A stretch of 64,000 nt of DNA from Candidatus Binatia bacterium (GTDB lineage: Bacteria > Desulfobacterota > Binatia > UBA9968 > JAJDTQ01), in contig OY762897.2 of the NCBI GenBank assembly GCA_963666515.2, forward strand, positions 2,752,001-2,816,000, in the 5' to 3' direction. Below are positions 1 to 64,000 of this stretch, one piece after another. The notes under the pieces were generated by a model. That model searched no databases and was not told the origin of the DNA. It saw only the letters and a program-made list of their open reading frames with translations. The translations under genes were made by a program, and so were the position numbers. Each line of letters opens with the position of its first letter. Positions within the stretch are counted from its first letter, which is position 1.

Positions 1-335
1 AGGACCGCGAGAAGCTCATCAACCAGGCGCGGGGCTACCGCGAAGACCTCATCCCCAAGGCCCGAGGCGAGGTCCAGGAGATCGTCCAGGCGGCGGAGGC
101 CTACAAGGAGGAGCGGACCTTGAGGGCCAAGGGTGACGGCTCCCGGTTCAACGCGGTCCTGACGGAATACCGCAAGGCGCCACGGGTGACCCGGGAGCGG
201 ATGCACCTCGAGGCCATCGAGCGTGTGCTCCCCAACGTCGACAAGATCATCGTGGACGCGCAGGGGGCAAAGAACGTGGTGCCGCTGCTGCCGCTCAAGA
301 ACATGTCGGGACTTCCGGGAGTGGGAGGCAAGTGA
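1..335 (+). CDS. hflK: FtsH modulator HflK, C-terminal part (5' truncated by window edge)
   Basis: Frame 3 reads DREKLINQARGY...PKARGE...AEAYKEE...AKGDGSRFNAVLTEYRKAPRVTRERMHLEAIERVL, the typical HflK C-terminus; directly upstream of hflC. Confidence 0.9.
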   Translation, partial: DREKLINQARGYREDLIPKARGEVQEIVQAAEAYKEERTLRAKGDGSRFNAVLTEYRKAPRVTRERMHLEAIERVLPNVDKIIVDAQGAKNVVPLLPLKNMSGLPGVGGK

Positions 336-1333
336 TGAACCGTTCCTACATCGTCGGCATCATCGTGGGCGCCATCGTGGTGGTCCTGCTGTTCCCGCCC
401 GTCCGGCCGTTCTTCGTGGTGGGGGAATGGCAGCAGTCCATCGTCACCCAGTTCGGCAAGTTCAAGCGCGCACTGCGGGAACCCGGGCTTCACTGGAAGA
501 CGCCCATCGTAGAAGACGTCACCATGTACGAGCGTCGTATTCTCGCCAGCGACGCGCAACCCAGGGACTACCTCACCCTGGACAAGAAGCGCGTGGTGGT
601 GGACCACGTGACCCGGTGGCAGATCAGCGATCCCTTCCAGTTCTTCAAGACCGCCCTGACCGAGCAGCGGGGACGGCTGCTGCTGGACGACATCGTGTTC
701 TCCGAATTGCGCCAGGAGCTGGCGTCGCGGAACTTCGCCGACATCATCGCGGGCCAGCGGGAGGCGGCCATGGAGGCCGTGGCCAAACGCTCCGCGGAAA
801 AGGCCAAGAGCGAGTACGGCGTCACCGTGGTCGACGTCCGGGTCAAACGCGCGGACCTCCCCTCCGAGGTGCAGACGAGCGTTTTCGAGCGCATGCGCGC
901 GGAACGCGAGCGCATCGCCAAGCGCTACCGCTCGGAGGGCGAGGAGGAGTCCAAGAAGATTCGCGCCCTGACCGACAAGGAAAAGACGATTCTCCTGGCG
1001 GAAGCCTACCGCCAGAGCCAGAAGCTGCGCGGCGAGGGTGACGGCGCAGCCACGGCCATCTACGCCGCCTCGTACGGACAGGACCCCGAGTTCTACAGCT
1101 TCACCCGGAGCCTGGAGGCCTACGAGAAGTTCCTGCCGGAGAAGAGCACCGCCATCCTGTCGGAAGAGTCGCGCCTGTTCCGGCACCTGGGCAGCGCCCA
1201 GCTCGGCGGTCTCCCGGAGGTGCCGGACGCGGCTGCGCCGGCCGCTGCCCCGGCGCCCGTTCCCACCCCGGACACGGGGGCCAAGGAAGCCAAAGCCGCG
1301 GAGACAACGGGCACGGAAACCAAGGGCATGTAG
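332..1333 (+). CDS. hflC: FtsH modulator HflC (SPFH family)
   Basis: N-terminal TM; QFGK...EPGLHWKTP, LTLDKKRVVVD, VFERMRAERERIA, YGQDPEFYSFTRSLEAY motifs; start overlaps the hflK stop. Confidence 0.93.
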   Translation: MMNRSYIVGIIVGAIVVVLLFPPVRPFFVVGEWQQSIVTQFGKFKRALREPGLHWKTPIVEDVTMYERRILASDAQPRDYLTLDKKRVVVDHVTRWQISDPFQFFKTALTEQRGRLLLDDIVFSELRQELASRNFADIIAGQREAAMEAVAKRSAEKAKSEYGVTVVDVRVKRADLPSEVQTSVFERMRAERERIAKRYRSEGEEESKKIRALTDKEKTILLAEAYRQSQKLRGEGDGAATAIYAASYGQDPEFYSFTRSLEAYEKFLPEKSTAILSEESRLFRHLGSAQLGGLPEVPDAAAPAAAPAPVPTPDTGAKEAKAAETTGTETKGM

Positions 1334-1350
1334 GCCAGAGGACGAGCAGA

Positions 1351-2451
1351 ATGAAGATCGAGAGCCTGGGCAACTTCGAACGGGTGGACCGCAACGCCGA
1401 GGTGATGGACACACCCTACGACCGCTGGGTCGAGTCCCAGGGGGTGGACGTGATCCGGGGCTACTTCGTCCAGGACCTCAAGGAAGTGCCGATGAAGTGG
1501 TGGGACCGCAAGGGCGGCCACGGCGTCTACATCAACCTGGAAGGGGCCGGCTACCTGGACGACGCCTTCGTGGTGTCGATTCCGCCGGGCAAGAGCCTCA
1601 ACCCGGAGAAGCACATCTACGACGAGCTCGTCTACGTGCTGTCCGGCCGTGGCGCCACCACCCTGTGGCAAGGCGACGGCAAGGGGCAGAGCTTCGAGTG
1701 GCAGGAGGGAAGCCTGTTCGCGATTCCCGTGAACGCCACCTACCAGCACTTCAACGGGTCAGGCGACCGGGAGGCCAAGCTCCTGGGCGTGACCAACGCG
1801 CCGCTGGTCCACAACATCTTCCACAACGTGGACTTCGTGATGGGCAACTCCTACGTCTTCAGGGACCGCCTCGGCGACGACCAGGACTTCCGCGGCCATG
1901 CGCGCCTCTACAACGACCGGGTGCTGGAGACCAACTTCGTCCCGGACGTGGCCAACATCGAGCCCATCGCCTGGGAAGCCCGCGGCAAGGGCAGCCGCAC
2001 GGTGTTCTTCGAGCTGGTGAACAGCCACATGGGCGCCCACGTCTCCGAGTTCCCGGTGGGCCGCTACAAGAAGGCCCACCGCCACGGCCCCGGCGCCCAC
2101 GTGATGATCCTGTCCGGCGAAGGCTATTCGCTCATGTGGCCCGAGGGCGAGGAGAAGCAGCAGTTCATCTGGAAACCCGGCTCCCTGGTGGTGCCGCCCG
2201 AGGGCTGGTTCCACCAGCACTTCAACTCCGGCCCCCAGCCGGCCCGCTACCTCGCCCTCAAGATGCTGAGCCGCATGTTCAAGCTCGTCCCCGGCCCGAT
2301 CCAGTCCGACGTCCCCCTCAACCAGGGCGGCTGGCAGATCGAGCACGAAGACGAGGACGACGACGTCATCCAGCTCTTCGTCGACGCCTGCGGCGCCTCC
2401 GGCGCCAAGGTGGACATGACGCACATCCTGGAGCGGCAAGGGGCGGCGTAG
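1351..2451 (+). CDS. Bicupin protein (gentisate-dioxygenase-like cupin family, substrate unknown)
   Basis: Two cupin motif sets (PEKHIYDELVYVLSGRG...YQHFNG; KAHRHGPGAHVMILSGEG...WFHQHFN). Confidence 0.75.
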   Translation: MKIESLGNFERVDRNAEVMDTPYDRWVESQGVDVIRGYFVQDLKEVPMKWWDRKGGHGVYINLEGAGYLDDAFVVSIPPGKSLNPEKHIYDELVYVLSGRGATTLWQGDGKGQSFEWQEGSLFAIPVNATYQHFNGSGDREAKLLGVTNAPLVHNIFHNVDFVMGNSYVFRDRLGDDQDFRGHARLYNDRVLETNFVPDVANIEPIAWEARGKGSRTVFFELVNSHMGAHVSEFPVGRYKKAHRHGPGAHVMILSGEGYSLMWPEGEEKQQFIWKPGSLVVPPEGWFHQHFNSGPQPARYLALKMLSRMFKLVPGPIQSDVPLNQGGWQIEHEDEDDDVIQLFVDACGASGAKVDMTHILERQGAA

Positions 2452-2559
2452 GGTTCGACGAAAATTCGCTTGCGAGGCCTCAACTGTAGCTTGTCCGACC
2501 GGCTTCTCGCTTTGGTCTTGTCCTGGGAATTCTGGGGTGTTAGTCTTTAACCCAGAATA

Positions 2560-5412
2560 ATGACGATCACGCCCAGAACCAACAAGTACCTGTACGAGAT
2601 CGAGCTTGGTGGCTCCCCTGCCGTCTTCGAGGAAAGCGGACAATATTTCCTCAGAGGCGAGGAAGCCTATCCGAGCTACGATGAGATCGAGTCATCGGAT
2701 GAGTTGCGCGATCCCAAAAAGGTCCAAAATGGACTGCGGCAAATTGACTGGACCTTCGCAACAGATGACACCGGGTTCCTCACGCACGATCTGCACCCGT
2801 ACCCCGCAAAGTTCATTCCACAGATACCGGGAAACTGCATAGCCCGCCTTTCCCTGCCCGGAGAAGTCGTTCTTGATCCTTTTGGAGGAAGCGGAACCAC
2901 GGCGCTGGAAGCTGTACGGTTGGGACGGAGGGCGTTCAGTATCGATGCCAACGCCGTTGGGACGCTTATAGGCAAGGTCAAGACCTGCAACCTTGACAGA
3001 ACAGCCACGGCGGACCTTCATTCACTACAAATCTTTCTCACAACGCGCCTCGTCGATTTGCCGACCGCAGACACACTGCGGGACGAATACGAGAAATGGA
3101 TTCCGGAGATTCCCAACGTAGAGAAGTGGTTCCCCACCTCTTCCTTGGGAGAACTCGCGATGATCCGCTCGAAGATCATGAAGATGGAAAGCGTCAAGGC
3201 ACGCGACATCTCATTCCTGGCACTTTCACGCATCGTCCTGAGCGTTTCCTTTCAAGACTCTGAAACCCGCTACTCAAGCAGACCCCGAGACGTTCCTCAA
3301 GGTGAAACGCTGAAACGCTTTCTGGTGGCTCTTGACATCATCATCAGGAATGTCCGTTGCACCCAGTCGGCAATCCGCTACGGCGTCAGTGACTTCCAAA
3401 CCGCTGACGCCAGAAGTCTTCTTCAGGGGATTTGCAAGGCCGATTCCGTCGACTTGATCGTGACGTCGCCACCGTACGGCAATGCCAATGACTATCATCT
3501 TTACCACAGGTTCAGACTCCTTTGGCTGGGTCACGATCCTCGTGCCCTTGCCAAGGTCGAGATCGGGTCTCACCTGCGCCACCAAAAGGAAGCGACCGGT
3601 TTCGACGCCTACCGCGGAGAAATGCAGGAGTGCCTCGCAGGTATGTACCGGGTCCTGAAACCCGGTCGCTATGCTGTCCTCGTTGTGGGAGACGCGATCT
3701 ACAAAAAGGTCCTCTACCACGGCGCCGAGTCACTCAAGGAGGAGGCCAAGGCCGTCGGCTTCGAATCAGTATCCATAATCGAACGTCGCCTGCACCAAAC
3801 GAAACGTTCTTTTGCCGCGGCCGGCAGGCGGGCCACTACGGAAAAGATATTGGTTCTTCGCAAACCTGCCACTGACCTCTCGGTCTGGTTTCAGGCGCCG
3901 CCGTACAGGCTCTGGCCGTACGAAAGTGTTCTTCGGGCTCGGGAGTTGACGACGCTCCTGGGCGTAAGACAGTCCGGAACGAACCGACCGCCCTTCTCGG
4001 CCACCCTGGACCCCTATACGGCAACAGAAGCGCGAAGGCTCGTCTTCACTCACGGCATCGGTCAAAGCGCGCTTGACGTCGCGCCCACGTGGCAGGCCAT
4101 GGTCGAAAACGGTCTCGCCGTGCAGCCATCGGCCCGGAAGGACCCCAAGTACGTCACCCACGGCCTGCACCCTTACAAAGGCAAGTTCTATCCTCAACTC
4201 GCCAAGGGCTTGATGAACCTGTGCGTACTGCCGCCGGGGACCACCGTTCTTGATCCGTTCTGCGGCAGCGGCACCACTCTCCTCGAAGCCTATCTCAACG
4301 GTCACCGGGCCTATGGATGTGACATGAACCCGTTGGCCGCCAAGATAGCAAACGCAAAAGTCGGAATATTGGAGGTCAACCCGGACGTCGTGAGGGACGC
4401 TCTGGGCACGCTGGTCAGTCGCCTCGAGAGCGCCCCAATCCAGCCTCCGAGAGACGTGGATCAGTTCGACGCGCGATGTCTGGATGAAATTGCAGACTGG
4501 TTTCCCGAGAAGGTCGTCTCGAAGATAAACTGGCTACTTCGATCAATCAGAGCGGTCAGCGACGGTGTGGTCCGCGATTTCCTCGAAATCGTGCTCAGCA
4601 GCATCATCCGCAATGTGTCGCATCAAGATCCGAATGACCTCCGAATCCGTCGCAGAAAAGACCCTATAGAAGACGCGGATGTCTTCGGCCTGTATCTGGA
4701 CGCATTGGATACACAGTACGAACGGATCGAGAAGTTCTGGTCAATCCGCGGCCATTCCCCTAGACGCTTTCACTCGTGCCGCGTAGCAGCGGGGGATTCC
4801 AGGGAAGCATGGGCTTTTGAACAAATCGGCCTTTCCGGGGCCAGCGTTGACTTGTTGCTCACCAGTCCCCCGTACGCGACCGCGCTACCTTACATCGACA
4901 CGGACCGGCTCTCTCTGCTGTTGCTCTTCAACATGGACTCGTCCTCGCGGAGGCCGGTCGAACATGACCTGATCGGTAGCCGGGAAATAGTCGGGAAAAG
5001 GAAGAAAGCCTTGGAGGACGGCATCCATGACCCCGAAGTCACCAGGCCCGAGAGCGTTCGGGTGTTTCTTCAGGATCTCCAGGAGCGCGTGGCTTCGGCC
5101 GATGTAGGCTTCAGGAGGAAGAACATGCCCGCTCTGCTGGCACGCTTCTTTTGCGACATGGACGCTGTCATGACCCAATGCCGGCGGGTCATGCGGCCCG
5201 GCGCGGAAGCGATGATCGTGATCGGCGATAATCGGATGCGACTAGACACCGATTACGAAAGAATACCCACCACCGACCTCGTGCAGGACATTGCGGTTGC
5301 AAGAGGCTTCTCCCTTGTGGAACGGATCGACATTTCAGTCACGACAGAAAACCTGGTCCACATCAGGAACGCCATCACAAAGAATGTCGTGCTCAGACTT
5401 TGCCGGTCGTGA
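2560..5412 (+). CDS. Fused double DNA amino-methyltransferase (two N4C/N6A MTase modules, SPPY type)
   Basis: Module 1: HPYPAKF...VLDPFGGSGTT...LIVTSPPY. Module 2: HPYKGKF...VLDPFCGSGTT...LLLTSPPY. Lower GC than flanks. Confidence 0.88.
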   Translation: MTITPRTNKYLYEIELGGSPAVFEESGQYFLRGEEAYPSYDEIESSDELRDPKKVQNGLRQIDWTFATDDTGFLTHDLHPYPAKFIPQIPGNCIARLSLPGEVVLDPFGGSGTTALEAVRLGRRAFSIDANAVGTLIGKVKTCNLDRTATADLHSLQIFLTTRLVDLPTADTLRDEYEKWIPEIPNVEKWFPTSSLGELAMIRSKIMKMESVKARDISFLALSRIVLSVSFQDSETRYSSRPRDVPQGETLKRFLVALDIIIRNVRCTQSAIRYGVSDFQTADARSLLQGICKADSVDLIVTSPPYGNANDYHLYHRFRLLWLGHDPRALAKVEIGSHLRHQKEATGFDAYRGEMQECLAGMYRVLKPGRYAVLVVGDAIYKKVLYHGAESLKEEAKAVGFESVSIIERRLHQTKRSFAAAGRRATTEKILVLRKPATDLSVWFQAPPYRLWPYESVLRARELTTLLGVRQSGTNRPPFSATLDPYTATEARRLVFTHGIGQSALDVAPTWQAMVENGLAVQPSARKDPKYVTHGLHPYKGKFYPQLAKGLMNLCVLPPGTTVLDPFCGSGTTLLEAYLNGHRAYGCDMNPLAAKIANAKVGILEVNPDVVRDALGTLVSRLESAPIQPPRDVDQFDARCLDEIADWFPEKVVSKINWLLRSIRAVSDGVVRDFLEIVLSSIIRNVSHQDPNDLRIRRRKDPIEDADVFGLYLDALDTQYERIEKFWSIRGHSPRRFHSCRVAAGDSREAWAFEQIGLSGASVDLLLTSPPYATALPYIDTDRLSLLLLFNMDSSSRRPVEHDLIGSREIVGKRKKALEDGIHDPEVTRPESVRVFLQDLQERVASADVGFRRKNMPALLARFFCDMDAVMTQCRRVMRPGAEAMIVIGDNRMRLDTDYERIPTTDLVQDIAVARGFSLVERIDISVTTENLVHIRNAITKNVVLRLCRS

Positions 5413-5430
5413 CTTGCCGCCAGGAGCGCG

Positions 5431-6675
5431 TTACGCGTAGCCGAACCGACGTGGGCTGTTCTGTACCGGCTGCGTGCAACAACCCACCCAGGCCTTGTAT
5501 TCCGCAGTACCCTGACGAGCAAGCACGCACTCGTACTCAGCGTCGGGAGCCGAAATCCGCCGTATACGGACCACGTCCCCTGCATCCGCGCCCGCGTCAA
5601 CAAGAGGGCGAATATAGAATCGGAAGTCCGAGCTGTTCTCGTACATATACATCCGGACTTCCTGGACCGTCACCTCGTCAGGAGAACCGGCACTGAGAAA
5701 CCGCCAGATTGGCCTCCAGTTCCAATAAACACGGGTTTTCCCGGTCCGAGGACTTTCGTCTCTGGTGTACTCGCCTTGCCAGCCCCAGAACTCTTTCGCC
5801 AACCGCACCGCTTCAAGCGGTACTCTCGCCTCACCGGGAATGCTGCTGCCCTGCAACTTCGGAAGGGTCATGTAGAATGCGGCCGGCAGCAAAGGGTCGC
5901 TTGCCGCGTCATCAATGGGCGGCCGCTGGGGCTCTTGCGACGCCTTGCGTCCACCTTTTCGGGCTTCTCTGCTCCGTCGACGGACGTCCTTCAGAAGACG
6001 TTCGAGGAGGATCGCCGGCAACGGTGGAGGCGGTTCAATATCCTCGGTTCCGAAGGTGAATGCTCCATGCGCGCGTTGACCCCTTTTCTTCCTCCCGGCA
6101 ACGTCTCTCCCGATGCGCGCCTCCGCTTCCGTTGGAATCTCCTTGTTGGCGATCAGTTTACCGAGCAAACCATCCGTGAGTCTGCGAGCCGTCGGGCCAC
6201 TTGGGTGGAGAAACCGGTCCAGAGACTTGCAGGCCTCGTTGAAGGCTGCCTCATCAGATGGGATCAGATACGTGACCAGGGCCGCGCTTTCGTAGTTCCG
6301 AAAGAACCCTCCTTCGGTAAGGTTGTTCGATCCTGTGATAATCGTCGCACGGTCGTGCCACTCAAAAAGGTACAGCTTCGGGTGGAACGTATGGCCCGGC
6401 ACGCGGTGCTTGACCACGTATACATCGACAGCCCAGTCCAGCAGTTCCTTCAGTACTTCTTGACTCGTACCACCAAGATCGATTCCCAGAACGAACCTTA
6501 TGTCCGTGCCGGAGGCGTGGAGTTCAAGAATGTCCTCCTTGATCCGGATGACCGTCTGAAGTCCAACGAAGGCAGAGACGAAGACGACACGCGACGGTCT
6601 TGGGTCCGATTCAAGCATTCCTGCCAGAACGAGCCCAAGTTGTGTATCAGGCTGCGCTATATACTCTACATGCAT
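5431..6675 (-). CDS. Phospholipase D-superfamily restriction endonuclease (BfiI/NgoFVII-like)
   Basis: FVSAF, FHPKLYLFE (HxK motif), ITGSNNLT...NYE; separate C-terminal putative DNA-recognition domain; convergent with the MTase. Confidence 0.8.
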   Translation of the reverse strand: MHVEYIAQPDTQLGLVLAGMLESDPRPSRVVFVSAFVGLQTVIRIKEDILELHASGTDIRFVLGIDLGGTSQEVLKELLDWAVDVYVVKHRVPGHTFHPKLYLFEWHDRATIITGSNNLTEGGFFRNYESAALVTYLIPSDEAAFNEACKSLDRFLHPSGPTARRLTDGLLGKLIANKEIPTEAEARIGRDVAGRKKRGQRAHGAFTFGTEDIEPPPPLPAILLERLLKDVRRRSREARKGGRKASQEPQRPPIDDAASDPLLPAAFYMTLPKLQGSSIPGEARVPLEAVRLAKEFWGWQGEYTRDESPRTGKTRVYWNWRPIWRFLSAGSPDEVTVQEVRMYMYENSSDFRFYIRPLVDAGADAGDVVRIRRISAPDAEYECVLARQGTAEYKAWVGCCTQPVQNSPRRFGYA

Positions 6676-6771
6676 CTACAGATGGACGCCGATTCTCATC
6701 TTGGTGTGCTTACCCTTTGCAGGAGGGTACCCGCGCTCCCTGTGGCGTACTCCGACCCCTGATAGGTACCC

Positions 6772-7734
6772 CTACTGCGGCCTTAGCCGCTCGATGGTCG
6801 CGATGTAGTCCTTGATGCCGGCTTCGAGGTCGTAGGCCGGGGTGAAGCCCAGGTGCTCCTTGGCCTTGCTGATGTCGAAGATGCAGTAGCTCTTCTTCTC
6901 GGTCATGCGGAACTCCAGACCGGAGCTGATCTCGATCTTGCTGTCCGGATAGAGCCCGCCGAGGATGCGCTTGAAGTCGTGGAGCGTGACACCCACGCCG
7001 GTGCCGATGTTAAAGGTGCGCTCAGCCGGGTCCTTGACCTGAAGGCCCAGGATGATGGAGCGGGCCACGTCGCCCACGTAGAGGGCCTCGTTGGACTGGT
7101 CTCCACCCTCGGCCGAGAAGCCTTCTCCGGACATCACCTTCTCGATCATCTGGCCGTAGAGCGACAGCGCGCCGTGGCGCACTTCTTTGCCGGGACCGTA
7201 GATGGAGCCGAAGCGCAGCACCACCGAGCTGACGCCGTACTTCTTCTGGTAGTAGGTGCACAGGGTCTCGCAGCAGACCTTGATGGTGCCGTAGAGGTCC
7301 GCCGGGTTCTGGGGGTGCTCCTCGTTCACGGGCACGTAATCGGGGTAGGCATGTTTCCCGAAGATCTCGCCGTACACCGCCTTTGAGCTGGTGAACACCA
7401 CCCGCTCCAGGCCCCGGTGCCGCGCGATCTCCAGCACGTTGAGGGTTCCGTCCACGCCGACCTTGATGCCCAGCGCCGGGTCCGTCTCCGCCGGAATGGG
7501 CATCAGCGCGGCCAGATGGGCGACGTGGGTGATGCCGTTGTCGACGATGATCTTGTCCAGGCCCTCAGGGTCCAGGATATCCCCGATCACCAGGTCCACG
7601 TCCTTCTCGATATCCGAGATCAGCGAAGTGTCCATCCGGTTGTCCATCAGCACCGGCCGCACACCGTCCCGGATCAGATGCCTCGCGGTGACCGCGCCGT
7701 TGACGCCCATGCCGCCCGTGATCAGAATCTTCAT
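6772..7734 (-). CDS. NAD-dependent epimerase/dehydratase (extended SDR)
   Basis: ITGGMGVNG Rossmann motif, FTSS, YxxxK (YGTIK), LRFGSIYGPG. Confidence 0.88.
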   Translation of the reverse strand: MKILITGGMGVNGAVTARHLIRDGVRPVLMDNRMDTSLISDIEKDVDLVIGDILDPEGLDKIIVDNGITHVAHLAALMPIPAETDPALGIKVGVDGTLNVLEIARHRGLERVVFTSSKAVYGEIFGKHAYPDYVPVNEEHPQNPADLYGTIKVCCETLCTYYQKKYGVSSVVLRFGSIYGPGKEVRHGALSLYGQMIEKVMSGEGFSAEGGDQSNEALYVGDVARSIILGLQVKDPAERTFNIGTGVGVTLHDFKRILGGLYPDSKIEISSGLEFRMTEKKSYCIFDISKAKEHLGFTPAYDLEAGIKDYIATIERLRPQ

Positions 7735-7786
7735 GTGATGCCTCCGTCCCGCCCGTTTTCTTCGGGCGGATTGATTCGCGTTTGCG

Positions 7787-9856
7787 TCACGCCGTGCGCG
7801 TGAGATCCAGATTGCCCTCCGGGTCGACGCGTAGCGCCCAGCCCGGCTCCACCACCGTGGTGGAGGTCTTCTCCTCGACGATGACCGGGCCGTCCAGCGT
7901 TGCGCCCGGCGCCAGATCGTCCCGGCGGAACACCGGCGCGTCGTGCACGCCGTCGAGCATGACGGCGCGGCGGCGCTCCGCGGCCGCGGGCTCCCGCGCG
8001 CCCGTGTCCCCGCCCCGGGACAGCTCCGGCTTGCCGAGCGACGCGTAGGCGGACGCCCGCAGGTTCACCACCTCCACCACCTCGTCGGCCCGGTGGCCGT
8101 AGCGCTGCTCGTGGGCCTGGCCGAACCGCTCGCAGATCTCCTCGACGTTGAGCTTCGCGGGATCCTTGGCGATGGGCACGGTCAATTCGTAGGCCTGCTC
8201 ACGGTAACGCATGTCCAGCAGCCATTCAACACGGATCCGGTCGGGGGACGGCCCCTGGGAGGCCAGCTCGCGCCGGACCTCGTCCTCCAGCTCGCGCAGG
8301 GCCGTCACCGCGTCGGCCAGCGTGTCCGGGTCGAGAGCGAAGACCTTCGTGGTCACCGCGTCCGAGCGCAGGTCGGACAGCAGCATGCCGAAGGCGCTGA
8401 AGTTGCCCGGGTCCGCGGGCACCAGGATGCGCCCGATGCCCAGCGACGAAGCCACCGCGGTGGCCAGCGTCGGCCCCATGCCGCCGAAGGGCGCGAGCAC
8501 GAAGTCCGCGGGATTGAAGCCGCGCTCGATGGTGATGGTGCGCATGGAGGCGACGATGTTGGCCACCAGCACGCGCAGGATTCCCAGCGCCGCGTCGTCC
8601 TCCGACATGCCCAGAGGCGCGGCCACTTCCCCGCGGATGGCCTCGGCCGACAGCTCCGCGTCGATGGCCATCTCGCCCTGGAGCAGCGCCCGGGGATTCA
8701 GGTGGCGGAGCTGCACCAGCGCGTCGGTCAACGTGGGCTGGCCGCCGCCGCGCATGTAGCAGGCCGGTCCGGGGACCGCCCCGGCGCTCTGCGGCCCCAC
8801 CTGGAGCACCTTGCCGTAGCGCACCTGGGCCAGGCTGCCGCCGCCCGCCCCCAGGCTCTCCACCTCCACCGAGTCCACGCGCACGGGATGGCGCCCGATG
8901 CGCCACTCGGTGCGGAACAGCGGCTTTCCCGGTATCAGCGACATGTCGCTGCTGGTGCCGCCGATGTCCAGCGAGATGAGGTTGGAGACGCCGTTGCGCG
9001 CCCCCAGCTCGTAGGCCGCCACCACCCCCGCCACCGGTCCGGACATGAGCGTCTGCACCGGGAAGCGGGCCATGGCCCTGGGCGCGCCGATGCCGCCGTT
9101 GGACTTCATGAGGAAGGGATGGGCCGCGGGGAAGTGCCGCAGCACGGTCTCTTCCATGCCAGCGAAGTACTGTTCCATGCGCGGGCCGAGGTAGGCATTC
9201 AGCACGGTGGTGGCGGTGCGCTCGTACTCGCGCCACACCGGGTTCACCTCCGACGACAGCGACACGAACAGGTCCGGGTAGCGTGAACGGATGTGCTCCG
9301 CGGCCAGCCGCTCGTGCTCCGGGTTCACGTAGGAGAACAGGAAAGCGATGGCCAGCGCTTCGATGCCCTGCTCCATGAGCCCGGCCATGGCCTCGTCGAT
9401 GGCGTCCACGTCCAGGGGCACCAGCACCTCGCCGGACTTGCCGATGCGCTCCGGGACCTCCGCCACCCGCCGCCGCGGCACGAAGCGCTTGCCGCCGGGA
9501 TAGAAGATGTTGAAGACTTCTTCGCCCTTCCACTGGCGGGCGATCTCATAGACGTCGCGGAACCCCCGCGTGGTCAGCAGGCCGGTGCGGCTGCCCTTCT
9601 CCTCCAGCACCGAGTTGAGCGCGTGGGTGGAGCCGTGGAGCAGGTAGGATAGTGCATCGGCGCCCCACTTGGCGCGCAGGTCCGCCAGCACCCCGCCCAG
9701 CACATCCAGCGGCGCCGCGGGATTGGACGGCACCTTGCGCACCTCGCGGATGCGCCCCGTCTCCTCCTCCAGGACCGTGACGTCCGTGAAGGTGCCGCCG
9801 ACGTCGATGCCGATGCGCAATCCCGCGCCGGATTCCTCCATGGTCTTCGCCTTCAC
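7787..9856 (-). CDS. Hydantoinase/oxoprolinase A subunit (N-methylhydantoinase A-like)
   Basis: IGIDVGGTFTD, REYERTATTVLNAYL, SGPVAG, DIGGTSSD, GAGGGS, GPQSAGAVPGPACY; start could be 9841. Confidence 0.92.
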   Translation of the reverse strand: MKAKTMEESGAGLRIGIDVGGTFTDVTVLEEETGRIREVRKVPSNPAAPLDVLGGVLADLRAKWGADALSYLLHGSTHALNSVLEEKGSRTGLLTTRGFRDVYEIARQWKGEEVFNIFYPGGKRFVPRRRVAEVPERIGKSGEVLVPLDVDAIDEAMAGLMEQGIEALAIAFLFSYVNPEHERLAAEHIRSRYPDLFVSLSSEVNPVWREYERTATTVLNAYLGPRMEQYFAGMEETVLRHFPAAHPFLMKSNGGIGAPRAMARFPVQTLMSGPVAGVVAAYELGARNGVSNLISLDIGGTSSDMSLIPGKPLFRTEWRIGRHPVRVDSVEVESLGAGGGSLAQVRYGKVLQVGPQSAGAVPGPACYMRGGGQPTLTDALVQLRHLNPRALLQGEMAIDAELSAEAIRGEVAAPLGMSEDDAALGILRVLVANIVASMRTITIERGFNPADFVLAPFGGMGPTLATAVASSLGIGRILVPADPGNFSAFGMLLSDLRSDAVTTKVFALDPDTLADAVTALRELEDEVRRELASQGPSPDRIRVEWLLDMRYREQAYELTVPIAKDPAKLNVEEICERFGQAHEQRYGHRADEVVEVVNLRASAYASLGKPELSRGGDTGAREPAAAERRRAVMLDGVHDAPVFRRDDLAPGATLDGPVIVEEKTSTTVVEPGWALRVDPEGNLDLTRTA

Positions 9857-9908
9857 GTGTTGAGCCGACTTTCACCACGGGCGAAGGCAGCGCAACACAG
9901 GCGGCCTG

Positions 9909-11189
9909 TCACCGTGGCTTCCCCGGCGCGAGCGTGGCGCGTCCGGCCGCCCGATGCTTCACCACGAACAGCACGAACCCGCCGAGCCCCACCACCGTGG
10001 TGGCAAGGAACATAGCGGGATAGTTGTTGCCGGTAAAGTTGAGCATGATGCCGGCCAGCACCCCGCCGCCGCCGATGGCGAGGTCGTAGAACAGGTGGTA
10101 CTGGGCCATGCTGAGGCCCCACTGGTCCCGCGGCGCCAGGTCCACGGCCATGGTCATGAGCGCGGCGTGGACGGAGCCGTAGCCGAACCCCAGGATGGCC
10201 GCGGAGACCAGCAGCATCATGGGCGAGCGCGCCATCACCAGCACCAGCATGCCCACCAGGGCCAGCAGGTAGGTCGGGATGACCACGAACGGGCGGCCCT
10301 TGCGGTCGGAGAGCGGGCCGAAGATGGGCCTGCCCACCACCACCGCCACCGCGAAGACGCTGAACCAGATGCCCGGATCGCCCCCCATTTCCAGGGCGTA
10401 GAGGGACAGGAAGGCGATGATGCTGCCGCGAGAGATGCCCAGAAGACCCATGCTCACCGCCGGCACGAGGGATTGGGGCAGGATGAAGGTCTCGAACCAG
10501 CGCCGGCGCCGGCGCGCGGGCTTGTCCTTCGCCGGCGAGGGGATCAGGACCGCCGACAGCAGGCCGAACCCCGCGGCCGCGGCGCCGCTGGCGAACACCG
10601 TCGGGAATCCCAGGCGGCCGACGATCCAGAAGGCGACGGCCGGCGCGATGGAGTAGGCCACGGTGCTCACCGCCCCGGAGTAGCTGATGAGGGTGCCGCG
10701 CAGGTGGTCGGGCGCGATGTCCGCCACCAGCGTGCCGATGGCCGTGGTGCATCCCGACCACCCGAAGCCGTGGTACGTGCGCAGGAGCAGCGCCACCAGC
10801 ACCGAGCCGGTCCAGATGTAGCCGGTGGCCGCGGTGATGAAGATGGTCAGCCCGCCCACGAGAAAGACCTTGCTGCCCAGGCGGTCGATGTAGGCGCCCA
10901 CCAGCGGCCGCACCCAGGTGGCGCCGAGCGGGAACGCGGCCATCACCACGCCGATCATGAACGGGCTCGCGCCCATGTTCTTGAGGTAGACCGGGAACAC
11001 CGGCTCGATCAGGAACATGGCGAAGAAAAGCCCGAAGCGGGCGCCGCAGGTCAGGAGGAAGTCCCGGAGCCAAGCCCTCGGCGCTCCGGAATCCGGGAGG
11101 GGCGGAGGAGCGTCACGGCCGTGTTTGCCCGGCCCCGCCCCTGGATTCCGGCTTTCGCCGGAATGACGGGTTCCGGGGTGTAGCGCCAT
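9909..11189 (-). CDS. MFS transporter
   Basis: About 12 hydrophobic segments; MFS motif A variants GAYIDRLGSK and GPLSDRKGRP. Confidence 0.88.
   Translation of the reverse strand: MALHPGTRHSGESRNPGAGPGKHGRDAPPPLPDSGAPRAWLRDFLLTCGARFGLFFAMFLIEPVFPVYLKNMGASPFMIGVVMAAFPLGATWVRPLVGAYIDRLGSKVFLVGGLTIFITAATGYIWTGSVLVALLLRTYHGFGWSGCTTAIGTLVADIAPDHLRGTLISYSGAVSTVAYSIAPAVAFWIVGRLGFPTVFASGAAAAGFGLLSAVLIPSPAKDKPARRRRRWFETFILPQSLVPAVSMGLLGISRGSIIAFLSLYALEMGGDPGIWFSVFAVAVVVGRPIFGPLSDRKGRPFVVIPTYLLALVGMLVLVMARSPMMLLVSAAILGFGYGSVHAALMTMAVDLAPRDQWGLSMAQYHLFYDLAIGGGGVLAGIMLNFTGNNYPAMFLATTVVGLGGFVLFVVKHRAAGRATLAPGKPR
11141..11168. repeat. REP/RPE-like palindromic element (CTGGATTCCGGCTTTCGCCGGAATGACG)
   Basis: Stem ATTCCGGC-TTTC-GCCGGAAT; resembles the widespread GGATTCCCGC...GCGGGAATGAC repeat class; translates as RHSGESRNP in the MFS N-terminus. 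Confidence 0.75.
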
Positions 11190-11216
11190 TCTCGTGCCGA
11201 TCCGCGCGGGCGCCGA

Positions 11217-12956
11217 TCAGGCGTCCCCGTTCCGGGGCGCGCTCCGGAGGCGGCGGGTCTCGGCCTCGTCGATCCCGGGCGGCCGGCCGCTCACCGCCAC
11301 GCCGTAGACGTCCCGGGCGGTCCCGGCGCTGATGTAGCCGTCCCGGACGTCGTCCAGCACCCTGGACGGCTCCCGCTCGAAGGGGTCGCCGCGGCCGCCG
11401 CCGCCGGCGTAGCGGATGCGGAAGACGTCGCCCTTCTCCAGCCTGAGCCGGCTCACCTTGGACGGAAGCTCCCGCTCCCGCTCGGTGCCCGGGTTCAGGA
11501 AGGCCGAAGACGGCAGCGCGTCGCCGGCGCCGTGGAGCCCGGGGGCGGAATACTTGAAGCGGTCGCTGCGGAGGTTCACGAACGCCTCGTCGCCGGTCAT
11601 CTTCCAGTCCCGCACCATGCCCAGGCCGCCGCGGTAGCGGCCGGCGCCGCCCGATTCCTCGAACAGCTCGTAGCGCTCGATCCGGATGGGGAACTCGGTC
11701 TCCAGCGGCTCCACCGGGGTGTTCATCACGTTGATGACCAGCGAGTTCAGCACCGCCGGGCCGTCGCTCTCGGCGCGCGCTCCGCCGCCGCCGCAATTGA
11801 GGTCGTAGAGCGAGAACCACCGCCCCCGGTCCACGTCCTGGCCCGAGATGGAGACCGAGCCGCCCGCGCCGCTGTCCGGCGCCGGCACCACCTCGGGCAG
11901 GGCCTCGGCCAGCACCATCTGCACCACCGAGGTGACCATCTGGGCGGGACGCACGTACATGTTCACCGGCGCCGGGTAACGCGGGTTCAGGATCGACCCC
12001 TCGGGCGGAAAGGCCACGTGGATGGGCCGGGAGATGCCCTGGTTCACCGGCAGGTCCGGGCACAGCACGGCCACCGCGAGGCAGTCGATGAAGTTCCGGA
12101 TGACGCAGGGCCGGAGGTTCACCGGGCCGCGGGCCTGCTCCGACGACTCCAGGGTGAAGTGCAGCTCGTCGCCCGCCACCCGCAGGGACGCGGCGATGCG
12201 ATAGGAGCGCTCCCGGTCCAGGCCGTCGTCGTCGAGATAGTCCACGCAGGGACCGTAGTCCCCGTCGGAGATCCTCTCGATGGCCTTGCGCACCTCCGCC
12301 TCGCAGATGTCCATCCACTGCGCCCAGCACGCGGTCACCTCGGCCGAGCCGTGCTGGTCCATCAGCTCCGCCAGCTTGCGCAGTCCGTAGAAGTTGGTCT
12401 GGGCCTGGGCCTGGATGTCCCCCCAGGTGATCTCCGGCGTGCGCGTGTTGGCCATGACGATGGTCTTGAGGTCCTCGTTGACCTCGCCCGCGCGGTAGAG
12501 CCGGAGCGCCGGCAGCAGGAGCCCTTCCTGGATCACGTCGGTGGCGTCCGGCGAGTTGGTGCCCGGCACCTTGCCGCCCAGGTCCGGCTTGTGCGCGGTG
12601 TTGCCGATGAAGGCCACGCGCCGGCCCTTGTCGAACACCGGCGAGACCACGGTGACGTCGGTGGCGTGGTTCTGGCAGGCGAAGTAGGGGTGGTTCAGGA
12701 TGAAGACGTCCCCCTCCACCATGTCCTCGCCGAACACCCGGATGACCTCGCCCACCTGAGCCGAGATGCCGCCGATGTGGAGCGGCTGCGGCAGTCCCTG
12801 GGTCACCATGCGCCCGGCGCCGTCGAAGATCGTGAAGGTGAAGTCCTGGCTCTCCTTGATCACGCTCGAATAGCCGGTCCGGAGCATGTTGAGAGCCAGC
12901 TCCTTGGCGATCTGCGCGGTGGCCCGGTAGACCACTTCCATCTGCACGGCATCCAT
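11217..12956 (-). CDS. Hydantoinase B/oxoprolinase subunit
   Basis: RTGYSSVIKESQDF, GDVFILNHPY...HATD, AHKPDLGG, NTPVE...SGGAGRYRGGLG, AGGGGRGDP. Confidence 0.92.
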   Translation of the reverse strand: MDAVQMEVVYRATAQIAKELALNMLRTGYSSVIKESQDFTFTIFDGAGRMVTQGLPQPLHIGGISAQVGEVIRVFGEDMVEGDVFILNHPYFACQNHATDVTVVSPVFDKGRRVAFIGNTAHKPDLGGKVPGTNSPDATDVIQEGLLLPALRLYRAGEVNEDLKTIVMANTRTPEITWGDIQAQAQTNFYGLRKLAELMDQHGSAEVTACWAQWMDICEAEVRKAIERISDGDYGPCVDYLDDDGLDRERSYRIAASLRVAGDELHFTLESSEQARGPVNLRPCVIRNFIDCLAVAVLCPDLPVNQGISRPIHVAFPPEGSILNPRYPAPVNMYVRPAQMVTSVVQMVLAEALPEVVPAPDSGAGGSVSISGQDVDRGRWFSLYDLNCGGGGARAESDGPAVLNSLVINVMNTPVEPLETEFPIRIERYELFEESGGAGRYRGGLGMVRDWKMTGDEAFVNLRSDRFKYSAPGLHGAGDALPSSAFLNPGTERERELPSKVSRLRLEKGDVFRIRYAGGGGRGDPFEREPSRVLDDVRDGYISAGTARDVYGVAVSGRPPGIDEAETRRLRSAPRNGDA

Positions 12957-13154
12957 GACGACGATTCTCCCGGAGGTTCAAGAGTCAAGAGTTGTCGTAA
13001 CATGATCGCATGACGCGGGCCACCCGCGCCCCGGCCCGTGACGATGAGGACTGCGCTGGCTTGAAATTCCTGCCGGGCGGAGCTATTTTAATATGGACCG
13101 TTACAGAAATTTCTGAGGCAGGTCTCAGAGACAGGTCTTTACGGAGGCTGACCC

Positions 13155-13895
13155 ATGGCGAAACAAGTTCTCTTTTCCGCAGAAATCGACTATCCCGATT
13201 CGGACGGCAAGCCGCTGGCCGAAAGCGACTTCCAGTTCGACCCGCTGACCTACGCGCGCAACGCGCTACGGTACCACTACCGCGATCGATCCGACGTGTA
13301 CGTCGCGGGCAACATGCTGATCTACTACGAAGAGGGCAACGTGAAGGCGCGGGTGGCGCCGGACGTATTCGTGGTGATGGGGGCGACGCCCTACGACCGC
13401 TCGTCGTACCTGTTATGGCGGGAACCCAAGGGACCGGACTGGGTCCTGGAGGTGACGTCGCGGAGCACGCGGCGCGAAGACCAGGGAAGGAAGCGGGAGC
13501 TGTACCGCGAGTTGGGGGTCACGGAGTACTGGCAATACGACCCGACCGGGGATTATCTGGCGCCGCAGTTGCAGGGATTGGAACTGGTGTCGGGGCAGTA
13601 TGAGCGTTTGGCGGCGCGGAAGGCGGCGGCCGGCGGTTTGACGATGTGGAGTCGCGTCCTGGAGCTGGAGTTGCGGCTGGAGAGCCGCGGATTGCGGTTC
13701 TACGATCCGGCCACGGGGCAGTACCTGCTGACCCTCGCGGAGGCGGAAGACGAACGCCGGCGCGAGAAACAGGCGCGACAGGCCGCAGAACAGGCAAGAC
13801 AGGCCGCAGAACGCGCGGCCGCGGAAGCCCAGGCCCGCGCCGCGGCGCTGGAAGCGCAACTGGCGAAGGGCCGCGGCAGCAGCGAACCTGAATGA
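13155..13895 (+). CDS. Uma2 family (DUF820) putative endonuclease with coiled-coil tail
   Basis: YPDSDGKPLAES, VAPDVFVV, PDWVLEVTS, KRELY...GVTEYWQYDP; AEQARQA repeats at the C-terminus. Confidence 0.88.
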   Translation: MAKQVLFSAEIDYPDSDGKPLAESDFQFDPLTYARNALRYHYRDRSDVYVAGNMLIYYEEGNVKARVAPDVFVVMGATPYDRSSYLLWREPKGPDWVLEVTSRSTRREDQGRKRELYRELGVTEYWQYDPTGDYLAPQLQGLELVSGQYERLAARKAAAGGLTMWSRVLELELRLESRGLRFYDPATGQYLLTLAEAEDERRREKQARQAAEQARQAAERAAAEAQARAAALEAQLAKGRGSSEPE

Positions 13896-13919
13896 CGCGG
13901 TTGGCCCGGCGGCTATGCT

Positions 13920-14033
13920 TTCGACTCCTTTAGCACTCCAGAGCGGACGGTACAGATACTGATCGGCCAGCCGCAATAGAAAGTCACGGAACCCGGCGGG
14001 ATACAGAACATTGGCGTCGAGCAACGCCTTCAT
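13920..14033 (-). pseudogene. Truncated PIN-domain (VapC-like) toxin
   Basis: MKALLDANVLYPAGFRDFLLRLADQYLYRPLWSA is a PIN N-terminus; similarity is lost after about 35 aa and the frame runs antisense into the Uma2 gene. Confidence 0.75.
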
Positions 14034-14045
14034 TCCGTTCCTCGG

Positions 14046-14504
14046 CTATTGCATTCCGAGTTCCTGATCCTGGGCCGTCAAGGTGTCGAGAGCATCCCGG
14101 CGGCGGGACTCTGTAGCTCGACGGTAGGCCAGGATGTCGTCAGTACGCACACGCCGATGCGTTCCGACCTTGCGGCAAGGTATCCGCCCTTCGTCGATCA
14201 ACCGCACCAGAAAGGTTCTCGAAACCTGCAGGAGATCGGCCGCCTGCCGGGTAGTCAGTTCGACGTGCAACGGTGTCAGCGCCACGGCATAGCCGCGGGC
14301 CATCTGGTTGAGCATCTCCCGGAGAAGACGAACCGCTTGGGCGGGAATTTCCACGGCTTCTTCGCCAGTGATGCCGAGTCGGACAGGCACCGGCTCCGTC
14401 CTATCGCTCAACGCCGCGAGTTTTGAAGCTGTTCGGGCTGCTAGAACGAGATCCCTTTCGCTGACGAGGCTCGTCTCCTTGTTTTCGTCCATCCCGTCAT
14501 CCAT
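14046..14504 (-). CDS. Excisionase-family HTH DNA-binding protein (putative antitoxin of the PIN pair)
   Basis: ELTTRQAADLLQVSRTFLVRLIDEGRIPCRKVGTHRRV; GGGAGG RBS before ATG 14504; directly upstream of the PIN gene. Confidence 0.85.
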   Translation of the reverse strand: MDDGMDENKETSLVSERDLVLAARTASKLAALSDRTEPVPVRLGITGEEAVEIPAQAVRLLREMLNQMARGYAVALTPLHVELTTRQAADLLQVSRTFLVRLIDEGRIPCRKVGTHRRVRTDDILAYRRATESRRRDALDTLTAQDQELGMQ

Positions 14505-14717
14505 CGGTCTGCCTCCCTTCCGATAGCCATCATAAGCTGTAAACGACACAAACGCAACATCTAACACGAATGAAACCCACCCTCATTTCGGTTACGCGGC
14601 TCAACGACTGGACCAGTTCCCCCGTTCGTAGTAGTGTCTCCCCGACTCGGACAGTGTCTGGCAATCCGTCAAGAAGCGTTGCCGAGTCCGCCCACGGCAA
14701 CGCTGGAGGTCGCGGTT

Positions 14718-15548
14718 ATGGCACCCAGCCTCTTCTCCATCGCGGGACCGCTTGTGCTGGCCGGGACCCTGGTCCTGTCTGCAACGGCCGGCAGCGCCGC
14801 CGAAGGCAGGCACGCGGGCATGGTGCTCATCCCTGCCGGGGAGTTCACCATGGGCCGCGATGGCGGTCCGGGTGAGGAGGGGCCTGCCCACAAGCTCTTC
14901 CTGCCGGCGTTCTTCATCGACCGGAACCTGGTCACCATGAAGGAGTACGCCAGGTTCATCCAGGCCAAGGGACCGGTGGGCCCCAAGGGCGAGCAGTATC
15001 TGGACGTGGCGGACGACGACAATCGAATCCATCTGGTAGACGATGCCTGGCGGGTGGAGCCCGGCTGGGAGGACCACCCGGCCTCGGAAATGGCCTGGCA
15101 CGGCGCCGTCGCCTACTGCAAGTGGCTGGAGAAGCAGCTTCCCAGCGAGGCGGAATGGGAGAAAGCCGCTCGCGGCGCCGACGGCAGGCTGTACCCGTGG
15201 GGCAATGGCCCGCCGACGCCGGAACTGGCCTTCTTCGGCGGCTGGCGCGGCGAGTCCGTGCCGGTAGGGCGCTATCCCAAAGGGCGCAGTCCCTACGGGG
15301 TGCTGGACATGGCCGGCCAGGTGTGGGAGTGGACCCGCTCCGTTGCCATGCAGTATCCCTACAACCCGAAGGACGGGCGGGAGGACCTGTCGGCGCGGTA
15401 CCCGAGGGTGACCCGGGGCGGCAACGCCTCCAGCGACCACGAGGGGCTCACCGCCACCTCCCGGCACACCGTGGACCCCGGCAGGCAGGCGCGGGGGCAC
15501 GCCTACTACGGCTTCCGCTGCGTGTCCCGGGTCGAGATGGTATTTTAG
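14718..15548 (+). CDS. Formylglycine-generating enzyme (SUMF1/FGE-sulfatase) family exported protein
   Basis: Signal peptide; MVLIPAGEFTMG, LPSEAEWEKAARG, YPWG, SPYGVLDMAGQVWEW, GFRC; GGAGGT RBS. Confidence 0.88.
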   Translation: MAPSLFSIAGPLVLAGTLVLSATAGSAAEGRHAGMVLIPAGEFTMGRDGGPGEEGPAHKLFLPAFFIDRNLVTMKEYARFIQAKGPVGPKGEQYLDVADDDNRIHLVDDAWRVEPGWEDHPASEMAWHGAVAYCKWLEKQLPSEAEWEKAARGADGRLYPWGNGPPTPELAFFGGWRGESVPVGRYPKGRSPYGVLDMAGQVWEWTRSVAMQYPYNPKDGREDLSARYPRVTRGGNASSDHEGLTATSRHTVDPGRQARGHAYYGFRCVSRVEMVF

Positions 15549-15567
15549 CGACTACACCGGAGGTAAC

Positions 15568-16686
15568 ATGGCCCTGTTTTTCCATTCACAAGACGTGGAC
15601 GAGCTGGTTCCGTTCCCGGAAGCCGTCTCCATAACCGAAGCGGCGCTCAGGAAGATCGCCACCCCGGAGGGGGTGAACGCGCCCCGCAAGCGCCTGAATT
15701 TGCACAGGAATGTGGGGGAAGCGCCCTTCGACACCGTGCTCAACATCTACGCCGGCGGGGCCGCTACCTATGGAGCGGTGGGCGCCCAGGTGGCGCTGCA
15801 CCGCAAGGCCATCGTGGGCGACCAGCAGCGGCGTCCGCCCTACAACCCGGACCAGACCGAGCTGGCGGTGATCTACGACGCCGACACCGGCACGCTGCTG
15901 GGGGTTATGGCGCATCGCCCCAAGCACGCGGCCGGGGTGGCCGACCTGCGGACGCCGGCCACGAGCCTCGCGGGCCTCGACCGGCTGGCCAAGGACGGCG
16001 CCCGGAGGGTCGGCATCTACGGCTCCGGCAACCAGGCCTACTCCACCTTCGTGGGACTGACCGAACTGCGGCAGATCGACAGCGCCAAGGTGTTCAGCCC
16101 CACGCCGGCGCACCGGGAGGCCTTCGCCAGGAAGATGACGGAGATCACCGGGGTGCCGGTGGAGCCGGTGGAGGAAGCCCCCCGGGCGGCCCAGGACGTG
16201 GACATCGTGCTGTGCATGACCAACACCAATGTCCCGGTCATCGACGGCTCGTGGCTGGAGCCCGGCCAGTACGTCATCTCGGTCATCGGCAGCAACATCG
16301 AGCTGGTGAAGAGCGGCAACCTCGACAAGCCGCGCCGCGAGATCGACGACGGCACGCTCCGGCGGTGCGATTTCATCGTCGCCCTGTCCCGGGAGCAGGC
16401 GGTGGACTCCCAGCAGGGGGACATCTACTGGCCGGTCCAGGACGGGATCATCTCCTGGGACAAGGTCATCGACATATCGGACATTTTGACCGGAAAGGCC
16501 CCGGGCCGCACCAGCGACGACCAGATCATCCTCTACAAGAACCAGGGGGGTCAGGGCATCGTCGACATCGCCCTGGCCAGGAAGCTCTACGACTTGGCCC
16601 GGGAGCACCGGAAAGGGTTCGAGCTGGACATACGGCCGCGGGAGAACTGGTGGGTCCAGGGCGGCCGGGAAGACTACTGGACATGA
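15568..16686 (+). CDS. Ornithine cyclodeaminase/mu-crystallin family protein
   Basis: LRTPA, GIYGSGNQA, REIDD, PGRTSDDQIILYKN...DIA motifs. Confidence 0.85.
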   Translation: MALFFHSQDVDELVPFPEAVSITEAALRKIATPEGVNAPRKRLNLHRNVGEAPFDTVLNIYAGGAATYGAVGAQVALHRKAIVGDQQRRPPYNPDQTELAVIYDADTGTLLGVMAHRPKHAAGVADLRTPATSLAGLDRLAKDGARRVGIYGSGNQAYSTFVGLTELRQIDSAKVFSPTPAHREAFARKMTEITGVPVEPVEEAPRAAQDVDIVLCMTNTNVPVIDGSWLEPGQYVISVIGSNIELVKSGNLDKPRREIDDGTLRRCDFIVALSREQAVDSQQGDIYWPVQDGIISWDKVIDISDILTGKAPGRTSDDQIILYKNQGGQGIVDIALARKLYDLAREHRKGFELDIRPRENWWVQGGREDYWT

Positions 16687-16778
16687 GCCTGCTGGACATG
16701 AGCCGCATACCCCGTTATAAGGTAATCCCGGATCATTAACGAATTTTCATAGAATTCGTCCACTTTCCGGGAGTTCGG

Positions 16779-17087
16779 ATGGCCACAACGGAAGTACCCG
16801 AAACGGTAGTTTGCCCGAACTGCAACCACAACGTCGTCATCAAGCTCTATCAGGTCGACATCAGCATCAACAGCTCCCAGGGCCATTTCCACACCGTCCA
16901 CCACCGGCGCGAGCCGGCCTACACCGTCTACTGCATCAACTGCGGGCATTTCATCACCAACGATCCCACCGGCAGGCCGCCCACCAGGAGCGACGCGCAG
17001 GACAAGCCCCGCAAGACGGCCCCCTCCAAGGCCGCTGCCCGGAAAGAGCCGGGCCGCGCCCCGTCCAGGAAGAAACGGGCGAAATAG
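16779..17087 (+). CDS. Small putative zinc-ribbon protein with basic tail
   Basis: CPNC...CINC pairs, Lys/Arg-rich C-terminus, GGAG RBS, host-like codon usage. Confidence 0.55.
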   Translation: MATTEVPETVVCPNCNHNVVIKLYQVDISINSSQGHFHTVHHRREPAYTVYCINCGHFITNDPTGRPPTRSDAQDKPRKTAPSKAAARKEPGRAPSRKKRAK

Positions 17088-17133
17088 CTGTTTCCGATCA
17101 ACCTTCCGCCACCCGGTACGGAAAGGGGAGCAC

Positions 17134-18885
17134 ATGGTCGTGAATGAGTCTGTTCGGAAGTTCGTGAACGAAGCGGCAGCCATGTGCCGCCCCGACGACG
17201 TGGTGTGGTGCGACGGCTCAGAAGAGGAGCGGGAACGGCTGACCCAGGTGGCCATCCGCGTCGGCGACCTGATTCCCCTGGACCAGGAGAGCCTTCCCGG
17301 CTGCTACCTCCACCGCAGCGCCGCCAACGACGTGGCGCGCACCGAGCACCTGACCTTCGTGTGCTCCCGCGAGCAGGACGACGCCGGCCCCTCCAACAAC
17401 TGGATGGCGCCGGACGAGGCCTACGACCGGCTCGGCGGGATCTTCAACGGCTCCATGGCCGGCCGGACCATGTACGTCATCCCCTTCCTCATGGGACCCG
17501 CCGGCTCTCCGTTCAGCAAGGTGGGCATCGAGCTTACCGACAGCGTCTACGTCGCCCTGAGCATGCGCGCCATGACCCGCATGGGGGACGTCGCCCTCGA
17601 ACACCTGGGGGGCTCGGACGACTTCACCCGCGGGCTCCACTCCAAGGCCGACCTGCACATCGACCGCCGCTTCATCTGCCACTTTCCCGAGGCCAACACC
17701 ATCTGGAGCGTGGGCTCGGGCTACGGCGGCAACGCGCTGCTGGCGAAGAAGTGCATGGCGCTGCGGCTGGCCAGCGCCCTGGGGGCGCGGGAAGGCTGGC
17801 TCGCCGAGCACATGATGATCGTGGGGATCGAGAGCCCGGAGGGCGAGACCACCTACGTGTGCGGCGCGCTGCCCAGCGCCTGCGGCAAGACCAACCTGGC
17901 CATGCTGGTGCCGCCCAAGTCCATGAAGGGCTGGAAGGTCTTTACGGTGGGGGACGACATCGCCTGGCTGCGGGTGGGCGACGACGGCCGGCTGTGGGCG
18001 GTGAACCCCGAGGCCGGGTTCTTCGGCGTGGTGCCGGGCACCAACTCCAGGACCAACCCCAACGCCATGCGCACGATCCAGAGAAACACCATCTTCACCA
18101 ACGTGGGACTCAAGCCCGACGGCGGCGTGTGGTGGGAGGGGCACGACGACCCCGCGCCCAGGAGCGTCACCGACTGGCGCGGCCGGCCGTGGAGCAAGGA
18201 GGGCCCGGCGGCCCATCCCAACAGCCGCTTCACCGTGCCCGCCTCCGAATGTCCGTCCATCTCTCCGGAGCGGGACAACCCCGACGGCGTGCCCATCAGC
18301 GCCATCCTGTTCGGCGCGCGGCGGCAGAAGCTCGTGCCGCTGGTCTACCAGTCCTTCGACTGGGCCCACGGCACCTTCCTCGGCGCCACCTTGGCCTCCG
18401 AGACCACCGCCGCGGCCACCGGAGCCGTGGGCGTGGTCCGGCGCGACCCCATGGCCATGCTGCCGTTCTGCGGCTACAACATGGCCGACTACTGGAACCA
18501 CTGGCTGTCCATGGGCAAGCGGCTGACCGACCCGCCCAAGGTCTTCCGCGTCAACTGGTTCCAGAGGGACGACCAGGGCGGCTTCCTGTGGCCCGGCTTC
18601 GGCGAGAACCTGCGCGTGCTGCAATGGATCATCGAACGCTCCCGTGACCGCGGGAAGGCCGACGAGACCGCCATCGGCTACCTGCCCAGGCCCTCCGGCA
18701 TCAGCCGCAAGGGCGCCGGCGTGTCGAGCGACGCCATGGGCCGCCTGCTCCACGTGGACCGTGACGGCTGGCGCACCAACCTGCGGAGCCAGTCGGAGTT
18801 CTTCGAGAAGTTCGGAGACCGGCTGCCGGCGGGGATTCGCGAGCAGCACGCCGGCCTCAGGCAACGGCTCCGGGCGGCCGGCTAG
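17134..18885 (+). CDS. pckG: Phosphoenolpyruvate carboxykinase (GTP)
   Basis: GSGYGGNALLAKKC, WLAEHM, PSACGKTNLAM, VGDDIAW, AHPNSRF, RRDPMAMLPFCGYN, WPGFGEN. Confidence 0.96.
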   Translation: MVVNESVRKFVNEAAAMCRPDDVVWCDGSEEERERLTQVAIRVGDLIPLDQESLPGCYLHRSAANDVARTEHLTFVCSREQDDAGPSNNWMAPDEAYDRLGGIFNGSMAGRTMYVIPFLMGPAGSPFSKVGIELTDSVYVALSMRAMTRMGDVALEHLGGSDDFTRGLHSKADLHIDRRFICHFPEANTIWSVGSGYGGNALLAKKCMALRLASALGAREGWLAEHMMIVGIESPEGETTYVCGALPSACGKTNLAMLVPPKSMKGWKVFTVGDDIAWLRVGDDGRLWAVNPEAGFFGVVPGTNSRTNPNAMRTIQRNTIFTNVGLKPDGGVWWEGHDDPAPRSVTDWRGRPWSKEGPAAHPNSRFTVPASECPSISPERDNPDGVPISAILFGARRQKLVPLVYQSFDWAHGTFLGATLASETTAAATGAVGVVRRDPMAMLPFCGYNMADYWNHWLSMGKRLTDPPKVFRVNWFQRDDQGGFLWPGFGENLRVLQWIIERSRDRGKADETAIGYLPRPSGISRKGAGVSSDAMGRLLHVDRDGWRTNLRSQSEFFEKFGDRLPAGIREQHAGLRQRLRAAG

Positions 18886-18900
18886 CCGGACGGCCCGGGC

Positions 18901-18936
18901 TGCCTGTTCGTTACGCAACTGCCTGCTTGTTGGGCA
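18901..18936 (+). promoter_or_regulatory. Two tandem NtrC-like enhancer sites upstream of amtB
   Basis: TGCCT-N7-ACGCA (18901-18917) and TGCCT-N7-GGGCA (18920-18936) resemble TGCAC-N7-GTGCA; about 85-120 bp upstream of a sigma-54 site. Confidence 0.5.
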
Positions 18937-19021
18937 GCCGCCGCGGCCCCGTGCCCGTGTCGAACGCCGTAAACAACCCCGCCGTGCCGTCTACAGTGAG
19001 CCTGGATCGTCGTCGCGCCGC

Positions 19022-19037
19022 TGGCACGTGATTTGCT
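19022..19037 (+). promoter_or_regulatory. Sigma-54 (-24/-12) promoter of amtB-glnK
   Basis: TGGCACG-TGAT-TTGCT matches the consensus TGGCACG-N4-TTGCW. Confidence 0.85.
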
Positions 19038-19106
19038 TCATCTCCTTGCATCCGCCCGGCCTGCTGCACCGCCGGCGCGGAAAACACTCTTCAACGGGGG
19101 ACGAAA

Positions 19107-20717
<1,611 letters not shown>

Positions 20718-20733
20718 CGCCGGGCAGGGTCCC

Positions 20734-21609
20734 ATGCTCATTCGTTTCATCACCTTCGGAGAAAACCCGGCCGTCGTCATCGCGCGCGAGCGCGGGCTCT
20801 TCGCCGCCCGCGGCCTGGAAGTCGAGACCACCCTCACGCGCAGCTCCACCCAGCAGATGCGCGGCCTGGGCGACGGAACCTACGTCGTCGCCTCCACCGC
20901 CTTCGACAACGTCCTCGCATGGTCGGGACGCGAGGGCGCCGACATCCATGCCGTCGCGCGGGCCTCGCAGCGCATGGCCCTGCCGGTGTACGTGCGCCCC
21001 GAGATCCGCGACTGGGACGACCTGCGCGGGAAGCTGCTGGCGGTGGACGCCGTGGACACGGCCTATGCCCTGGTGCTCAGGAAGATCCTGCTGGCCCACG
21101 GGCTCGACCTGGACCGGGGCGACTACCGGCTCGACGGCGTCGGCGCCACCGGACCGCGCTTCGAGTCCATGAACAGCGGCAAGACCTTCGCCGGCATCCT
21201 GAACCCGCCCTGGGACGGGAAGGCCGAAGAGGCGGGGATGAGGCGCATCGCGGACTACCGCGAGGTGCTGCCCAACTACCCGGGAGGGGTCTTCGCGGTT
21301 GCCGCGCGCTGGGCGGAACCCCATCGCGCGGAACTGGTCGCCTTCCTGCGATGCCTCGTGGAGGCGGTCGCCTGGGGCAACGATCCCGGCAACCGGGAGG
21401 CCGCCCTGCAAATGCTGCGGGGAGCCCTGGGGATCGACGGCGAAGGGGCCGCCAAGGAGCTGGCCGCGCTGCCGGCCGCCACCGCGCTCGACCTCGCCGG
21501 CCTGCAGGTGCCGCTGGACCTCCGGGTGTCGTTCGGCATGGCGCCGGGCAAAGGCACGGACCTCGCCGCCTACTACGACCTCCGGTACCACTCCGAAGCC
21601 GCGGTCTAG
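20734..21609 (+). CDS. ABC transporter substrate-binding protein, NMT1/THI5/SsuA-like
   Basis: ARERGLFAARGLEVE, DLRGKLLAVDA, ILNPP motifs; no obvious signal peptide. Confidence 0.7.
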   Translation: MLIRFITFGENPAVVIARERGLFAARGLEVETTLTRSSTQQMRGLGDGTYVVASTAFDNVLAWSGREGADIHAVARASQRMALPVYVRPEIRDWDDLRGKLLAVDAVDTAYALVLRKILLAHGLDLDRGDYRLDGVGATGPRFESMNSGKTFAGILNPPWDGKAEEAGMRRIADYREVLPNYPGGVFAVAARWAEPHRAELVAFLRCLVEAVAWGNDPGNREAALQMLRGALGIDGEGAAKELAALPAATALDLAGLQVPLDLRVSFGMAPGKGTDLAAYYDLRYHSEAAV

Positions 21610-21632
21610 CGGCCCGTCCAAGCAGTCGAATC

Positions 21633-21661
21633 CCGGGGGGCGACCCGCGGTCGCCCCCCGG
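21633..21661. terminator. Perfect GC-rich hairpin between the SBP gene and ppk1
   Basis: CCGGGGGGCGACC-CGC-GGTCGCCCCCCGG, 13-bp stem; no clear U-tract. Confidence 0.5.
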
Positions 21662-21719
21662 CGCAGCACCCGTTTCGTGTTGAAGCGCCAACTCGTTTGT
21701 AGTAGGGTCTGTCGCCTTC

Positions 21720-23828
21720 ATGCCAAGCGGGAAACAGAAATCCAGGCCGCCGCTGCGGAACAAGGAGCTGAGTTGGCTGGCGTTCAACGGCCGCGTCCTC
21801 CAGGAGGCATCGGATGCGTCCGTGCCGCTGCTGGAACGGCTCAGCTTCCTCGGCATCTTCTCGTCCAACCTCGACGAGTTCTTTCGCGTCCGGGTGGCGG
21901 ACCTCCGGCGGCTGGAGCAGTTCGGCGCCGGTGCGCGGCGGCTCATCGGCGAGGACCCTTCCGCGGTCCTGAAGGAGATCCACGAGGTCGTCCTGAAGCA
22001 GCAGGCGCTGTTCGAGAGCACCTACCGGAACATCCTCCGGGAACTGGAGCAGCACGGCATCTCCATCATCAGGGAGAACGAGCTCAACCCGGAACAGGAA
22101 GCCTTCATCAGGGAGTTCTACCAGCAGCGGCTGCGGCCGACCCTGATTCCCCTGATGATCAATCACCTGACGGAGTTCCCCCAGTTGAAGGACCAGGCGA
22201 TCTACCTGGCCATCTCCCTCTACAGCAGCAAGTCCCGCCGTTCGGAATACGCGTTGATCGAGATCCCCACCGACGCGCTGTCGCGTTTCGTGATCCTGCC
22301 CAAGGCGGGGGACCGGCAGTACGTGATCCTGCTGGACGACGTCATCCGCTACTGCCTGAAGGACATCTTCTCCATCTTCCCCTTCGACCAGTTCGAGGCG
22401 TACACCATCAAGCTCACGCGGGACGCGCAGCTCGACCTCGACGACGGCCTCTACGGAAGCTACATCGAGAAGATCTCCAAGGGCCTCAAGCAGCGAAAGT
22501 CCGGGGCGCCGGTGCGCTTCATCTACGACAACCGGATCCCGCGGCGGATGCTCAAGATGCTGCAGCGCAAGATGGGCCTCGACACCGAGTCCAGACCGTT
22601 CATCCCCGGCGGGCGCTACCACAACTTCAAGGACTTCATGGGATTCCCGCGCATCGGCCCGAAGAAGCTGTCGGCCGCGCCGCTGCCGCCGCTGGCCCAC
22701 CGGGACATCGACGGCGCGGCCACCTTCTTCAAGGCGATCCGCCACCGGGACGTCCTGGTCCACTACCCGTACCAGACCTTCGACTACCTCATCGAGTTCC
22801 TGCGCCAAGCCGCCATCGACCCCAAGGTGCGCTCCATCAAGATGACGCTGTACCGCGTGGCCCGCAACTCGAAGATCGTCAACGCGCTGATCAACGCCAG
22901 CCGCAACGGCAAGAAGGTCACCGTGGTGATGGAGCTGCAGGCCCGGTTCGACGAGGCCGACAACGTCTACTGGTCGGAACGGCTCCAGGAAGAAGGGGTG
23001 CGGGTCATCAACGGCGTGCCCGGCCTCAAGGTGCACGCCAAGCTGATCCTCATCTCCCGGGTGTCGCACCGGAAGACCGTGCTGTACGCCAACATCGGCA
23101 CCGGCAACTTCAACGAGACCACCGCGCGGATCTACACCGACGACAGCCTCTTCACCGCGGACGAGCGCATCACCGGCGAAGTGAGCCGGGTGTTCGGGTT
23201 TCTGGAGAACAACTACCGCCGCACCAGCTTCAAGCACCTGATAGTCTCGCCCTACGACACCCGCCGCAAGCTCACGAAGCTCATCGACGCCGAGATCAAG
23301 AACGCCGGCAAGGGGCGTCCGGCCCACGTCATCCTCAAGGTCAACAACCTGGAAGACCAGGGGCTGATCCGCAAGCTCTACGAGGCCAGCGAGGCCGGCG
23401 TCGAGGTGCGGCTCATGGTGCGCGGGATGTTCTCGCTGGTACCGGGCGTCAGGCACTTCAGCGAGCACATCGAGGCCACCGCCATCCTCGACCGCTTCCT
23501 GGAGCACTCGCGGGTCATGGCCTTCGCCAACGGCGGCGACGAGAAGCTGTTCATCGCCTCCGGCGACTGGATGGAACGCAACGTGGACCACCGCGTGGAG
23601 GTGGCCTGCCCCATCTACGACCCGGCCCTGAAGAAACAGCTCCGGGACGTGCTGGACGTCGTGTGGCAGGACAACGTCAAGGCGAGAGTGCTGGACAAGG
23701 ACCTGCGGAACCAGTACCGGGCCGGCGGCGGCCGGAGGACGCGCGCCCAGGAAGCCATCTACACCTACCTCAACCAGCTTCACGCGGCGCGGCCGGAAGC
23801 CCAGCCGCCGCTGCGTCTGGCGCAATAG
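21720..23828 (+). CDS. ppk1: Polyphosphate kinase 1
   Basis: NKELSWLAFNGRVLQEA, SSNLDEFFRVRVA, HYPY, ELQARFDE, LKVHAKL, GTGNFN, DRFLEHSR. Confidence 0.97.
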   Translation: MPSGKQKSRPPLRNKELSWLAFNGRVLQEASDASVPLLERLSFLGIFSSNLDEFFRVRVADLRRLEQFGAGARRLIGEDPSAVLKEIHEVVLKQQALFESTYRNILRELEQHGISIIRENELNPEQEAFIREFYQQRLRPTLIPLMINHLTEFPQLKDQAIYLAISLYSSKSRRSEYALIEIPTDALSRFVILPKAGDRQYVILLDDVIRYCLKDIFSIFPFDQFEAYTIKLTRDAQLDLDDGLYGSYIEKISKGLKQRKSGAPVRFIYDNRIPRRMLKMLQRKMGLDTESRPFIPGGRYHNFKDFMGFPRIGPKKLSAAPLPPLAHRDIDGAATFFKAIRHRDVLVHYPYQTFDYLIEFLRQAAIDPKVRSIKMTLYRVARNSKIVNALINASRNGKKVTVVMELQARFDEADNVYWSERLQEEGVRVINGVPGLKVHAKLILISRVSHRKTVLYANIGTGNFNETTARIYTDDSLFTADERITGEVSRVFGFLENNYRRTSFKHLIVSPYDTRRKLTKLIDAEIKNAGKGRPAHVILKVNNLEDQGLIRKLYEASEAGVEVRLMVRGMFSLVPGVRHFSEHIEATAILDRFLEHSRVMAFANGGDEKLFIASGDWMERNVDHRVEVACPIYDPALKKQLRDVLDVVWQDNVKARVLDKDLRNQYRAGGGRRTRAQEAIYTYLNQLHAARPEAQPPLRLAQ

Positions 23829-23922
23829 GCTCCACGGCCCTCCCGAGTCCAACAAGTAGCCGCGAACTGTGCTAAGGTGAGAGGGCTACGCCCAAAAGGG
23901 ACAAGGAGGGAAGGCCGGGAAG

Positions 23923-25893
23923 ATGAAAAAGCTGGCACTGGGAGCCGAGGAGCCGTTTGCGTGGCGCTCCTGGGGTGAAGGGTTCGTCAACGTCAACGAC
24001 GCCGGACACCTCGAGATCGTCACGAACCCGGCCGCGCGGCACGGCGTCGACCTGCACGGGCTGGTGACCCTGCTGCAGCAACGGGGCGTGCGCCCGCCCG
24101 TTCTCGTCCGGTTCCCGCAACTCATCGACCGGCAGCTCGATACCCTCCACCGCGCGTTCCGGACGGCCACCCGGACGTTCGACTACCGCGGCGCCTACAC
24201 CTCCGTCTATCCCCTCAAGGTCAACAGCCGCAAGGCGACGGTGGCGCGGATCTGCGAGACCGGCCGCCGGCACGGCGTCGGCCTCGAGGTCGGCACCAAG
24301 GCCGAGCTGTGCATCGCCCTGTCCATGCTCGGGGACAGCGGCGGCCCGATCATCTGCAACGGCTACAAGGACACGGACTACATCGAGCTGGCGGCTGCCG
24401 CCAGCGAGGCCGGCCACAACGTCGTGGTGGTGTTCGAGCGCCCGCGGGAGTACGAGCTGATCGCCGAACTCCGGGCCAAGGGACTGCCGTGCCCCAGCCT
24501 CGGCGCACGGGTGAAGCTCAACGCCGCCGGCATGGGCCGCTGGGAGGAATCGTCCGGGGACCTGTCCAAGTTCGGCCTCACCGCCTCCGACCTGCTGGAC
24601 GCCACCCGGCTGCTGAAGGACTGCAAGCTGCTGGACCGGCTCCGGCTGCTGCACTTCCACCTCGGCTCCCAGATCACCAACATCCGCAACTTCAAGCAGG
24701 CGCTTCAGGAAGCGCTCCGCTTCTACGTCGAGCTGAAGGAGCTGGGGGTGCCGCTGGACACCCTGGACGTGGGCGGCGGGCTCGGGGTGGACTACGACGG
24801 CAGCAACAGCTCGGCGGACTCCAGCGTCAACTACAACGTCCAGGAATACGCCAACGACATCATCTACACCACCAAGGAGGTGCTGGACCGGGCGCGCATC
24901 GCGGAGCCGGCCATCATCACCGAAGCCGGCCGCTTCCTGGTGACCCACCATGCGGCCCTGCTCGTGGACCCCCTGGAGCAGCCCCGGACGACGCCGAAGT
25001 CCGGCCGCCCCCGGGCGCGGGCCTCCAACGTGGACGCGGTCAACGAGCTGGACGACATGGTGGTGGAGATCAACGGCAAGAACTGGCGCGAATACCTGCA
25101 CGATGCCTACCAGAAGAAGGACGAAATGCTCTCGGCCTTCTCCCTGGGCTTCCTTTCCCTGAAGCAGAGGGCGCAGGCGGAGTCCGCGTTCTCCCGGATC
25201 GTCGAGCTGGCCAGCCGCTACTCGCGCCACGGACGGTTCGACGGCGAGGACAAGGAGGCGCTGGAGCGCATCGCCGCCCGGCTGCACGCCTTCAACTTCT
25301 CGATCTTCAGGTCGCTGCCCGACAGTTGGATCCTCGACATGCTCTTCCCCATCATGCCCACCAGCCGGCTGAAGGAGAAGCCCGCGGTCAAGGCGGTCCT
25401 GGCGGACCTGACCTGTGACTCGGACGGCGTGATCAACAAGTTCTCGCACCCCCACGAGCCCCGCTCCACCTTCGAGCTGCACGCCTTGCCCTGGGAGGAC
25501 AGCTACACCCTGGCGATCCTCTTCCTGGGCGCCTACCAGGAGGCCCTCAGCAGCGACCACAACCTCTTCGGCCGGCCCGCGGAGGTCACCGTGGAAACCG
25601 GCGGCAACGGCGCCGTGGAGATCGTCGACGTGCGCGAACCCGACACCTGCGCCGCCATGCTGCAACGGTGGGGGTTCGACGACCTCGTGCAGGCGCACGG
25701 CGACTCACCTTCCGCCCGGCTGGAGAAGGTCATGACCCGGATACTCACCCGCGGCACCTACCTGGACCGGCATCCCGACGAGGCGGTGAAGCGTGCCCCG
25801 GGAGAAGCCGGCGCGCCCGTGGAGCGGCCGCCCAGGACCCTTGCGCGCGCCGCAGGCAGGGCAAAACAGGCGCGTTCGGCAAGCGGTTCCTGA
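23923..25893 (+). CDS. speA: Biosynthetic arginine decarboxylase
   Basis: VYPLKVN (PLP lysine), CNGYKD, SKFGL, HFHLGSQI, DVGGGLGVDYDG, LTCDSDG, FLGAYQE...HNLFG. Confidence 0.92.
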   Translation: MKKLALGAEEPFAWRSWGEGFVNVNDAGHLEIVTNPAARHGVDLHGLVTLLQQRGVRPPVLVRFPQLIDRQLDTLHRAFRTATRTFDYRGAYTSVYPLKVNSRKATVARICETGRRHGVGLEVGTKAELCIALSMLGDSGGPIICNGYKDTDYIELAAAASEAGHNVVVVFERPREYELIAELRAKGLPCPSLGARVKLNAAGMGRWEESSGDLSKFGLTASDLLDATRLLKDCKLLDRLRLLHFHLGSQITNIRNFKQALQEALRFYVELKELGVPLDTLDVGGGLGVDYDGSNSSADSSVNYNVQEYANDIIYTTKEVLDRARIAEPAIITEAGRFLVTHHAALLVDPLEQPRTTPKSGRPRARASNVDAVNELDDMVVEINGKNWREYLHDAYQKKDEMLSAFSLGFLSLKQRAQAESAFSRIVELASRYSRHGRFDGEDKEALERIAARLHAFNFSIFRSLPDSWILDMLFPIMPTSRLKEKPAVKAVLADLTCDSDGVINKFSHPHEPRSTFELHALPWEDSYTLAILFLGAYQEALSSDHNLFGRPAEVTVETGGNGAVEIVDVREPDTCAAMLQRWGFDDLVQAHGDSPSARLEKVMTRILTRGTYLDRHPDEAVKRAPGEAGAPVERPPRTLARAAGRAKQARSASGS

Positions 25894-25958
25894 AAAGTTC
25901 CCGTCATCGAATCTTTATGATTTGAGCCACAGGACTTCCTGTGCTAGGGTCGTGCATC

Positions 25959-27683
25959 ATGCCGACCGGCCCCGCCACCGCGGCACCCGCGGCACCGCGG
26001 ATCTCCACCCTTTTCGCTCCGTCGCGGCTACTCCGGGTTGACGGCTGGACCCTCGGGACCGTCGCGCTGGCGGCGCTGTTCACCAGCCCGATCCTCGCGG
26101 TGCTGGGGGTCGCCCTGGAAAGCAGCGGCGACGCCTGGTCCCACCTCGCCTCCACGGTCCTGGGCGCCTACATCCGCGAAACCCTCTACCTCACTGCCGG
26201 CGTCGGCGCGGGGGTCCTGGTGATCGGCGTCAGCACCGCGTGGCTGATCACCATGTTCGAGTTCCCGGGAAGGCGCGTCCTTCAGTGGGCGCTGTTGCTG
26301 CCCCTGGCCATGCCCGCCTACATCGCGGCCTACACCTACACCGACGTGCTGGAGTTCGCCGGTCCGGTGCAGACGGCGTTGCGGCAACTGTTCGGGTGGC
26401 AGAGCCCGCGCGACTACTGGTTCCCCGAGATCCGCTCCCTGGGCGGCGCCGTGACCTTCATGTCGCTGGTTCTCTACCCGTACGTCTACCTGCTGGCCCG
26501 ATCGGCCTTCGTCGAGCAGTCCCAGAGCCTGTGGGACGCCGCGCGCGGGCTCGGACTCGGCGCCTGGGGATGCTTCGCCAGAGTGGGCCTGCCGCTGGCC
26601 CGGCCGGCCATCGCGGTGGGCGTGCTGCTGGCGTTGATGGAGACGCTGAACGACTTCGGCACCGTGGACTACTTCGCGGTCCAGACCCTGACCATCGGCG
26701 TCTACCGGGTCTGGTTCGGCATGAACAACGCGCCGGCCGCGGCGCAGCTCGCGTCCCTGGTGCTGGCGCTGGTGCTGGTCATGGCCGCGCTGGAAAGAAT
26801 CGCCCGGGGGCGGCGGCGCTACCAGTTCAACCACGGCGGGCGGAGACGCCAGACCCTGGCGCGGCTCTCCGGCATTCGCGGCACGCTGGCGTTGCTGGCC
26901 TGCGCCACCCCGGTGGCGCTGGGGTTCGCCGTCCCCGCCGCGCTCATGGCCGCCTCGGCGGTGGGAAGCACCGAGACCGTGGTGGGCGTCAGCACCCTGG
27001 GCTTGGCCGTGAACAGCATCGCCGTGGCCAGCATGGCGGCGCTGGCCTGCCTGTGCGGCGGTCTCTTCCTGGCGTACGGAGCGCGCCTGTCGGGCACCCC
27101 CCTGGTCAAGGCCGCCACCCGCGTGGCGAGCATCGGCTACACCATCCCCGGGGTGGTGCTGGCCGTAGGGGTCCTGATACCCGCGGCCGCTCTGGACAAC
27201 GCCATCGACGGGTTCATGAGGAGCCATTTCAACGCGCCGACGGGGCTGATCTTCACCGGCACGCTCTACGCGCTGATCTTCGCCTGCACGGTCCGCTTCC
27301 TGGCCCTGTCCTTCGGTTCCCTGGAGGCCGGCCTCACCAAGATCACGCCCAACATGGACGCCGCGGCCCGGGCGCTGGGGCGCCGTCCGGGAGGGGTGCT
27401 GGCCCGGGTCCACCTCCCGCTGTTGCGGAGCAGCCTTTTCACCGGAGCCACGCTGGTCTTCGTGGACGCCATGAAGGAGCTGCCCATGACCCTGATCCTG
27501 CGTCCCTTCAACTTCAACACGCTGGCGACCCACGTCTACGAATACGCCTCCTACGAGGCCTTCGAGCAGGCCGCGCTGGCGGCCCTCGCCATCGTGGCCG
27601 CGGGTCTGGTCCCCGTGATCTTTCTCAGCCTGCGCTTCAGGGGCTCGGGGACGTCTTCCCAACCCGCGGACTCCGGTGCCTAA
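25959..27683 (+). CDS. fbpB: Fe3+ ABC transporter permease (FbpB/SfuB-like)
   Basis: LPLAMPAYI, LYPYVYLLAR, METLNDFGTV, duplicated EAA loops, MKELPMTLILRPFNFNTLA. Confidence 0.88.
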   Translation: MPTGPATAAPAAPRISTLFAPSRLLRVDGWTLGTVALAALFTSPILAVLGVALESSGDAWSHLASTVLGAYIRETLYLTAGVGAGVLVIGVSTAWLITMFEFPGRRVLQWALLLPLAMPAYIAAYTYTDVLEFAGPVQTALRQLFGWQSPRDYWFPEIRSLGGAVTFMSLVLYPYVYLLARSAFVEQSQSLWDAARGLGLGAWGCFARVGLPLARPAIAVGVLLALMETLNDFGTVDYFAVQTLTIGVYRVWFGMNNAPAAAQLASLVLALVLVMAALERIARGRRRYQFNHGGRRRQTLARLSGIRGTLALLACATPVALGFAVPAALMAASAVGSTETVVGVSTLGLAVNSIAVASMAALACLCGGLFLAYGARLSGTPLVKAATRVASIGYTIPGVVLAVGVLIPAAALDNAIDGFMRSHFNAPTGLIFTGTLYALIFACTVRFLALSFGSLEAGLTKITPNMDAAARALGRRPGGVLARVHLPLLRSSLFTGATLVFVDAMKELPMTLILRPFNFNTLATHVYEYASYEAFEQAALAALAIVAAGLVPVIFLSLRFRGSGTSSQPADSGA

Positions 27684-27698
27684 TCCTTGAGCCGCTGC

Positions 27699-27715
27699 TG
27701 AACAAAATTTGTGCA
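27699..27715 (+). promoter_or_regulatory. NtrC-like binding site upstream of glnA
   Basis: TGAAC-AAAATTT-GTGCA versus consensus TGCAC-N7-GTGCA (one mismatch). Confidence 0.6.
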
Positions 27716-27801
27716 ACGGGATCCCGGTCGAAGCCTCCGGCGGTTCCCCGCAGGCCCGCAACCCTGCTGAAAGGTTGGGGTTCAAGCCTGGAAGGGCTGC
27801 T

Positions 27802-27817
27802 TGGCACGAAGGTTGCT
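27802..27817 (+). promoter_or_regulatory. Sigma-54 promoter of glnA
   Basis: TGGCACG-AAGG-TTGCT. Confidence 0.85.
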
Positions 27818-27914
27818 TCCTTACTCCTACATGTTCCTACATGTGACCGTACCGGCAACCATCCGGCCCGTGCGGGACATGACCTGCAAATTTCGGCTCG
27901 AAAGGAAAGACGCC

Positions 27915-29330
27915 ATGACACCGAGACAAGTGATCGATTTCGCCAAGAAGAACGGCGCGGAGATCGTGGACCTGCGGTTCACCGACCTGCCCGGCCTGTG
28001 GCAGCACTTCTCCATATCCACCAACGAGTTCGACACCGGCCTGTTCCAGAACGGCATCGGCTTCGACGGCTCCAGCATCCGCGGTTTCCAGACCATCGAC
28101 GAATCCGACATGCTGCTGTTCCCGGATCCCGACACCGCCTTCATGGATCCCTTCACCTCGCTGCCCACGCTGAACCTCGTGTGCAACATCAAGGACCCGC
28201 TGACCGGACAGCCCTACACCCGGGACCCGCGTTACGTGGCGCAGAAGGCCGAACTGTACCTCAAAAGCACCGGCATCGCCGACACCAGCTACTGGGGGCC
28301 GGAGATCGAGTTCTACATCCTCGACAACGTCCGCTTCGACCAGAGCTACAACTACGGCTTCTACTACATCGACTCCGAAGAGGGCGCCTGGAACTCGGGC
28401 AACGGCGACAAGCAGAACCTGGGCTACAAGCCGCGCTACAAAGAAGGCTACTTCCCGGTGCCGCCCATGGACAGCCTGCAGGACATTCGTTCCGAGATGG
28501 TCAAGACCCTGGAGTCCTGCGGCATCGTGTGCGAGGTCCATCACCACGAGGTGGGAACGGCCGGCCAGTCCGAGATCGACATGCGCTTCACCACCCTGAC
28601 GGCCATGGCGGACCAGGTGCTCAAGTACAAGTACATCGTCAAGAACGTCGGGCTGCGCAACGGCAAGACCGTCACCATGATGCCGAAGCCCATCTTCCAG
28701 GACAACGGCTCGGGCATGCACACCCACCAGAGCCTGTGGAAGAACAAGAAGAACGTGTTCTACAACGCCAGGAACTACGCGCTGCTGAGCGACACCGCGC
28801 GCCACTACATCGGCGGGCTGCTGAAGCACGCCGCGGCGCTGTGCGCGTTCATCGCGCCCACCACCAACTCGTACCGCCGGCTGGTGCCGGGCTACGAGGC
28901 GCCCATCAACCTCATGTACTCCCAGCGCAACCGGAGCGCGGCCGTGCGCATACCGACCTACTCCACGAGCGAGAAGGCCCGGCGCCTGGAGTTCCGCAGC
29001 CCGGACCCGAGCTGCAACCCCTACTACGCCTTCTCGGCCATGCTGATGGCGGGGCTCGACGGCGTCGCCAACAAGATCGAGCCGCCCAAGCCGCTGGACA
29101 AGAACCTCTACGACCTGGCGCCGGAGGAAGCGGCCCAGGTGGAGTCTTTGCCGGGCAGCCTGGACGAGTCGCTGGACGCCCTGGAGAAGGACCATGCCTT
29201 CCTGCTGAAGGGCGACGTCTTCACCAGGGACGTCATCGCGGCATGGCTGGACTACAAGCGGGGCGCCGAGGTGGAGCCCATGCGGCTCAGGCCCCACCCC
29301 TACGAGTTCGCCCTGTACTACGACATCTAG
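27915..29330 (+). CDS. glnA: Glutamine synthetase type I
   Basis: VDLRFTDLPG, FDGSSIRGF, HHHEVG, MPKP...GSGMHTHQS, RLVPGYEAP, NLYDL adenylylation site; AAGGA RBS before ATG 27915. Confidence 0.97.
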   Translation: MTPRQVIDFAKKNGAEIVDLRFTDLPGLWQHFSISTNEFDTGLFQNGIGFDGSSIRGFQTIDESDMLLFPDPDTAFMDPFTSLPTLNLVCNIKDPLTGQPYTRDPRYVAQKAELYLKSTGIADTSYWGPEIEFYILDNVRFDQSYNYGFYYIDSEEGAWNSGNGDKQNLGYKPRYKEGYFPVPPMDSLQDIRSEMVKTLESCGIVCEVHHHEVGTAGQSEIDMRFTTLTAMADQVLKYKYIVKNVGLRNGKTVTMMPKPIFQDNGSGMHTHQSLWKNKKNVFYNARNYALLSDTARHYIGGLLKHAAALCAFIAPTTNSYRRLVPGYEAPINLMYSQRNRSAAVRIPTYSTSEKARRLEFRSPDPSCNPYYAFSAMLMAGLDGVANKIEPPKPLDKNLYDLAPEEAAQVESLPGSLDESLDALEKDHAFLLKGDVFTRDVIAAWLDYKRGAEVEPMRLRPHPYEFALYYDI

Positions 29331-29345
29331 GGCGACAAACCTTCC

Positions 29346-30275
29346 TGAACCGCCCGGGGTTTCCCGGAGACGGAATAGTTTGAGTCAGGCCACCATGGCG
29401 GGCTCTTGGGACTGCTAATAGTAGGCCTCTTCGAGTTCTGCCGGCGGCACATAGTCGGCGGTGGTTGAACCAGTGGACCCATTCGAGGGTGGCGAACTCG
29501 ACCGCTTCGAGGTGACGCCAGGGGCCGCGTTGACGGATCACCTCGGTCTTGTACAGGCCGATGACGGACTCGGCCAGGGCGTTGTCGTAGGAGTCCCCGA
29601 CGCGGCCCACCGAGGGCTCGATCCCGGCCTCGGCCAGACGCTCGGTGTAGCGGATGGACACGTACTGGGCGCCACGGTCGCTGTGATGCACCAGAGCGTG
29701 CTCACGGCCCACCGCGCGCTCACAGAGGGCCTGATCAAGGGCGTCCAGGGCCAGTTCGGTGTGCAACGAGTTGGAGACGCATACGCCGGGCGTAGGCATC
29801 GACCACAAAGGCAACGTAGTCGAAGCCGCTCCATGTCGCCACATAGGTTAAGTCCGCCACCCACAACGCATTCGGGCGGCTGGCCTCGAACACCCGGTTC
29901 ACTCGGTCCGGTGGCCGGGTGAGTTCCTTCGCTGCCCGGGTCGTCTTCGTCCTTCGACCCCGAACCACGCCACGAAGCCCCAACTCTCCCATCAGCCGCG
30001 CCACCGTGCATCGGGCCACGGCAAGGCCCTCCCGGTGGAGTGCGCGCCATACCTTGCACACCCCGCCCGACGCACCCACTTGCGCAACGTCTCCGCCGTG
30101 CACCCAAGCTTCGACGCCACCGAGACCATGGCCGCCCACTGAGAATCGTGCTCCGCCTGGTGCTCCAGCACCAGCCGAACCGCTCTCTCCCGTACCTCCG
30201 GCGAATACCTCGTTGACTTTGTTCATGACTCCATCCTCTCAAGATTAGAGTCTCCGGGAAACCCGGGACGATTCA
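29346..30275 (-). mobile_element. IS3-family element, internally deleted and frameshifted (930 bp)
   Basis: Terminal IRs TGAACCGCCCGGGGTTTCCCGGAGAC / TGAATCGTCCCGGGTTTCCCGGAGAC; fragments PNALWVADLTY, HHSDRGAQY, DSYDNALAES. Confidence 0.9.
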
Positions 30276-31435
30276 CAAGCGATGATCCGGGCAGCGGTGG
30301 AGGCGGAGTTGGAGAGCTTTCTGGGAGGGCATGAGGGGGAGCGTGACGGGAGGGGGAGGTATTGACGGGGTTGGGGCCGGTGAAGGTACAGGTGCCGAAG
30401 ACACGGGACCGGGCGGGCAAGGGGCGGTGTTTTCGCTCGGAGTTGTTGCCGCCGTACTTGAGGAAGGCTCGGCGGGTGGAGGCGGTGGTGCCGTGGCTGT
30501 ATCTGAAGGGGATGTCGACGAACGACTTTGGGGAAGCGCTGGAGGCGTTGTTCGGGGGCGAGGTGAAGGGGCTGTCGCCGGCAGCGATCACGCGGATGAA
30601 GCGAGTGTGGGAGGAGCAGTACGAGGAGTGGCAGGAGCGGGACTGACACGGGCACGAGTTCGTGTACGTATGGGCGGACGGGATCTACGTGAACATCCGG
30701 CAGGAGGAGCGGCGTTGTATCCTGGTGGTGGTGGGCTGCGACATTCACGGACGCAAGCACTTCCTGGCTCTGGACGCTGGGTTTCGGGAGTCCTTGGAGA
30801 GTTGGAAAGCCCTTCTGTTGAGCCTCAGAGACCGTGGCGTCAAGGCGCCGAAGCTGGCGGTGGGTGACGGAGCGCTGGGGTTCTGGACGGCCCTGGCCGA
30901 AGTCTATCCCGAAACCCGCACCCAGCGCTGCTGGGTGCACAAGACCGCCAATGTCCTGGACAAGCTGCCCAAGCGCGTCCAGCCTGAAGCCAAGTCGATG
31001 ATCCACGACATCTGGATGGCCGATACTCGCAAAAGCGCCGAACAGGCCCTGGACCGTTTCTGTGGCACCTACGAAGCCAAGTACCCCAAGGCGGTGGACT
31101 GCCTGAGCCGCGACCGCGACACGTTGCTCACCTTCTATGACTTCCCCGCGGCCCACTGGCAGCATCTGCGTACCACCAACCCCATCGAGTCCACCTTCGC
31201 CACCATCCGGCTACGAACCGTGAAGACCCGGAACTGCCTCAGCGTCAAGACCGCCCTGAGCTTGGTGCACCAACTGGCCATGAGCGCTCAGAAGCGCTGG
31301 CGGCACCTCCGCGAGTTCGGTCAACTCGCCGACTTGGTCGCGAAGGTGAAGTTCGTGGATGGCATCGATGAAAGGGTGACCCGTAGGAAAGCCGCCTGAT
31401 TCAGCCCTGCCATACACCAGATTTGACAGTAGCTC
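30276..31435 (+). mobile_element. IS256-family element, 5' truncated and frameshifted
   Basis: LYLKGMST, YVWADGIY, GDGALGFW, QRCWVHK, LRTTNPIES; frameshift near 30645; 5' end cut by the adjacent IS3. Confidence 0.88.
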
Positions 31436-31463
31436 TCAGTCTAGGCTTCCGGCCAAAGGAGGG

Positions 31464-31497
31464 CCGCGGTGGACCTCATCGTCAAGGCCCACCGCGG
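31464..31497 (-). terminator. Hairpin downstream of the peptide operon
   Basis: CCGCGGTGG(g)CCT-loop-AGG(t)CCACCGCGG, about 60 bp after the stop at 31556. Confidence 0.5.
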
Positions 31498-31555
31498 AAA
31501 GGGGTGAACGATTAGGCGGGGACAAATGGCAAACAGGAAGCGTTGGCCATGGAGG

Positions 31556-31861
31556 TTACAGCGGGATCACCCCGCACGTGATCAAACATTTTGCGCAAAC
31601 AATGCCGCTAGGATCGACTAGGCACAAGGGTACACAAGGTATGCAGACGACGATACCAGCGACTTGCTCACTTGCGCTCACACAAGGGTTGGTGGGGACG
31701 GGGTGTGCACTTACCCTATCTCCGATGTAGTTGTCCTCGATGACGGAGACATGGTTATCGCCAACGGGATTGACGTTGGCCTCGGCGTTCCAGGCCACTA
31801 CAAAACTTAACGCCAGCACTACCAAGGCCTTGGCAACAATGATGTACGTGACCGCTTTCAT
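31556..31861 (-). CDS. Secreted Cys-rich peptide precursor B (101 aa)
   Basis: Signal peptide (…AWNAEA), spacer, core CIPCVPLC-x8-CAKCLITC; GGAGG RBS; ATGA overlap with the upstream gene; paralogous to 32693-32998. Confidence 0.8.
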   Translation of the reverse strand: MKAVTYIIVAKALVVLALSFVVAWNAEANVNPVGDNHVSVIEDNYIGDRVSAHPVPTNPCVSASEQVAGIVVCIPCVPLCLVDPSGIVCAKCLITCGVIPL

Positions 31862-32037
31862 GAATCCTCCCATTTCTCGTTGGGCCGTGACGAAGAAATC
31901 GCGAAACGTTCTGTTGGTGTCACGATGCTCTTCTCCGGTCCTTTAGCCAGCTCAACCATGGGTCCTGCCTGCACCGTAGCCGCAAGAGCTACGACCACCA
32001 CCAAGGCAGCCAACAGCATCTCGAAAAAACTCCTCAT
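31858..32037 (-). CDS. Small secreted protein (59 aa, below the ORF-track cutoff)
   Basis: Manual translation MRSFFEMLLAALVVVVALAATVQA|GPMVELAKGPEKSIVTPTERFAISSSRPNEKWEDS; GGAGG RBS; ATGA overlaps at both ends. Confidence 0.7.
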   Translation of the reverse strand: MRSFFEMLLAALVVVVALAATVQAGPMVELAKGPEKSIVTPTERFAISSSRPNEKWEDS

Positions 32038-32669
32038 TTCCGCTCCTCCATCTCCTCGCTAGTGCATCCAAAGATGGATCGAAAAGCTGCTGCATCTCGT
32101 CTGATCCGAAAATCGCCGTCCTGCCTAAGGTATCGGCGCACCTCAGGATCGGCCATCCACTCTGGACACCAGCACGTCATTGAAAGAACGGCTTCCTTCG
32201 CCGACTCCCGGTCGCCGCTGCCGTCCCGATCGGTATAGACGCTGATCACCGCCAAGTGAGTCAGTACGAACGCTGGGCAAGTGTCCCGCGCGGCAAGTGC
32301 AGCATCTAGCGCATCGTCGTATCTTCCGAGCGATTTGAGGACATTTGCACGATTGATCTGGATGCTTGCCTCGCTGAATCTGACCTTAGCCATGGCCGCA
32401 TCCAATACGTTGAGTGCGTTTCTCGGGTCACCGGCCCCGAAGTATGACAGAGCGACCTCGTTCAGGGCGCCCGCATCGCCCGCTACCTCGGAGGGTGGGC
32501 GGGCCTCAATCTCGGCGATCGCGGCCTCAAAATTACCGGACCGCCGATAGGCTTTTGACGCTTCGATGACTTCCCGCGGCATGCGGGAAGTATGCCGGAC
32601 GGGAAGACCGTTAGTTGAAACTCTAATGCGACGAATTTGGCCCTTGGTGTCACTGAACTGTTTCATCAT
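32034..32669 (-). CDS. TPR-repeat protein (211 aa)
   Basis: TPR-like helices (ALNEVALSYFGAGDPRNALNVLDAAM; INRANVLKSLGRYDDALDAALAA); GAGGAGG RBS before ATG 32669. Confidence 0.72.
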   Translation of the reverse strand: MMKQFSDTKGQIRRIRVSTNGLPVRHTSRMPREVIEASKAYRRSGNFEAAIAEIEARPPSEVAGDAGALNEVALSYFGAGDPRNALNVLDAAMAKVRFSEASIQINRANVLKSLGRYDDALDAALAARDTCPAFVLTHLAVISVYTDRDGSGDRESAKEAVLSMTCWCPEWMADPEVRRYLRQDGDFRIRRDAAAFRSIFGCTSEEMEERK

Positions 32670-32692
32670 CGGTAACCTCCTCGCGGAACTGT

Positions 32693-32998
32693 CTATATGG
32701 GCGTAACCGAGCAAGTCGCCAAACAGGCACCGCAAGCTACCCCACCACTAAGGTCGAAGAAACAGACCGGTATGCAGACTACGCAATCGAGGCCGACGAC
32801 TTGCTGGCCTCCCTTAACACAGGACTTGGCGGGGATACGCTGCTCGCTGCCCCCGTCGCTACTGTCGTTGTCCTCCATGACGGCCACGAGGTCATCACCA
32901 ACGGGGTTCACCCTACCCTCAACATTCCACGCTGCCAGCAAGCTCAACGCCAGCACCGCGATTGCCTTCGCGAGTATCATATACGTCGCCGCTTTCAT
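32693..32998 (-). CDS. Secreted Cys-rich peptide precursor A (101 aa)
   Basis: Signal peptide (…AWNVEG), acidic spacer, core CVVCIPVC-x9-CGACLATC; AGGAGG RBS. Confidence 0.8.
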   Translation of the reverse strand: MKAATYMILAKAIAVLALSLLAAWNVEGRVNPVGDDLVAVMEDNDSSDGGSEQRIPAKSCVKGGQQVVGLDCVVCIPVCFFDLSGGVACGACLATCSVTPI

Positions 32999-33121
32999 AT
33001 GCTCCTCCTTTTCCTTTACGTTCGGTTTTACTGAGGTGATCCTGGATACAGCTGAACGGGCACCCGGTCTCGGCGGTCAGTGTACCGTGCCGCCGTGACG
33101 GTTGTTGACCCTCTTACGTTG

Positions 33122-33310
33122 CTACGGCGTGGGAAGCCACGCGATGACCGCCGCGGCTACGGAAGCGGTCACCGCCACCGCGGGCATTGCTGGTGCAGCC
33201 GCCACAGCAACGCCGATCAATGCGAGGCCAGCCAGGGGACCAGCAAGAGCAGCGGCCGGAACCGCTACTACGCAAAAGGCACCGAGCATCAGACTCAATA
33301 GCAATTTCAT
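33122..33310 (-). CDS. Small hydrophobic secreted peptide (62 aa)
   Basis: AAGGAG RBS; signal peptide ending AALA|GPL; mature part GPLAGLALIGVAVAAAPAMPAVAVTASVAAAVIAWLPTP has no charged residue. Confidence 0.72.
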   Translation of the reverse strand: MKLLLSLMLGAFCVVAVPAAALAGPLAGLALIGVAVAAAPAMPAVAVTASVAAAVIAWLPTP

Positions 33311-33409
33311 GGCGATTTCTCCTTTATGCAGGTTAACGACTTGGTTTTCCAGGATCACCTCTCACAGTGGTTAAGCGGTGCCCGTTGACATCGCAGATTT
33401 CGCCTGAAC

Positions 33410-34267
33410 CTAGGGCTTGCGACAAAGGTTTCCATCTGATACTCGCCCGAGCGCTTGTACTGTAGCGAAAAGATCACGGCGGCACGTCTCCTTCGACACT
33501 CCTAGCGTATCCTTAATCGCCTTTTCTGCTGCACGGAGCTCTGTACGAATTGTTTCCACTGACACGTCGAGAGTCTTCGCGACGGTCTTTGCGGCGACGC
33601 GACAACCAACCTCAAAACCAAGACGACTAATCTCGTCCGCAGTCCCACGATCTAGCAACTCCGTGGAAACTCCCTTGCGCAAGATCAGGACAACGAGTCG
33701 GCGCTGCGGCATGGATCGAAGTACGCTCCGAATCCTCCGCCGAAGCTCCCTCTGAATCCGCGGATCATGCCGTTTGTATTCTTCCCGTTCGATGTGCACG
33801 TCCTCAGGCGAAGCAGTCTTCAACTTGTCAACCGCCTCGGCTTGAATCGGCACCATCCGACCCTGATTTCTGAGGACGCCGGCTACGATTCCTGGACCTG
33901 TCGGGCTTCCCAACAGCGCTTTCAGGCCACCAGCAAGGCCAGGGCCAGCTTGAAAGGTGAACTTCGGCAACGGCCGAGACAGACCGAGTTCCTCCACATC
34001 GCCTCCCGAGGCTGCGTGTACAATCCCCCAAGCCAGGTAGATTGCGTCGCTAACGACTTCGTCAGGGTCGGCGACGCCAAACCTCCTAGCATTTTCGACG
34101 AGCTTGGGCCGCTCTCGTTCCACGATCTTGTCAAAGAGCTTCCAGAGCCGCATCCGCTCTCCCTGCCGAAGAGTACTTGCCTTCGAATACAACCGCAGGA
34201 ACTCGTCCTCGTCGCTGCCGGTCGGCCCAGCCTGCACGGCAATCCTACGTTTTGCGATTTCATGCAT
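33410..34267 (-). CDS. Divergent sigma-70/ECF-like RNA polymerase sigma factor
   Basis: Region-2-like LFDKIVERERPKLVENARRFGVADPDEVVSDAIYLAW; region-4-like LRSMPQRRLVVLILR...KTVAKTLDVSVETIRTELRAAEKAIK; AAGGAGG RBS. Confidence 0.7.
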   Translation of the reverse strand: MHEIAKRRIAVQAGPTGSDEDEFLRLYSKASTLRQGERMRLWKLFDKIVERERPKLVENARRFGVADPDEVVSDAIYLAWGIVHAASGGDVEELGLSRPLPKFTFQAGPGLAGGLKALLGSPTGPGIVAGVLRNQGRMVPIQAEAVDKLKTASPEDVHIEREEYKRHDPRIQRELRRRIRSVLRSMPQRRLVVLILRKGVSTELLDRGTADEISRLGFEVGCRVAAKTVAKTLDVSVETIRTELRAAEKAIKDTLGVSKETCRRDLFATVQALGRVSDGNLCRKP

Positions 34268-34702
34268 CAGGCTCCCTCCTTTTCAGATTTCGCGGAAGAT
34301 TGTGGCACAGTAGGTGTGAAATGAGTGTGACCACGATGGGTACATCGGTGACACTCGCGGCATTGGTCCGTGCCGAAGCTGTGCCGGGAGTTGAAGGCGT
34401 TCCGAAGCCGGGCTACGAGGCGCATGCTCGAAGGGAACATTCACCACGGGAGCGAAGACGGTCGTTGGCGTTGGGGCCGCATCGCGGAGATGCGACGGGC
34501 CGAGTTCAGTTGCCTAGGAGTCTGCCCCGTAGAAAAGCCGACATGGGAGGGGGCATTAAGAGAGGAGAGAGAAGGCAAGGCGAGGAAGGAGGGGGGAGTG
34601 CCGACGAGCTAGCGAGCGTATGAACCTGGACAGACTGAGGTGGTCCCGGAAAATCGGACAGGTTGCTAAGGTGTATTCCACCGACGGAAGGAGGGATACG
34701 CG

Positions 34703-34984
34703 ATGAGCACACGGAGACGGTTCAGCGGGGACTTCAAGGCGAAGGTAGCCCTGGAGGCGCTGAGGGGGGACAAGACGATCCAGGAGATCGCGACCCGGCA
34801 CAAGGTCCACCCGAACCAGGTGAGCGCCTGGAAACAGCGGGCGGTGGAAGGGATGAAGGAGGTCTTCAGCAAGGGGACGGAGCGGACTCGTGGGGACCAC
34901 GAGACGGAGATCCGCGACCAGCACGCGAAGATCGGGGAGTTGACGGTGGAGCGGGATTTTTTAGCCAGAGGGCTCAAGTGGTGA
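34703..34984 (+). CDS. IS3-family transposase OrfA (HTH)
   Basis: RRRFSGDFKAKVALEALRGDKTIQEIATRHKVHPNQVSAWK...KIGELTVERDFL. Confidence 0.88.
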   Translation: MSTRRRFSGDFKAKVALEALRGDKTIQEIATRHKVHPNQVSAWKQRAVEGMKEVFSKGTERTRGDHETEIRDQHAKIGELTVERDFLARGLKW

Positions 34985-35371
34985 GCCGGGAGGAGCGCCG
35001 GGCGATGATCGAGCCCGGCCATCCCAAGCTCAGCTTGAGCCGTCAATGCCGCCTGCTTCGCGTGAGCCGTTCGTCTGTGTACCACACCCCCAAGGGCGAG
35101 AGCGCGGAGAATCTGGCGCTGATGCGGCGGATCGATGAGTTGTTTCTCAACTACCCGTTCTACGGCAGCCGCCAGATGGCCCGTCATCTGTGGCGGGAAG
35201 GCGTGCGGGTGGGGCGTCACCGGGTGCGGCGTCTGATGCGCTTGATGGGCCTACAGGCCATCTACCAAGCGCCCCGGACCACTACCCGCCATTCCTCAGC
35301 ACCGGGTCTGTCCCTACCTTCTCAAGGGGCTTGCCATCGAACGGCCCAATCACGTGTGGTGCGCCGACATC
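34981..35371 (+). pseudogene. IS-A OrfB, 5' part (frameshifted, intron-interrupted)
   Basis: LSLSRQCRLLRVSRSSVY...PFYGSRQM...RVRRLMRLMGL; frameshift near 35295; ends WCADI. Confidence 0.82.
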
Positions 35372-37499
35372 GAGCGCCACGAGGCGTTCTTGAACCTTGC
35401 GGTGGTGAGAGACCACCGCCGTCAGCCTGTCGCAGCAGGCTGAATGAAGCTGAGGGCAGCCCGACCCGAGGGACATCGGCAAGGGTGGAAGCAGCCCTGA
35501 CAACGACGGGACGCGCCAGCACTGTCAGATGGCGTGGGTCCGGCAAGCGAGACGGAAAGGTGTACGCGAGGAACCAGCGGCGGAAAGCCCCTAAAGCGCG
35601 AACCACCAGCTCCAACCTGACAGATAAGGGCTGGGTTGCAACGCACACCCGACGGGTCTGGCCGGTCGGGGAACTCCTGGGCTGGTAGATGTCGCCAGCA
35701 GGGAGGCCATGGTGAAGGACTGCGGCGTAGCCGTGGCGAAGTTGCAGGGGCATAGCTGGGCACCGACCCCGTTGAAGGGTTCGAGAGTGAACGTGGGAAC
35801 CACTCCGTTGGTCCCTGCCAACTTGGTGGGGAAGACCTGTCGCCGGTTGATGTCGGCGGAGTGGGGCGGAGGACCCGTAGTAGTCTGGGCACGGGAAAGC
35901 CGTGTACATGGCGAAGGGGTCCAGTGTGCTCACGGCTTCAACGCAAAACGAGGAGGACGCTGGTGAATACCGGTGCTTCATGGCTTGGTCCGATCGAGGC
36001 TGAGTCACGAGTACTTGCGATGCAGACGAAGCTGAACCGTTGGGCGGCAGCCGATCCCGGCCGTCGCTTCGATGACCTGTACAACCTCGTCTATGATCCG
36101 GCGTTTCTCGTTACGGCGTGGCGTCGGGTGCGGGGAAACAAGGGCGCACGAACCGCTGGCGTCGATGGAGTAGCACCGCGGTCCATCGGCTCCGGTACGA
36201 AGACACTGCTGGCTGGGTTGAGAGAAATACTCAAGGCCCGCCGGTTTGTGCCGCAACGGGTGCGGGAGAAGACGATCCCGAAGGCGGGCGACAAAGTCCG
36301 CTCGCTGGGTATTCCGACGACCGCAGACCGGGTCGTGCAAGCTTCCTTGAAGCTGGTGCTCGAGCCTATCTTCGAGGCGGACTTCAAGCCGTGTTCCTAT
36401 GGCTTCCGTCCGAAGCGCCGTGCAAAGGACGCCATCGCCGAGATTCACTACCTCGCCTCACCAACCCGGAATTATCACTGGGTCTTCGAGGCGGACATCA
36501 AGGCGTGCTTCGATGAGATCGACCACACGGGCCGGATGGAACGGGTGCGACATCGAATCGCGGACAAGCGTATCCTGAGCTTGGTCAAGGCGTTTCTCAA
36601 GGCCGGCGTCCTCTGTGAGGACCAAACCAGCCGCGAAACGATCACCGGCACTCCCCAAGGCGGAATCCTCTCACCGCTACTCGCCAACATCGCCTTGTCC
36701 ATCCTGGACGAGCACTTTACCCGGAGGTGGGATTCCCTCGGTCCGTCATGGACCCGCATCAAGCGTCGTCGCGCCGGAGAACCGGTGATGCGGCTCGTCC
36801 GCTATGCGGATGACTTCGTGGTCCTGGTCCACGGGACCCGACAAGACGCCGAAGCGCTCTGGAATGAGGTGACGGCGGTTCTCGCTCCGATCAGTCTACG
36901 GCTGTCGGAAGAGAAAACGAGAGTCTGTCACGTAGACGAGGGGTTCGACTTCCTCGGCTGGCGTATCCAGCGCCGGAACCGCAGGGGGCAACATGGCAGG
37001 AAGGCTATCTACACCTACCCGTCGAAAAAGGCGCTTGTCTCGATCATCGGGAGGGTCCGCAAGCTGACCCGCCGTGCATCTCATCGAACGCTTGCAGCCC
37101 TGTTGCGCCGGCTCAACCCGGTGTTGCGAGGCTGGTGCAACTATTTCCGGCACGGGGTGTCGTCACGGACGTTCAACTACGTCGACCATTTCGCCTTCTG
37201 GCGTATCGTCGGCTGGCTCCGGAAACGACATCTCGGGCTGAGCATGCATACCTTGGTGAGACGCTTTCTTCCTGGCTGGACGATTCGTGAAGGCGGTGTC
37301 AAGCTGCTTCGCCCGTCCAAAATTGCCGTTGAACGCTATCGGTTCCGGGGCAACCGGATCCCAACACCTTGGCCAAGCACTCCGACGGCATGAGCACATG
37401 GAGAGCCGGATGCGGTGAGAGTCGCACGTCCGGTTCGGAGGGCGGGCCGGAGAAACCCATCGCTCGAAAGACGACAGGGCGCTCCCGTCCGACCCCTAC
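35372..37499 (+). mobile_element. Group II intron (intron 1), apparently full length
   Basis: 5' end GAGCG (canonical GUGYG); RT ORF; domain V GAGCCGGATGCGGTGAGAGTCGCACGTCCGGTTC at 37403-37436; domain VI ending CCCCTAC. Confidence 0.88.
35963..37393 (+). CDS. ltrA: Group II intron reverse transcriptase/maturase (no endonuclease domain)
   Basis: NKGARTAGVDG, LGIPTTADRVVQ, SYGFRP, EADIKACFD, GTPQGGILSPLLANI, RYADD, GFDFLG, LNPVLRGWCNYF; GAGGAGG RBS before GTG 35963. Confidence 0.93.
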   Translation: MNTGASWLGPIEAESRVLAMQTKLNRWAAADPGRRFDDLYNLVYDPAFLVTAWRRVRGNKGARTAGVDGVAPRSIGSGTKTLLAGLREILKARRFVPQRVREKTIPKAGDKVRSLGIPTTADRVVQASLKLVLEPIFEADFKPCSYGFRPKRRAKDAIAEIHYLASPTRNYHWVFEADIKACFDEIDHTGRMERVRHRIADKRILSLVKAFLKAGVLCEDQTSRETITGTPQGGILSPLLANIALSILDEHFTRRWDSLGPSWTRIKRRRAGEPVMRLVRYADDFVVLVHGTRQDAEALWNEVTAVLAPISLRLSEEKTRVCHVDEGFDFLGWRIQRRNRRGQHGRKAIYTYPSKKALVSIIGRVRKLTRRASHRTLAALLRRLNPVLRGWCNYFRHGVSSRTFNYVDHFAFWRIVGWLRKRHLGLSMHTLVRRFLPGWTIREGGVKLLRPSKIAVERYRFRGNRIPTPWPSTPTA

Positions 37500-38158
37500 A
37501 CGTACGTGCCGACCTGGACGGGGTTCGTGTACTTGGCCATGGTGCTCGACGTGTTCAGCCGCAAGGTCGTGGGGTGGGCCATGGCTGGTCATCTTCGTAC
37601 CGAACTGGTGCTCGCAGCGCTCAACATGGCCATCGGACAGCGCCGCCCCACAGAGGTGGTCCATCATTCCGACAAGGGCTCCCAGTACACCTCGCTGGCC
37701 TTCGGCAAGCGCTGCCGCCAGATGGGAGTGCTGACCTCCACCGGGTCGGCCGGGGATTGCTACGACAACGCCATGGCCAAGAGCTTCTTCGCCACCCTGG
37801 AGTGCGAGCTGATCAAGCGGCAGGCGTTCCACACCCAGGCTGAGGCACGCATGGCCGTCTTCCAGTTCATCGAGGGCTGGTACAACACCCGACGCCGGCA
37901 CTCCGCCCTGGGCTACCTGAGCCCCAACGACTTTGAGCGCGCCGCTGCGGCGGCTGGGGCGCGTCCTGAGGGCGACAGTGGCCCGGACCAGGAGACCGAC
38001 CCTGTCGTCTTCCTGATCCCCGAGCCGGATGTCCATGACCGCCCTCCGGGGCTACCCTATCCCTCGGCAATGGGGAACGCTATGTTTCCAACGGCTGTCG
38101 CGCACCTCAGTGCTGGTGCACACAGCCCTCAACTGTCCACTGAAATGGGGTAACGCCA
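37500..38158 (+). mobile_element. 3' half of a second, different IS3-family element ('IS-B') with its right IR
   Basis: TYVPTWTGFVYLAMVLDVFSRKVVGW...HSDKGSQY...CYDNA...YNTRRRHSALGYLSP; terminus ...ACTGTCCACTGAAATGGGGTAACGCCA. Confidence 0.85.
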
Positions 38159-38340
38159 GGGAGGCATTCGAGCGAATCAAGCAAGAGAATCCGTTGCCGC
38201 GCCCGAAGCTGAGGCTGTCCTATACGGAGCTTCAGCGATGCGCGGTGCTGTGAATCAATCTCTGAAGAGCGCCGTGCGGGAAATCCGCATGCGGCGTTCT
38301 GTGGGAGCCGGAGGCGGGCGACCGCCTTCGGCGACCCGGT
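38159..38340 (+). mobile_element. 3' remnant of a second, distinct group II intron (RT tail plus domains V-VI)
   Basis: (W)EAFERIKQENPLPRPKL...stop 38253; domain V GAGCGCCGTGCGGGAAATCCGCATGCGGCGTTC; domain VI ending GACCCGGT. Confidence 0.78.
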
Positions 38341-38395
38341 GGCCGGAGAAACCCATCGCTCGAAAGACGACAGGGCGCTCCGGTCCGACCCCTAC
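38341..38395 (+). repeat. Second copy of intron 1 domain VI
   Basis: 54/55 identical to 37445-37499. Confidence 0.92.
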
Positions 38396-38940
38396 ACCTA
38401 CATCCCCGTCCAGAAGGGCTTCCTGTACCGGGTGGCCATCATGGACTGGGCCACCCGCCGGGTGCTCTCTTGGCGGCTGTCCAACACTCTCGATGCCGGC
38501 TTCTGCACAGAGGCCCTCTTAGACTTAGAAGCCCCGGAGCGCTACGGCCGGCCCGAAATCTTCAACATCGACCAGGGCAGCCAGTTCACCAGCCTGGAGT
38601 TCACCTCCGTGCTCAAAGACTCAGGGGTTGCCATCTCCATGGATGGCAGGGCCGCTGCCTGGACAACACCTTCATCGAGCGCCTGTGGCGTTCGCTCAAG
38701 TACGAGGCCGTCTACCTCCACGAACTCTCTGACGGATTCCAGGCCAAGCGGGTGACCTCAAGCTGGGTCGCCTTTTACAATTCCGAGCGTCCTCACTCTG
38801 CCCTGGCCGGTTTCACCCCTGCCGAGGCATACGACCACGGACTGCCCACCGAGACCCGGACCAAGCCTCACCGCCCACCCGCGTCTCTCCCGGCTCCACC
38901 GGAACACCAGGACGTGTTAAACAGGACTCTGGCGGCATGA
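38396..38940 (+). pseudogene. IS-A OrfB, 3' part (integrase core, frameshifted)
   Basis: TYIPVQKGFLY...DWATRRVLSW...DQGSQFTS...DNTFIERLWRSLKYE...YNSERPHSAL. Confidence 0.85.
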
Positions 38941-39133
38941 TCTTATGTTCGGGTATACACCTTATTTCTGCCGCCTCCCTGTCCTACAAACCAGGACCAC
39001 ATCAAGGACCTGTCACAGAAAAGGGCCGCGGAGTCACAGATTTATCACAGTTCTTGTGATTAAATTTGTTGGGTGGGTTGTCTTGCTGGACCGATTGACA
39101 ACCGTTAAGGCGTTGATGGAGGACATTGACAGT

Positions 39134-39274
39134 ATGAAACCTATCACCAGTGTTCTTGGATTGGTGCTGTTGTCCGTCACCGTGACTTTGGCAGCATGGG
39201 CCCATCCGGGGCCCACCAATAGCGACGGTTGTCACGTGGACCCTGAGACCGGGCATTATCATTGCCACCCTTGA
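39134..39274 (+). CDS. Minimal secreted YHYH-domain-like protein (46 aa)
   Basis: Signal peptide ending AWA|HPGPTNSDGCHVDPETGHYHCHP; GGAGG upstream. Confidence 0.72.
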   Translation: MKPITSVLGLVLLSVTVTLAAWAHPGPTNSDGCHVDPETGHYHCHP

Positions 39275-39286
39275 GGACCGCGCGTC

Positions 39287-40078
39287 ATGAGTAACACCTA
39301 CCGCGTATTTTACTTCGAAGACGACGAGACCGTGGCGAACCCTCTCACGGCCTTCCTGGAAAAGCCGGTGCATGGCCCAACCCTAAAAGTGATCCACCAC
39401 GCCGACGCTACGCGTGCCAAAATTGCAATTGATCAGTGGAGTGACCCCCACCCTCCTCATGTGGTGCTTCTCGATCGCCACCAGAATGGCTACACGAATG
39501 CGGGAATCGACATCTGCAAGAAGGTCAAGACGAAATGGCCATCGACTCCTGTTGTCTTTCTCAGTGACCTCGCGGGGATACATGAACAGATCGAGGGCTT
39601 CGAGGTGCAAGCGAACGTCTACCTGCCAAAAGCTGCTCTGCTCAACGAACCCGACCACAAAGAACTCATACAAAAAGTTCTTCTCGCACAGATAATCAGG
39701 GACCCGGAGCCAAACCCGTCCGAGTATATGAACGGGAGCTTGCGTGTCAACAAAGGACGTCCGGCATTGTGGTGGCGCGATAAGGAACTCAACCTGAGTC
39801 CAGATAACATAGCCATCGTCGACGAATTGGCGAGTCTAAAGAAAAGGGGAGACACACGCATGTACATGGATTTAGCCATCGCCGGAGATCTCCGGGGGGA
39901 CGATGCGTATCTCAGGGACAATCTGAGAAAGCATATCCAGAATATACGGAGAGCTTTTCAGGAGGTTGACGAGGATTTCACTCAAGCCTGCAAGGACAAA
40001 CGCCACGGCATCATCGCAGTGCCGCAAAGAGGTTATAAGTGGGTAACCGACATATTATCTGAAGCCGCCGATGAGTGA
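39287..40078 (+). CDS. Response regulator (REC plus OmpR-like winged helix)
   Basis: FEDD, VLLD (phospho-Asp), GIDICKKV, PVVFLS, YLPK; C-terminal RKHIQNIRR...IIAVPQRGYKW. Confidence 0.88.
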   Translation: MSNTYRVFYFEDDETVANPLTAFLEKPVHGPTLKVIHHADATRAKIAIDQWSDPHPPHVVLLDRHQNGYTNAGIDICKKVKTKWPSTPVVFLSDLAGIHEQIEGFEVQANVYLPKAALLNEPDHKELIQKVLLAQIIRDPEPNPSEYMNGSLRVNKGRPALWWRDKELNLSPDNIAIVDELASLKKRGDTRMYMDLAIAGDLRGDDAYLRDNLRKHIQNIRRAFQEVDEDFTQACKDKRHGIIAVPQRGYKWVTDILSEAADE

Positions 40079-42198
40079 CGTCCTGCGTCAGCAGCACTCA
40101 TTGTCACAGGGAGTCTGAAAATAAACTTAACCCCTGTATTGTCAGGTAGGTTTTCGAGTTGACATGTGCCGCCATAGGCCATCACGATCTTTCTCGTAAG
40201 GAAAAGCCCCAAGCCCTGGTGTTCCTTGTCCCGTTCTCCCGCATTGCGGCGTAAGCTGTTTTCGCCGGCGCTATCATAGCTTGTACCGAGGTCGAAGACC
40301 TGAGCTAGCTTCTCGGTTTCAACCGTTTGTCCGCTATTGGACACCGTAAGAACCGCCTGCGGTGACCCGCTATCCTCGCCAACAACATCCAGCCGTACAA
40401 CTATTTTGCTATTTTTCGGATCTCGTCGCTCCCCGGCATTTGCAATAACTTTCTCCAAAGCTTGTCTGAAATAGTGGTCCGGGTTGTTTGGGAGACCTGT
40501 CGCGCCTAGAAACGGGCGACTGTCTCCCCCGTGACAGATACGGAAGTCAATGTTCTCCACCACATTCTCGTGTTCGTCGTTGTCCGAGAAGAACTCCACC
40601 ACCTCCGCGACGGAATCCGACAGGTCAAAGCTAGCTGGCCTGTGGTACTCGATTTCCTTGCGAACAACCTTATCGTAATTAAATGTCTCCCCCGACGTCC
40701 ACAAGCGTTGCATAACGTCTTCGACGCATTTTTCTATTTGACTGAGTCGCGTCCCATCACCTTCGGAGAGTCGACGAGCATCTGCAGGTATGCGACCCAG
40801 TGTACGCCTTGCTTCGTGTTGGAAGGTGTCGGCATACGAGTTAATATCCTTATTGGTCTGTTCGAGCCTCTCGTTGGTCCTCTCTAGGCTGTCGTTCACT
40901 TCTTGAAGACTCCTGCTGGCACGTCTTCGGCGTCGCTCCACATAGTAGACCAGGGAAGCCAGCAAAATAATTACGCCCATGACTACGACGGAGTCCTTGC
41001 CAAAGAGGATCGGAATCGGTTCTTCCACAACCACAGCAACAGGAACGTTTGTCCCGACCATCAAAATTTCTCTGTGTATCCGTAAGCGGTATACCCCTCC
41101 AACACCGAGAAAACACATACCCGGCCCCTCTTGACACTCGTCAATTCCAGCGAAATAGAACGCGGAGGAATAAAGAGGCGACAGCAGTAAAGCCCACGGG
41201 CTACTCACAACCGTAACTGTCCTGTTCTTTGGTTTTCTGGTCCTTGACAACACGTAGTTGCCGCGTCGGATCTCATAGTACCAAAAAAGATAACGCAGAT
41301 ACTTAACGATCGGATATGAGTCGATCTCGTCAAACAGCGGCAGCGGCCTGCCGGTTCCAATCCGGTTAGTGGCAGTCTCCGTTCCTATTGACACAACCAA
41401 CTCAACAGCGTCGGCCGGACACTTCTGGACGGCTAGCTCAAGAAACCAATCCTTTTCTGACTGGTCAAGTCTCCACCACCTTCCATTCACAACTGCGTCG
41501 CCACACACAGTGGCTTTCCGACGCTCACGGTCGGTATCTTCGTCGGCCCAGTAATCGGGGTTAAGTAGCTTAAAATCCCCATTGTCCTGAAACAAGAGGC
41601 GAAAGGTCTTCTCTTCCAACTGGTCATTGTGCACCGTCAACCTCATGACGACATGGTCACGAGGGTTCGGCGTCATCACTAAATGGCCCAGGATGTAAAG
41701 GGGGCCTGCATTGCGGTCATTGGCGAACCGCAATCTGAAATCAGGCCTGACATCAAATACGTCGCTTAGTGACGCACTATCGTAGAAACTCAGCGTGTTG
41801 GCCAAATAAGGCGTGACAGCTGTACCATATGACGGCTCCTCATATTTAAAGTTATCGTAGAGCCAGGATCCGGGATTCTCGTCATCATGACTAACTATTA
41901 ATTTCTTTTGCCCCACGGCATGGTCATGCATCTTCTTCCAATCCGCCACGGACATGTCGCCGACATCGATCCTGAAGGGCTTCGGATCGTAGACAAACAG
42001 AAAAGTCCGAACAACTCTGTGTTTGAGGGCGTTCGTATTCTCAACAAGCTTCTGCAGCGTGTTCGCTCTGTCTTCCACTCGTTGTCTTGTATTCGAAACG
42101 GAATTCGTCGTCGCCCAAAGAAACGTCATCATCGCGCTCGCGAAGAGCACCGCCGTAACCATGAACGGATTCCTCGTCACCGACTTTATCAACAACAC
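40033..42198 (-). CDS. Membrane sensor histidine kinase with a large extracytoplasmic domain
   Basis: N-terminal TM, about 400-aa periplasmic region, second TM, coiled coil, H-box FQHEARRTL, N-box EKVIANA, VSNSG, VFD, GLGLF; GGAGG RBS before GTG 42198 (the ORF-track extension to 43581 is an off-frame shadow of the antiporter gene). Confidence 0.82.
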   Translation of the reverse strand: MLLIKSVTRNPFMVTAVLFASAMMTFLWATTNSVSNTRQRVEDRANTLQKLVENTNALKHRVVRTFLFVYDPKPFRIDVGDMSVADWKKMHDHAVGQKKLIVSHDDENPGSWLYDNFKYEEPSYGTAVTPYLANTLSFYDSASLSDVFDVRPDFRLRFANDRNAGPLYILGHLVMTPNPRDHVVMRLTVHNDQLEEKTFRLLFQDNGDFKLLNPDYWADEDTDRERRKATVCGDAVVNGRWWRLDQSEKDWFLELAVQKCPADAVELVVSIGTETATNRIGTGRPLPLFDEIDSYPIVKYLRYLFWYYEIRRGNYVLSRTRKPKNRTVTVVSSPWALLLSPLYSSAFYFAGIDECQEGPGMCFLGVGGVYRLRIHREILMVGTNVPVAVVVEEPIPILFGKDSVVVMGVIILLASLVYYVERRRRRASRSLQEVNDSLERTNERLEQTNKDINSYADTFQHEARRTLGRIPADARRLSEGDGTRLSQIEKCVEDVMQRLWTSGETFNYDKVVRKEIEYHRPASFDLSDSVAEVVEFFSDNDEHENVVENIDFRICHGGDSRPFLGATGLPNNPDHYFRQALEKVIANAGERRDPKNSKIVVRLDVVGEDSGSPQAVLTVSNSGQTVETEKLAQVFDLGTSYDSAGENSLRRNAGERDKEHQGLGLFLTRKIVMAYGGTCQLENLPDNTGVKFIFRLPVTMSAADAGRHSSAASDNMSVTHL

Positions 42199-44222
42199 TC
42201 GGTCCTCCCTCTTTTCTGGTCTTCTTCCCCGTCCGGGGGCGGCGCCGTGAGGAGCTGCACGGCCCGGTCCAGGTCGGCGTGGCTGCCGAGCAGGACGAGG
42301 ATGTCGTTCGGCTGCAGCCGGTAGTCCATGGGCGGGCTCTCCACCGAGACGCCGTACCGGACCAGCGCCAGCACGCTGGTCCTTCCCTGGAAGTGATCCT
42401 TCAGGTCGCCGATGGTGTAGTGCGCCCCGGGCGCATCCTCCTGCACCAGGAACGTGTCCGCGGTGGCGCCGGTGAGGAACTGGTTGAAACGGGCCAGGCT
42501 CTTGCCTTCCAGCCTCAGCCCGCGCAACATGCTGTAGCCTTCCCGGCGCACCAGCTCCACCTGCATGGTGATGACGTTGCGCGGCACGTGGTACTCCTGC
42601 AGGACCCGCGCGAAGATCTCCACCGAAGTCTCGAACTCCTCCGGTATGACCTCGTTGGCGCCCAGGCGCGTCAACCGCGCGATCTCGGCCACGTATCGTG
42701 TCCGGACGATGATGTAGAGGTCGGGATTGAGCCTCCGGGCGTGCGCGACCACGCGCGACGTCGCCGCCGGGTCGCTGATGGCCGCCACCAGCACGCGCGC
42801 CCGCGCCACCCCCGCGGCGGCGAGAACCGCCGGACGGGTGGCGTCGCCGAACTCGACCGGCTCGCCTTCGTCCTCGACCTGCCGCGAAACATCCGGGTTC
42901 AGGTCCAGTATCCGGTGAGGGATGTCCACCTCCCGCAGCACCCGGGCCAGGTTCCGCCCGTTGACCCCGTAGCCCACGATGATGACGTGCCCGGTCATCT
43001 CGCCGGCGGACGGCCCTTCGGCCTTGCCGCCGCGGTCCAGCGCGAACCCCAGGCGCCCTCCGCCGAGGATCAGCAAGGGGGTCACCAGCATGCTGAGAAT
43101 GGCGGTTGCGAGGAAGAGCTGCTCCTGGTCCGGCGACAGGATCTCGAAAGCGCTGCCCATGCGCGCGAGGATGAGCGAGAACTCGCCCACCTGGGCCAGC
43201 GTCAGGCCCAGCAGCAGGCCGAGACGGAACGAACGCTGCAGAAACGAGAAGATGGCGGTGACCAGGCCTCCCTTGATGAGCACCAGCAACAGCCACGCCG
43301 CGCCGATCAGGGTAAATTGCTCGCCCACGAAGCCGACTTCCACCTGCATTCCCAGGGAGATGAAGAAGATGCCGGCAAAGCTGTCCCTCAGCGGGAGGAT
43401 GTCGGCGATCACCTGGTGGCTGTACTCCGAATCGGAGATCAGCAGACCGGCAACGAACGCCCCCAGGGCGAGCGAGATGCCGGACTGGAACGCCAGCCAA
43501 GCGGTGCCGAGACAGATGAGCAGCACGCAGAGGAGAAAGATCTCCTGATTCCGCAGGCGGGCCACCTGGTGGAGGAACCACGGCACGACGAAACGCGCCG
43601 CCACGAAGATCAGGGCCACCGCCAGCACCGCTTTTCCCAGCGTGAGCCCCACCACCTGGAGGGAGAACGCCTCGGTCTCCCCTAGCACCGGCACCGACAG
43701 CATCATGGGCACGGCGACGATGTCCTGGAGCAGCAGCGTGCCCACCGCGAGCCGGCCGTGAAGGGACGACAGTTCGTCGCGGTCGCTCAGGATCTTGAGC
43801 ACGATGGCGGTGCTGCTGAGGGACGCCAGCAGCCCGAAGAAGAAGCTGAGGCCGGGGGAAAACCCCAGGTAGAGGCCAATCGCGGTCACCACAAAGACGG
43901 TGAGGCCGACCTGCAGCAGGCCGCCGGTGATGATCAACCCCCTTACCGCCATGAACCGCTCGAAGGAGAATTCCAGGCCGATGGAGAAGAGCAGCAGCAC
44001 GATGCCGATCTCCGCGAGGATCTCCAGCTCGTGCCCGTGGCCGATGACGCTGAAGCCGTGCGGCCCCATGATGACGCCCACCGCAAGAAAGCCGATGACC
44101 GTGGGGAGCCGCAGCTTGTGGAAGGCGAAGACCGTGGCCACCGTGAGGGCCAGGACGGTCACGAGACTCGTGAGGACGTTGAGCATGCCGCGTTCCGAAA
44201 GGGAAACCGCGCGGTGTTTCAC
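42189..44222 (-). CDS. CPA2 cation:proton antiporter (KefB/KefC-like) with TrkA-N and TrkA-C domains
   Basis: LAEIGIVLLLFSIGLE, LSSTAIVLK, LLLQDI, LAQVGEFS, IIVGYGVNGR, GDAT; start may be ATG 44186. Confidence 0.92.
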   Translation of the reverse strand: MKHRAVSLSERGMLNVLTSLVTVLALTVATVFAFHKLRLPTVIGFLAVGVIMGPHGFSVIGHGHELEILAEIGIVLLLFSIGLEFSFERFMAVRGLIITGGLLQVGLTVFVVTAIGLYLGFSPGLSFFFGLLASLSSTAIVLKILSDRDELSSLHGRLAVGTLLLQDIVAVPMMLSVPVLGETEAFSLQVVGLTLGKAVLAVALIFVAARFVVPWFLHQVARLRNQEIFLLCVLLICLGTAWLAFQSGISLALGAFVAGLLISDSEYSHQVIADILPLRDSFAGIFFISLGMQVEVGFVGEQFTLIGAAWLLLVLIKGGLVTAIFSFLQRSFRLGLLLGLTLAQVGEFSLILARMGSAFEILSPDQEQLFLATAILSMLVTPLLILGGGRLGFALDRGGKAEGPSAGEMTGHVIIVGYGVNGRNLARVLREVDIPHRILDLNPDVSRQVEDEGEPVEFGDATRPAVLAAAGVARARVLVAAISDPAATSRVVAHARRLNPDLYIIVRTRYVAEIARLTRLGANEVIPEEFETSVEIFARVLQEYHVPRNVITMQVELVRREGYSMLRGLRLEGKSLARFNQFLTGATADTFLVQEDAPGAHYTIGDLKDHFQGRTSVLALVRYGVSVESPPMDYRLQPNDILVLLGSHADLDRAVQLLTAPPPDGEEDQKRGRTECC

Positions 44223-44297
44223 GCGTGGTTCAATGATGATAGACGATTAAGGACTCCATGAATACAGGAACGGGCGCATGCGGCAACCGAGGAGACG

Positions 44298-45047
44298 ATG
44301 AACGGAGAAAACACGGTCATGGGCATCGACATCGGCGGCACCGGGGTCAAGGCGGCGCTGGTGGACACCGGGGGCGGAAGGATGACGACGGAGCGCGTGC
44401 GGCTGCCCACGCCCCAGCCGGCGACGCCGGCGGCGGTCATGGAGGCCATCCAGTCGCTGCAGCGGCAACTGGAGTGGCAGGGACCGGTGGGCTGCGGCTT
44501 CCCGGGCCTGGTCAAGCGGGGCCGGGTCGAGTGCGCCCCGAACCTCGATTCATCCTGGATCGGCTATGACCTCGCCGGCCAGCTCCAGGCCCAACTGGGG
44601 GCGCCGCTGGTAGGCATCGGCAACGACGCCGATGCCGCGGGACTGGCGGAGTTCCGGTTCGGCGCCGGACGGGAGGTGGGCGGCACCGTGATGGTGGTCA
44701 CCCTGGGGACCGGCATCGGTTCTGCGATCTTCCGTGACGGCGTGCTCCTGCCCGACACCGAGCTGGGCCATCTCGAAATACGCGGCAAGTCGGCGCAGAA
44801 GCGGGCCGCGGCCAGCGTGCGCGCAAGCCGTCGCCTGAGCTGGAAGAAATGGGGGAAACGGCTCAACGACTACCTGGTCCACGCGGAGTACCTTCTCGGA
44901 GTCGACCTGTTCATCATCGGCGGAGGGGTCAGCAAGAAGCCCGAGAAGTTCTTCCCCTACCTTCAGGACGTCGGCTGCCGGGTGGAAGCCGCGCAGCTCG
45001 GGAACGCCGCCGGCATCATCGGCGCCGCCCTGTTCCCCGCCCGCTAG
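44298..45047 (+). CDS. ppgK: Polyphosphate glucokinase (ROK family)
   Basis: GIDIGGTGVK, NDADAAGLAE, TLGTGIGSA, TELGHLE, LSWKKWGKRL, IGGGVSK, NAAGIIGAA. Confidence 0.88.
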   Translation: MNGENTVMGIDIGGTGVKAALVDTGGGRMTTERVRLPTPQPATPAAVMEAIQSLQRQLEWQGPVGCGFPGLVKRGRVECAPNLDSSWIGYDLAGQLQAQLGAPLVGIGNDADAAGLAEFRFGAGREVGGTVMVVTLGTGIGSAIFRDGVLLPDTELGHLEIRGKSAQKRAAASVRASRRLSWKKWGKRLNDYLVHAEYLLGVDLFIIGGGVSKKPEKFFPYLQDVGCRVEAAQLGNAAGIIGAALFPAR

Positions 45048-46639
45048 CCGTCCTGCAAACGGCGCAGCCAGGGCAGCAGCAGCGTGTAGGGGGGATCGGT
45101 TTCCCGGAGGCTTTGACTGAACTGGGCAAACAGCTCCGGGACCTTTGCGCACGCCAGCTCCCGCTGGATCCGCATGCGCGACACCAGCACCTCGGCCGCG
45201 GGCAGCGCGCGGCCGTCCTCGGCCGCGGGCAGCGCGCGGCCGTCCCCGGCCGCGGACGCGGCCTGGGCGAAATCCCGGGTCCGCGCCTCGTGCACGGTGA
45301 GATCCTGGATCGTGCCCAACGCGTCCTGGAGCTTCTTCAGGCGTGGCACGACGCTCCTGGCCTCGGGCATCAGATCCCCGAGGACCTCCATGAGGTAGCG
45401 AAGCTGCTTGCACTCGATGCGGAGGGAATGGAAGGCATCGGGCGCCGCCCCGCCGCCGAGCCGATACCCCTCCTGCAGGACGGCCCGGCACTTCTTCGCC
45501 ACGCGCTCGCCGGCCAGCCGCAGGATGGGCTCGGAGCCTCGCCGGCCGGAGCCCAGCGCGCACCCGTCCTCGACGCATTCCCGCCATTGTTCCAGCGCTT
45601 CGCCATAGGCGCGTGAACCCATGACCTCCGCCAGCTCCCGGCAAGCCGCTTTCCGCTCGCCGGCAGCGAAATCGAACAGCGGGGCCAGGTCGTCCGCCAG
45701 CGCTCCCGTCAGCATGCCCCGGTAGTCCGCCTGCTGCAGCAGGTACACGTCCAGGTCTCTCAGGACGTTGGTGGATTTGCCCAGCCACGCCAAGCGCTTC
45801 CTGAGCTTGGCCGCGGGCTCCGGCGCAAACACGTCCCGGAGTTGTCCCAGGTAGGACCGGGCGCGCCGGACGGCCACCCGGAAGTCGTGCAGGAACTCCG
45901 TGTCCACGTCGTTGAGGACGCCCTCCTCGTTGACGCGCGCCACCCGGTACTGGGCGCCGAGCATGGCGCGGACCGCGCCGGCCGCGCCCATGGAGGCGGC
46001 AAGCTCCACCCTGGACACGGACGCCGCGCGCAGGGGATCCAGGTCCAGGGCCTCGACGGCCTCACGATAGCGGGAGCCGCCCTCGGGCCGGGCGCCCCGT
46101 TCCTCCCACCACCCGCACACCTGCCGGAAAACCTTGTTGTAGCCCCTTACCTGCCGGACCACCACGCGGGGGGCCAGCGGCGCCGTCCGTTTCCCGTCCG
46201 ACGCCTCGTCGTCCGCCAACGACACGCGCAGGACGGTCTTCCGGTCGCGGTTCCGGCAACTCCAGGTCCGAACCTCCGACCGCACGGTGAACAGCCTGAG
46301 CAACGCCCGGTCCCTGGTCAGCGTCACCAACTCGTCTCTCAACTCTCCCCGCGGCAGCCCGGCGGCGAAGACCGGAAGGCCGTCGAGACTCATGCGCCGC
46401 TCCTCGTCCGGCCGGTCGAGGCGCTCCAGATGGAGCGCCCCCTCACGACTCCACAGCGCCCGCGAGCGGGCGAAGAGCCGACCGTCGAAAGTGTCGAGAT
46501 AGACGGTCTCACGGCTTCGGCGCGGGTCTTCGCGAAGCCCGTGGAGGCGGATCAACCGGCCCAGCAGCAACCGTCCGGGCCGCCCCCGCGGAATGCCGAA
46601 CGTCAGCTCGGCATCCGCCGATGTGCGCACGGACTTCAT
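45044..46639 (-). CDS. CHAD domain protein (polyphosphate-binding) with CYTH-like N-terminus
   Basis: YLDTFDGRL; EFLHDFRVAVRRARS, LRDLDV, HSLRIECKQLRY, LQDALGTIQD. Confidence 0.88.
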   Translation of the reverse strand: MKSVRTSADAELTFGIPRGRPGRLLLGRLIRLHGLREDPRRSRETVYLDTFDGRLFARSRALWSREGALHLERLDRPDEERRMSLDGLPVFAAGLPRGELRDELVTLTRDRALLRLFTVRSEVRTWSCRNRDRKTVLRVSLADDEASDGKRTAPLAPRVVVRQVRGYNKVFRQVCGWWEERGARPEGGSRYREAVEALDLDPLRAASVSRVELAASMGAAGAVRAMLGAQYRVARVNEEGVLNDVDTEFLHDFRVAVRRARSYLGQLRDVFAPEPAAKLRKRLAWLGKSTNVLRDLDVYLLQQADYRGMLTGALADDLAPLFDFAAGERKAACRELAEVMGSRAYGEALEQWRECVEDGCALGSGRRGSEPILRLAGERVAKKCRAVLQEGYRLGGGAAPDAFHSLRIECKQLRYLMEVLGDLMPEARSVVPRLKKLQDALGTIQDLTVHEARTRDFAQAASAAGDGRALPAAEDGRALPAAEVLVSRMRIQRELACAKVPELFAQFSQSLRETDPPYTLLLPWLRRLQDG

Positions 46640-46813
46640 GGCATGGATGGAACCTTGAGGCGGGTTTCAAGCGGTTTTCGTGGTTTTCGTGGTTTTCGTT
46701 CGGTCACGGATGATGAAGCCTCCGGAGTGACGGAGTAGCATGGTATCACCCGTTGAGAGTCCGGCGCCAGTGCTTTCGGAGGCGGAGAAGGACGCCAGGA
46801 TTCAGGCTGTTCG

Positions 46814-49800
46814 CTACAATGCGAAGCGGGCGTTCAGCACGACCTCGTATTCCGGCTCGCCCTCGTGCGGCAGGGTCTGCTCGCCCGACAGGCTCAGCTC
46901 GAACCCGTTGTCCGTGTCCAGAACCCCGCCCACGCGCACCCGGTGCGACCCGCCGTCCTCCATCCCGAACCCGGCCTGGAGCGTGAACACCCCGCGCCCC
47001 TCCAGCGCCGGCAGCCCGTAGCCCAACTCCGTGTCCAGCCGAGCACCCGTCCGGCTTCCGGCCAGGCTCCCGCCTTCCGCAGCTCCCTCGTCCCACAGGC
47101 TCTCCACACCGCTCTCCGGCTCTCCCCACGACGGCTGCACCCGCAACGACAGCCCCAGACGGTCCGACCCTGGATCCAGAACCACGGACCCGCTCGCTCC
47201 CCAAACCTCGTACCCATTCACTTCGTGCGCAACCATGCCGCGGCCCCGGGCCTCCACCGTCAGCCCCCGCGCCACGTCCTCGTAGCGAACCCGTGCGTTC
47301 ACCTCCAACCCGAACCCCGTCTCCGCGTCCCCCGCGTCGTGGCGAACTCCCGCCTCCAGCGACGGCGTCAGCACTCCTCCACTCCCCACGTTGAACCCCC
47401 GGCTCCCCTCCAGCAACAGCCGAAGGTGGCGCGTCTCCGTCCGGGTCTCCTGCAACCGCCCCGCTACCGCGTCCGAGTTCATCCACACGAACATCCCGTC
47501 CGCGCGCAACGCCAACTCCACTCCCCCAGGCGCAGGCGCCAGCGTCTGCCGTGCTCCCACCCCCGCCATGTTCATCCCCATGTCCGTCCGAACCGTCTCA
47601 TCCCCCTCCCCCGGAGCCACCGCGTACTCTCCCTGGCCGTGACCCACCAAACCCCACACCGACAGTCGCTCGTTCTGCCAGCGAACGTACGGGTGCGCGC
47701 TCGTCAGCGTGCTCCAGGTCTTGCCGCTCCTGCCGCTCTTGGCGTCGTCATACGTGCCCCGGCCGTCGTTGTACGCCAACGCCATCCCCGCAGTCCAAGG
47801 ACCCCACTCCGCGTCCACACCCAGCGTCATCCCCACCACCTCACCGTCCAGCGACACCGAACGCTCCCGTCCGTCGAAGCGCGTCGCCGCGCCGCTCCCC
47901 CAACTCGTCCACCGCAGGCCCGAACCCGAGCCTTCCTCCGACGCTCCCAGCCGCCAACGGAACGCGCTGCTCGCCAACAACTCCCGCGTCGTCATCTCCT
48001 TCGTACCCGTGCCGAACCCCACTGCGCCGAACCCTAACGCTCCGTCCCCCTGAGGCCCTGGCCAGCCCGCTCCCTTCCGTTCCGAACCGCCTCTTGCCAA
48101 GCCCTCCCATTCCCCGGCCTCCGAAAGCCCGAACGACCCCATCGGCCGCCTCCCCTCGCCCTCCTCAGGCTTCTCCGCCGTCACTCCCCCCACCGTCAGG
48201 TGTGAGCCCGTCGCATCCCCGTGCAGCCGGGCGTCAATCGCCCCCATCACGTGTTCCCCTACCGTCCGTCCGAACCGCGCCAGCCACGCCTTCGGCAACG
48301 GGTCGTCGTTCGTGATCGTCCCCGTCCCCGCAGGGTCCGTCAGCTTCGCGTTCACACCATCGCTCAGCCGCAGCTCCATCGTCTCCGAACCCTCGTCGAA
48401 CTCGTCGTCCAACGTCGCCACCTCGACCGTCTTCTCCGTCTCCCCAGCCGCGAACGTGAACGTGCCCGAAACCGCAGTGTAGTCCTGTCCTGCATGGGCC
48501 GTGCCGTCTCGCGTCGCGTACCGAAGGATCACGATGTTGTCCGGCACCGCCTGCGCCAGGCTCACCGTGAACACCAGCGGCGAGCCCTCCTCAACGCTCA
48601 CGTCCGTCACCCGCACCTCGACCCCTTCGCCCCGACGGTCGTCGTCCTCAACCGTGCCCGTCCCCTCCGAGCCGCTCACACCCGCCGGCGCGTCCGTCAC
48701 GCCCACCCTCAACGTGAACGTCTCGTCCCCTTCCACCAACCCGTCCTCTAAGCTCGACACCGCTATCTCCTGGCTCTCTCCCGCCGTCCCCGCAAACGTC
48801 AGCGCCGTCACGTTCTCCGTGTAATCCGTCCCTTCCAACGCCGTCCCGTCCGCGTAGCTCGGCGTCACCGTCAGACCCCCCACCACCGCGTTCTCCAGCG
48901 TCACCGTGAAAACCAACTCCTCCCCTTCCTCCGCACGCGCCTCCGAAACCCTCACCACCGTCTCCGTCCCGTCCTCGATCGTCCCCGTCCCCGCCGCCCC
49001 CGTCTGTAACCCCCCCGGCCCCTCCGTCAGGTCCATGCTCACCGTGAACTCCTCGTTGTACTCCACCACCGCGTCCTCAAGGCTCATCACCTCGAACGTA
49101 CGGCTCTCTCCCGCCACGCCCGAAAACTCCAGCGCCGGACGGTTCTCCGTGTAGTCCAACCCTTCCTCCGCACTCCCGTCCGTAAACACCGGCCGCACCG
49201 TGAAGCCCGACTGTACCGCATTGTCCAGCGTCACCGTGAAAACCAGCGCTTCTCCCTCCTTCGCGCTCGCGTCCGAAATCGTCAGAACCGCCTCGTCGTC
49301 GTCCTCGATCACTCCTGCCCCGCTCACAACCTGCACCCCCGCAGGAACCTCCGTCGTGTCCAGACCCACCGTGAAGTCCTCGTCGTACTCCACAACACCG
49401 TCCTCCAGGCTCGTGACCTCGAACGTATGGCTCTCTCCCGCCACGCCCGAAAACTCCAGCGCCGAACGGTTCTCCCGGTAGTCCGACCCTTCCTCCGCGC
49501 TTCCGTCCGTGAAAACCGGCCGCACCGTGAAGCCCGACTGGACCGCGTTGTCCAGCGTCACCGTGAATACCAGCCCTTCTCCCTCCTCCCCACGCGCATC
49601 CGATACCGTCAACACCGCCTCATCGTCGTCCTCGATCACTCCAACCCCAGCTCCTACACGCAACCCCCCCGGCGCCCCCGATATCGAAAGCCCTATGTTG
49701 AACCACTCCTCGGGCTCCACAACACCGTCCTCAAGGCTCGGAACCGTCACCGACCGGCTCTCTCCGGACGTCCCCGAAAACTCCAACGTCGGTCGGTTCC

Positions 49801-52800
49801 CCTGGTAGTCCGATCCTTCAACCGCGGTCCCGTCCATGAAAACCGGCCGCGCCTTGAATCCTCCCGATACCGCGTTGCTCAACGTCATCGTGAACGTCAG
49901 TGAATCCCCCTCCTCCGCACGAGCGTTGCTTATCTTCAACCTCGCCACGTCGTTGTCCACGATCAATCCCAAAGCCGAATCCGGCACCCCGCTCACACGT
50001 GTGTCCGATACCTCGAAGCTCACCGTCACCGTCTCCTCGTGCTCCACCACACGGTCGTCGATGGTCGTGACCGTGAACGTCTGCTGCTCCCCAGCCGTGC
50101 CCGCGAACACCAGCAGCGACGGACTCAACTCCGTCTTGTAGTCCTGCCCCGACGTCGCCGTCCCCCCGGTGATCACCGGCGTCACCTCGAACCCGTTCTT
50201 CACCCCGTTGTTCAGCGTCACCGTGAACGTCAGCGGCTCCCCCTCCACCGCCTCGGCGTCCGCAAAGGTCGCCGCCGACGAAATGTCGAAATCGTCGTCC
50301 GCCAGCGTCACGCTGGTCCCGTTGACCGTCAGGCCGGTGGACGCGCCCGCTACCGTGATCGTCTCGTCACCCTCGATCTCCGTGTCGTTCGTCGGCGTCA
50401 GCGTGAACGTCCCCGTCCCGCTCGTCTGGCCCGCGGTGATCGTGATGGTGAAATCGCTCACCGCCGTGTAGTCCGTGCCCGAATCCGCGCTGTCGCCGCT
50501 CTCGCCCACGCTCACCGTCACCGTGCGGGCGGTCTTGAACGTGTCCCCGTCGGTCTCGGCCGTCACCGTCACCGCCGTCGCCGTCGCGTTCTCATCCACG
50601 TTCGCGGGTTTCGCAGTCAGCGTAAACTCCGTGCTGTCGTCGTCCGTGATCGTCCCCGTGCCCGTGTCGGTGGATGTCACGCCGGAGGGCGCGCCTGAGA
50701 CGCTCAAGCCCACCGTGAAGGTCTCGTCCCCCTCCACCACCGCGTCCTCCGTGGTCGAGACCGTGAACGTCTTCTTCTCCCCCGCCGTGCCGGTGAAGGT
50801 CAGCGCCGCCGTGTTCTCCGTGTAGTCCGCGCTCTTGTCCGTCGTAACGTCCGTGAAGCTCGGCGTCACCGTCAGACCGCCCTGCACCGCCTTGTCCAGC
50901 GTCACCGTGAAGGTCATGGACTCGCCTTCGCCCGCGTTCGCGTCGCTCACCGTCACCGTCGTGCCGTCGTCGTTATTGATCGTGCCCGTGCCCGTGTCGG
51001 TGGACGTCACGCCCGAGGGCGCGTCCGAGACACTCAACCCCACCGTGAAGGTCTCGTTGCCCTCCAGCGCCGTGTCTTCGGTAGTCGAGACCGTGAACGT
51101 CCGGGTCTCGTTGGCCGTGCCGCTGAAGGTCAGCGCCGCCGTGTTCTCCGTGTAGTCCGTGCTCTTGTCCGTCGTAACGTCCGTGAAACTCGGCGTCACC
51201 TTCAGCCCGCCCTGCACCGCCTTGGACAGCGTCACCGTGAAGGTCATGCTGCTGCCTTCGTCCGCGCTCGCGTCGTTCACCGTCACCGTCGCGCCGTCGT
51301 CGTTGTTGATCGTGCCCGTGCCCGTGTCGGCGGACGTCACGCCCGAGGGCGCGTCCGAGACGCTCAACCCCACCGTGAAGGTCTCGTTGCCCTCCAGCGC
51401 CGTGTCTTCGGTGGTGGAAACCGTGAACGTCCGGGTCTCGTTGGCCGTACCGCTGAAGGTCAGCGCCGCCGTGTTCTCCGTGTAGTCCGCGCTCTTGTCC
51501 GTCGTAACGTCCGTGAAGCTCGGCGTCACCTTCAGCCCGCCCTGAACCGCCTTGGACAGCGTCACCGTGAAGGTCATGCTGCTGCCTTCGTCCGCGCTCG
51601 CGTCGTTCACCGTCACCGTCGCGCCGTCGTCGTTGTTGATCGTCCCCGTGCCCGTGTCGGCGGACGTCACGCCCGAGGGCGCGTCCGAGACGCTCAAGCC
51701 CACCGTGAAGGTCTCGTTGCCCTCCAGCACCGCGTCCTCGGTGGTGGAAACCGTGAACGTCCGGGTCTCGTTGGCCGTGCCGCTGAAGGTCAGCGCCGCC
51801 GTGTTCTCCGTGTAGTCCGCGCTCTTGTCCGTCGTAACGTCCGTGAAGCTCGGCGTCACCTTCAGCCCGCCCTGCACCGCCTTGGACAGCGTCACCGTGA
51901 AGGTCATGGACTCGCCCTCGGAGGCGCTCGCGTCGTTCACCGTCACCGCGGTGCTGTCGTCGTCGTTGATGGTGCCGGTGCCGGTGTCGGTCGCCGTCAC
52001 GGTCGTGCCCGCGGGCGCGTCGGACGCCGCCAGGCCCACCGTGAAGGTCTCGGCGGCCTCCAGAACCGCGTCCTCGGTGGTGGAAACCGTGAACGTCTGC
52101 GTCTCTCCCTTCGTGCCCGTAAAGGTCAGCGCCGTCGTGTTCTCGTCGTAGTCCGTGCCCTTCACCGCGATCACGTCCGTGAACGACGGCGTGACCTCGA
52201 GCCCGCCCTGCACCGCCTCCGACAGCGTCACCGTGAAGGTCATGGACTCGCCTTCGTCCGCGCTCGCGTCGTTCACCGTCACTGCGGCCGAGTCGTCGTT
52301 GTTGACCGTGCCGGTCCCGGTGTCCGTCGCGGTCACGGTCGTGCCCGCGGGCGCGTCGGACGCCGCCAGGCTCACCGTGAAGGTCTCGTTCGCCTCCAGA
52401 ACCGAGTCCTCGGTGGTGTCCACCGTGAACGTCTGCGTCTCACCCTTCGTGCCCGTAAAGGTCAGCGCCGTCGTGTTCTCGTCGTAGTCCGTGCCCTCCA
52501 CCGCGCTCACGTCCGTGAACGACGGCGTGACCTTGAGGCCGCCCTGCACCGCCTCCGACAGCGTCACCGTGAAGGTGATGTCATCGCCCTCGGAGGCGCT
52601 CGCGTCGTTCACCGTCACCGCGGCGCTGTCGTCGTTGTTGATGGTGCCCGTGCCCGTGTCGGTGGAGGTGATGTTGTTCGTGAGATTCGTGCCCGAGACG
52701 CTCATACCCACGGTGAAGGTCTCGTTCGCCTCCAGAACCGCGTCCTCGGTGGTCGAAACCGTGAATGTCTCCGTCTCCCCTTTCGTGCCGCTGAAGGTCA

Positions 52801-55800
52801 GCGCCGTCGTGTTCGCCGTGTAGTCGCCGCTGGCCGCGGTGCCGTTGGTGTAGCTGGGCGTCACCGTCAGGCCCCCCTGCACCGCCTCGGACAGCGTCAC
52901 GGTGAAGGTCATGCTGCTGCCCTCGGAGGCGCTGGCGTCGTTGATGGTCAGGGTCGCGGTGTCCTGGTCGCCCCCGGTACCGGATTGGATGGTGCCCGTG
53001 CCCGTGTCGGTGTCGGTGATGCTGCCCGTGAGCGTCGTGCCGGAGACGCTCAGGCCCACGGTGAAGGTCTCGTTGGCCTCGACCACGTCGTCCTGCGTGG
53101 TGGAGACGGTGAAGGTCTTGGTTTCGTTGGCGTTGCCCGTGAACGTCAGTGCCGTGGTGTTCTCGTCGTAGTCCGTGCCCTCGGTGGCCGTGACGTCGGT
53201 GAAATCCGGCGTCACCGTCAGACCCCCCGCAACCTGGGTGTCCAGGGTCACCGTGAAGGTCATGCTGCTGCCCTCGGCCGCGCTGGCGTCGTCGACGGTC
53301 ACCGTGGCGCTGTCGTTGTCGGTCAGCGTCAGCGTCGTCCCGGTCACCGTCGTGCTCAGGCTCGTGCCGGCCACGCCGATGGTCTCGCTGGCCTCGACCG
53401 TGGAGTCATCGGCCGGCGTGAGCGTGAACGTGCCCGTGCCGGTGGTCGCGTTCGCCGCGATCTTGATGATGAAGTCCGACACCGCGGTGTAGTCCGTGTC
53501 GGAGGTGGCCGTGCCGCTACCGCCCACCGAGACGGTCACCTCGCGCGACGACCCGATGGCCGACGCCGCGGTCGCCGTTACGGTCACCGAGGTGGCGCCG
53601 GCCCCTTCGCTCACGCTCGACGGGTTCGCGGTCAGCGTCACCGCCGGATAGTTGGACGAGTCGTGGATCGACAGCGAGGTGTCCGTCACGGGGATCGAGG
53701 TGTTCGCGGCGTTCGCGCCGAAGGCATTGACCCCGCCGCCCCCCGACGATGTCGTGCCGCTGATCGTGACGCTCTCGAAGCCTTCGTAGGCCGTGTCGGT
53801 CTTGGGCTTGAACGTGAACGTGCCCGTGCCGCTCGTCGCGTTCGCCGCGATGGTGATCGTGAAGTCCGACACCGCCTCGTAGTCGGTGCCCGAGGTCGCC
53901 TCGTCGCCGGATTCGCCCACCGACACCGTCACCGCCGTCGCCGAGCTGCGCGCCGCGTTGATGGTCGCGGTCACCGTGACCGTCTCGCTGGCCTTGCTCT
54001 CGCTCACGGACGACGGACTCGCGGACAGGGTGATGGCGTGGGTGTCGTCGTCGGTCAGCGTCACCGTGGTGGACGTCACGGTCGAGGACGCGCTCGCGCC
54101 GGCCACGCCGATGGTCTCGCTGCCTTCCACCGCGGTGTCCTGGGTCGGCGTCAGGGTGAACGTCCCCGTGCCGCTCGTGGCGTTGGCGGCGATGGTGATG
54201 GTGAAGTCCGCGACCGTGGCGTAGTCCGTGCCGCTGGACGCGGTGCCGCTGCCGCCCACCGACACGTTCACCTTGCGCGCCGACGAAATCGCCGAGGCGG
54301 CGCTGGCCGTCACCGTCACCGACGTGGCGGACGCCCCTTCGCTCACGCTCGACGGGTTGGCCGACAGGGTGATCGCCGGATAGCTGTCGTCGTCGGCGAG
54401 TGTCATCGTAGTCCCCGTCACGGTCGAGTTGGGGCTGGCGCCCTCCATGCCGATGGTCTCGTTGCCCTCCACCGACGTGTCTTGGGTCGGGGTCAGGGTG
54501 AACGTGCCCGTGCCGGTCTTCGCATTTGCGGCGATCGTGATGGTGAAGTCCGACACGGCCGCGTAGTCCGTTCCGGAGGTGGCCGTGCCGCTGTCCCCCA
54601 CTTGGACCCTCACCGTGCGCGCCGAGGACGTCGCGGCCTTGGCGGTGGCCGTCACCGTCACCGACGTGGCGCTCGCCCCCTCGCCCACGCTCGACGGGCT
54701 TGCCGACAGCGCGATGGCGTGTTTGTCGTCGTCGGTCAGCGTGACGGAGGTGCCGGTCACCGTGTGGCCGCCGCTGCTGCTGCCCGACACCGAGATCGCC
54801 TCGTTGCCCTCCACCAGGGTGTCCTGCACCGGCGTCAGCTCGAACGAGGCCTCGGCCGTGGACTGGCCCTTCGGGATCGTGATCGTGCGGACGTTCGACG
54901 TCGTGTAGTCCGTGGTCTTGGTCGCGCTGTCGCCGCCCGCGCCGACGGCCAGCGTCACCGTCGTCTCGGCCTTCATCGCCGCCGCCGCGGTCGCCCGCAC
55001 GGTCACTGACTTGAGCCCCGCGCCCTCGGCCACGGCGACGTACGACGGCACGGTGCTGAGCGCGATCGTCGGCAGGTCGTCGTCGGTCAGCGTCAGGGTG
55101 GTTCTCGATATCGTCGCGGCCTCGCTGCTCGTGCCGGTCACGTGGATGGTCTCGTCGCCCTCAAGGGCGGTGTCGTCCGTCGGGGTCAGGGTGAAGGAGC
55201 CCGTGCCGCTCGTCGCGTTCGCCGCGATCGTGATCGTGAAGTCGGAAACGGCCGCGTAGTCCGTGCCCGAGGTCGCCGTGCCGCTGTCGCCCACCGACAC
55301 CGTCACCGTGCGCGCCGTGGCAAGAGCCTCCGCCGCGGTCGCCGTCACCGTCACCGACGTGGCGCTCGCCGCTTCGCTGATGCTCGACGGCGCCGCCGAG
55401 AGGGTCACCGCGGGATCCGTGTCGGTCAGGGTCAGCGTCGTCGGGTGCACGTAGGCGACCGTGCTCGATCCCGACACGCCGATGGTCTCGTCGCCCTCGG
55501 CGGCGCTGTCCTTGGTCGGCCTCAGGGTGAAGACGTTCGTGGCGCCCGTCTTGTTCGCGGGAATCACGATGTCGAAGTCCGACACCGCCGCGTAGTCCGT
55601 GCCGGAGGTCGCCGTCCCGGTGTCCCCCACCGACACCGTCACCGTGCGCGGCGTCGACACCGTCCCCGTCGCCGTGGCCGTCACCGCCACCTGCGTCCCC
55701 GCCGCCCCCTCACTGACGCTCGACGGGTGTACCGAGAGTGCGATGGGCTGGGCGTCGGTCAGTTTAATCGACGTTCCTTGGCCCGCATAAAAATTAAAAT

Positions 55801-58800
55801 GGGAACCACTCCCGTTGATGTTGATCGTCTCGTCGCTCTCGAGCAGCGCGTCCTGGGTCGGCGTCAGGGTGAAGGTGCCCGTGGCGCTCGAAGCCTTGTT
55901 GGGAATCGTGATCGTGAAGTTCGACACCGCCGCGTAGTCCGTGCCCGACGTTGCGGTGCCGCCGCCGACCGACACCGTCACGTACACGTTTCCGTACACC
56001 GTGGGGTGGATGTGTGCCGTCACCGTCACCGTCGTGGCGCCGTCGTGCTCGCTCACGCTCGACACGTCCGTCGTCAGTCCTATCGTCGCGTACCATTCAA
56101 AGATCCCTACCCCATTGGATACGCCGTTCACCTTGTAGCCGGTCGCGAGGCCCTCGATCGAGAACCTCTCATTGTTGTCGGCAACGAAGTCCCGTATCCC
56201 CGCTACGCTGAAGCCCTTTGACGCTGAGGTCTGGCCCGCGGGTATCGTGATCGTGTAGTCGGCCACCTCCGTGTAGTCCACGCCCTCGGTCGCGCCGTCG
56301 GTGCCCGCGCCGACCACTACCGTTACGTCGACCGCCGACGTCGTCGCGCCGGTGCGTGTTGCCGTAACGTCGATGGTCCCACTCCAACTCTCGGAAAAGG
56401 CTGCCGTGCCGGCCGAAAGCGAGATCGTGGGCTGGTCGTCATCGACCAGCGTCAGCGTCGTTCCCGTCACCGTTGCGAGCGAGTTGGTGCCCGCGATGCC
56501 GATGGTCTCGTTGCCTTCGTTGGTGGTGTCCTGGGTCGGGGTCAGGGTGAACGAGCCCGTGCCGCTCGTCGCGTCCGCCGCGATCGTGATGTCGAAGTCC
56601 GACACCGCCGCGTAGTCCGTGCCCGAGGTCGCCGTCCCGGTTCCCCCCACGGACACCGTCACCGTGCGCGCCACCGCGATCGCCGTCGCCGCGGTGGCCG
56701 TCACTGTCACCGACGTTCCGGACGCCTCCTCGCCCAGCACCTTCCGGTTCAGCGACAAGGTCACCGCATCCTTGTCGTCGTCGGTGAGCGTGATCGTGGC
56801 GTTCGTCATCGTCGTGTTCGGGCTGCTGCCGTCCACGCCGATCGTCTCGTTGTACTCGACCAGGGTGTCCTGGGTCGGGGTCAGGGTGAACGTCCCAGTC
56901 CCGCTCGTCGCGTTCGCCGCGATGGTGATCGTGAAGTCCGTCACCGCCGCATAGTCCGACCCGGAAGCCGCGGTGCCGGTCTGACCCACCGACACGGTCA
57001 CCGTGCGTGCGGACGAAATCGCGGATGCGGCCGTGGCCGTCACCGTGATCGAGGTGGCCGACGCCCCCTCACTCACGCTCGACGTGCTCGTCGAGAGGGT
57101 GATCGCCGGCAGGGTGTCGTCGTCGGTGAGCGCCAAGGTCGTTCCCGTCACCGTCGTGGCGGTGCTGCTGCCGGACACGCCGATGGTCTCGCCGCCCTCG
57201 ACCGTCGTGTCCTGGGTCGGCGTCAGCGTGAACGTGCCCGTGCCGCTCGTGGCGTTCGCCGCGAGCGTGACCGTGAAGTCCGACACCGCCGCGTAGTCCG
57301 TGCCCGAGGTCGCCGTGCCGCTGCCGCCCACCTTCACCGACACCGTGCGCGCCGAGGCAATCGCGGACGCGGCCGTGGCCGTCACGGTGACCGAGGTGGC
57401 GGACGCACTCTCGAGAACGCTCGACGGGCTCACCGACAGCGTGACCGCGGGATTGATGTCGTCGTCGGCGAGCGTCACCGTGGTTCCCGTCACCGTCGTG
57501 TTCAGGCTGCTGCCGGCCACGCCGATGGTCTCGTTCCCCTCGTTGGTGGTGTCCTGGATCGGCTTCAGGCTGAAGGTGCCCGTGCCGCTCAGCGCGTTCG
57601 CCGCGATGGTGATGTCGAAGTTCGACACCGCGGCGTAATCCGTGCCCGAGGCCGCGGAGCCGGTGCCCCCCACCGACACCGTCAGGGTGCGCGCCCACGC
57701 GACCGTCGAGGCGGCCGTGGCCTTCACCCTCACCGAGGTGGCCAGCGCCGCTTCGGCCACGCTCGACGGCGTCGCCGTGAGGGTCACCGCCGGCTGGGCG
57801 TCGTCGTCGGCCAGCGTCATCGCCGTTCCGCCCACCGTGAAGACCACGCCGCGGTCTTCCGGCATCCCGTCGATCGAGATCGATTCGGCATCCTCCACCG
57901 ACGTGTCGTTGGTCGGGGTCAGACTGAACGCGCCCGTGGCGGTCTTCGCGTTCGCCGGGATGGTGATGTTGAAGGCCGGCACCACCGTGTAGTCCGTGCC
58001 CGGGGTCGCGGTGTCCTTCTGCCTGTTGCCCACCGCCACCAGCACCGTGCGGGCCTTGACGGCCGCGGTCGGCGAGGACGCCGTGACCGTCACCGTCTTG
58101 GCGCCGCCGTTCTCGCTCACGCTGGCCGGGCTCACCGACAGCGTGACGTCCAGCGCCGGCTCGTCGTCGGTCAGCGTCAGGGTGGTTCCGGTCAGTTTCG
58201 CGGCCACGCCCTCGACATTCCCCGCGAGGGCGATGGTCTCGTCGCCCTCCGCCAGCGTGTCCTGGGTCGGCGTCAGCGTGAAGGTGCCGGTGGCGCTGGT
58301 GGCGTTCTTCGCGAGGGTGATGTCGAAGTTCGACACTGCGGCGTAGTCCGTGCCCGACGCCGCGGTGCCGCTGCCCCCCACCGACACCGTCACCGTGCGG
58401 GAGGCCGAGTGCGCGGCCGAAGCCGCGGTGACCGTCACCGTGGTGGCGCCGTCCGCCTCGCTCAGCTTCGACGGGTTCGCCGACAGCGTGACCTGCGGCC
58501 CGCTGTAGGGCCGGTCGCCCTCGTCGGTCAGGGTCAGGGTGGCTGACTGCGCGCCGTCGGCGCCCGAGGCATGGATCGTGATCGTCTCGTCGCCTTCCCA
58601 GTCGGTGTCCCCGATCGGCTCCAGGTTGAAGGAGTTGCTGCCCGACCGCCGGCCGGCCTTGATGGTGATCCTGAACTTGGAGACCGCCTTGTAGTCCGTG
58701 CCCGAGACGGCGCCGTCGCCGCCCTTGCCCACCGTCACCTCGTAGCTGAGATCGCTGGACGAAGTGCCCCACTCCGACACTTCCGCGGTCACCGTCACAA

Positions 58801-58981
58801 GCTGCTTGCCGCCGTTCTCCGACACGGAGCCCGGCGAGAGGGACAACCTGGCGCCGTACCACCACTGGGCTCTGACTTCGGCGCCTGCCGGCGACGCGGA
58901 GGCGCAGACCAGAGCTGCCAGTATTACTGTGGCCCCGGCAGAGGGGCCGAGGGAGCGGATTACGCGCTTCATTGACGGCAT
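46814..58981 (-). CDS. Giant repetitive adhesin (about 4055 aa): signal peptide, Thr-rich Ig-like/Calx-beta repeats, C-terminal autotransporter-like beta-barrel
   Basis: Signal peptide ...SPAGA; many ~110-aa repeats (GTATSGTDY...F.ITI...DT.VEGNETI); C-terminal AWLARFGRTV helix followed by amphipathic beta-strands; AAGGA RBS before ATG 58981. Confidence 0.88.
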   Translation of the reverse strand: MPSMKRVIRSLGPSAGATVILAALVCASASPAGAEVRAQWWYGARLSLSPGSVSENGGKQLVTVTAEVSEWGTSSSDLSYEVTVGKGGDGAVSGTDYKAVSKFRITIKAGRRSGSNSFNLEPIGDTDWEGDETITIHASGADGAQSATLTLTDEGDRPYSGPQVTLSANPSKLSEADGATTVTVTAASAAHSASRTVTVSVGGSGTAASGTDYAAVSNFDITLAKNATSATGTFTLTPTQDTLAEGDETIALAGNVEGVAAKLTGTTLTLTDDEPALDVTLSVSPASVSENGGAKTVTVTASSPTAAVKARTVLVAVGNRQKDTATPGTDYTVVPAFNITIPANAKTATGAFSLTPTNDTSVEDAESISIDGMPEDRGVVFTVGGTAMTLADDDAQPAVTLTATPSSVAEAALATSVRVKATAASTVAWARTLTVSVGGTGSAASGTDYAAVSNFDITIAANALSGTGTFSLKPIQDTTNEGNETIGVAGSSLNTTVTGTTVTLADDDINPAVTLSVSPSSVLESASATSVTVTATAASAIASARTVSVKVGGSGTATSGTDYAAVSDFTVTLAANATSGTGTFTLTPTQDTTVEGGETIGVSGSSTATTVTGTTLALTDDDTLPAITLSTSTSSVSEGASATSITVTATAASAISSARTVTVSVGQTGTAASGSDYAAVTDFTITIAANATSGTGTFTLTPTQDTLVEYNETIGVDGSSPNTTMTNATITLTDDDKDAVTLSLNRKVLGEEASGTSVTVTATAATAIAVARTVTVSVGGTGTATSGTDYAAVSDFDITIAADATSGTGSFTLTPTQDTTNEGNETIGIAGTNSLATVTGTTLTLVDDDQPTISLSAGTAAFSESWSGTIDVTATRTGATTSAVDVTVVVGAGTDGATEGVDYTEVADYTITIPAGQTSASKGFSVAGIRDFVADNNERFSIEGLATGYKVNGVSNGVGIFEWYATIGLTTDVSSVSEHDGATTVTVTAHIHPTVYGNVYVTVSVGGGTATSGTDYAAVSNFTITIPNKASSATGTFTLTPTQDALLESDETININGSGSHFNFYAGQGTSIKLTDAQPIALSVHPSSVSEGAAGTQVAVTATATGTVSTPRTVTVSVGDTGTATSGTDYAAVSDFDIVIPANKTGATNVFTLRPTKDSAAEGDETIGVSGSSTVAYVHPTTLTLTDTDPAVTLSAAPSSISEAASATSVTVTATAAEALATARTVTVSVGDSGTATSGTDYAAVSDFTITIAANATSGTGSFTLTPTDDTALEGDETIHVTGTSSEAATISRTTLTLTDDDLPTIALSTVPSYVAVAEGAGLKSVTVRATAAAAMKAETTVTLAVGAGGDSATKTTDYTTSNVRTITIPKGQSTAEASFELTPVQDTLVEGNEAISVSGSSSGGHTVTGTSVTLTDDDKHAIALSASPSSVGEGASATSVTVTATAKAATSSARTVRVQVGDSGTATSGTDYAAVSDFTITIAANAKTGTGTFTLTPTQDTSVEGNETIGMEGASPNSTVTGTTMTLADDDSYPAITLSANPSSVSEGASATSVTVTASAASAISSARKVNVSVGGSGTASSGTDYATVADFTITIAANATSGTGTFTLTPTQDTAVEGSETIGVAGASASSTVTSTTVTLTDDDTHAITLSASPSSVSESKASETVTVTATINAARSSATAVTVSVGESGDEATSGTDYEAVSDFTITIAANATSGTGTFTFKPKTDTAYEGFESVTISGTTSSGGGGVNAFGANAANTSIPVTDTSLSIHDSSNYPAVTLTANPSSVSEGAGATSVTVTATAASAIGSSREVTVSVGGSGTATSDTDYTAVSDFIIKIAANATTGTGTFTLTPADDSTVEASETIGVAGTSLSTTVTGTTLTLTDNDSATVTVDDASAAEGSSMTFTVTLDTQVAGGLTVTPDFTDVTATEGTDYDENTTALTFTGNANETKTFTVSTTQDDVVEANETFTVGLSVSGTTLTGSITDTDTGTGTIQSGTGGDQDTATLTINDASASEGSSMTFTVTLSEAVQGGLTVTPSYTNGTAASGDYTANTTALTFSGTKGETETFTVSTTEDAVLEANETFTVGMSVSGTNLTNNITSTDTGTGTINNDDSAAVTVNDASASEGDDITFTVTLSEAVQGGLKVTPSFTDVSAVEGTDYDENTTALTFTGTKGETQTFTVDTTEDSVLEANETFTVSLAASDAPAGTTVTATDTGTGTVNNDDSAAVTVNDASADEGESMTFTVTLSEAVQGGLEVTPSFTDVIAVKGTDYDENTTALTFTGTKGETQTFTVSTTEDAVLEAAETFTVGLAASDAPAGTTVTATDTGTGTINDDDSTAVTVNDASASEGESMTFTVTLSKAVQGGLKVTPSFTDVTTDKSADYTENTAALTFSGTANETRTFTVSTTEDAVLEGNETFTVGLSVSDAPSGVTSADTGTGTINNDDGATVTVNDASADEGSSMTFTVTLSKAVQGGLKVTPSFTDVTTDKSADYTENTAALTFSGTANETRTFTVSTTEDTALEGNETFTVGLSVSDAPSGVTSADTGTGTINNDDGATVTVNDASADEGSSMTFTVTLSKAVQGGLKVTPSFTDVTTDKSTDYTENTAALTFSGTANETRTFTVSTTEDTALEGNETFTVGLSVSDAPSGVTSTDTGTGTINNDDGTTVTVSDANAGEGESMTFTVTLDKAVQGGLTVTPSFTDVTTDKSADYTENTAALTFTGTAGEKKTFTVSTTEDAVVEGDETFTVGLSVSGAPSGVTSTDTGTGTITDDDSTEFTLTAKPANVDENATATAVTVTAETDGDTFKTARTVTVSVGESGDSADSGTDYTAVSDFTITITAGQTSGTGTFTLTPTNDTEIEGDETITVAGASTGLTVNGTSVTLADDDFDISSAATFADAEAVEGEPLTFTVTLNNGVKNGFEVTPVITGGTATSGQDYKTELSPSLLVFAGTAGEQQTFTVTTIDDRVVEHEETVTVSFEVSDTRVSGVPDSALGLIVDNDVARLKISNARAEEGDSLTFTMTLSNAVSGGFKARPVFMDGTAVEGSDYQGNRPTLEFSGTSGESRSVTVPSLEDGVVEPEEWFNIGLSISGAPGGLRVGAGVGVIEDDDEAVLTVSDARGEEGEGLVFTVTLDNAVQSGFTVRPVFTDGSAEEGSDYRENRSALEFSGVAGESHTFEVTSLEDGVVEYDEDFTVGLDTTEVPAGVQVVSGAGVIEDDDEAVLTISDASAKEGEALVFTVTLDNAVQSGFTVRPVFTDGSAEEGLDYTENRPALEFSGVAGESRTFEVMSLEDAVVEYNEEFTVSMDLTEGPGGLQTGAAGTGTIEDGTETVVRVSEARAEEGEELVFTVTLENAVVGGLTVTPSYADGTALEGTDYTENVTALTFAGTAGESQEIAVSSLEDGLVEGDETFTLRVGVTDAPAGVSGSEGTGTVEDDDRRGEGVEVRVTDVSVEEGSPLVFTVSLAQAVPDNIVILRYATRDGTAHAGQDYTAVSGTFTFAAGETEKTVEVATLDDEFDEGSETMELRLSDGVNAKLTDPAGTGTITNDDPLPKAWLARFGRTVGEHVMGAIDARLHGDATGSHLTVGGVTAEKPEEGEGRRPMGSFGLSEAGEWEGLARGGSERKGAGWPGPQGDGALGFGAVGFGTGTKEMTTRELLASSAFRWRLGASEEGSGSGLRWTSWGSGAATRFDGRERSVSLDGEVVGMTLGVDAEWGPWTAGMALAYNDGRGTYDDAKSGRSGKTWSTLTSAHPYVRWQNERLSVWGLVGHGQGEYAVAPGEGDETVRTDMGMNMAGVGARQTLAPAPGGVELALRADGMFVWMNSDAVAGRLQETRTETRHLRLLLEGSRGFNVGSGGVLTPSLEAGVRHDAGDAETGFGLEVNARVRYEDVARGLTVEARGRGMVAHEVNGYEVWGASGSVVLDPGSDRLGLSLRVQPSWGEPESGVESLWDEGAAEGGSLAGSRTGARLDTELGYGLPALEGRGVFTLQAGFGMEDGGSHRVRVGGVLDTDNGFELSLSGEQTLPHEGEPEYEVVLNARFAL
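50640..51970 (-). repeat. Near-identical 330-bp tandem repeats (about 4 copies) within the adhesin
   Basis: CCGTGAACGTCCGGGTCTCGTTGGCCGT recurs at 51091, 51421 and 51751; variant at 50761. Confidence 0.9.
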
Positions 58982-59032
58982 GAGACTATCCTTTCCACGC
59001 CTGCCCAAGTCAGTGGCACTGGCTCTCTATAA

Positions 59033-59048
59033 AGCAACCAGCGTGCCA
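59033..59048 (-). promoter_or_regulatory. Sigma-54 promoter of the giant adhesin
   Basis: Minus strand TGGCACG-CTGG-TTGCT. Confidence 0.85.
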
Positions 59049-59065
59049 ACGTGCGCGAAATCATG

Positions 59066-59078
59066 TAACCTATTGATA
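59066..59078 (-). promoter_or_regulatory. IHF binding site
   Basis: TATCAATAGGTTA matches WATCAANNNNTTR; lies between the promoter and the upstream palindromes. Confidence 0.7.
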
Positions 59079-59123
59079 TTAAAGGGATTTTAGCGATCGG
59101 GTGAATCGAGCGTATTCGCTCAT

Positions 59124-59140
59124 TGTCGCAAAATGCGACA
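59124..59140. promoter_or_regulatory. Palindromic putative enhancer-binding-protein site
   Basis: TGTCGCA-AAA-TGCGACA perfect dyad; degenerate copies near 59240-59275. Confidence 0.6.
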
Positions 59141-59305
59141 GGAAGGCCCCTGCCATACTGAGAATATTATTGATTTATGGTCATATATTCTCAATAATCC
59201 TGAATAGTTATGGATAAAACTTACAGCTATAGGGGATAATTTCGCATTTCGAGACGTGATTCTCACTTTGAGACACTTTTCGGGGCGGAACGGGTGCAAA
59301 ACGGC

Positions 59306-59384
59306 GTCCTTCGACTTCGCTCCGCTACGCTCAGGACGAACGGGTTTGGTAGGTGTGCAGTTTGGCAGGTACTCAGGACGAACG
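59306..59384. repeat. REP-like element(s)
   Basis: GTCCTTCGAC...GCTCAGGACGAACGG; CTCAGGACGAACGG repeated about 40 bp later; a related motif near 59964. Confidence 0.55.
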
Positions 59385-59467
59385 GCTGGAGGTGAGGGTC
59401 TCGGCGACTACGAGGTCCTGGCCCGATTATCCTTGCCCCGGACCAGTGGGGTTGCTATGATCGAAGC

Positions 59468-59935
59468 ATGGCCGAAGCCATCGCCTTCGACACTCATCGC
59501 TTCGTCAAGCGCCTGACCGAGAGCGGCTTCACCGAGAAGCAGGCCGAGACCCTCGCCGAAGAGCACGTCGCCCTGCTCAACGCCAACCTCGCCACCAAGG
59601 CCGATATCGCCGCTATCACGGCCGATATCGCCAGGGTCGAGGCCGGCGTGGAGGCCCTGCGGCAGGAGACCAAGGCAGACATCGCCAGGGTCGAGGCCGG
59701 CGTGGAGGCCCTGCGGCAGGAGACCAAGGCAGACATCGCCAGGGTCGAGGCCGGCGTGGAGGCCCTGCGGCAGGAAACCAAGGCAGACATCGCCAGGGTC
59801 GAGGCCGGTATGGAAGCCCTACGGCACGAAACCGGCGCAGCCATCGAGGCGGTGAAGGCCGACCTTCTGAAGTGGATGTTCGGCGCGCTGATCGCCCAAG
59901 GCGGCCTGATCGTCGCCCTCGTCAAGCTTCTCTAG
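59468..59935 (+). CDS. DUF1640/CCDC90-like coiled-coil protein with 54-bp tandem repeats
   Basis: FDTHRFVKRLTESGFTEKQAE, LATKADI, about 4 x ADIARVEAGVEALRQETK, C-terminal TM LLKWMFGALIAQGGLIVALVKLL. Confidence 0.82.
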   Translation: MAEAIAFDTHRFVKRLTESGFTEKQAETLAEEHVALLNANLATKADIAAITADIARVEAGVEALRQETKADIARVEAGVEALRQETKADIARVEAGVEALRQETKADIARVEAGMEALRHETGAAIEAVKADLLKWMFGALIAQGGLIVALVKLL

Positions 59936-59991
59936 CCGCGCACTTCTACCAAGTTTGGCAGGTGCTCGGAACGAACGGCTGGGGAGATTCG

Positions 59992-62900
59992 CTACAATGC
60001 GAAGCGGGCGTTCAGCACGACCTCGTATTCCGGCTCGCCCTCGTGCGGCAGGGTCTGCTCGCCCGACAGGCTCAGTTCGAACCCGTTGTCCGTGTCCAGA
60101 ACCCCGCCCACGCGCACCCGGTGCGACCCGCCGTCCTCCATCCCGAACCCGGCCTGGAGCGTGAACACCCCGCGCCCCTCCAGCAGCGCAGGCAGCCCGT
60201 AGCCCAACTCCGTGTCCAGCCGAGCCCCCCGTCCCGCCTCCGGCCGGGCGCCCTGATCCCACAGGCTCTCCACACCGCTCTCCGGCTCACCCCACGACGG
60301 CGCTACTCGCAATGACAGCCCCAACCGGTCCGACCCAGGATCCAGGACCACAGACCCGCTCGCTCCCCACACCTCGTACCCCTTCACCTCGTGCGCAACC
60401 ATGCCGCGGCCCCGGGCCTCCACCGTCAGCCCACGCGCCACGTCCTCGTAGCGAACCCGAGCGTTCACCTCCAACCCGAAACCCCTCTCCGCGTCCCCAG
60501 CGTCGTGGCGAACTCCCGCCTCCACCGACGGCGTCAGCACTCCTCCACTACCCACGTTGAAACCCCGGCTCCCCTCCAGCAGCAGCCGAAGGTGACGCGT
60601 CTCCGTCCGGGTCTCCTGCAACCGCCCTGCTACCGCGTCCGAGTTCATCCACACGAACATCCCGTCCGCGCGCAACGCCAGCTCCACGCCCCCAGGCGCA
60701 GGCGCCAGCGTCTGCCGCGCGCCCACTCCCGCCATGTTCATCCCCATGTCCGTCCGAACCGTCTCCTCCCCCTCGCCCGGGGCCACCGCGTACTCCCCTT
60801 GGCCGTGACCCACCAGACCCCACACCGACAGCCCCTCCTTCTGCCAGCGCAGGTACGGGTGCGCGCTCGTCAGCGTGCTCCAGGTCTTGCCGCTCTTGCC
60901 GCTCTTGGCATCGTCATACGTGCCCCGACCGTCGTTGTACGCCAGCGCCATCCCCGCAGTCCAAGGACCCCATTCCGCGTCCACACCCAGCGTCATCCCC
61001 ACCACCTCGCCGTCCAGAGACACCGAGCGCTCCCGTCCGTCGAAGCGCGTCGCCGCCCCGCTCCCCCAACTCGTCCACTGCATGCCAGAACCCGAGCCTT
61101 CCTCCGACCCGCCCAGCCGCCAGCGAAACGCGCTGCTCGCCAGCAACTCCCGCGCCGTCATATCCTTCGCTCCAGGGCCGAACCCGGCTGCACCGGACCC
61201 GAACGCTCCGTCCCCCAGAGGCCCCGGCCAGCCCGCTCCCTTCCCTTCCGAAGCGCTCCTTGCCAGGCCCTCCCATTCCCCGGCCTCCGACAGCCCGAAC
61301 GACCCCATCGGCCGCCGGCCCTCGCCATCCTCAGGCTTCTCCGCCGTCACTCCCCCCACCGTCAGGTGTGAGCCCGTCGAGTCCCCGTGCAGCCGCGCGT
61401 CAATCGCCCCCATCACGTGTTCCCCTACCGTCCGTCCGAACCGCGCCAGCCACGCCGTCGGCAACGGATCGTCGTTCGTGATCGTCCCCGTCCCCGCAGG
61501 GTCCGTCAGCTTCCCGTTCACACCGTCGCTCAGCCGCAACTCCATCGTCTCCGAACCCTCGTCGAACTCGTCGTCCAACGTCGCAACCTCGACCGTCTTC
61601 TCCGTCTCCCCAGCCGCAAACGTGAACGTGCCCGAAACCGCAGTGTAGTCCTGTCCTGCATGGGCCGTGCCGTCATGCGTCGCGTACCGAAGGATCACGA
61701 TGTTGTCCGGCACCGCCTGCGCTAGGCTCACCGTGAACACCAGCGGCGAGCCCTCCTCAACGCTCACGTCCGTCACCCGCACCTCGACCCCCTCCCCTTT
61801 TCGGTCGTCGTCCTCAACCGTCCCCGTCGCCTCCGAACCGCTCACCCCCGCAGGCGCCTCCGTCACGCTCACCCTCAACGTGAACGTCTCGTCCCCTTCC
61901 ACCAACCCGTCCTCCACGCTCGACACCGCTATCTCCTGGCTCTCTCCCGCCGTCCCCGCAAACGTCAGCGCCGTCACGTTCTCCGTGTAATCCGTCCCTT
62001 CCAACGCCGTCCCGTCCGCGTAGCTCGGCGTCACCGTCAGACCCCCCACCACCGCGTTCTCCAGCGTCACCGTGAAAACCAACTCCTCCCCTTCCTCCGC
62101 ACGCGCCTCCGAAACCCTCACCACCGTCTCCGTCCCGTCCTCGATCGTCCCCGTCCCCGCCGCCCCCGTCTGTAACCCCCCCGGCCCCTCCGTCAGGTCC
62201 ATGCTCACCGTGAACTCCTCGTTGTACTCCACCACCGCGTCCTCAAGGCTCATCACCTCGAACGTACGGCTCTCTCCCGCCACGCCCGAAAACTCCAGCG
62301 CCGGACGGTTCTCCGTGTAGTCCAACCCTTCCTCCGCACTCCCGTCCGTAAACACCGGCCGCACCGTGAAGCCCGACTGTACCGCATTGTCCAGCGTCAC
62401 CGTGAAAACCAGCGCTTCTCCCTCCTTCGCGCTCGCGTCCGAAATCGTCAGAACCGCCTCGTCGTCGTCCTCGATCACTCCTGCCCCGCTCACAACCTGC
62501 ACCCCCGCAGGAACCTCCGTCGTGTCCAGACCCACCGTGAAGTCCTCGTCGTACTCCACAACACCGTCCTCCAGGCTCATCACCTCGAACCGGTGCGCCT
62601 CTCCCGCCGTCCCCGCAAACTCCAACGCCGGACGGTTCTCCCGGTAGTCCGACCCTTCCTCCGCACTCCCGTCCGTGAACACCGGCCGCACCGTGAAGCC
62701 CGACTGGACCTCGTTGTCCAGCGTCACCGTGAATACCAGCCCTTCTCCCTCCTCCCCACGCGCATCCGATACCGTCAGAACCGCCTCGTCGTCGTCCTCG
62801 ATCACTCCTACCCCCGCTCCTACACGCAAACCCGCAGGAGCACCCGATACCGAAAGCCCCACGTTGAACCACTCCTCGGGCTCCACAACACCGTCCTCAA

Positions 62901-64000
62901 GGCTCGGAACCGTCACCGACCGGCTCTCTCCGGACGTCCCCGAAAACTCCAGCGTCGGTCGGTTCCCCTGGTAGTCCGACCCCTCAACCGCAGTCCCGTC
63001 CATGAAAACCGGCCGCGCCTTGAATCCTCCCGATACCGTGTTGCTCAACGTCATCGTGAACGTCAGTGAATCCCCCTCCTCCGCACGAGCGTTGCTTATC
63101 TTCAACCTCGCCACGTCGTTGTCCACGATCAATCCCAAAGCCGAATCCGGCACCCCGCTCACACGTGTGTCCGATACCTCGAAGCTCACCGTCACCGTCT
63201 CCTCGTGCTCCACCACACGGTCGTCGATGGTCGTGACCGTGAACGTCTGCTGCTCCCCAGCCGTGCCCGCGAACACCAGCAGCGACGGACTCAACTCCGT
63301 CTTGTAGTCCTGCCCCGACGTCGCCGTCCCCCCGGTGATCACCGGCGTCACCTCGAACCCGTTCTTCACCCCGTTGTTCAGCGTCACCGTGAACGTCAGC
63401 GCCTCCCCCTCCACCGCCTCGGCGTCCGCAAAGGTCGCCGCCGCCGAAATGTCGAAATCGTCGTCCTCCAGCGTCACGCTGGTCCCGTTGACCGTCAGGC
63501 CGGTGGACGTGCCCGCTACCGTGATCGCCTCGTCACCCTCGATCTCCGTGTCGTTCGTCGGGGTCAGCGTGAACGTCCCCGTCCCGCTCGTCTCCCCCGC
63601 GGTGATGGTGATGGTGATGTCGCTCACCGCCGTGTAGTCCGTGCCCGAATCAGCGCTGTCGCCGCTCTCGCCCACGCTCACCGTCACCGTCCGATCCGTC
63701 TTGAACGTGTCCCCGTCGGTCTCGGCCGTCACCGTCACCGCCGTCGCCCCGGCGTTCTCATCCACGCTCGCCGGATTCGCAGTCAGCGTCAGGTCGGTGC
63801 TGTCGTCGTCGGTGATCGTCCCGGTGCCGGAAACCCCCGTCACCCCGCTCACCCCGGTGGACAGCCCGGAAATGGCCGGCGCCACCGTGAAGGTCTCGGC
63901 GCCCTCCACCACCGCGTCTTCCGTGGTCGAGACCGTGAACGTCTTCTTCTCCCCCGCCGTGCCCGTGAAGGTCAGCGCGGCCGTGTTCTCGTCGTAGTCC
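59992..64000 (-). CDS. Second giant Calx-beta/autotransporter adhesin paralog, C-terminal part (5' end beyond window)
   Basis: Open frame to the window edge; near-identical to 46814-50830. Confidence 0.88.
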   Translation of the reverse strand, partial: DYDENTAALTFTGTAGEKKTFTVSTTEDAVVEGAETFTVAPAISGLSTGVSGVTGVSGTGTITDDDSTDLTLTANPASVDENAGATAVTVTAETDGDTFKTDRTVTVSVGESGDSADSGTDYTAVSDITITITAGETSGTGTFTLTPTNDTEIEGDEAITVAGTSTGLTVNGTSVTLEDDDFDISAAATFADAEAVEGEALTFTVTLNNGVKNGFEVTPVITGGTATSGQDYKTELSPSLLVFAGTAGEQQTFTVTTIDDRVVEHEETVTVSFEVSDTRVSGVPDSALGLIVDNDVARLKISNARAEEGDSLTFTMTLSNTVSGGFKARPVFMDGTAVEGSDYQGNRPTLEFSGTSGESRSVTVPSLEDGVVEPEEWFNVGLSVSGAPAGLRVGAGVGVIEDDDEAVLTVSDARGEEGEGLVFTVTLDNEVQSGFTVRPVFTDGSAEEGSDYRENRPALEFAGTAGEAHRFEVMSLEDGVVEYDEDFTVGLDTTEVPAGVQVVSGAGVIEDDDEAVLTISDASAKEGEALVFTVTLDNAVQSGFTVRPVFTDGSAEEGLDYTENRPALEFSGVAGESRTFEVMSLEDAVVEYNEEFTVSMDLTEGPGGLQTGAAGTGTIEDGTETVVRVSEARAEEGEELVFTVTLENAVVGGLTVTPSYADGTALEGTDYTENVTALTFAGTAGESQEIAVSSVEDGLVEGDETFTLRVSVTEAPAGVSGSEATGTVEDDDRKGEGVEVRVTDVSVEEGSPLVFTVSLAQAVPDNIVILRYATHDGTAHAGQDYTAVSGTFTFAAGETEKTVEVATLDDEFDEGSETMELRLSDGVNGKLTDPAGTGTITNDDPLPTAWLARFGRTVGEHVMGAIDARLHGDSTGSHLTVGGVTAEKPEDGEGRRPMGSFGLSEAGEWEGLARSASEGKGAGWPGPLGDGAFGSGAAGFGPGAKDMTARELLASSAFRWRLGGSEEGSGSGMQWTSWGSGAATRFDGRERSVSLDGEVVGMTLGVDAEWGPWTAGMALAYNDGRGTYDDAKSGKSGKTWSTLTSAHPYLRWQKEGLSVWGLVGHGQGEYAVAPGEGEETVRTDMGMNMAGVGARQTLAPAPGGVELALRADGMFVWMNSDAVAGRLQETRTETRHLRLLLEGSRGFNVGSGGVLTPSVEAGVRHDAGDAERGFGLEVNARVRYEDVARGLTVEARGRGMVAHEVKGYEVWGASGSVVLDPGSDRLGLSLRVAPSWGEPESGVESLWDQGARPEAGRGARLDTELGYGLPALLEGRGVFTLQAGFGMEDGGSHRVRVGGVLDTDNGFELSLSGEQTLPHEGEPEYEVVLNARFAL

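Follow-up and report, generated by a model that had tools for sequence, protein, structure and literature searches.

The question raised by positions 31556 to 34267 of the window (the whole 64-kb stretch of DNA that was analysed) is whether the six genes found there form a working unit, and what their products would do. An earlier note, made from the sequence alone, read them as a mobile cassette in which a dedicated sigma factor drives Sec-exported peptides, with a TPR protein as possible receptor, regulator or immunity factor. All six ORFs that it described are present on the minus strand: a 285-aa sigma-70/ECF-like protein (33410..34267), a 62-aa hydrophobic ORF (33122..33310), the 101-aa Cys-rich protein A (32693..32998), a 211-aa cytoplasmic TPR protein (32034..32669), a 59-aa ORF (31858..32037) and the 101-aa Cys-rich protein B (31556..31861). 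Every one of the six starts has a GGAG/GGAGG-type Shine-Dalgarno site 3-9 nt upstream (read from the sequence), in keeping with the clear RBS ascribed to each gene, and the ATGA overlaps were recovered at the TPR/59-aa and 59-aa/B junctions. The hairpin said to close the block is also there, 14 bp long, GC-rich and 59 nt after B (31464-31497, minus strand); the RNA fold of a 112-nt stretch reaches -40.9 kcal/mol (z -2.83), with 1/200 shuffles equally stable. It was not listed by a simple terminator scan because it has no T run, and is likely a terminator with a weak U tract. A scan for sigma-70-type promoters gave no minus-strand prediction. As the note had stated, the six ORFs gave no hit to an anti-sigma, maturase, ABC or peptidase domain in Pfam, NCBIfam, PHROGs or PADLOC.

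The block lies between glnA and a conserved right flank, within a strain-specific 12.9-kb insertion (29331..42239, no strand assigned); besides the cassette, the insertion contains IS debris and a low-GC response-regulator/histidine-kinase-like pair. None of the 12 genus relatives has this insertion at the site. The end of glnA adjoins the right flank in 7/12 (gaps of about 27-153 nt) and the gene before glnA does so in 3/12; one relative (G002) carries about 8 kb of different DNA at the site, and in another (G008) the flanks are 12 kb apart and inverted. Among the matches listed, positions 31436-34635 have no counterpart in the 12 relatives, and no second genome with the same sequence was found among those searched. 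The unique cassette core (31223..34670, minus strand) has repeated IS sequence at both borders. Four sequencing runs from one study, dated 2023-2025, each yielded it as a single contig (3443-3452 nt), the contigs spanning 31218/31223-34665/34670 with 0 other letters. On the left, an IS3 fragment at 29346-30275 is followed by a split transposase of IS256/Mutator type (30362-31399); to the right is an IS3 element (from 34663) into which a group II intron has inserted (RT, 35861-37393; domain V/VI, 37401-37499), followed beyond the intron-split element by a second IS3 fragment (38341-38940). GC content is 0.55-0.58 across the block, 0.54-0.64 in its single genes and 0.658 in the genome as a whole. 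No phage, plasmid or PHROG match to the block was found. Because of its low GC, its IS borders and the lack of the insertion at this site in 12/12 genus relatives, the block is foreign DNA, horizontally acquired, mobile-associated and IS-bounded, so that the lower GC, the IS flanks and the mobile character claimed for it all held.

Of the two Cys-rich proteins, A comprises a signal-like helix, an acidic linker and a C-terminal twin CxxCxxxC hairpin; B is its paralogue (51% identity) and is identical to P0005 of the representative library. The pair differs at 25, 23 and 59 of 100 codons at positions 1, 2 and 3, respectively, with pS 0.68, pN 0.26 and dN/dS 0.18. Because of this ratio and the third-position excess, A and B are real genes under purifying selection, a check that the earlier note had proposed for them. 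A profile search of 1.84 billion representatives returned six proteins at E<=0.001 (E 2.9e-11 to 8.1e-4), namely B itself, four 85-105-aa proteins of the same architecture and one that was dropped. Together with two paralogues from a further genome (G672), A, B and the four metagenomic relatives make up the eight sequences from which the family was defined. It is rare: about eight sequences came out of some 1,100 genomes and ~1.8 billion representatives. The metagenomic relatives lie on contigs whose lengths are unlike that of the contig carrying the homologue of the sigma-like protein (P0003).

Family members share a signal-like N-terminal helix, a variable acidic/Pro-rich linker and a very hydrophobic C-terminal domain of ~32 residues, in which two CxxCxxxC motifs surround a DP(S/T)G-like turn and the end reads (T/S)P(I/V/L). 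A and B both carry the family signature, G-(L/I)-D-C-xx-C-xxx-C ... C-xx-C-xxx-C ... P-(I/V/L), B departing from it with V-V-C in place of (L/I)-D-C. Residues G69, C72, C75, C79, C89, C96 and P100 are invariant in 8/8 sequences, and 7/8 have exactly seven Cys after residue 30. Across the eight, net charge is -2 to -8 for the linker, 0 to -2 for the core (GRAVY 1.35-1.99) and negative in 8/8 for the two combined; the mature parts have almost no His or Met, and their predicted helix surfaces are very hydrophobic. AF2 with a six-row alignment placed a helix at 2-26, disorder at 28-67 and helices at 70-81 and 87-98 (pLDDT 71-77), and no PDB neighbour of the predicted hairpin model was found; the model itself carries moderate confidence. 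None of the six members scanned matched a Pfam or NCBIfam family, precursor models included. By these searches, the twin-CxxCxxxC proteins, presumed to be exported, appear as an unnamed family with no Pfam or NCBIfam model and present in no library searched.

The claims about export stood in part. Hydropathy gives signal-like N-termini, and small -3/-1 residues follow the signal-like helix in 8/8 members when read by eye, so signal peptides are indicated with weaker support than had been stated. Whether the products are "secreted" is another matter: true secretion is doubtful because the host has an outer membrane, as indicated by Omp85, and the block has no exporter. On this sequence evidence, A and B more probably end up in the periplasm or envelope. 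The host genome has two DSBA-family matches and gave no match to DsbB. The antimicrobial, signalling and immunity roles proposed for the block's proteins are guesses.

A second locus, in G672, shows which parts of the block recur. Its gene order is paralogue 1, a hairpin, an ECF sigma gene, a 14-nt gap and paralogue 2. The paralogues were found with the first profile at E 3.0e-5 and 9.2e-4 (1.6e-28 and 1.0e-25 after they joined the profile, values that are circular). The pair has pS 0.77 and pN 0.34 and differs at 42, 31 and 70 of 107 codons at positions 1, 2 and 3, and is under purifying selection, as are A and B. Its sigma gene scores 76.4 bits with TIGR02937 (cut-off 42.9) and 60.7 bits with Sigma70_r4_2, by which it is a bona fide ECF sigma factor. 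GC content at the locus is 0.49-0.53 with flanks of 0.57-0.62. The recurring sigma-peptide-TPR neighbourhood that the earlier note anticipated was thus found in part: a sigma or sigma-like gene accompanies paired peptides in 2/2 loci with readable context, while at G672 the TPR protein had no match and no ORFs resembling the 62-aa and 59-aa proteins were seen in the locus ORF list. The six-gene architecture therefore does not recur as a unit. The 285-aa protein had no match in G672, and outside region 4 no relation to that locus's sigma factor was detectable (prob 2%). As no orthology is detectable between the two sigma genes, the recurring link, as judged from sequence at two loci, would be one of the peptide family with a kind of regulator.

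For the 285-aa protein itself, the sigma-70/ECF-like label survives for region 4, an HTH with an insertion. TIGR02937 matched at E 4.8e-6 and 26.3 bits (cut-off 42.9), aligning residues 148-253 to profile positions 85-163, and Sigma70_r4_2 scored 12.2 bits, under its cut-off of 25.7; curated whole-protein cut-offs for ECF sigma factors were not reached, and Pfam gave no Sigma70_r2 match at E<=1. With hhalign, comparison to the host's seven own sigmas gave prob 82.8% and E 9.4e-6 over region 4 only, with a 16-residue insertion, and comparison to 22 ECF sequences gave prob 82.7%, collinear from 44-255 against 1-165, in which the extension of residues 44-140 to ECF positions 1-80 is of low confidence. 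Region 4 has moderate support in these tests. The segment DPDEVVSDAIYLAW presumably resembles the ECF region 2.2 pattern. A single homologue was found (P0003, 71% identity), the AF2 model is unusable (pLDDT 41.6), and the atlas neighbours are unnamed clusters, some of them mostly viral. The protein is thus weakly sigma-like, with a detectable region 4. A domain search found no adjacent anti-sigma gene for a class I pair among the six ORFs, and by hydropathy nothing in the small ORFs precedes the hydrophobic helix that could be a cytoplasmic domain.

Three proteins of the block remain. The TPR protein, read as 211 aa from the ATG behind its RBS, passes the TPR_2 cut-off of 27 with 32.8 bits and the TPR_14 cut-off of 23.5 with 33.1 bits, and has no hydropathy window above 1.8; no homologue was found among 1413 candidates or elsewhere in the searches. 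The ORF list gives it a TTG start, for 233 aa, which would overlap A. The 62-aa ORF is wholly hydrophobic and Ala/Val/Pro-rich, with a signal-like N-terminus and hydropathy windows above 1.8 covering residues 1-60, and is probably a small membrane protein. The 59-aa ORF, which shares ATGA overlaps with both the TPR gene and B, has a signal-like N-terminus (hydropathy window peaking at 2.97), a hydrophilic tail and a possible VQA|G cleavage site read by eye. Neither small ORF matched a family in Pfam, NCBIfam, PHROGs or PADLOC.

An element of 12-17 nt occurs three times in the block. Copy 1 (34634..34650, minus strand) lies 366 nt ahead of the gene for the sigma-like protein; copy 2 (33348..33361, plus strand) is inverted and 37 nt upstream of the 62-aa ORF; copy 3 (33030..33046, minus strand) is 31 nt upstream of A. 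Copies 1 and 3 have the same orientation and are identical at 15/17 positions, and the local alignment score of their two upstream regions was reached by 1/500 shuffles. Copies 2 and 3 form a perfect 14-nt inverted repeat around the 62-aa ORF. The exact 12-mer occurs twice in the 64-kb window, both times in the block, and eight times in the 4.67-Mb genome. Since copy 2 is inverted, the element looks more like an operator or an RNA/DNA inverted repeat than like a sigma promoter.

The reading we favour, at somewhat less than even confidence, is a horizontally acquired, IS-bounded module with a conserved core of an ECF-type sigma or sigma-like regulator and two paralogous exported proteins. The sigma-like protein would activate the downstream units, i.e., the 62-aa gene and the A-TPR-59aa-B operon, and the repeated element upstream of these and of its own gene is a candidate control site. 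A and B would be exported by Sec and cleaved after the small -3/-1 residues, and their C-terminal domain would fold in the periplasm as a helix-turn-helix hairpin. The Cys at i, i+3 and i+7 of one helix could then lie opposite those of the other and be joined by as many as three disulfide staples, leaving the seventh Cys free for another link, perhaps between A and B. These hydrophobic hairpins may act jointly, either within the envelope or membrane or on its surface, and be directed at competitors or at the producer's own surface. Outside the conserved core, the TPR protein and the two small ORFs (the 62-aa membrane protein and the 59-aa product) would be accessories specific to the lineage, acting as regulator or chaperone, or in immunity or anchoring. 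From sequence and model together we infer that A and B are most likely sigma-controlled, Sec-exported, disulfide-stapled hydrophobic hairpins acting at the envelope.

The same Cys-lined helices could instead serve a thiol, metal or redox-stress module, which we consider rather unlikely, where a stress ECF sigma induces periplasmic proteins whose task is to buffer thiophilic metals or oxidants, in place of disulfide-stapled effectors. Cu(I)-storing Cys-lined helical bundles do exist, six to seven conserved Cys lie on one face of the two predicted helices, and the diderm host has no export route for them past the periplasm. Envelope stress is also the typical business of ECF sigmas, according to excerpts of PMC8999054 and PMC7826278. 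Against buffering, the scarcity of His and Met and the very hydrophobic helix surfaces suit it poorly, neither locus has a metal-related domain or transporter, and Sec export to an oxidising compartment with DSBA proteins favours disulfides.

Of similarly low probability is that the block is decaying cargo, a stranded part of a larger phage, ICE or plasmid that was trimmed by IS elements and is unexpressed or useless in this host. The IS graveyard around it, with nested insertions and truncated transposases, its presence in this genome alone among those searched, and the unnamed, partly viral atlas neighbours of the sigma-like protein are what such a history would leave. No RNA run is listed as containing the stretch, an outcome that weighs neither way. 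Six intact frames with RBS and coupling, an identical sequence across four runs from 2023-2025, past purifying selection on A and B, the intact core again in G672 and the lack of any PHROG, phage or plasmid match found argue otherwise.

The adjacency of the TPR and 59-aa genes raises an RRNPP-like alternative, improbable in our view, in which the TPR receptor binds a processed, re-imported fragment of the exported 59-aa propeptide and thereby controls the sigma-like regulator. As in Rap-Phr-type systems, a cytoplasmic TPR protein is followed by an overlapping small ORF with a putative Sec-type N-terminus, and 4/5 signature features given in excerpts of PMC10075063 are present or plausible, namely a small propeptide (59 aa, within 10-100 aa), a Sec-type N-terminus (by eye and hydropathy), TPRs and direct adjacency (a 4-nt overlap). 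The fifth differs, the receptor having 211 aa where the same excerpts give 250-500 aa; RRNPP systems are described from Firmicutes and their elements, and this host is a diderm non-Firmicute. The pair is missing at G672, where the TPR gene is not detectably conserved and no 59-aa-like ORF was seen, and the block has no Opp-type importer. Modules of ~200 TPR residues do regulate ECF42 sigmas, in which the domain is fused at the C-terminus, according to excerpts of PMC8999054 and PMC7826278. The present block resembles these in combining a putative ECF-type sigma lacking an anti-sigma with a TPR module of about that size, possibly regulating through protein contacts, and differs in that its 211-aa TPR protein is encoded separately, three genes downstream, and is not conserved at G672.

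That A and B are RiPP precursors whose modifying enzyme is encoded at another place or has been lost at the IS borders is very improbable: the Cys/Ser/Thr-rich cores behind an acidic leader-like stretch, and a block that IS elements may have truncated, would allow it, but Sec-type signal peptides with small -3/-1 residues in 8/8 members (by eye) are unusual for RiPP leaders, neither locus has a maturase, peptidase or ABC gene, and 0/6 scanned members match an NCBIfam or Pfam precursor model.

Returning to the exported-hairpin module, its nearest counterparts are of several kinds. In Streptomyces, sigma-BldN is an ECF sigma whose regulon includes the chaplins and rodlins, small secreted hydrophobic surface proteins. 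The likeness is of a dedicated ECF-type sigma tied to small Sec-exported, hydrophobic, Cys-containing paralogues; chaplins have their own domain with two Cys, no sequence relation to A and B and a genome-wide regulon, whereas A and B have a twin CxxCxxxC hairpin and lie in a compact mobile cassette beside the sigma gene. Sec-dependent and two-peptide class II bacteriocins are unmodified, with Sec signal peptides and no dedicated ABC exporter. Two related peptides encoded together, and a nearby small hydrophobic ORF as possible immunity protein, fit that pattern. Most membrane-active bacteriocins are cationic, unlike A and B, and a cationic mature peptide is found in none of the eight members; mature A and B are anionic to neutral, have seven Cys, come from an outer-membrane host and show no sequence relation.

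Cystine-stapled helix-loop-helix folds are known from glycocins and the twin-Cx9C/Cx3C CHCH proteins. Plant alpha-hairpinins have the same fold with a CxxxC...CxxxC pattern, in excerpts of PMC4695807 and PMC5507927, and the likeness of all of these to A and B is that a hairpin of two antiparallel helices could be stapled by Cys motifs in pairs. The Cys spacing differs, A and B having CxxCxxxC twice, with potentially three staples and a seventh Cys; they are also bacterial, presumably Sec-exported and hydrophobic on their helix surfaces, with a hairpin that is predicted only, and there is no glycosyltransferase.

It is possible, if doubtful, that A and B found a new class: paired, unmodified alpha-helical hairpins with three disulfides from the twin CxxCxxxC motif, outwardly hydrophobic and with a seventh Cys for covalent pairing, carried on mobile low-GC islets with their own ECF-type sigma as a two-component agent active on membrane or envelope (toxin or surface modifier) in diderms. 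They would then fall outside every described bacteriocin, RiPP and hydrophobin class. Bacterial annotation has a blind spot for small exported Cys-rich proteins, yet in this rare family selection is evident, the motif is sharply conserved and the partnership with ECF-type sigmas on mobile DNA is a repeated one. If the hairpin-and-disulfide model is false, the block is another orphan islet in an IS hotspot; if it is true, the family would provide a compact, genetically encoded scaffold that is new and brings its own switch, and ECF sigma factors without anti-sigma partners would gain a new type of cargo.

All six minus-strand ORFs of the cassette were recovered at the positions proposed in the earlier note: a sigma-like protein (285 aa, 33410-34267), a hydrophobic ORF (62 aa, 33122-33310), Cys-rich protein A (101 aa, 32693-32998), a TPR protein (211 aa, 32034-32669), a 59-aa ORF (31858-32037) and Cys-rich protein B (101 aa, 31556-31861). 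The signals described around them also stand. A GGAG/GGAGG ribosome-binding site lies 3-9 nt 5' of every start, two ATGA overlaps join the TPR gene, the 59-aa ORF and B, and a GC-rich hairpin of 14 bp follows B (31464-31497; z -2.83, with 1 of 200 shuffles folding equally well); the block has a GC content of 0.55-0.58 vs. 0.658 for the genome. Gene callers behind the protein libraries give the same lengths for the sigma-like protein (P0002), A (P0001), B (P0005) and the TPR product (P0004). A scan for sigma-70-type promoters found none on the minus strand, a simple terminator scan reported none, and searches with Rfam and for tRNAs identified no RNA family within the cassette and no tRNA near it. 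A 57-aa ORF (34267-34440) whose end and the sigma-like start overlap in TGATG, and which contains a C-xx-C-xx-C-x-H-xx-H stretch, has no ribosome-binding site and flat GC1/2/3 values (0.55/0.57/0.60); it is unlikely to be a gene.

A and B are 51% identical, with saturated synonymous sites (pS 0.68), a pN of 0.26 and differences at codon positions 1/2/3 of 25/23/59 of 100. Purifying selection on the small Cys-rich ORFs, on which the original reading had been made to depend, is indicated by a dN/dS of 0.18 between the two. A word-indexed search with A returned A itself only (1 of 4 candidates). A profile built from A and B matched 6 proteins at E<=0.001 among 1.84 billion representatives. One is B and four are metagenomic proteins built like A and B (P0006-P0009; 85-105 aa, E 2.9e-11 to 8.1e-4); a repetitive 503-aa protein (P0010) covers profile positions 44-79 only, and was dropped and excluded from every family alignment. 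An atlas search with A gave no usable match. Neither the family nor its motif was described in the literature searched; among the matches listed, papers on CxxCxxxC concern Fe-S, SufB, RdhB and similar proteins.

With the second locus described below, the family comprises eight sequences with a common plan. The N-terminus of all members is a hydrophobic helix with an internal Lys or Arg, consistent with the signal peptides claimed for these ORFs; the small residues that appear to occupy positions -3/-1 after it (AEA, AGA, ANA, VEG, VFA, AHA) were read by eye only. A variable linker with a net charge of -2 to -8 leads to a C-terminal core of 32 residues (GRAVY 1.35-1.99, charge 0 to -2) with the pattern G-(L/I)-D-C-xx-C-xxx-C, a DP(S/T)G-like turn, C-xx-C-(L)-xx-C and then x-x-(T/S)-P-(I/V/L) as the extreme C-terminus. 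G69, C72, C75, C79, C89, C96 and P100 are invariant in 8/8 members; past the signal region there are exactly seven cysteines in seven members and six in the other, the seventh cysteine occupying varying positions in the linker. The AF2 model of A (6-row alignment) has a helix at residues 2-26, disorder at 28-67 and helices at 70-81 and 87-98 (pLDDT 71-77); a fold search with it against the PDB returned 0 matches. Given the i, i+3, i+7 spacing, the three cysteines of each helix would lie on one face, and the simplest reading of the model is a hairpin with up to three disulfide staples.

The family is rare. Searched with its profile, 27 further genomes in the genus and 122 in the order gave no member, and 400 genomes of the phylum gave no real one; a weak match among the latter (G323, 19.2 bits) was rejected as a translation with neither motif nor start. 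Among 400 genomes of the class there was one positive genome, G672, with two matches 1 kb apart (the genome sets overlap, and scoring in the large draws was confined to each genome's 12 best first-look candidates). This genome is 89% complete and comes from another family than the host, within which the module is sporadic (1/55 genomes). At its locus, paralogue 1 (8238-8582) is next to a hairpin, an ECF sigma factor follows at 8746-9258 (TIGR02937 76.4 bits, cut-off 42.9; Sigma70_r4_2 60.7 bits), and paralogue 2 (9273-9635) starts 14 nt after the sigma gene. Beyond it are two overlapping ORFs without a family, of ~350 aa and 332 aa (multi-TM); the former has no match in the window's genome. 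The G672 paralogues are 49% identical (pS 0.77, pN 0.34, codon-position differences 42/31/70 of 107), and the module has a GC content of 0.49-0.53 between flanks of 0.57-0.62. Directly upstream, an opposite-strand pair (7148-7929) encodes a TumE toxin-family ORF (134 aa) and a HVO_A0114/MarR-like HTH ORF (126 aa), which again suggests that the module lies in mobile or accessory DNA.

The recurrent core is thus an ECF-type sigma or sigma-like gene with two diverged family paralogues in a low-GC islet, present in both loci with readable context. The sigma-peptide-TPR neighbourhood whose recurrence the earlier note proposed to check recurs in its sigma-type gene and peptide pair and not in its TPR protein: G672 has no match to the latter or to the window's sigma-like profile, and its sigma factor aligns weakly with the window's sigma-like protein, in region 4 only.

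The 285-aa protein had been called sigma-70/ECF-like. For region 4 this is moderately supported by the profile comparisons; region 2 has no match in Pfam, in which there are weak HTH matches only (Sigma70_r4_2 at 12.2 bits). Against NCBIfam TIGR02937, residues 148-253 align with profile positions 85-163 (E 4.8e-6) at 26.3 bits, under the cut-off of 42.9. Profile-profile comparison with the genome's own seven sigma-70-family matches gave 82.8% probability over region 4 only, with a 16-residue insertion; comparison with 22 ECF sequences from relatives gave 82.7% and, at a greedy setting, a collinear alignment of residues 44-255 that spans the full ECF length. The AF2 model (pLDDT 41.6) is too poor for a fold search, the matches of its profile in a PDB sequence search were weak and confined to RuvB and a designed repeat protein, and atlas neighbours are unnamed clusters only, a few with 10-12% Sigma70_r4 members. 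P0003 (280 aa, 71% identity, on a 25,218-bp contig) is the sole homologue among 5839 scored candidates. The protein was found in 0/40 relatives, and the sole match in 400 phylum genomes (G263, 19.3 bits) is weak and lies inside a 544-aa frame. The host genome (4.67 Mb) has 7 sigma-70-family matches over the TIGR02937 cut-off, just two of ECF length; with so small a repertoire, the cassette's sigma-like gene would be a notable addition.

As for the accessory genes, the TPR identity given to the 211-aa protein is borne out by matches over Pfam thresholds. It has no hydrophobic segment, no homologue among 1413 candidates, and resembles generic or designed TPRs in a PDB sequence search. Prediction of its complex with the sigma-like protein scored 0.00, which is no answer and counts neither for nor against an interaction. 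Neither small ORF matches a family; the 62-aa ORF is hydrophobic across almost its entire length, and in the 59-aa ORF a signal-like start precedes a hydrophilic tail.

A short element is shared by the upstream regions. One copy (33030-33046) lies 31-36 nt upstream of A. An inverted copy (33348-33361) precedes the 62-aa ORF by 37 nt, and the two make a perfect 14-nt inverted repeat enclosing that ORF. A third (34634-34650, 15/17 match), oriented as the A copy, precedes the sigma-like gene by 366 nt, so that all three likely transcription units have the element. The genome contains the exact 12-mer 8 times and the 64-kb window only twice; when the two upstream regions were aligned locally, 1 of 500 shuffles scored as high. 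With one copy inverted, an operator or an RNA/DNA repeat fits better than an asymmetric sigma promoter; the start codons lie too close for an ECF-like -35/-10 reading to be argued.

IS elements flank the cassette on either side, as had been noted, and belong to IS3 and IS256/Mutator. The left side has an IS3 fragment at 29346-30275, whose 26-nt ends are inverted, and a split transposase of IS256/Mutator type at 30362-31399. The IS3 element on the right, which runs from 34663, is broken by a group II intron; the end of a second intron and a further IS3 fragment come after it. A composite transposon is ruled out because the two flanking IS are of different families. The intron inside the right-hand IS3 (34663-38940) encodes an RT/maturase (35861-37393) and has domain V/VI at 37401-37499; the second intron 3' end is at 38265-38340, and the intron/IS3 junction forms an 88-nt direct repeat (37445-37532 vs. 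38341-38428, 86%). IS3 and intron are multi-copy in relatives, above all in G012.

When 19.9 kb of DNA was searched against 12 relatives in the genus, 29331-42239 emerged as an insertion of 12.9 kb, and 31436-34635 has no counterpart among the matches listed for them. The glnA end abuts the right flank in 7/12 relatives (gaps ~27-153 nt), and the gene preceding glnA does so in three others that are without this glnA copy; in G002 the site holds ~8 kb of different DNA, and in G008 the flanks are inverted and 12 kb apart. Within the genus the site has the look of an insertion hotspot and, since these relatives lack the insertion there, the cassette is foreign cargo within it. Four metagenome runs, all from a single study, each contain it on one contig (3443-3452 nt, spanning 31218/31223-34665/34670) that shows zero differences and terminates in the repeats. 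These four are all the runs listed for it, and no RNA run is among them. Tblastn against plasmids and phages gave no match, and a search of genome, metagenome and viral contigs found no related locus.

Elsewhere in the island, 39287-42200 has its lowest GC (0.51-0.53) and no match listed among genus relatives; here a response-regulator receiver gene (39287-40078) faces a convergent long ORF with a C-terminal HATPase_c domain, which runs from 40033 upward. Another low-GC patch of the window (2560-6675, 0.57-0.60), encoding a 950-aa DNA methylase (N6_N4_Mtase) and, on the opposite strand, a PLD-like nuclease-family ORF, is possibly an islet for restriction or defence. Giant minus-strand ORFs at 46814-59008 (4064 aa) and 59992-63912 (1306 aa) are built from Calx-beta repeats, with strongly negative GC skew (-0.33 to -0.40) in repeated parts.

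Several explanations of the cassette were weighed. A module for thiol or metal stress in the periplasm is unlikely. Decaying cargo, set among broken mobile elements, is improbable to a similar degree; the substitution pattern suggests that A and B are, or recently were, protein genes under selection. An RRNPP-like switch of TPR protein and propeptide is rather less probable, the TPR/59-aa pair having, or plausibly having, four of the five features given in PMC10075063 and departing in receptor length. That A and B, with no Pfam or NCBIfam match in any of 6 family members scanned, are RiPP precursors is very improbable.

BldN and the chaplins exemplify an ECF regulon for small secreted hydrophobic proteins, and the cassette is closest in logic to regulons of that kind. 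Cystine-stapled helix-loop-helix peptides exist in plants and as glycocins, and the predicted A/B hairpin recalls them. There is also a resemblance to the TPR-dependent control of ECF42 (PMC8999054, PMC7826278). The cassette belongs to none of these, nor to RRNPP, and is set apart by defining features that do not hold.

The host genome has an Omp85/BamA match and two DSBA-family matches, with no match to DsbB; the better of the two DSBA-family matches (G000:C1:3385665-3386204) contains one in-frame TGA, which could mark a pseudogene, a sequencing error or a recoded codon. In an Omp85 host, Sec export would place A and B in the periplasm, and the block encodes nothing to carry them over an outer membrane. 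We tentatively read the cassette as a self-contained mobile module of a sigma-type regulator and two exported hairpin paralogues. The regulator would switch on the paralogues, which would adopt disulfide-stapled hairpins with their hydrophobic side outward and may work pairwise within the envelope or at its surface; the TPR protein, the 62-aa ORF and the 59-aa ORF would be local additions.
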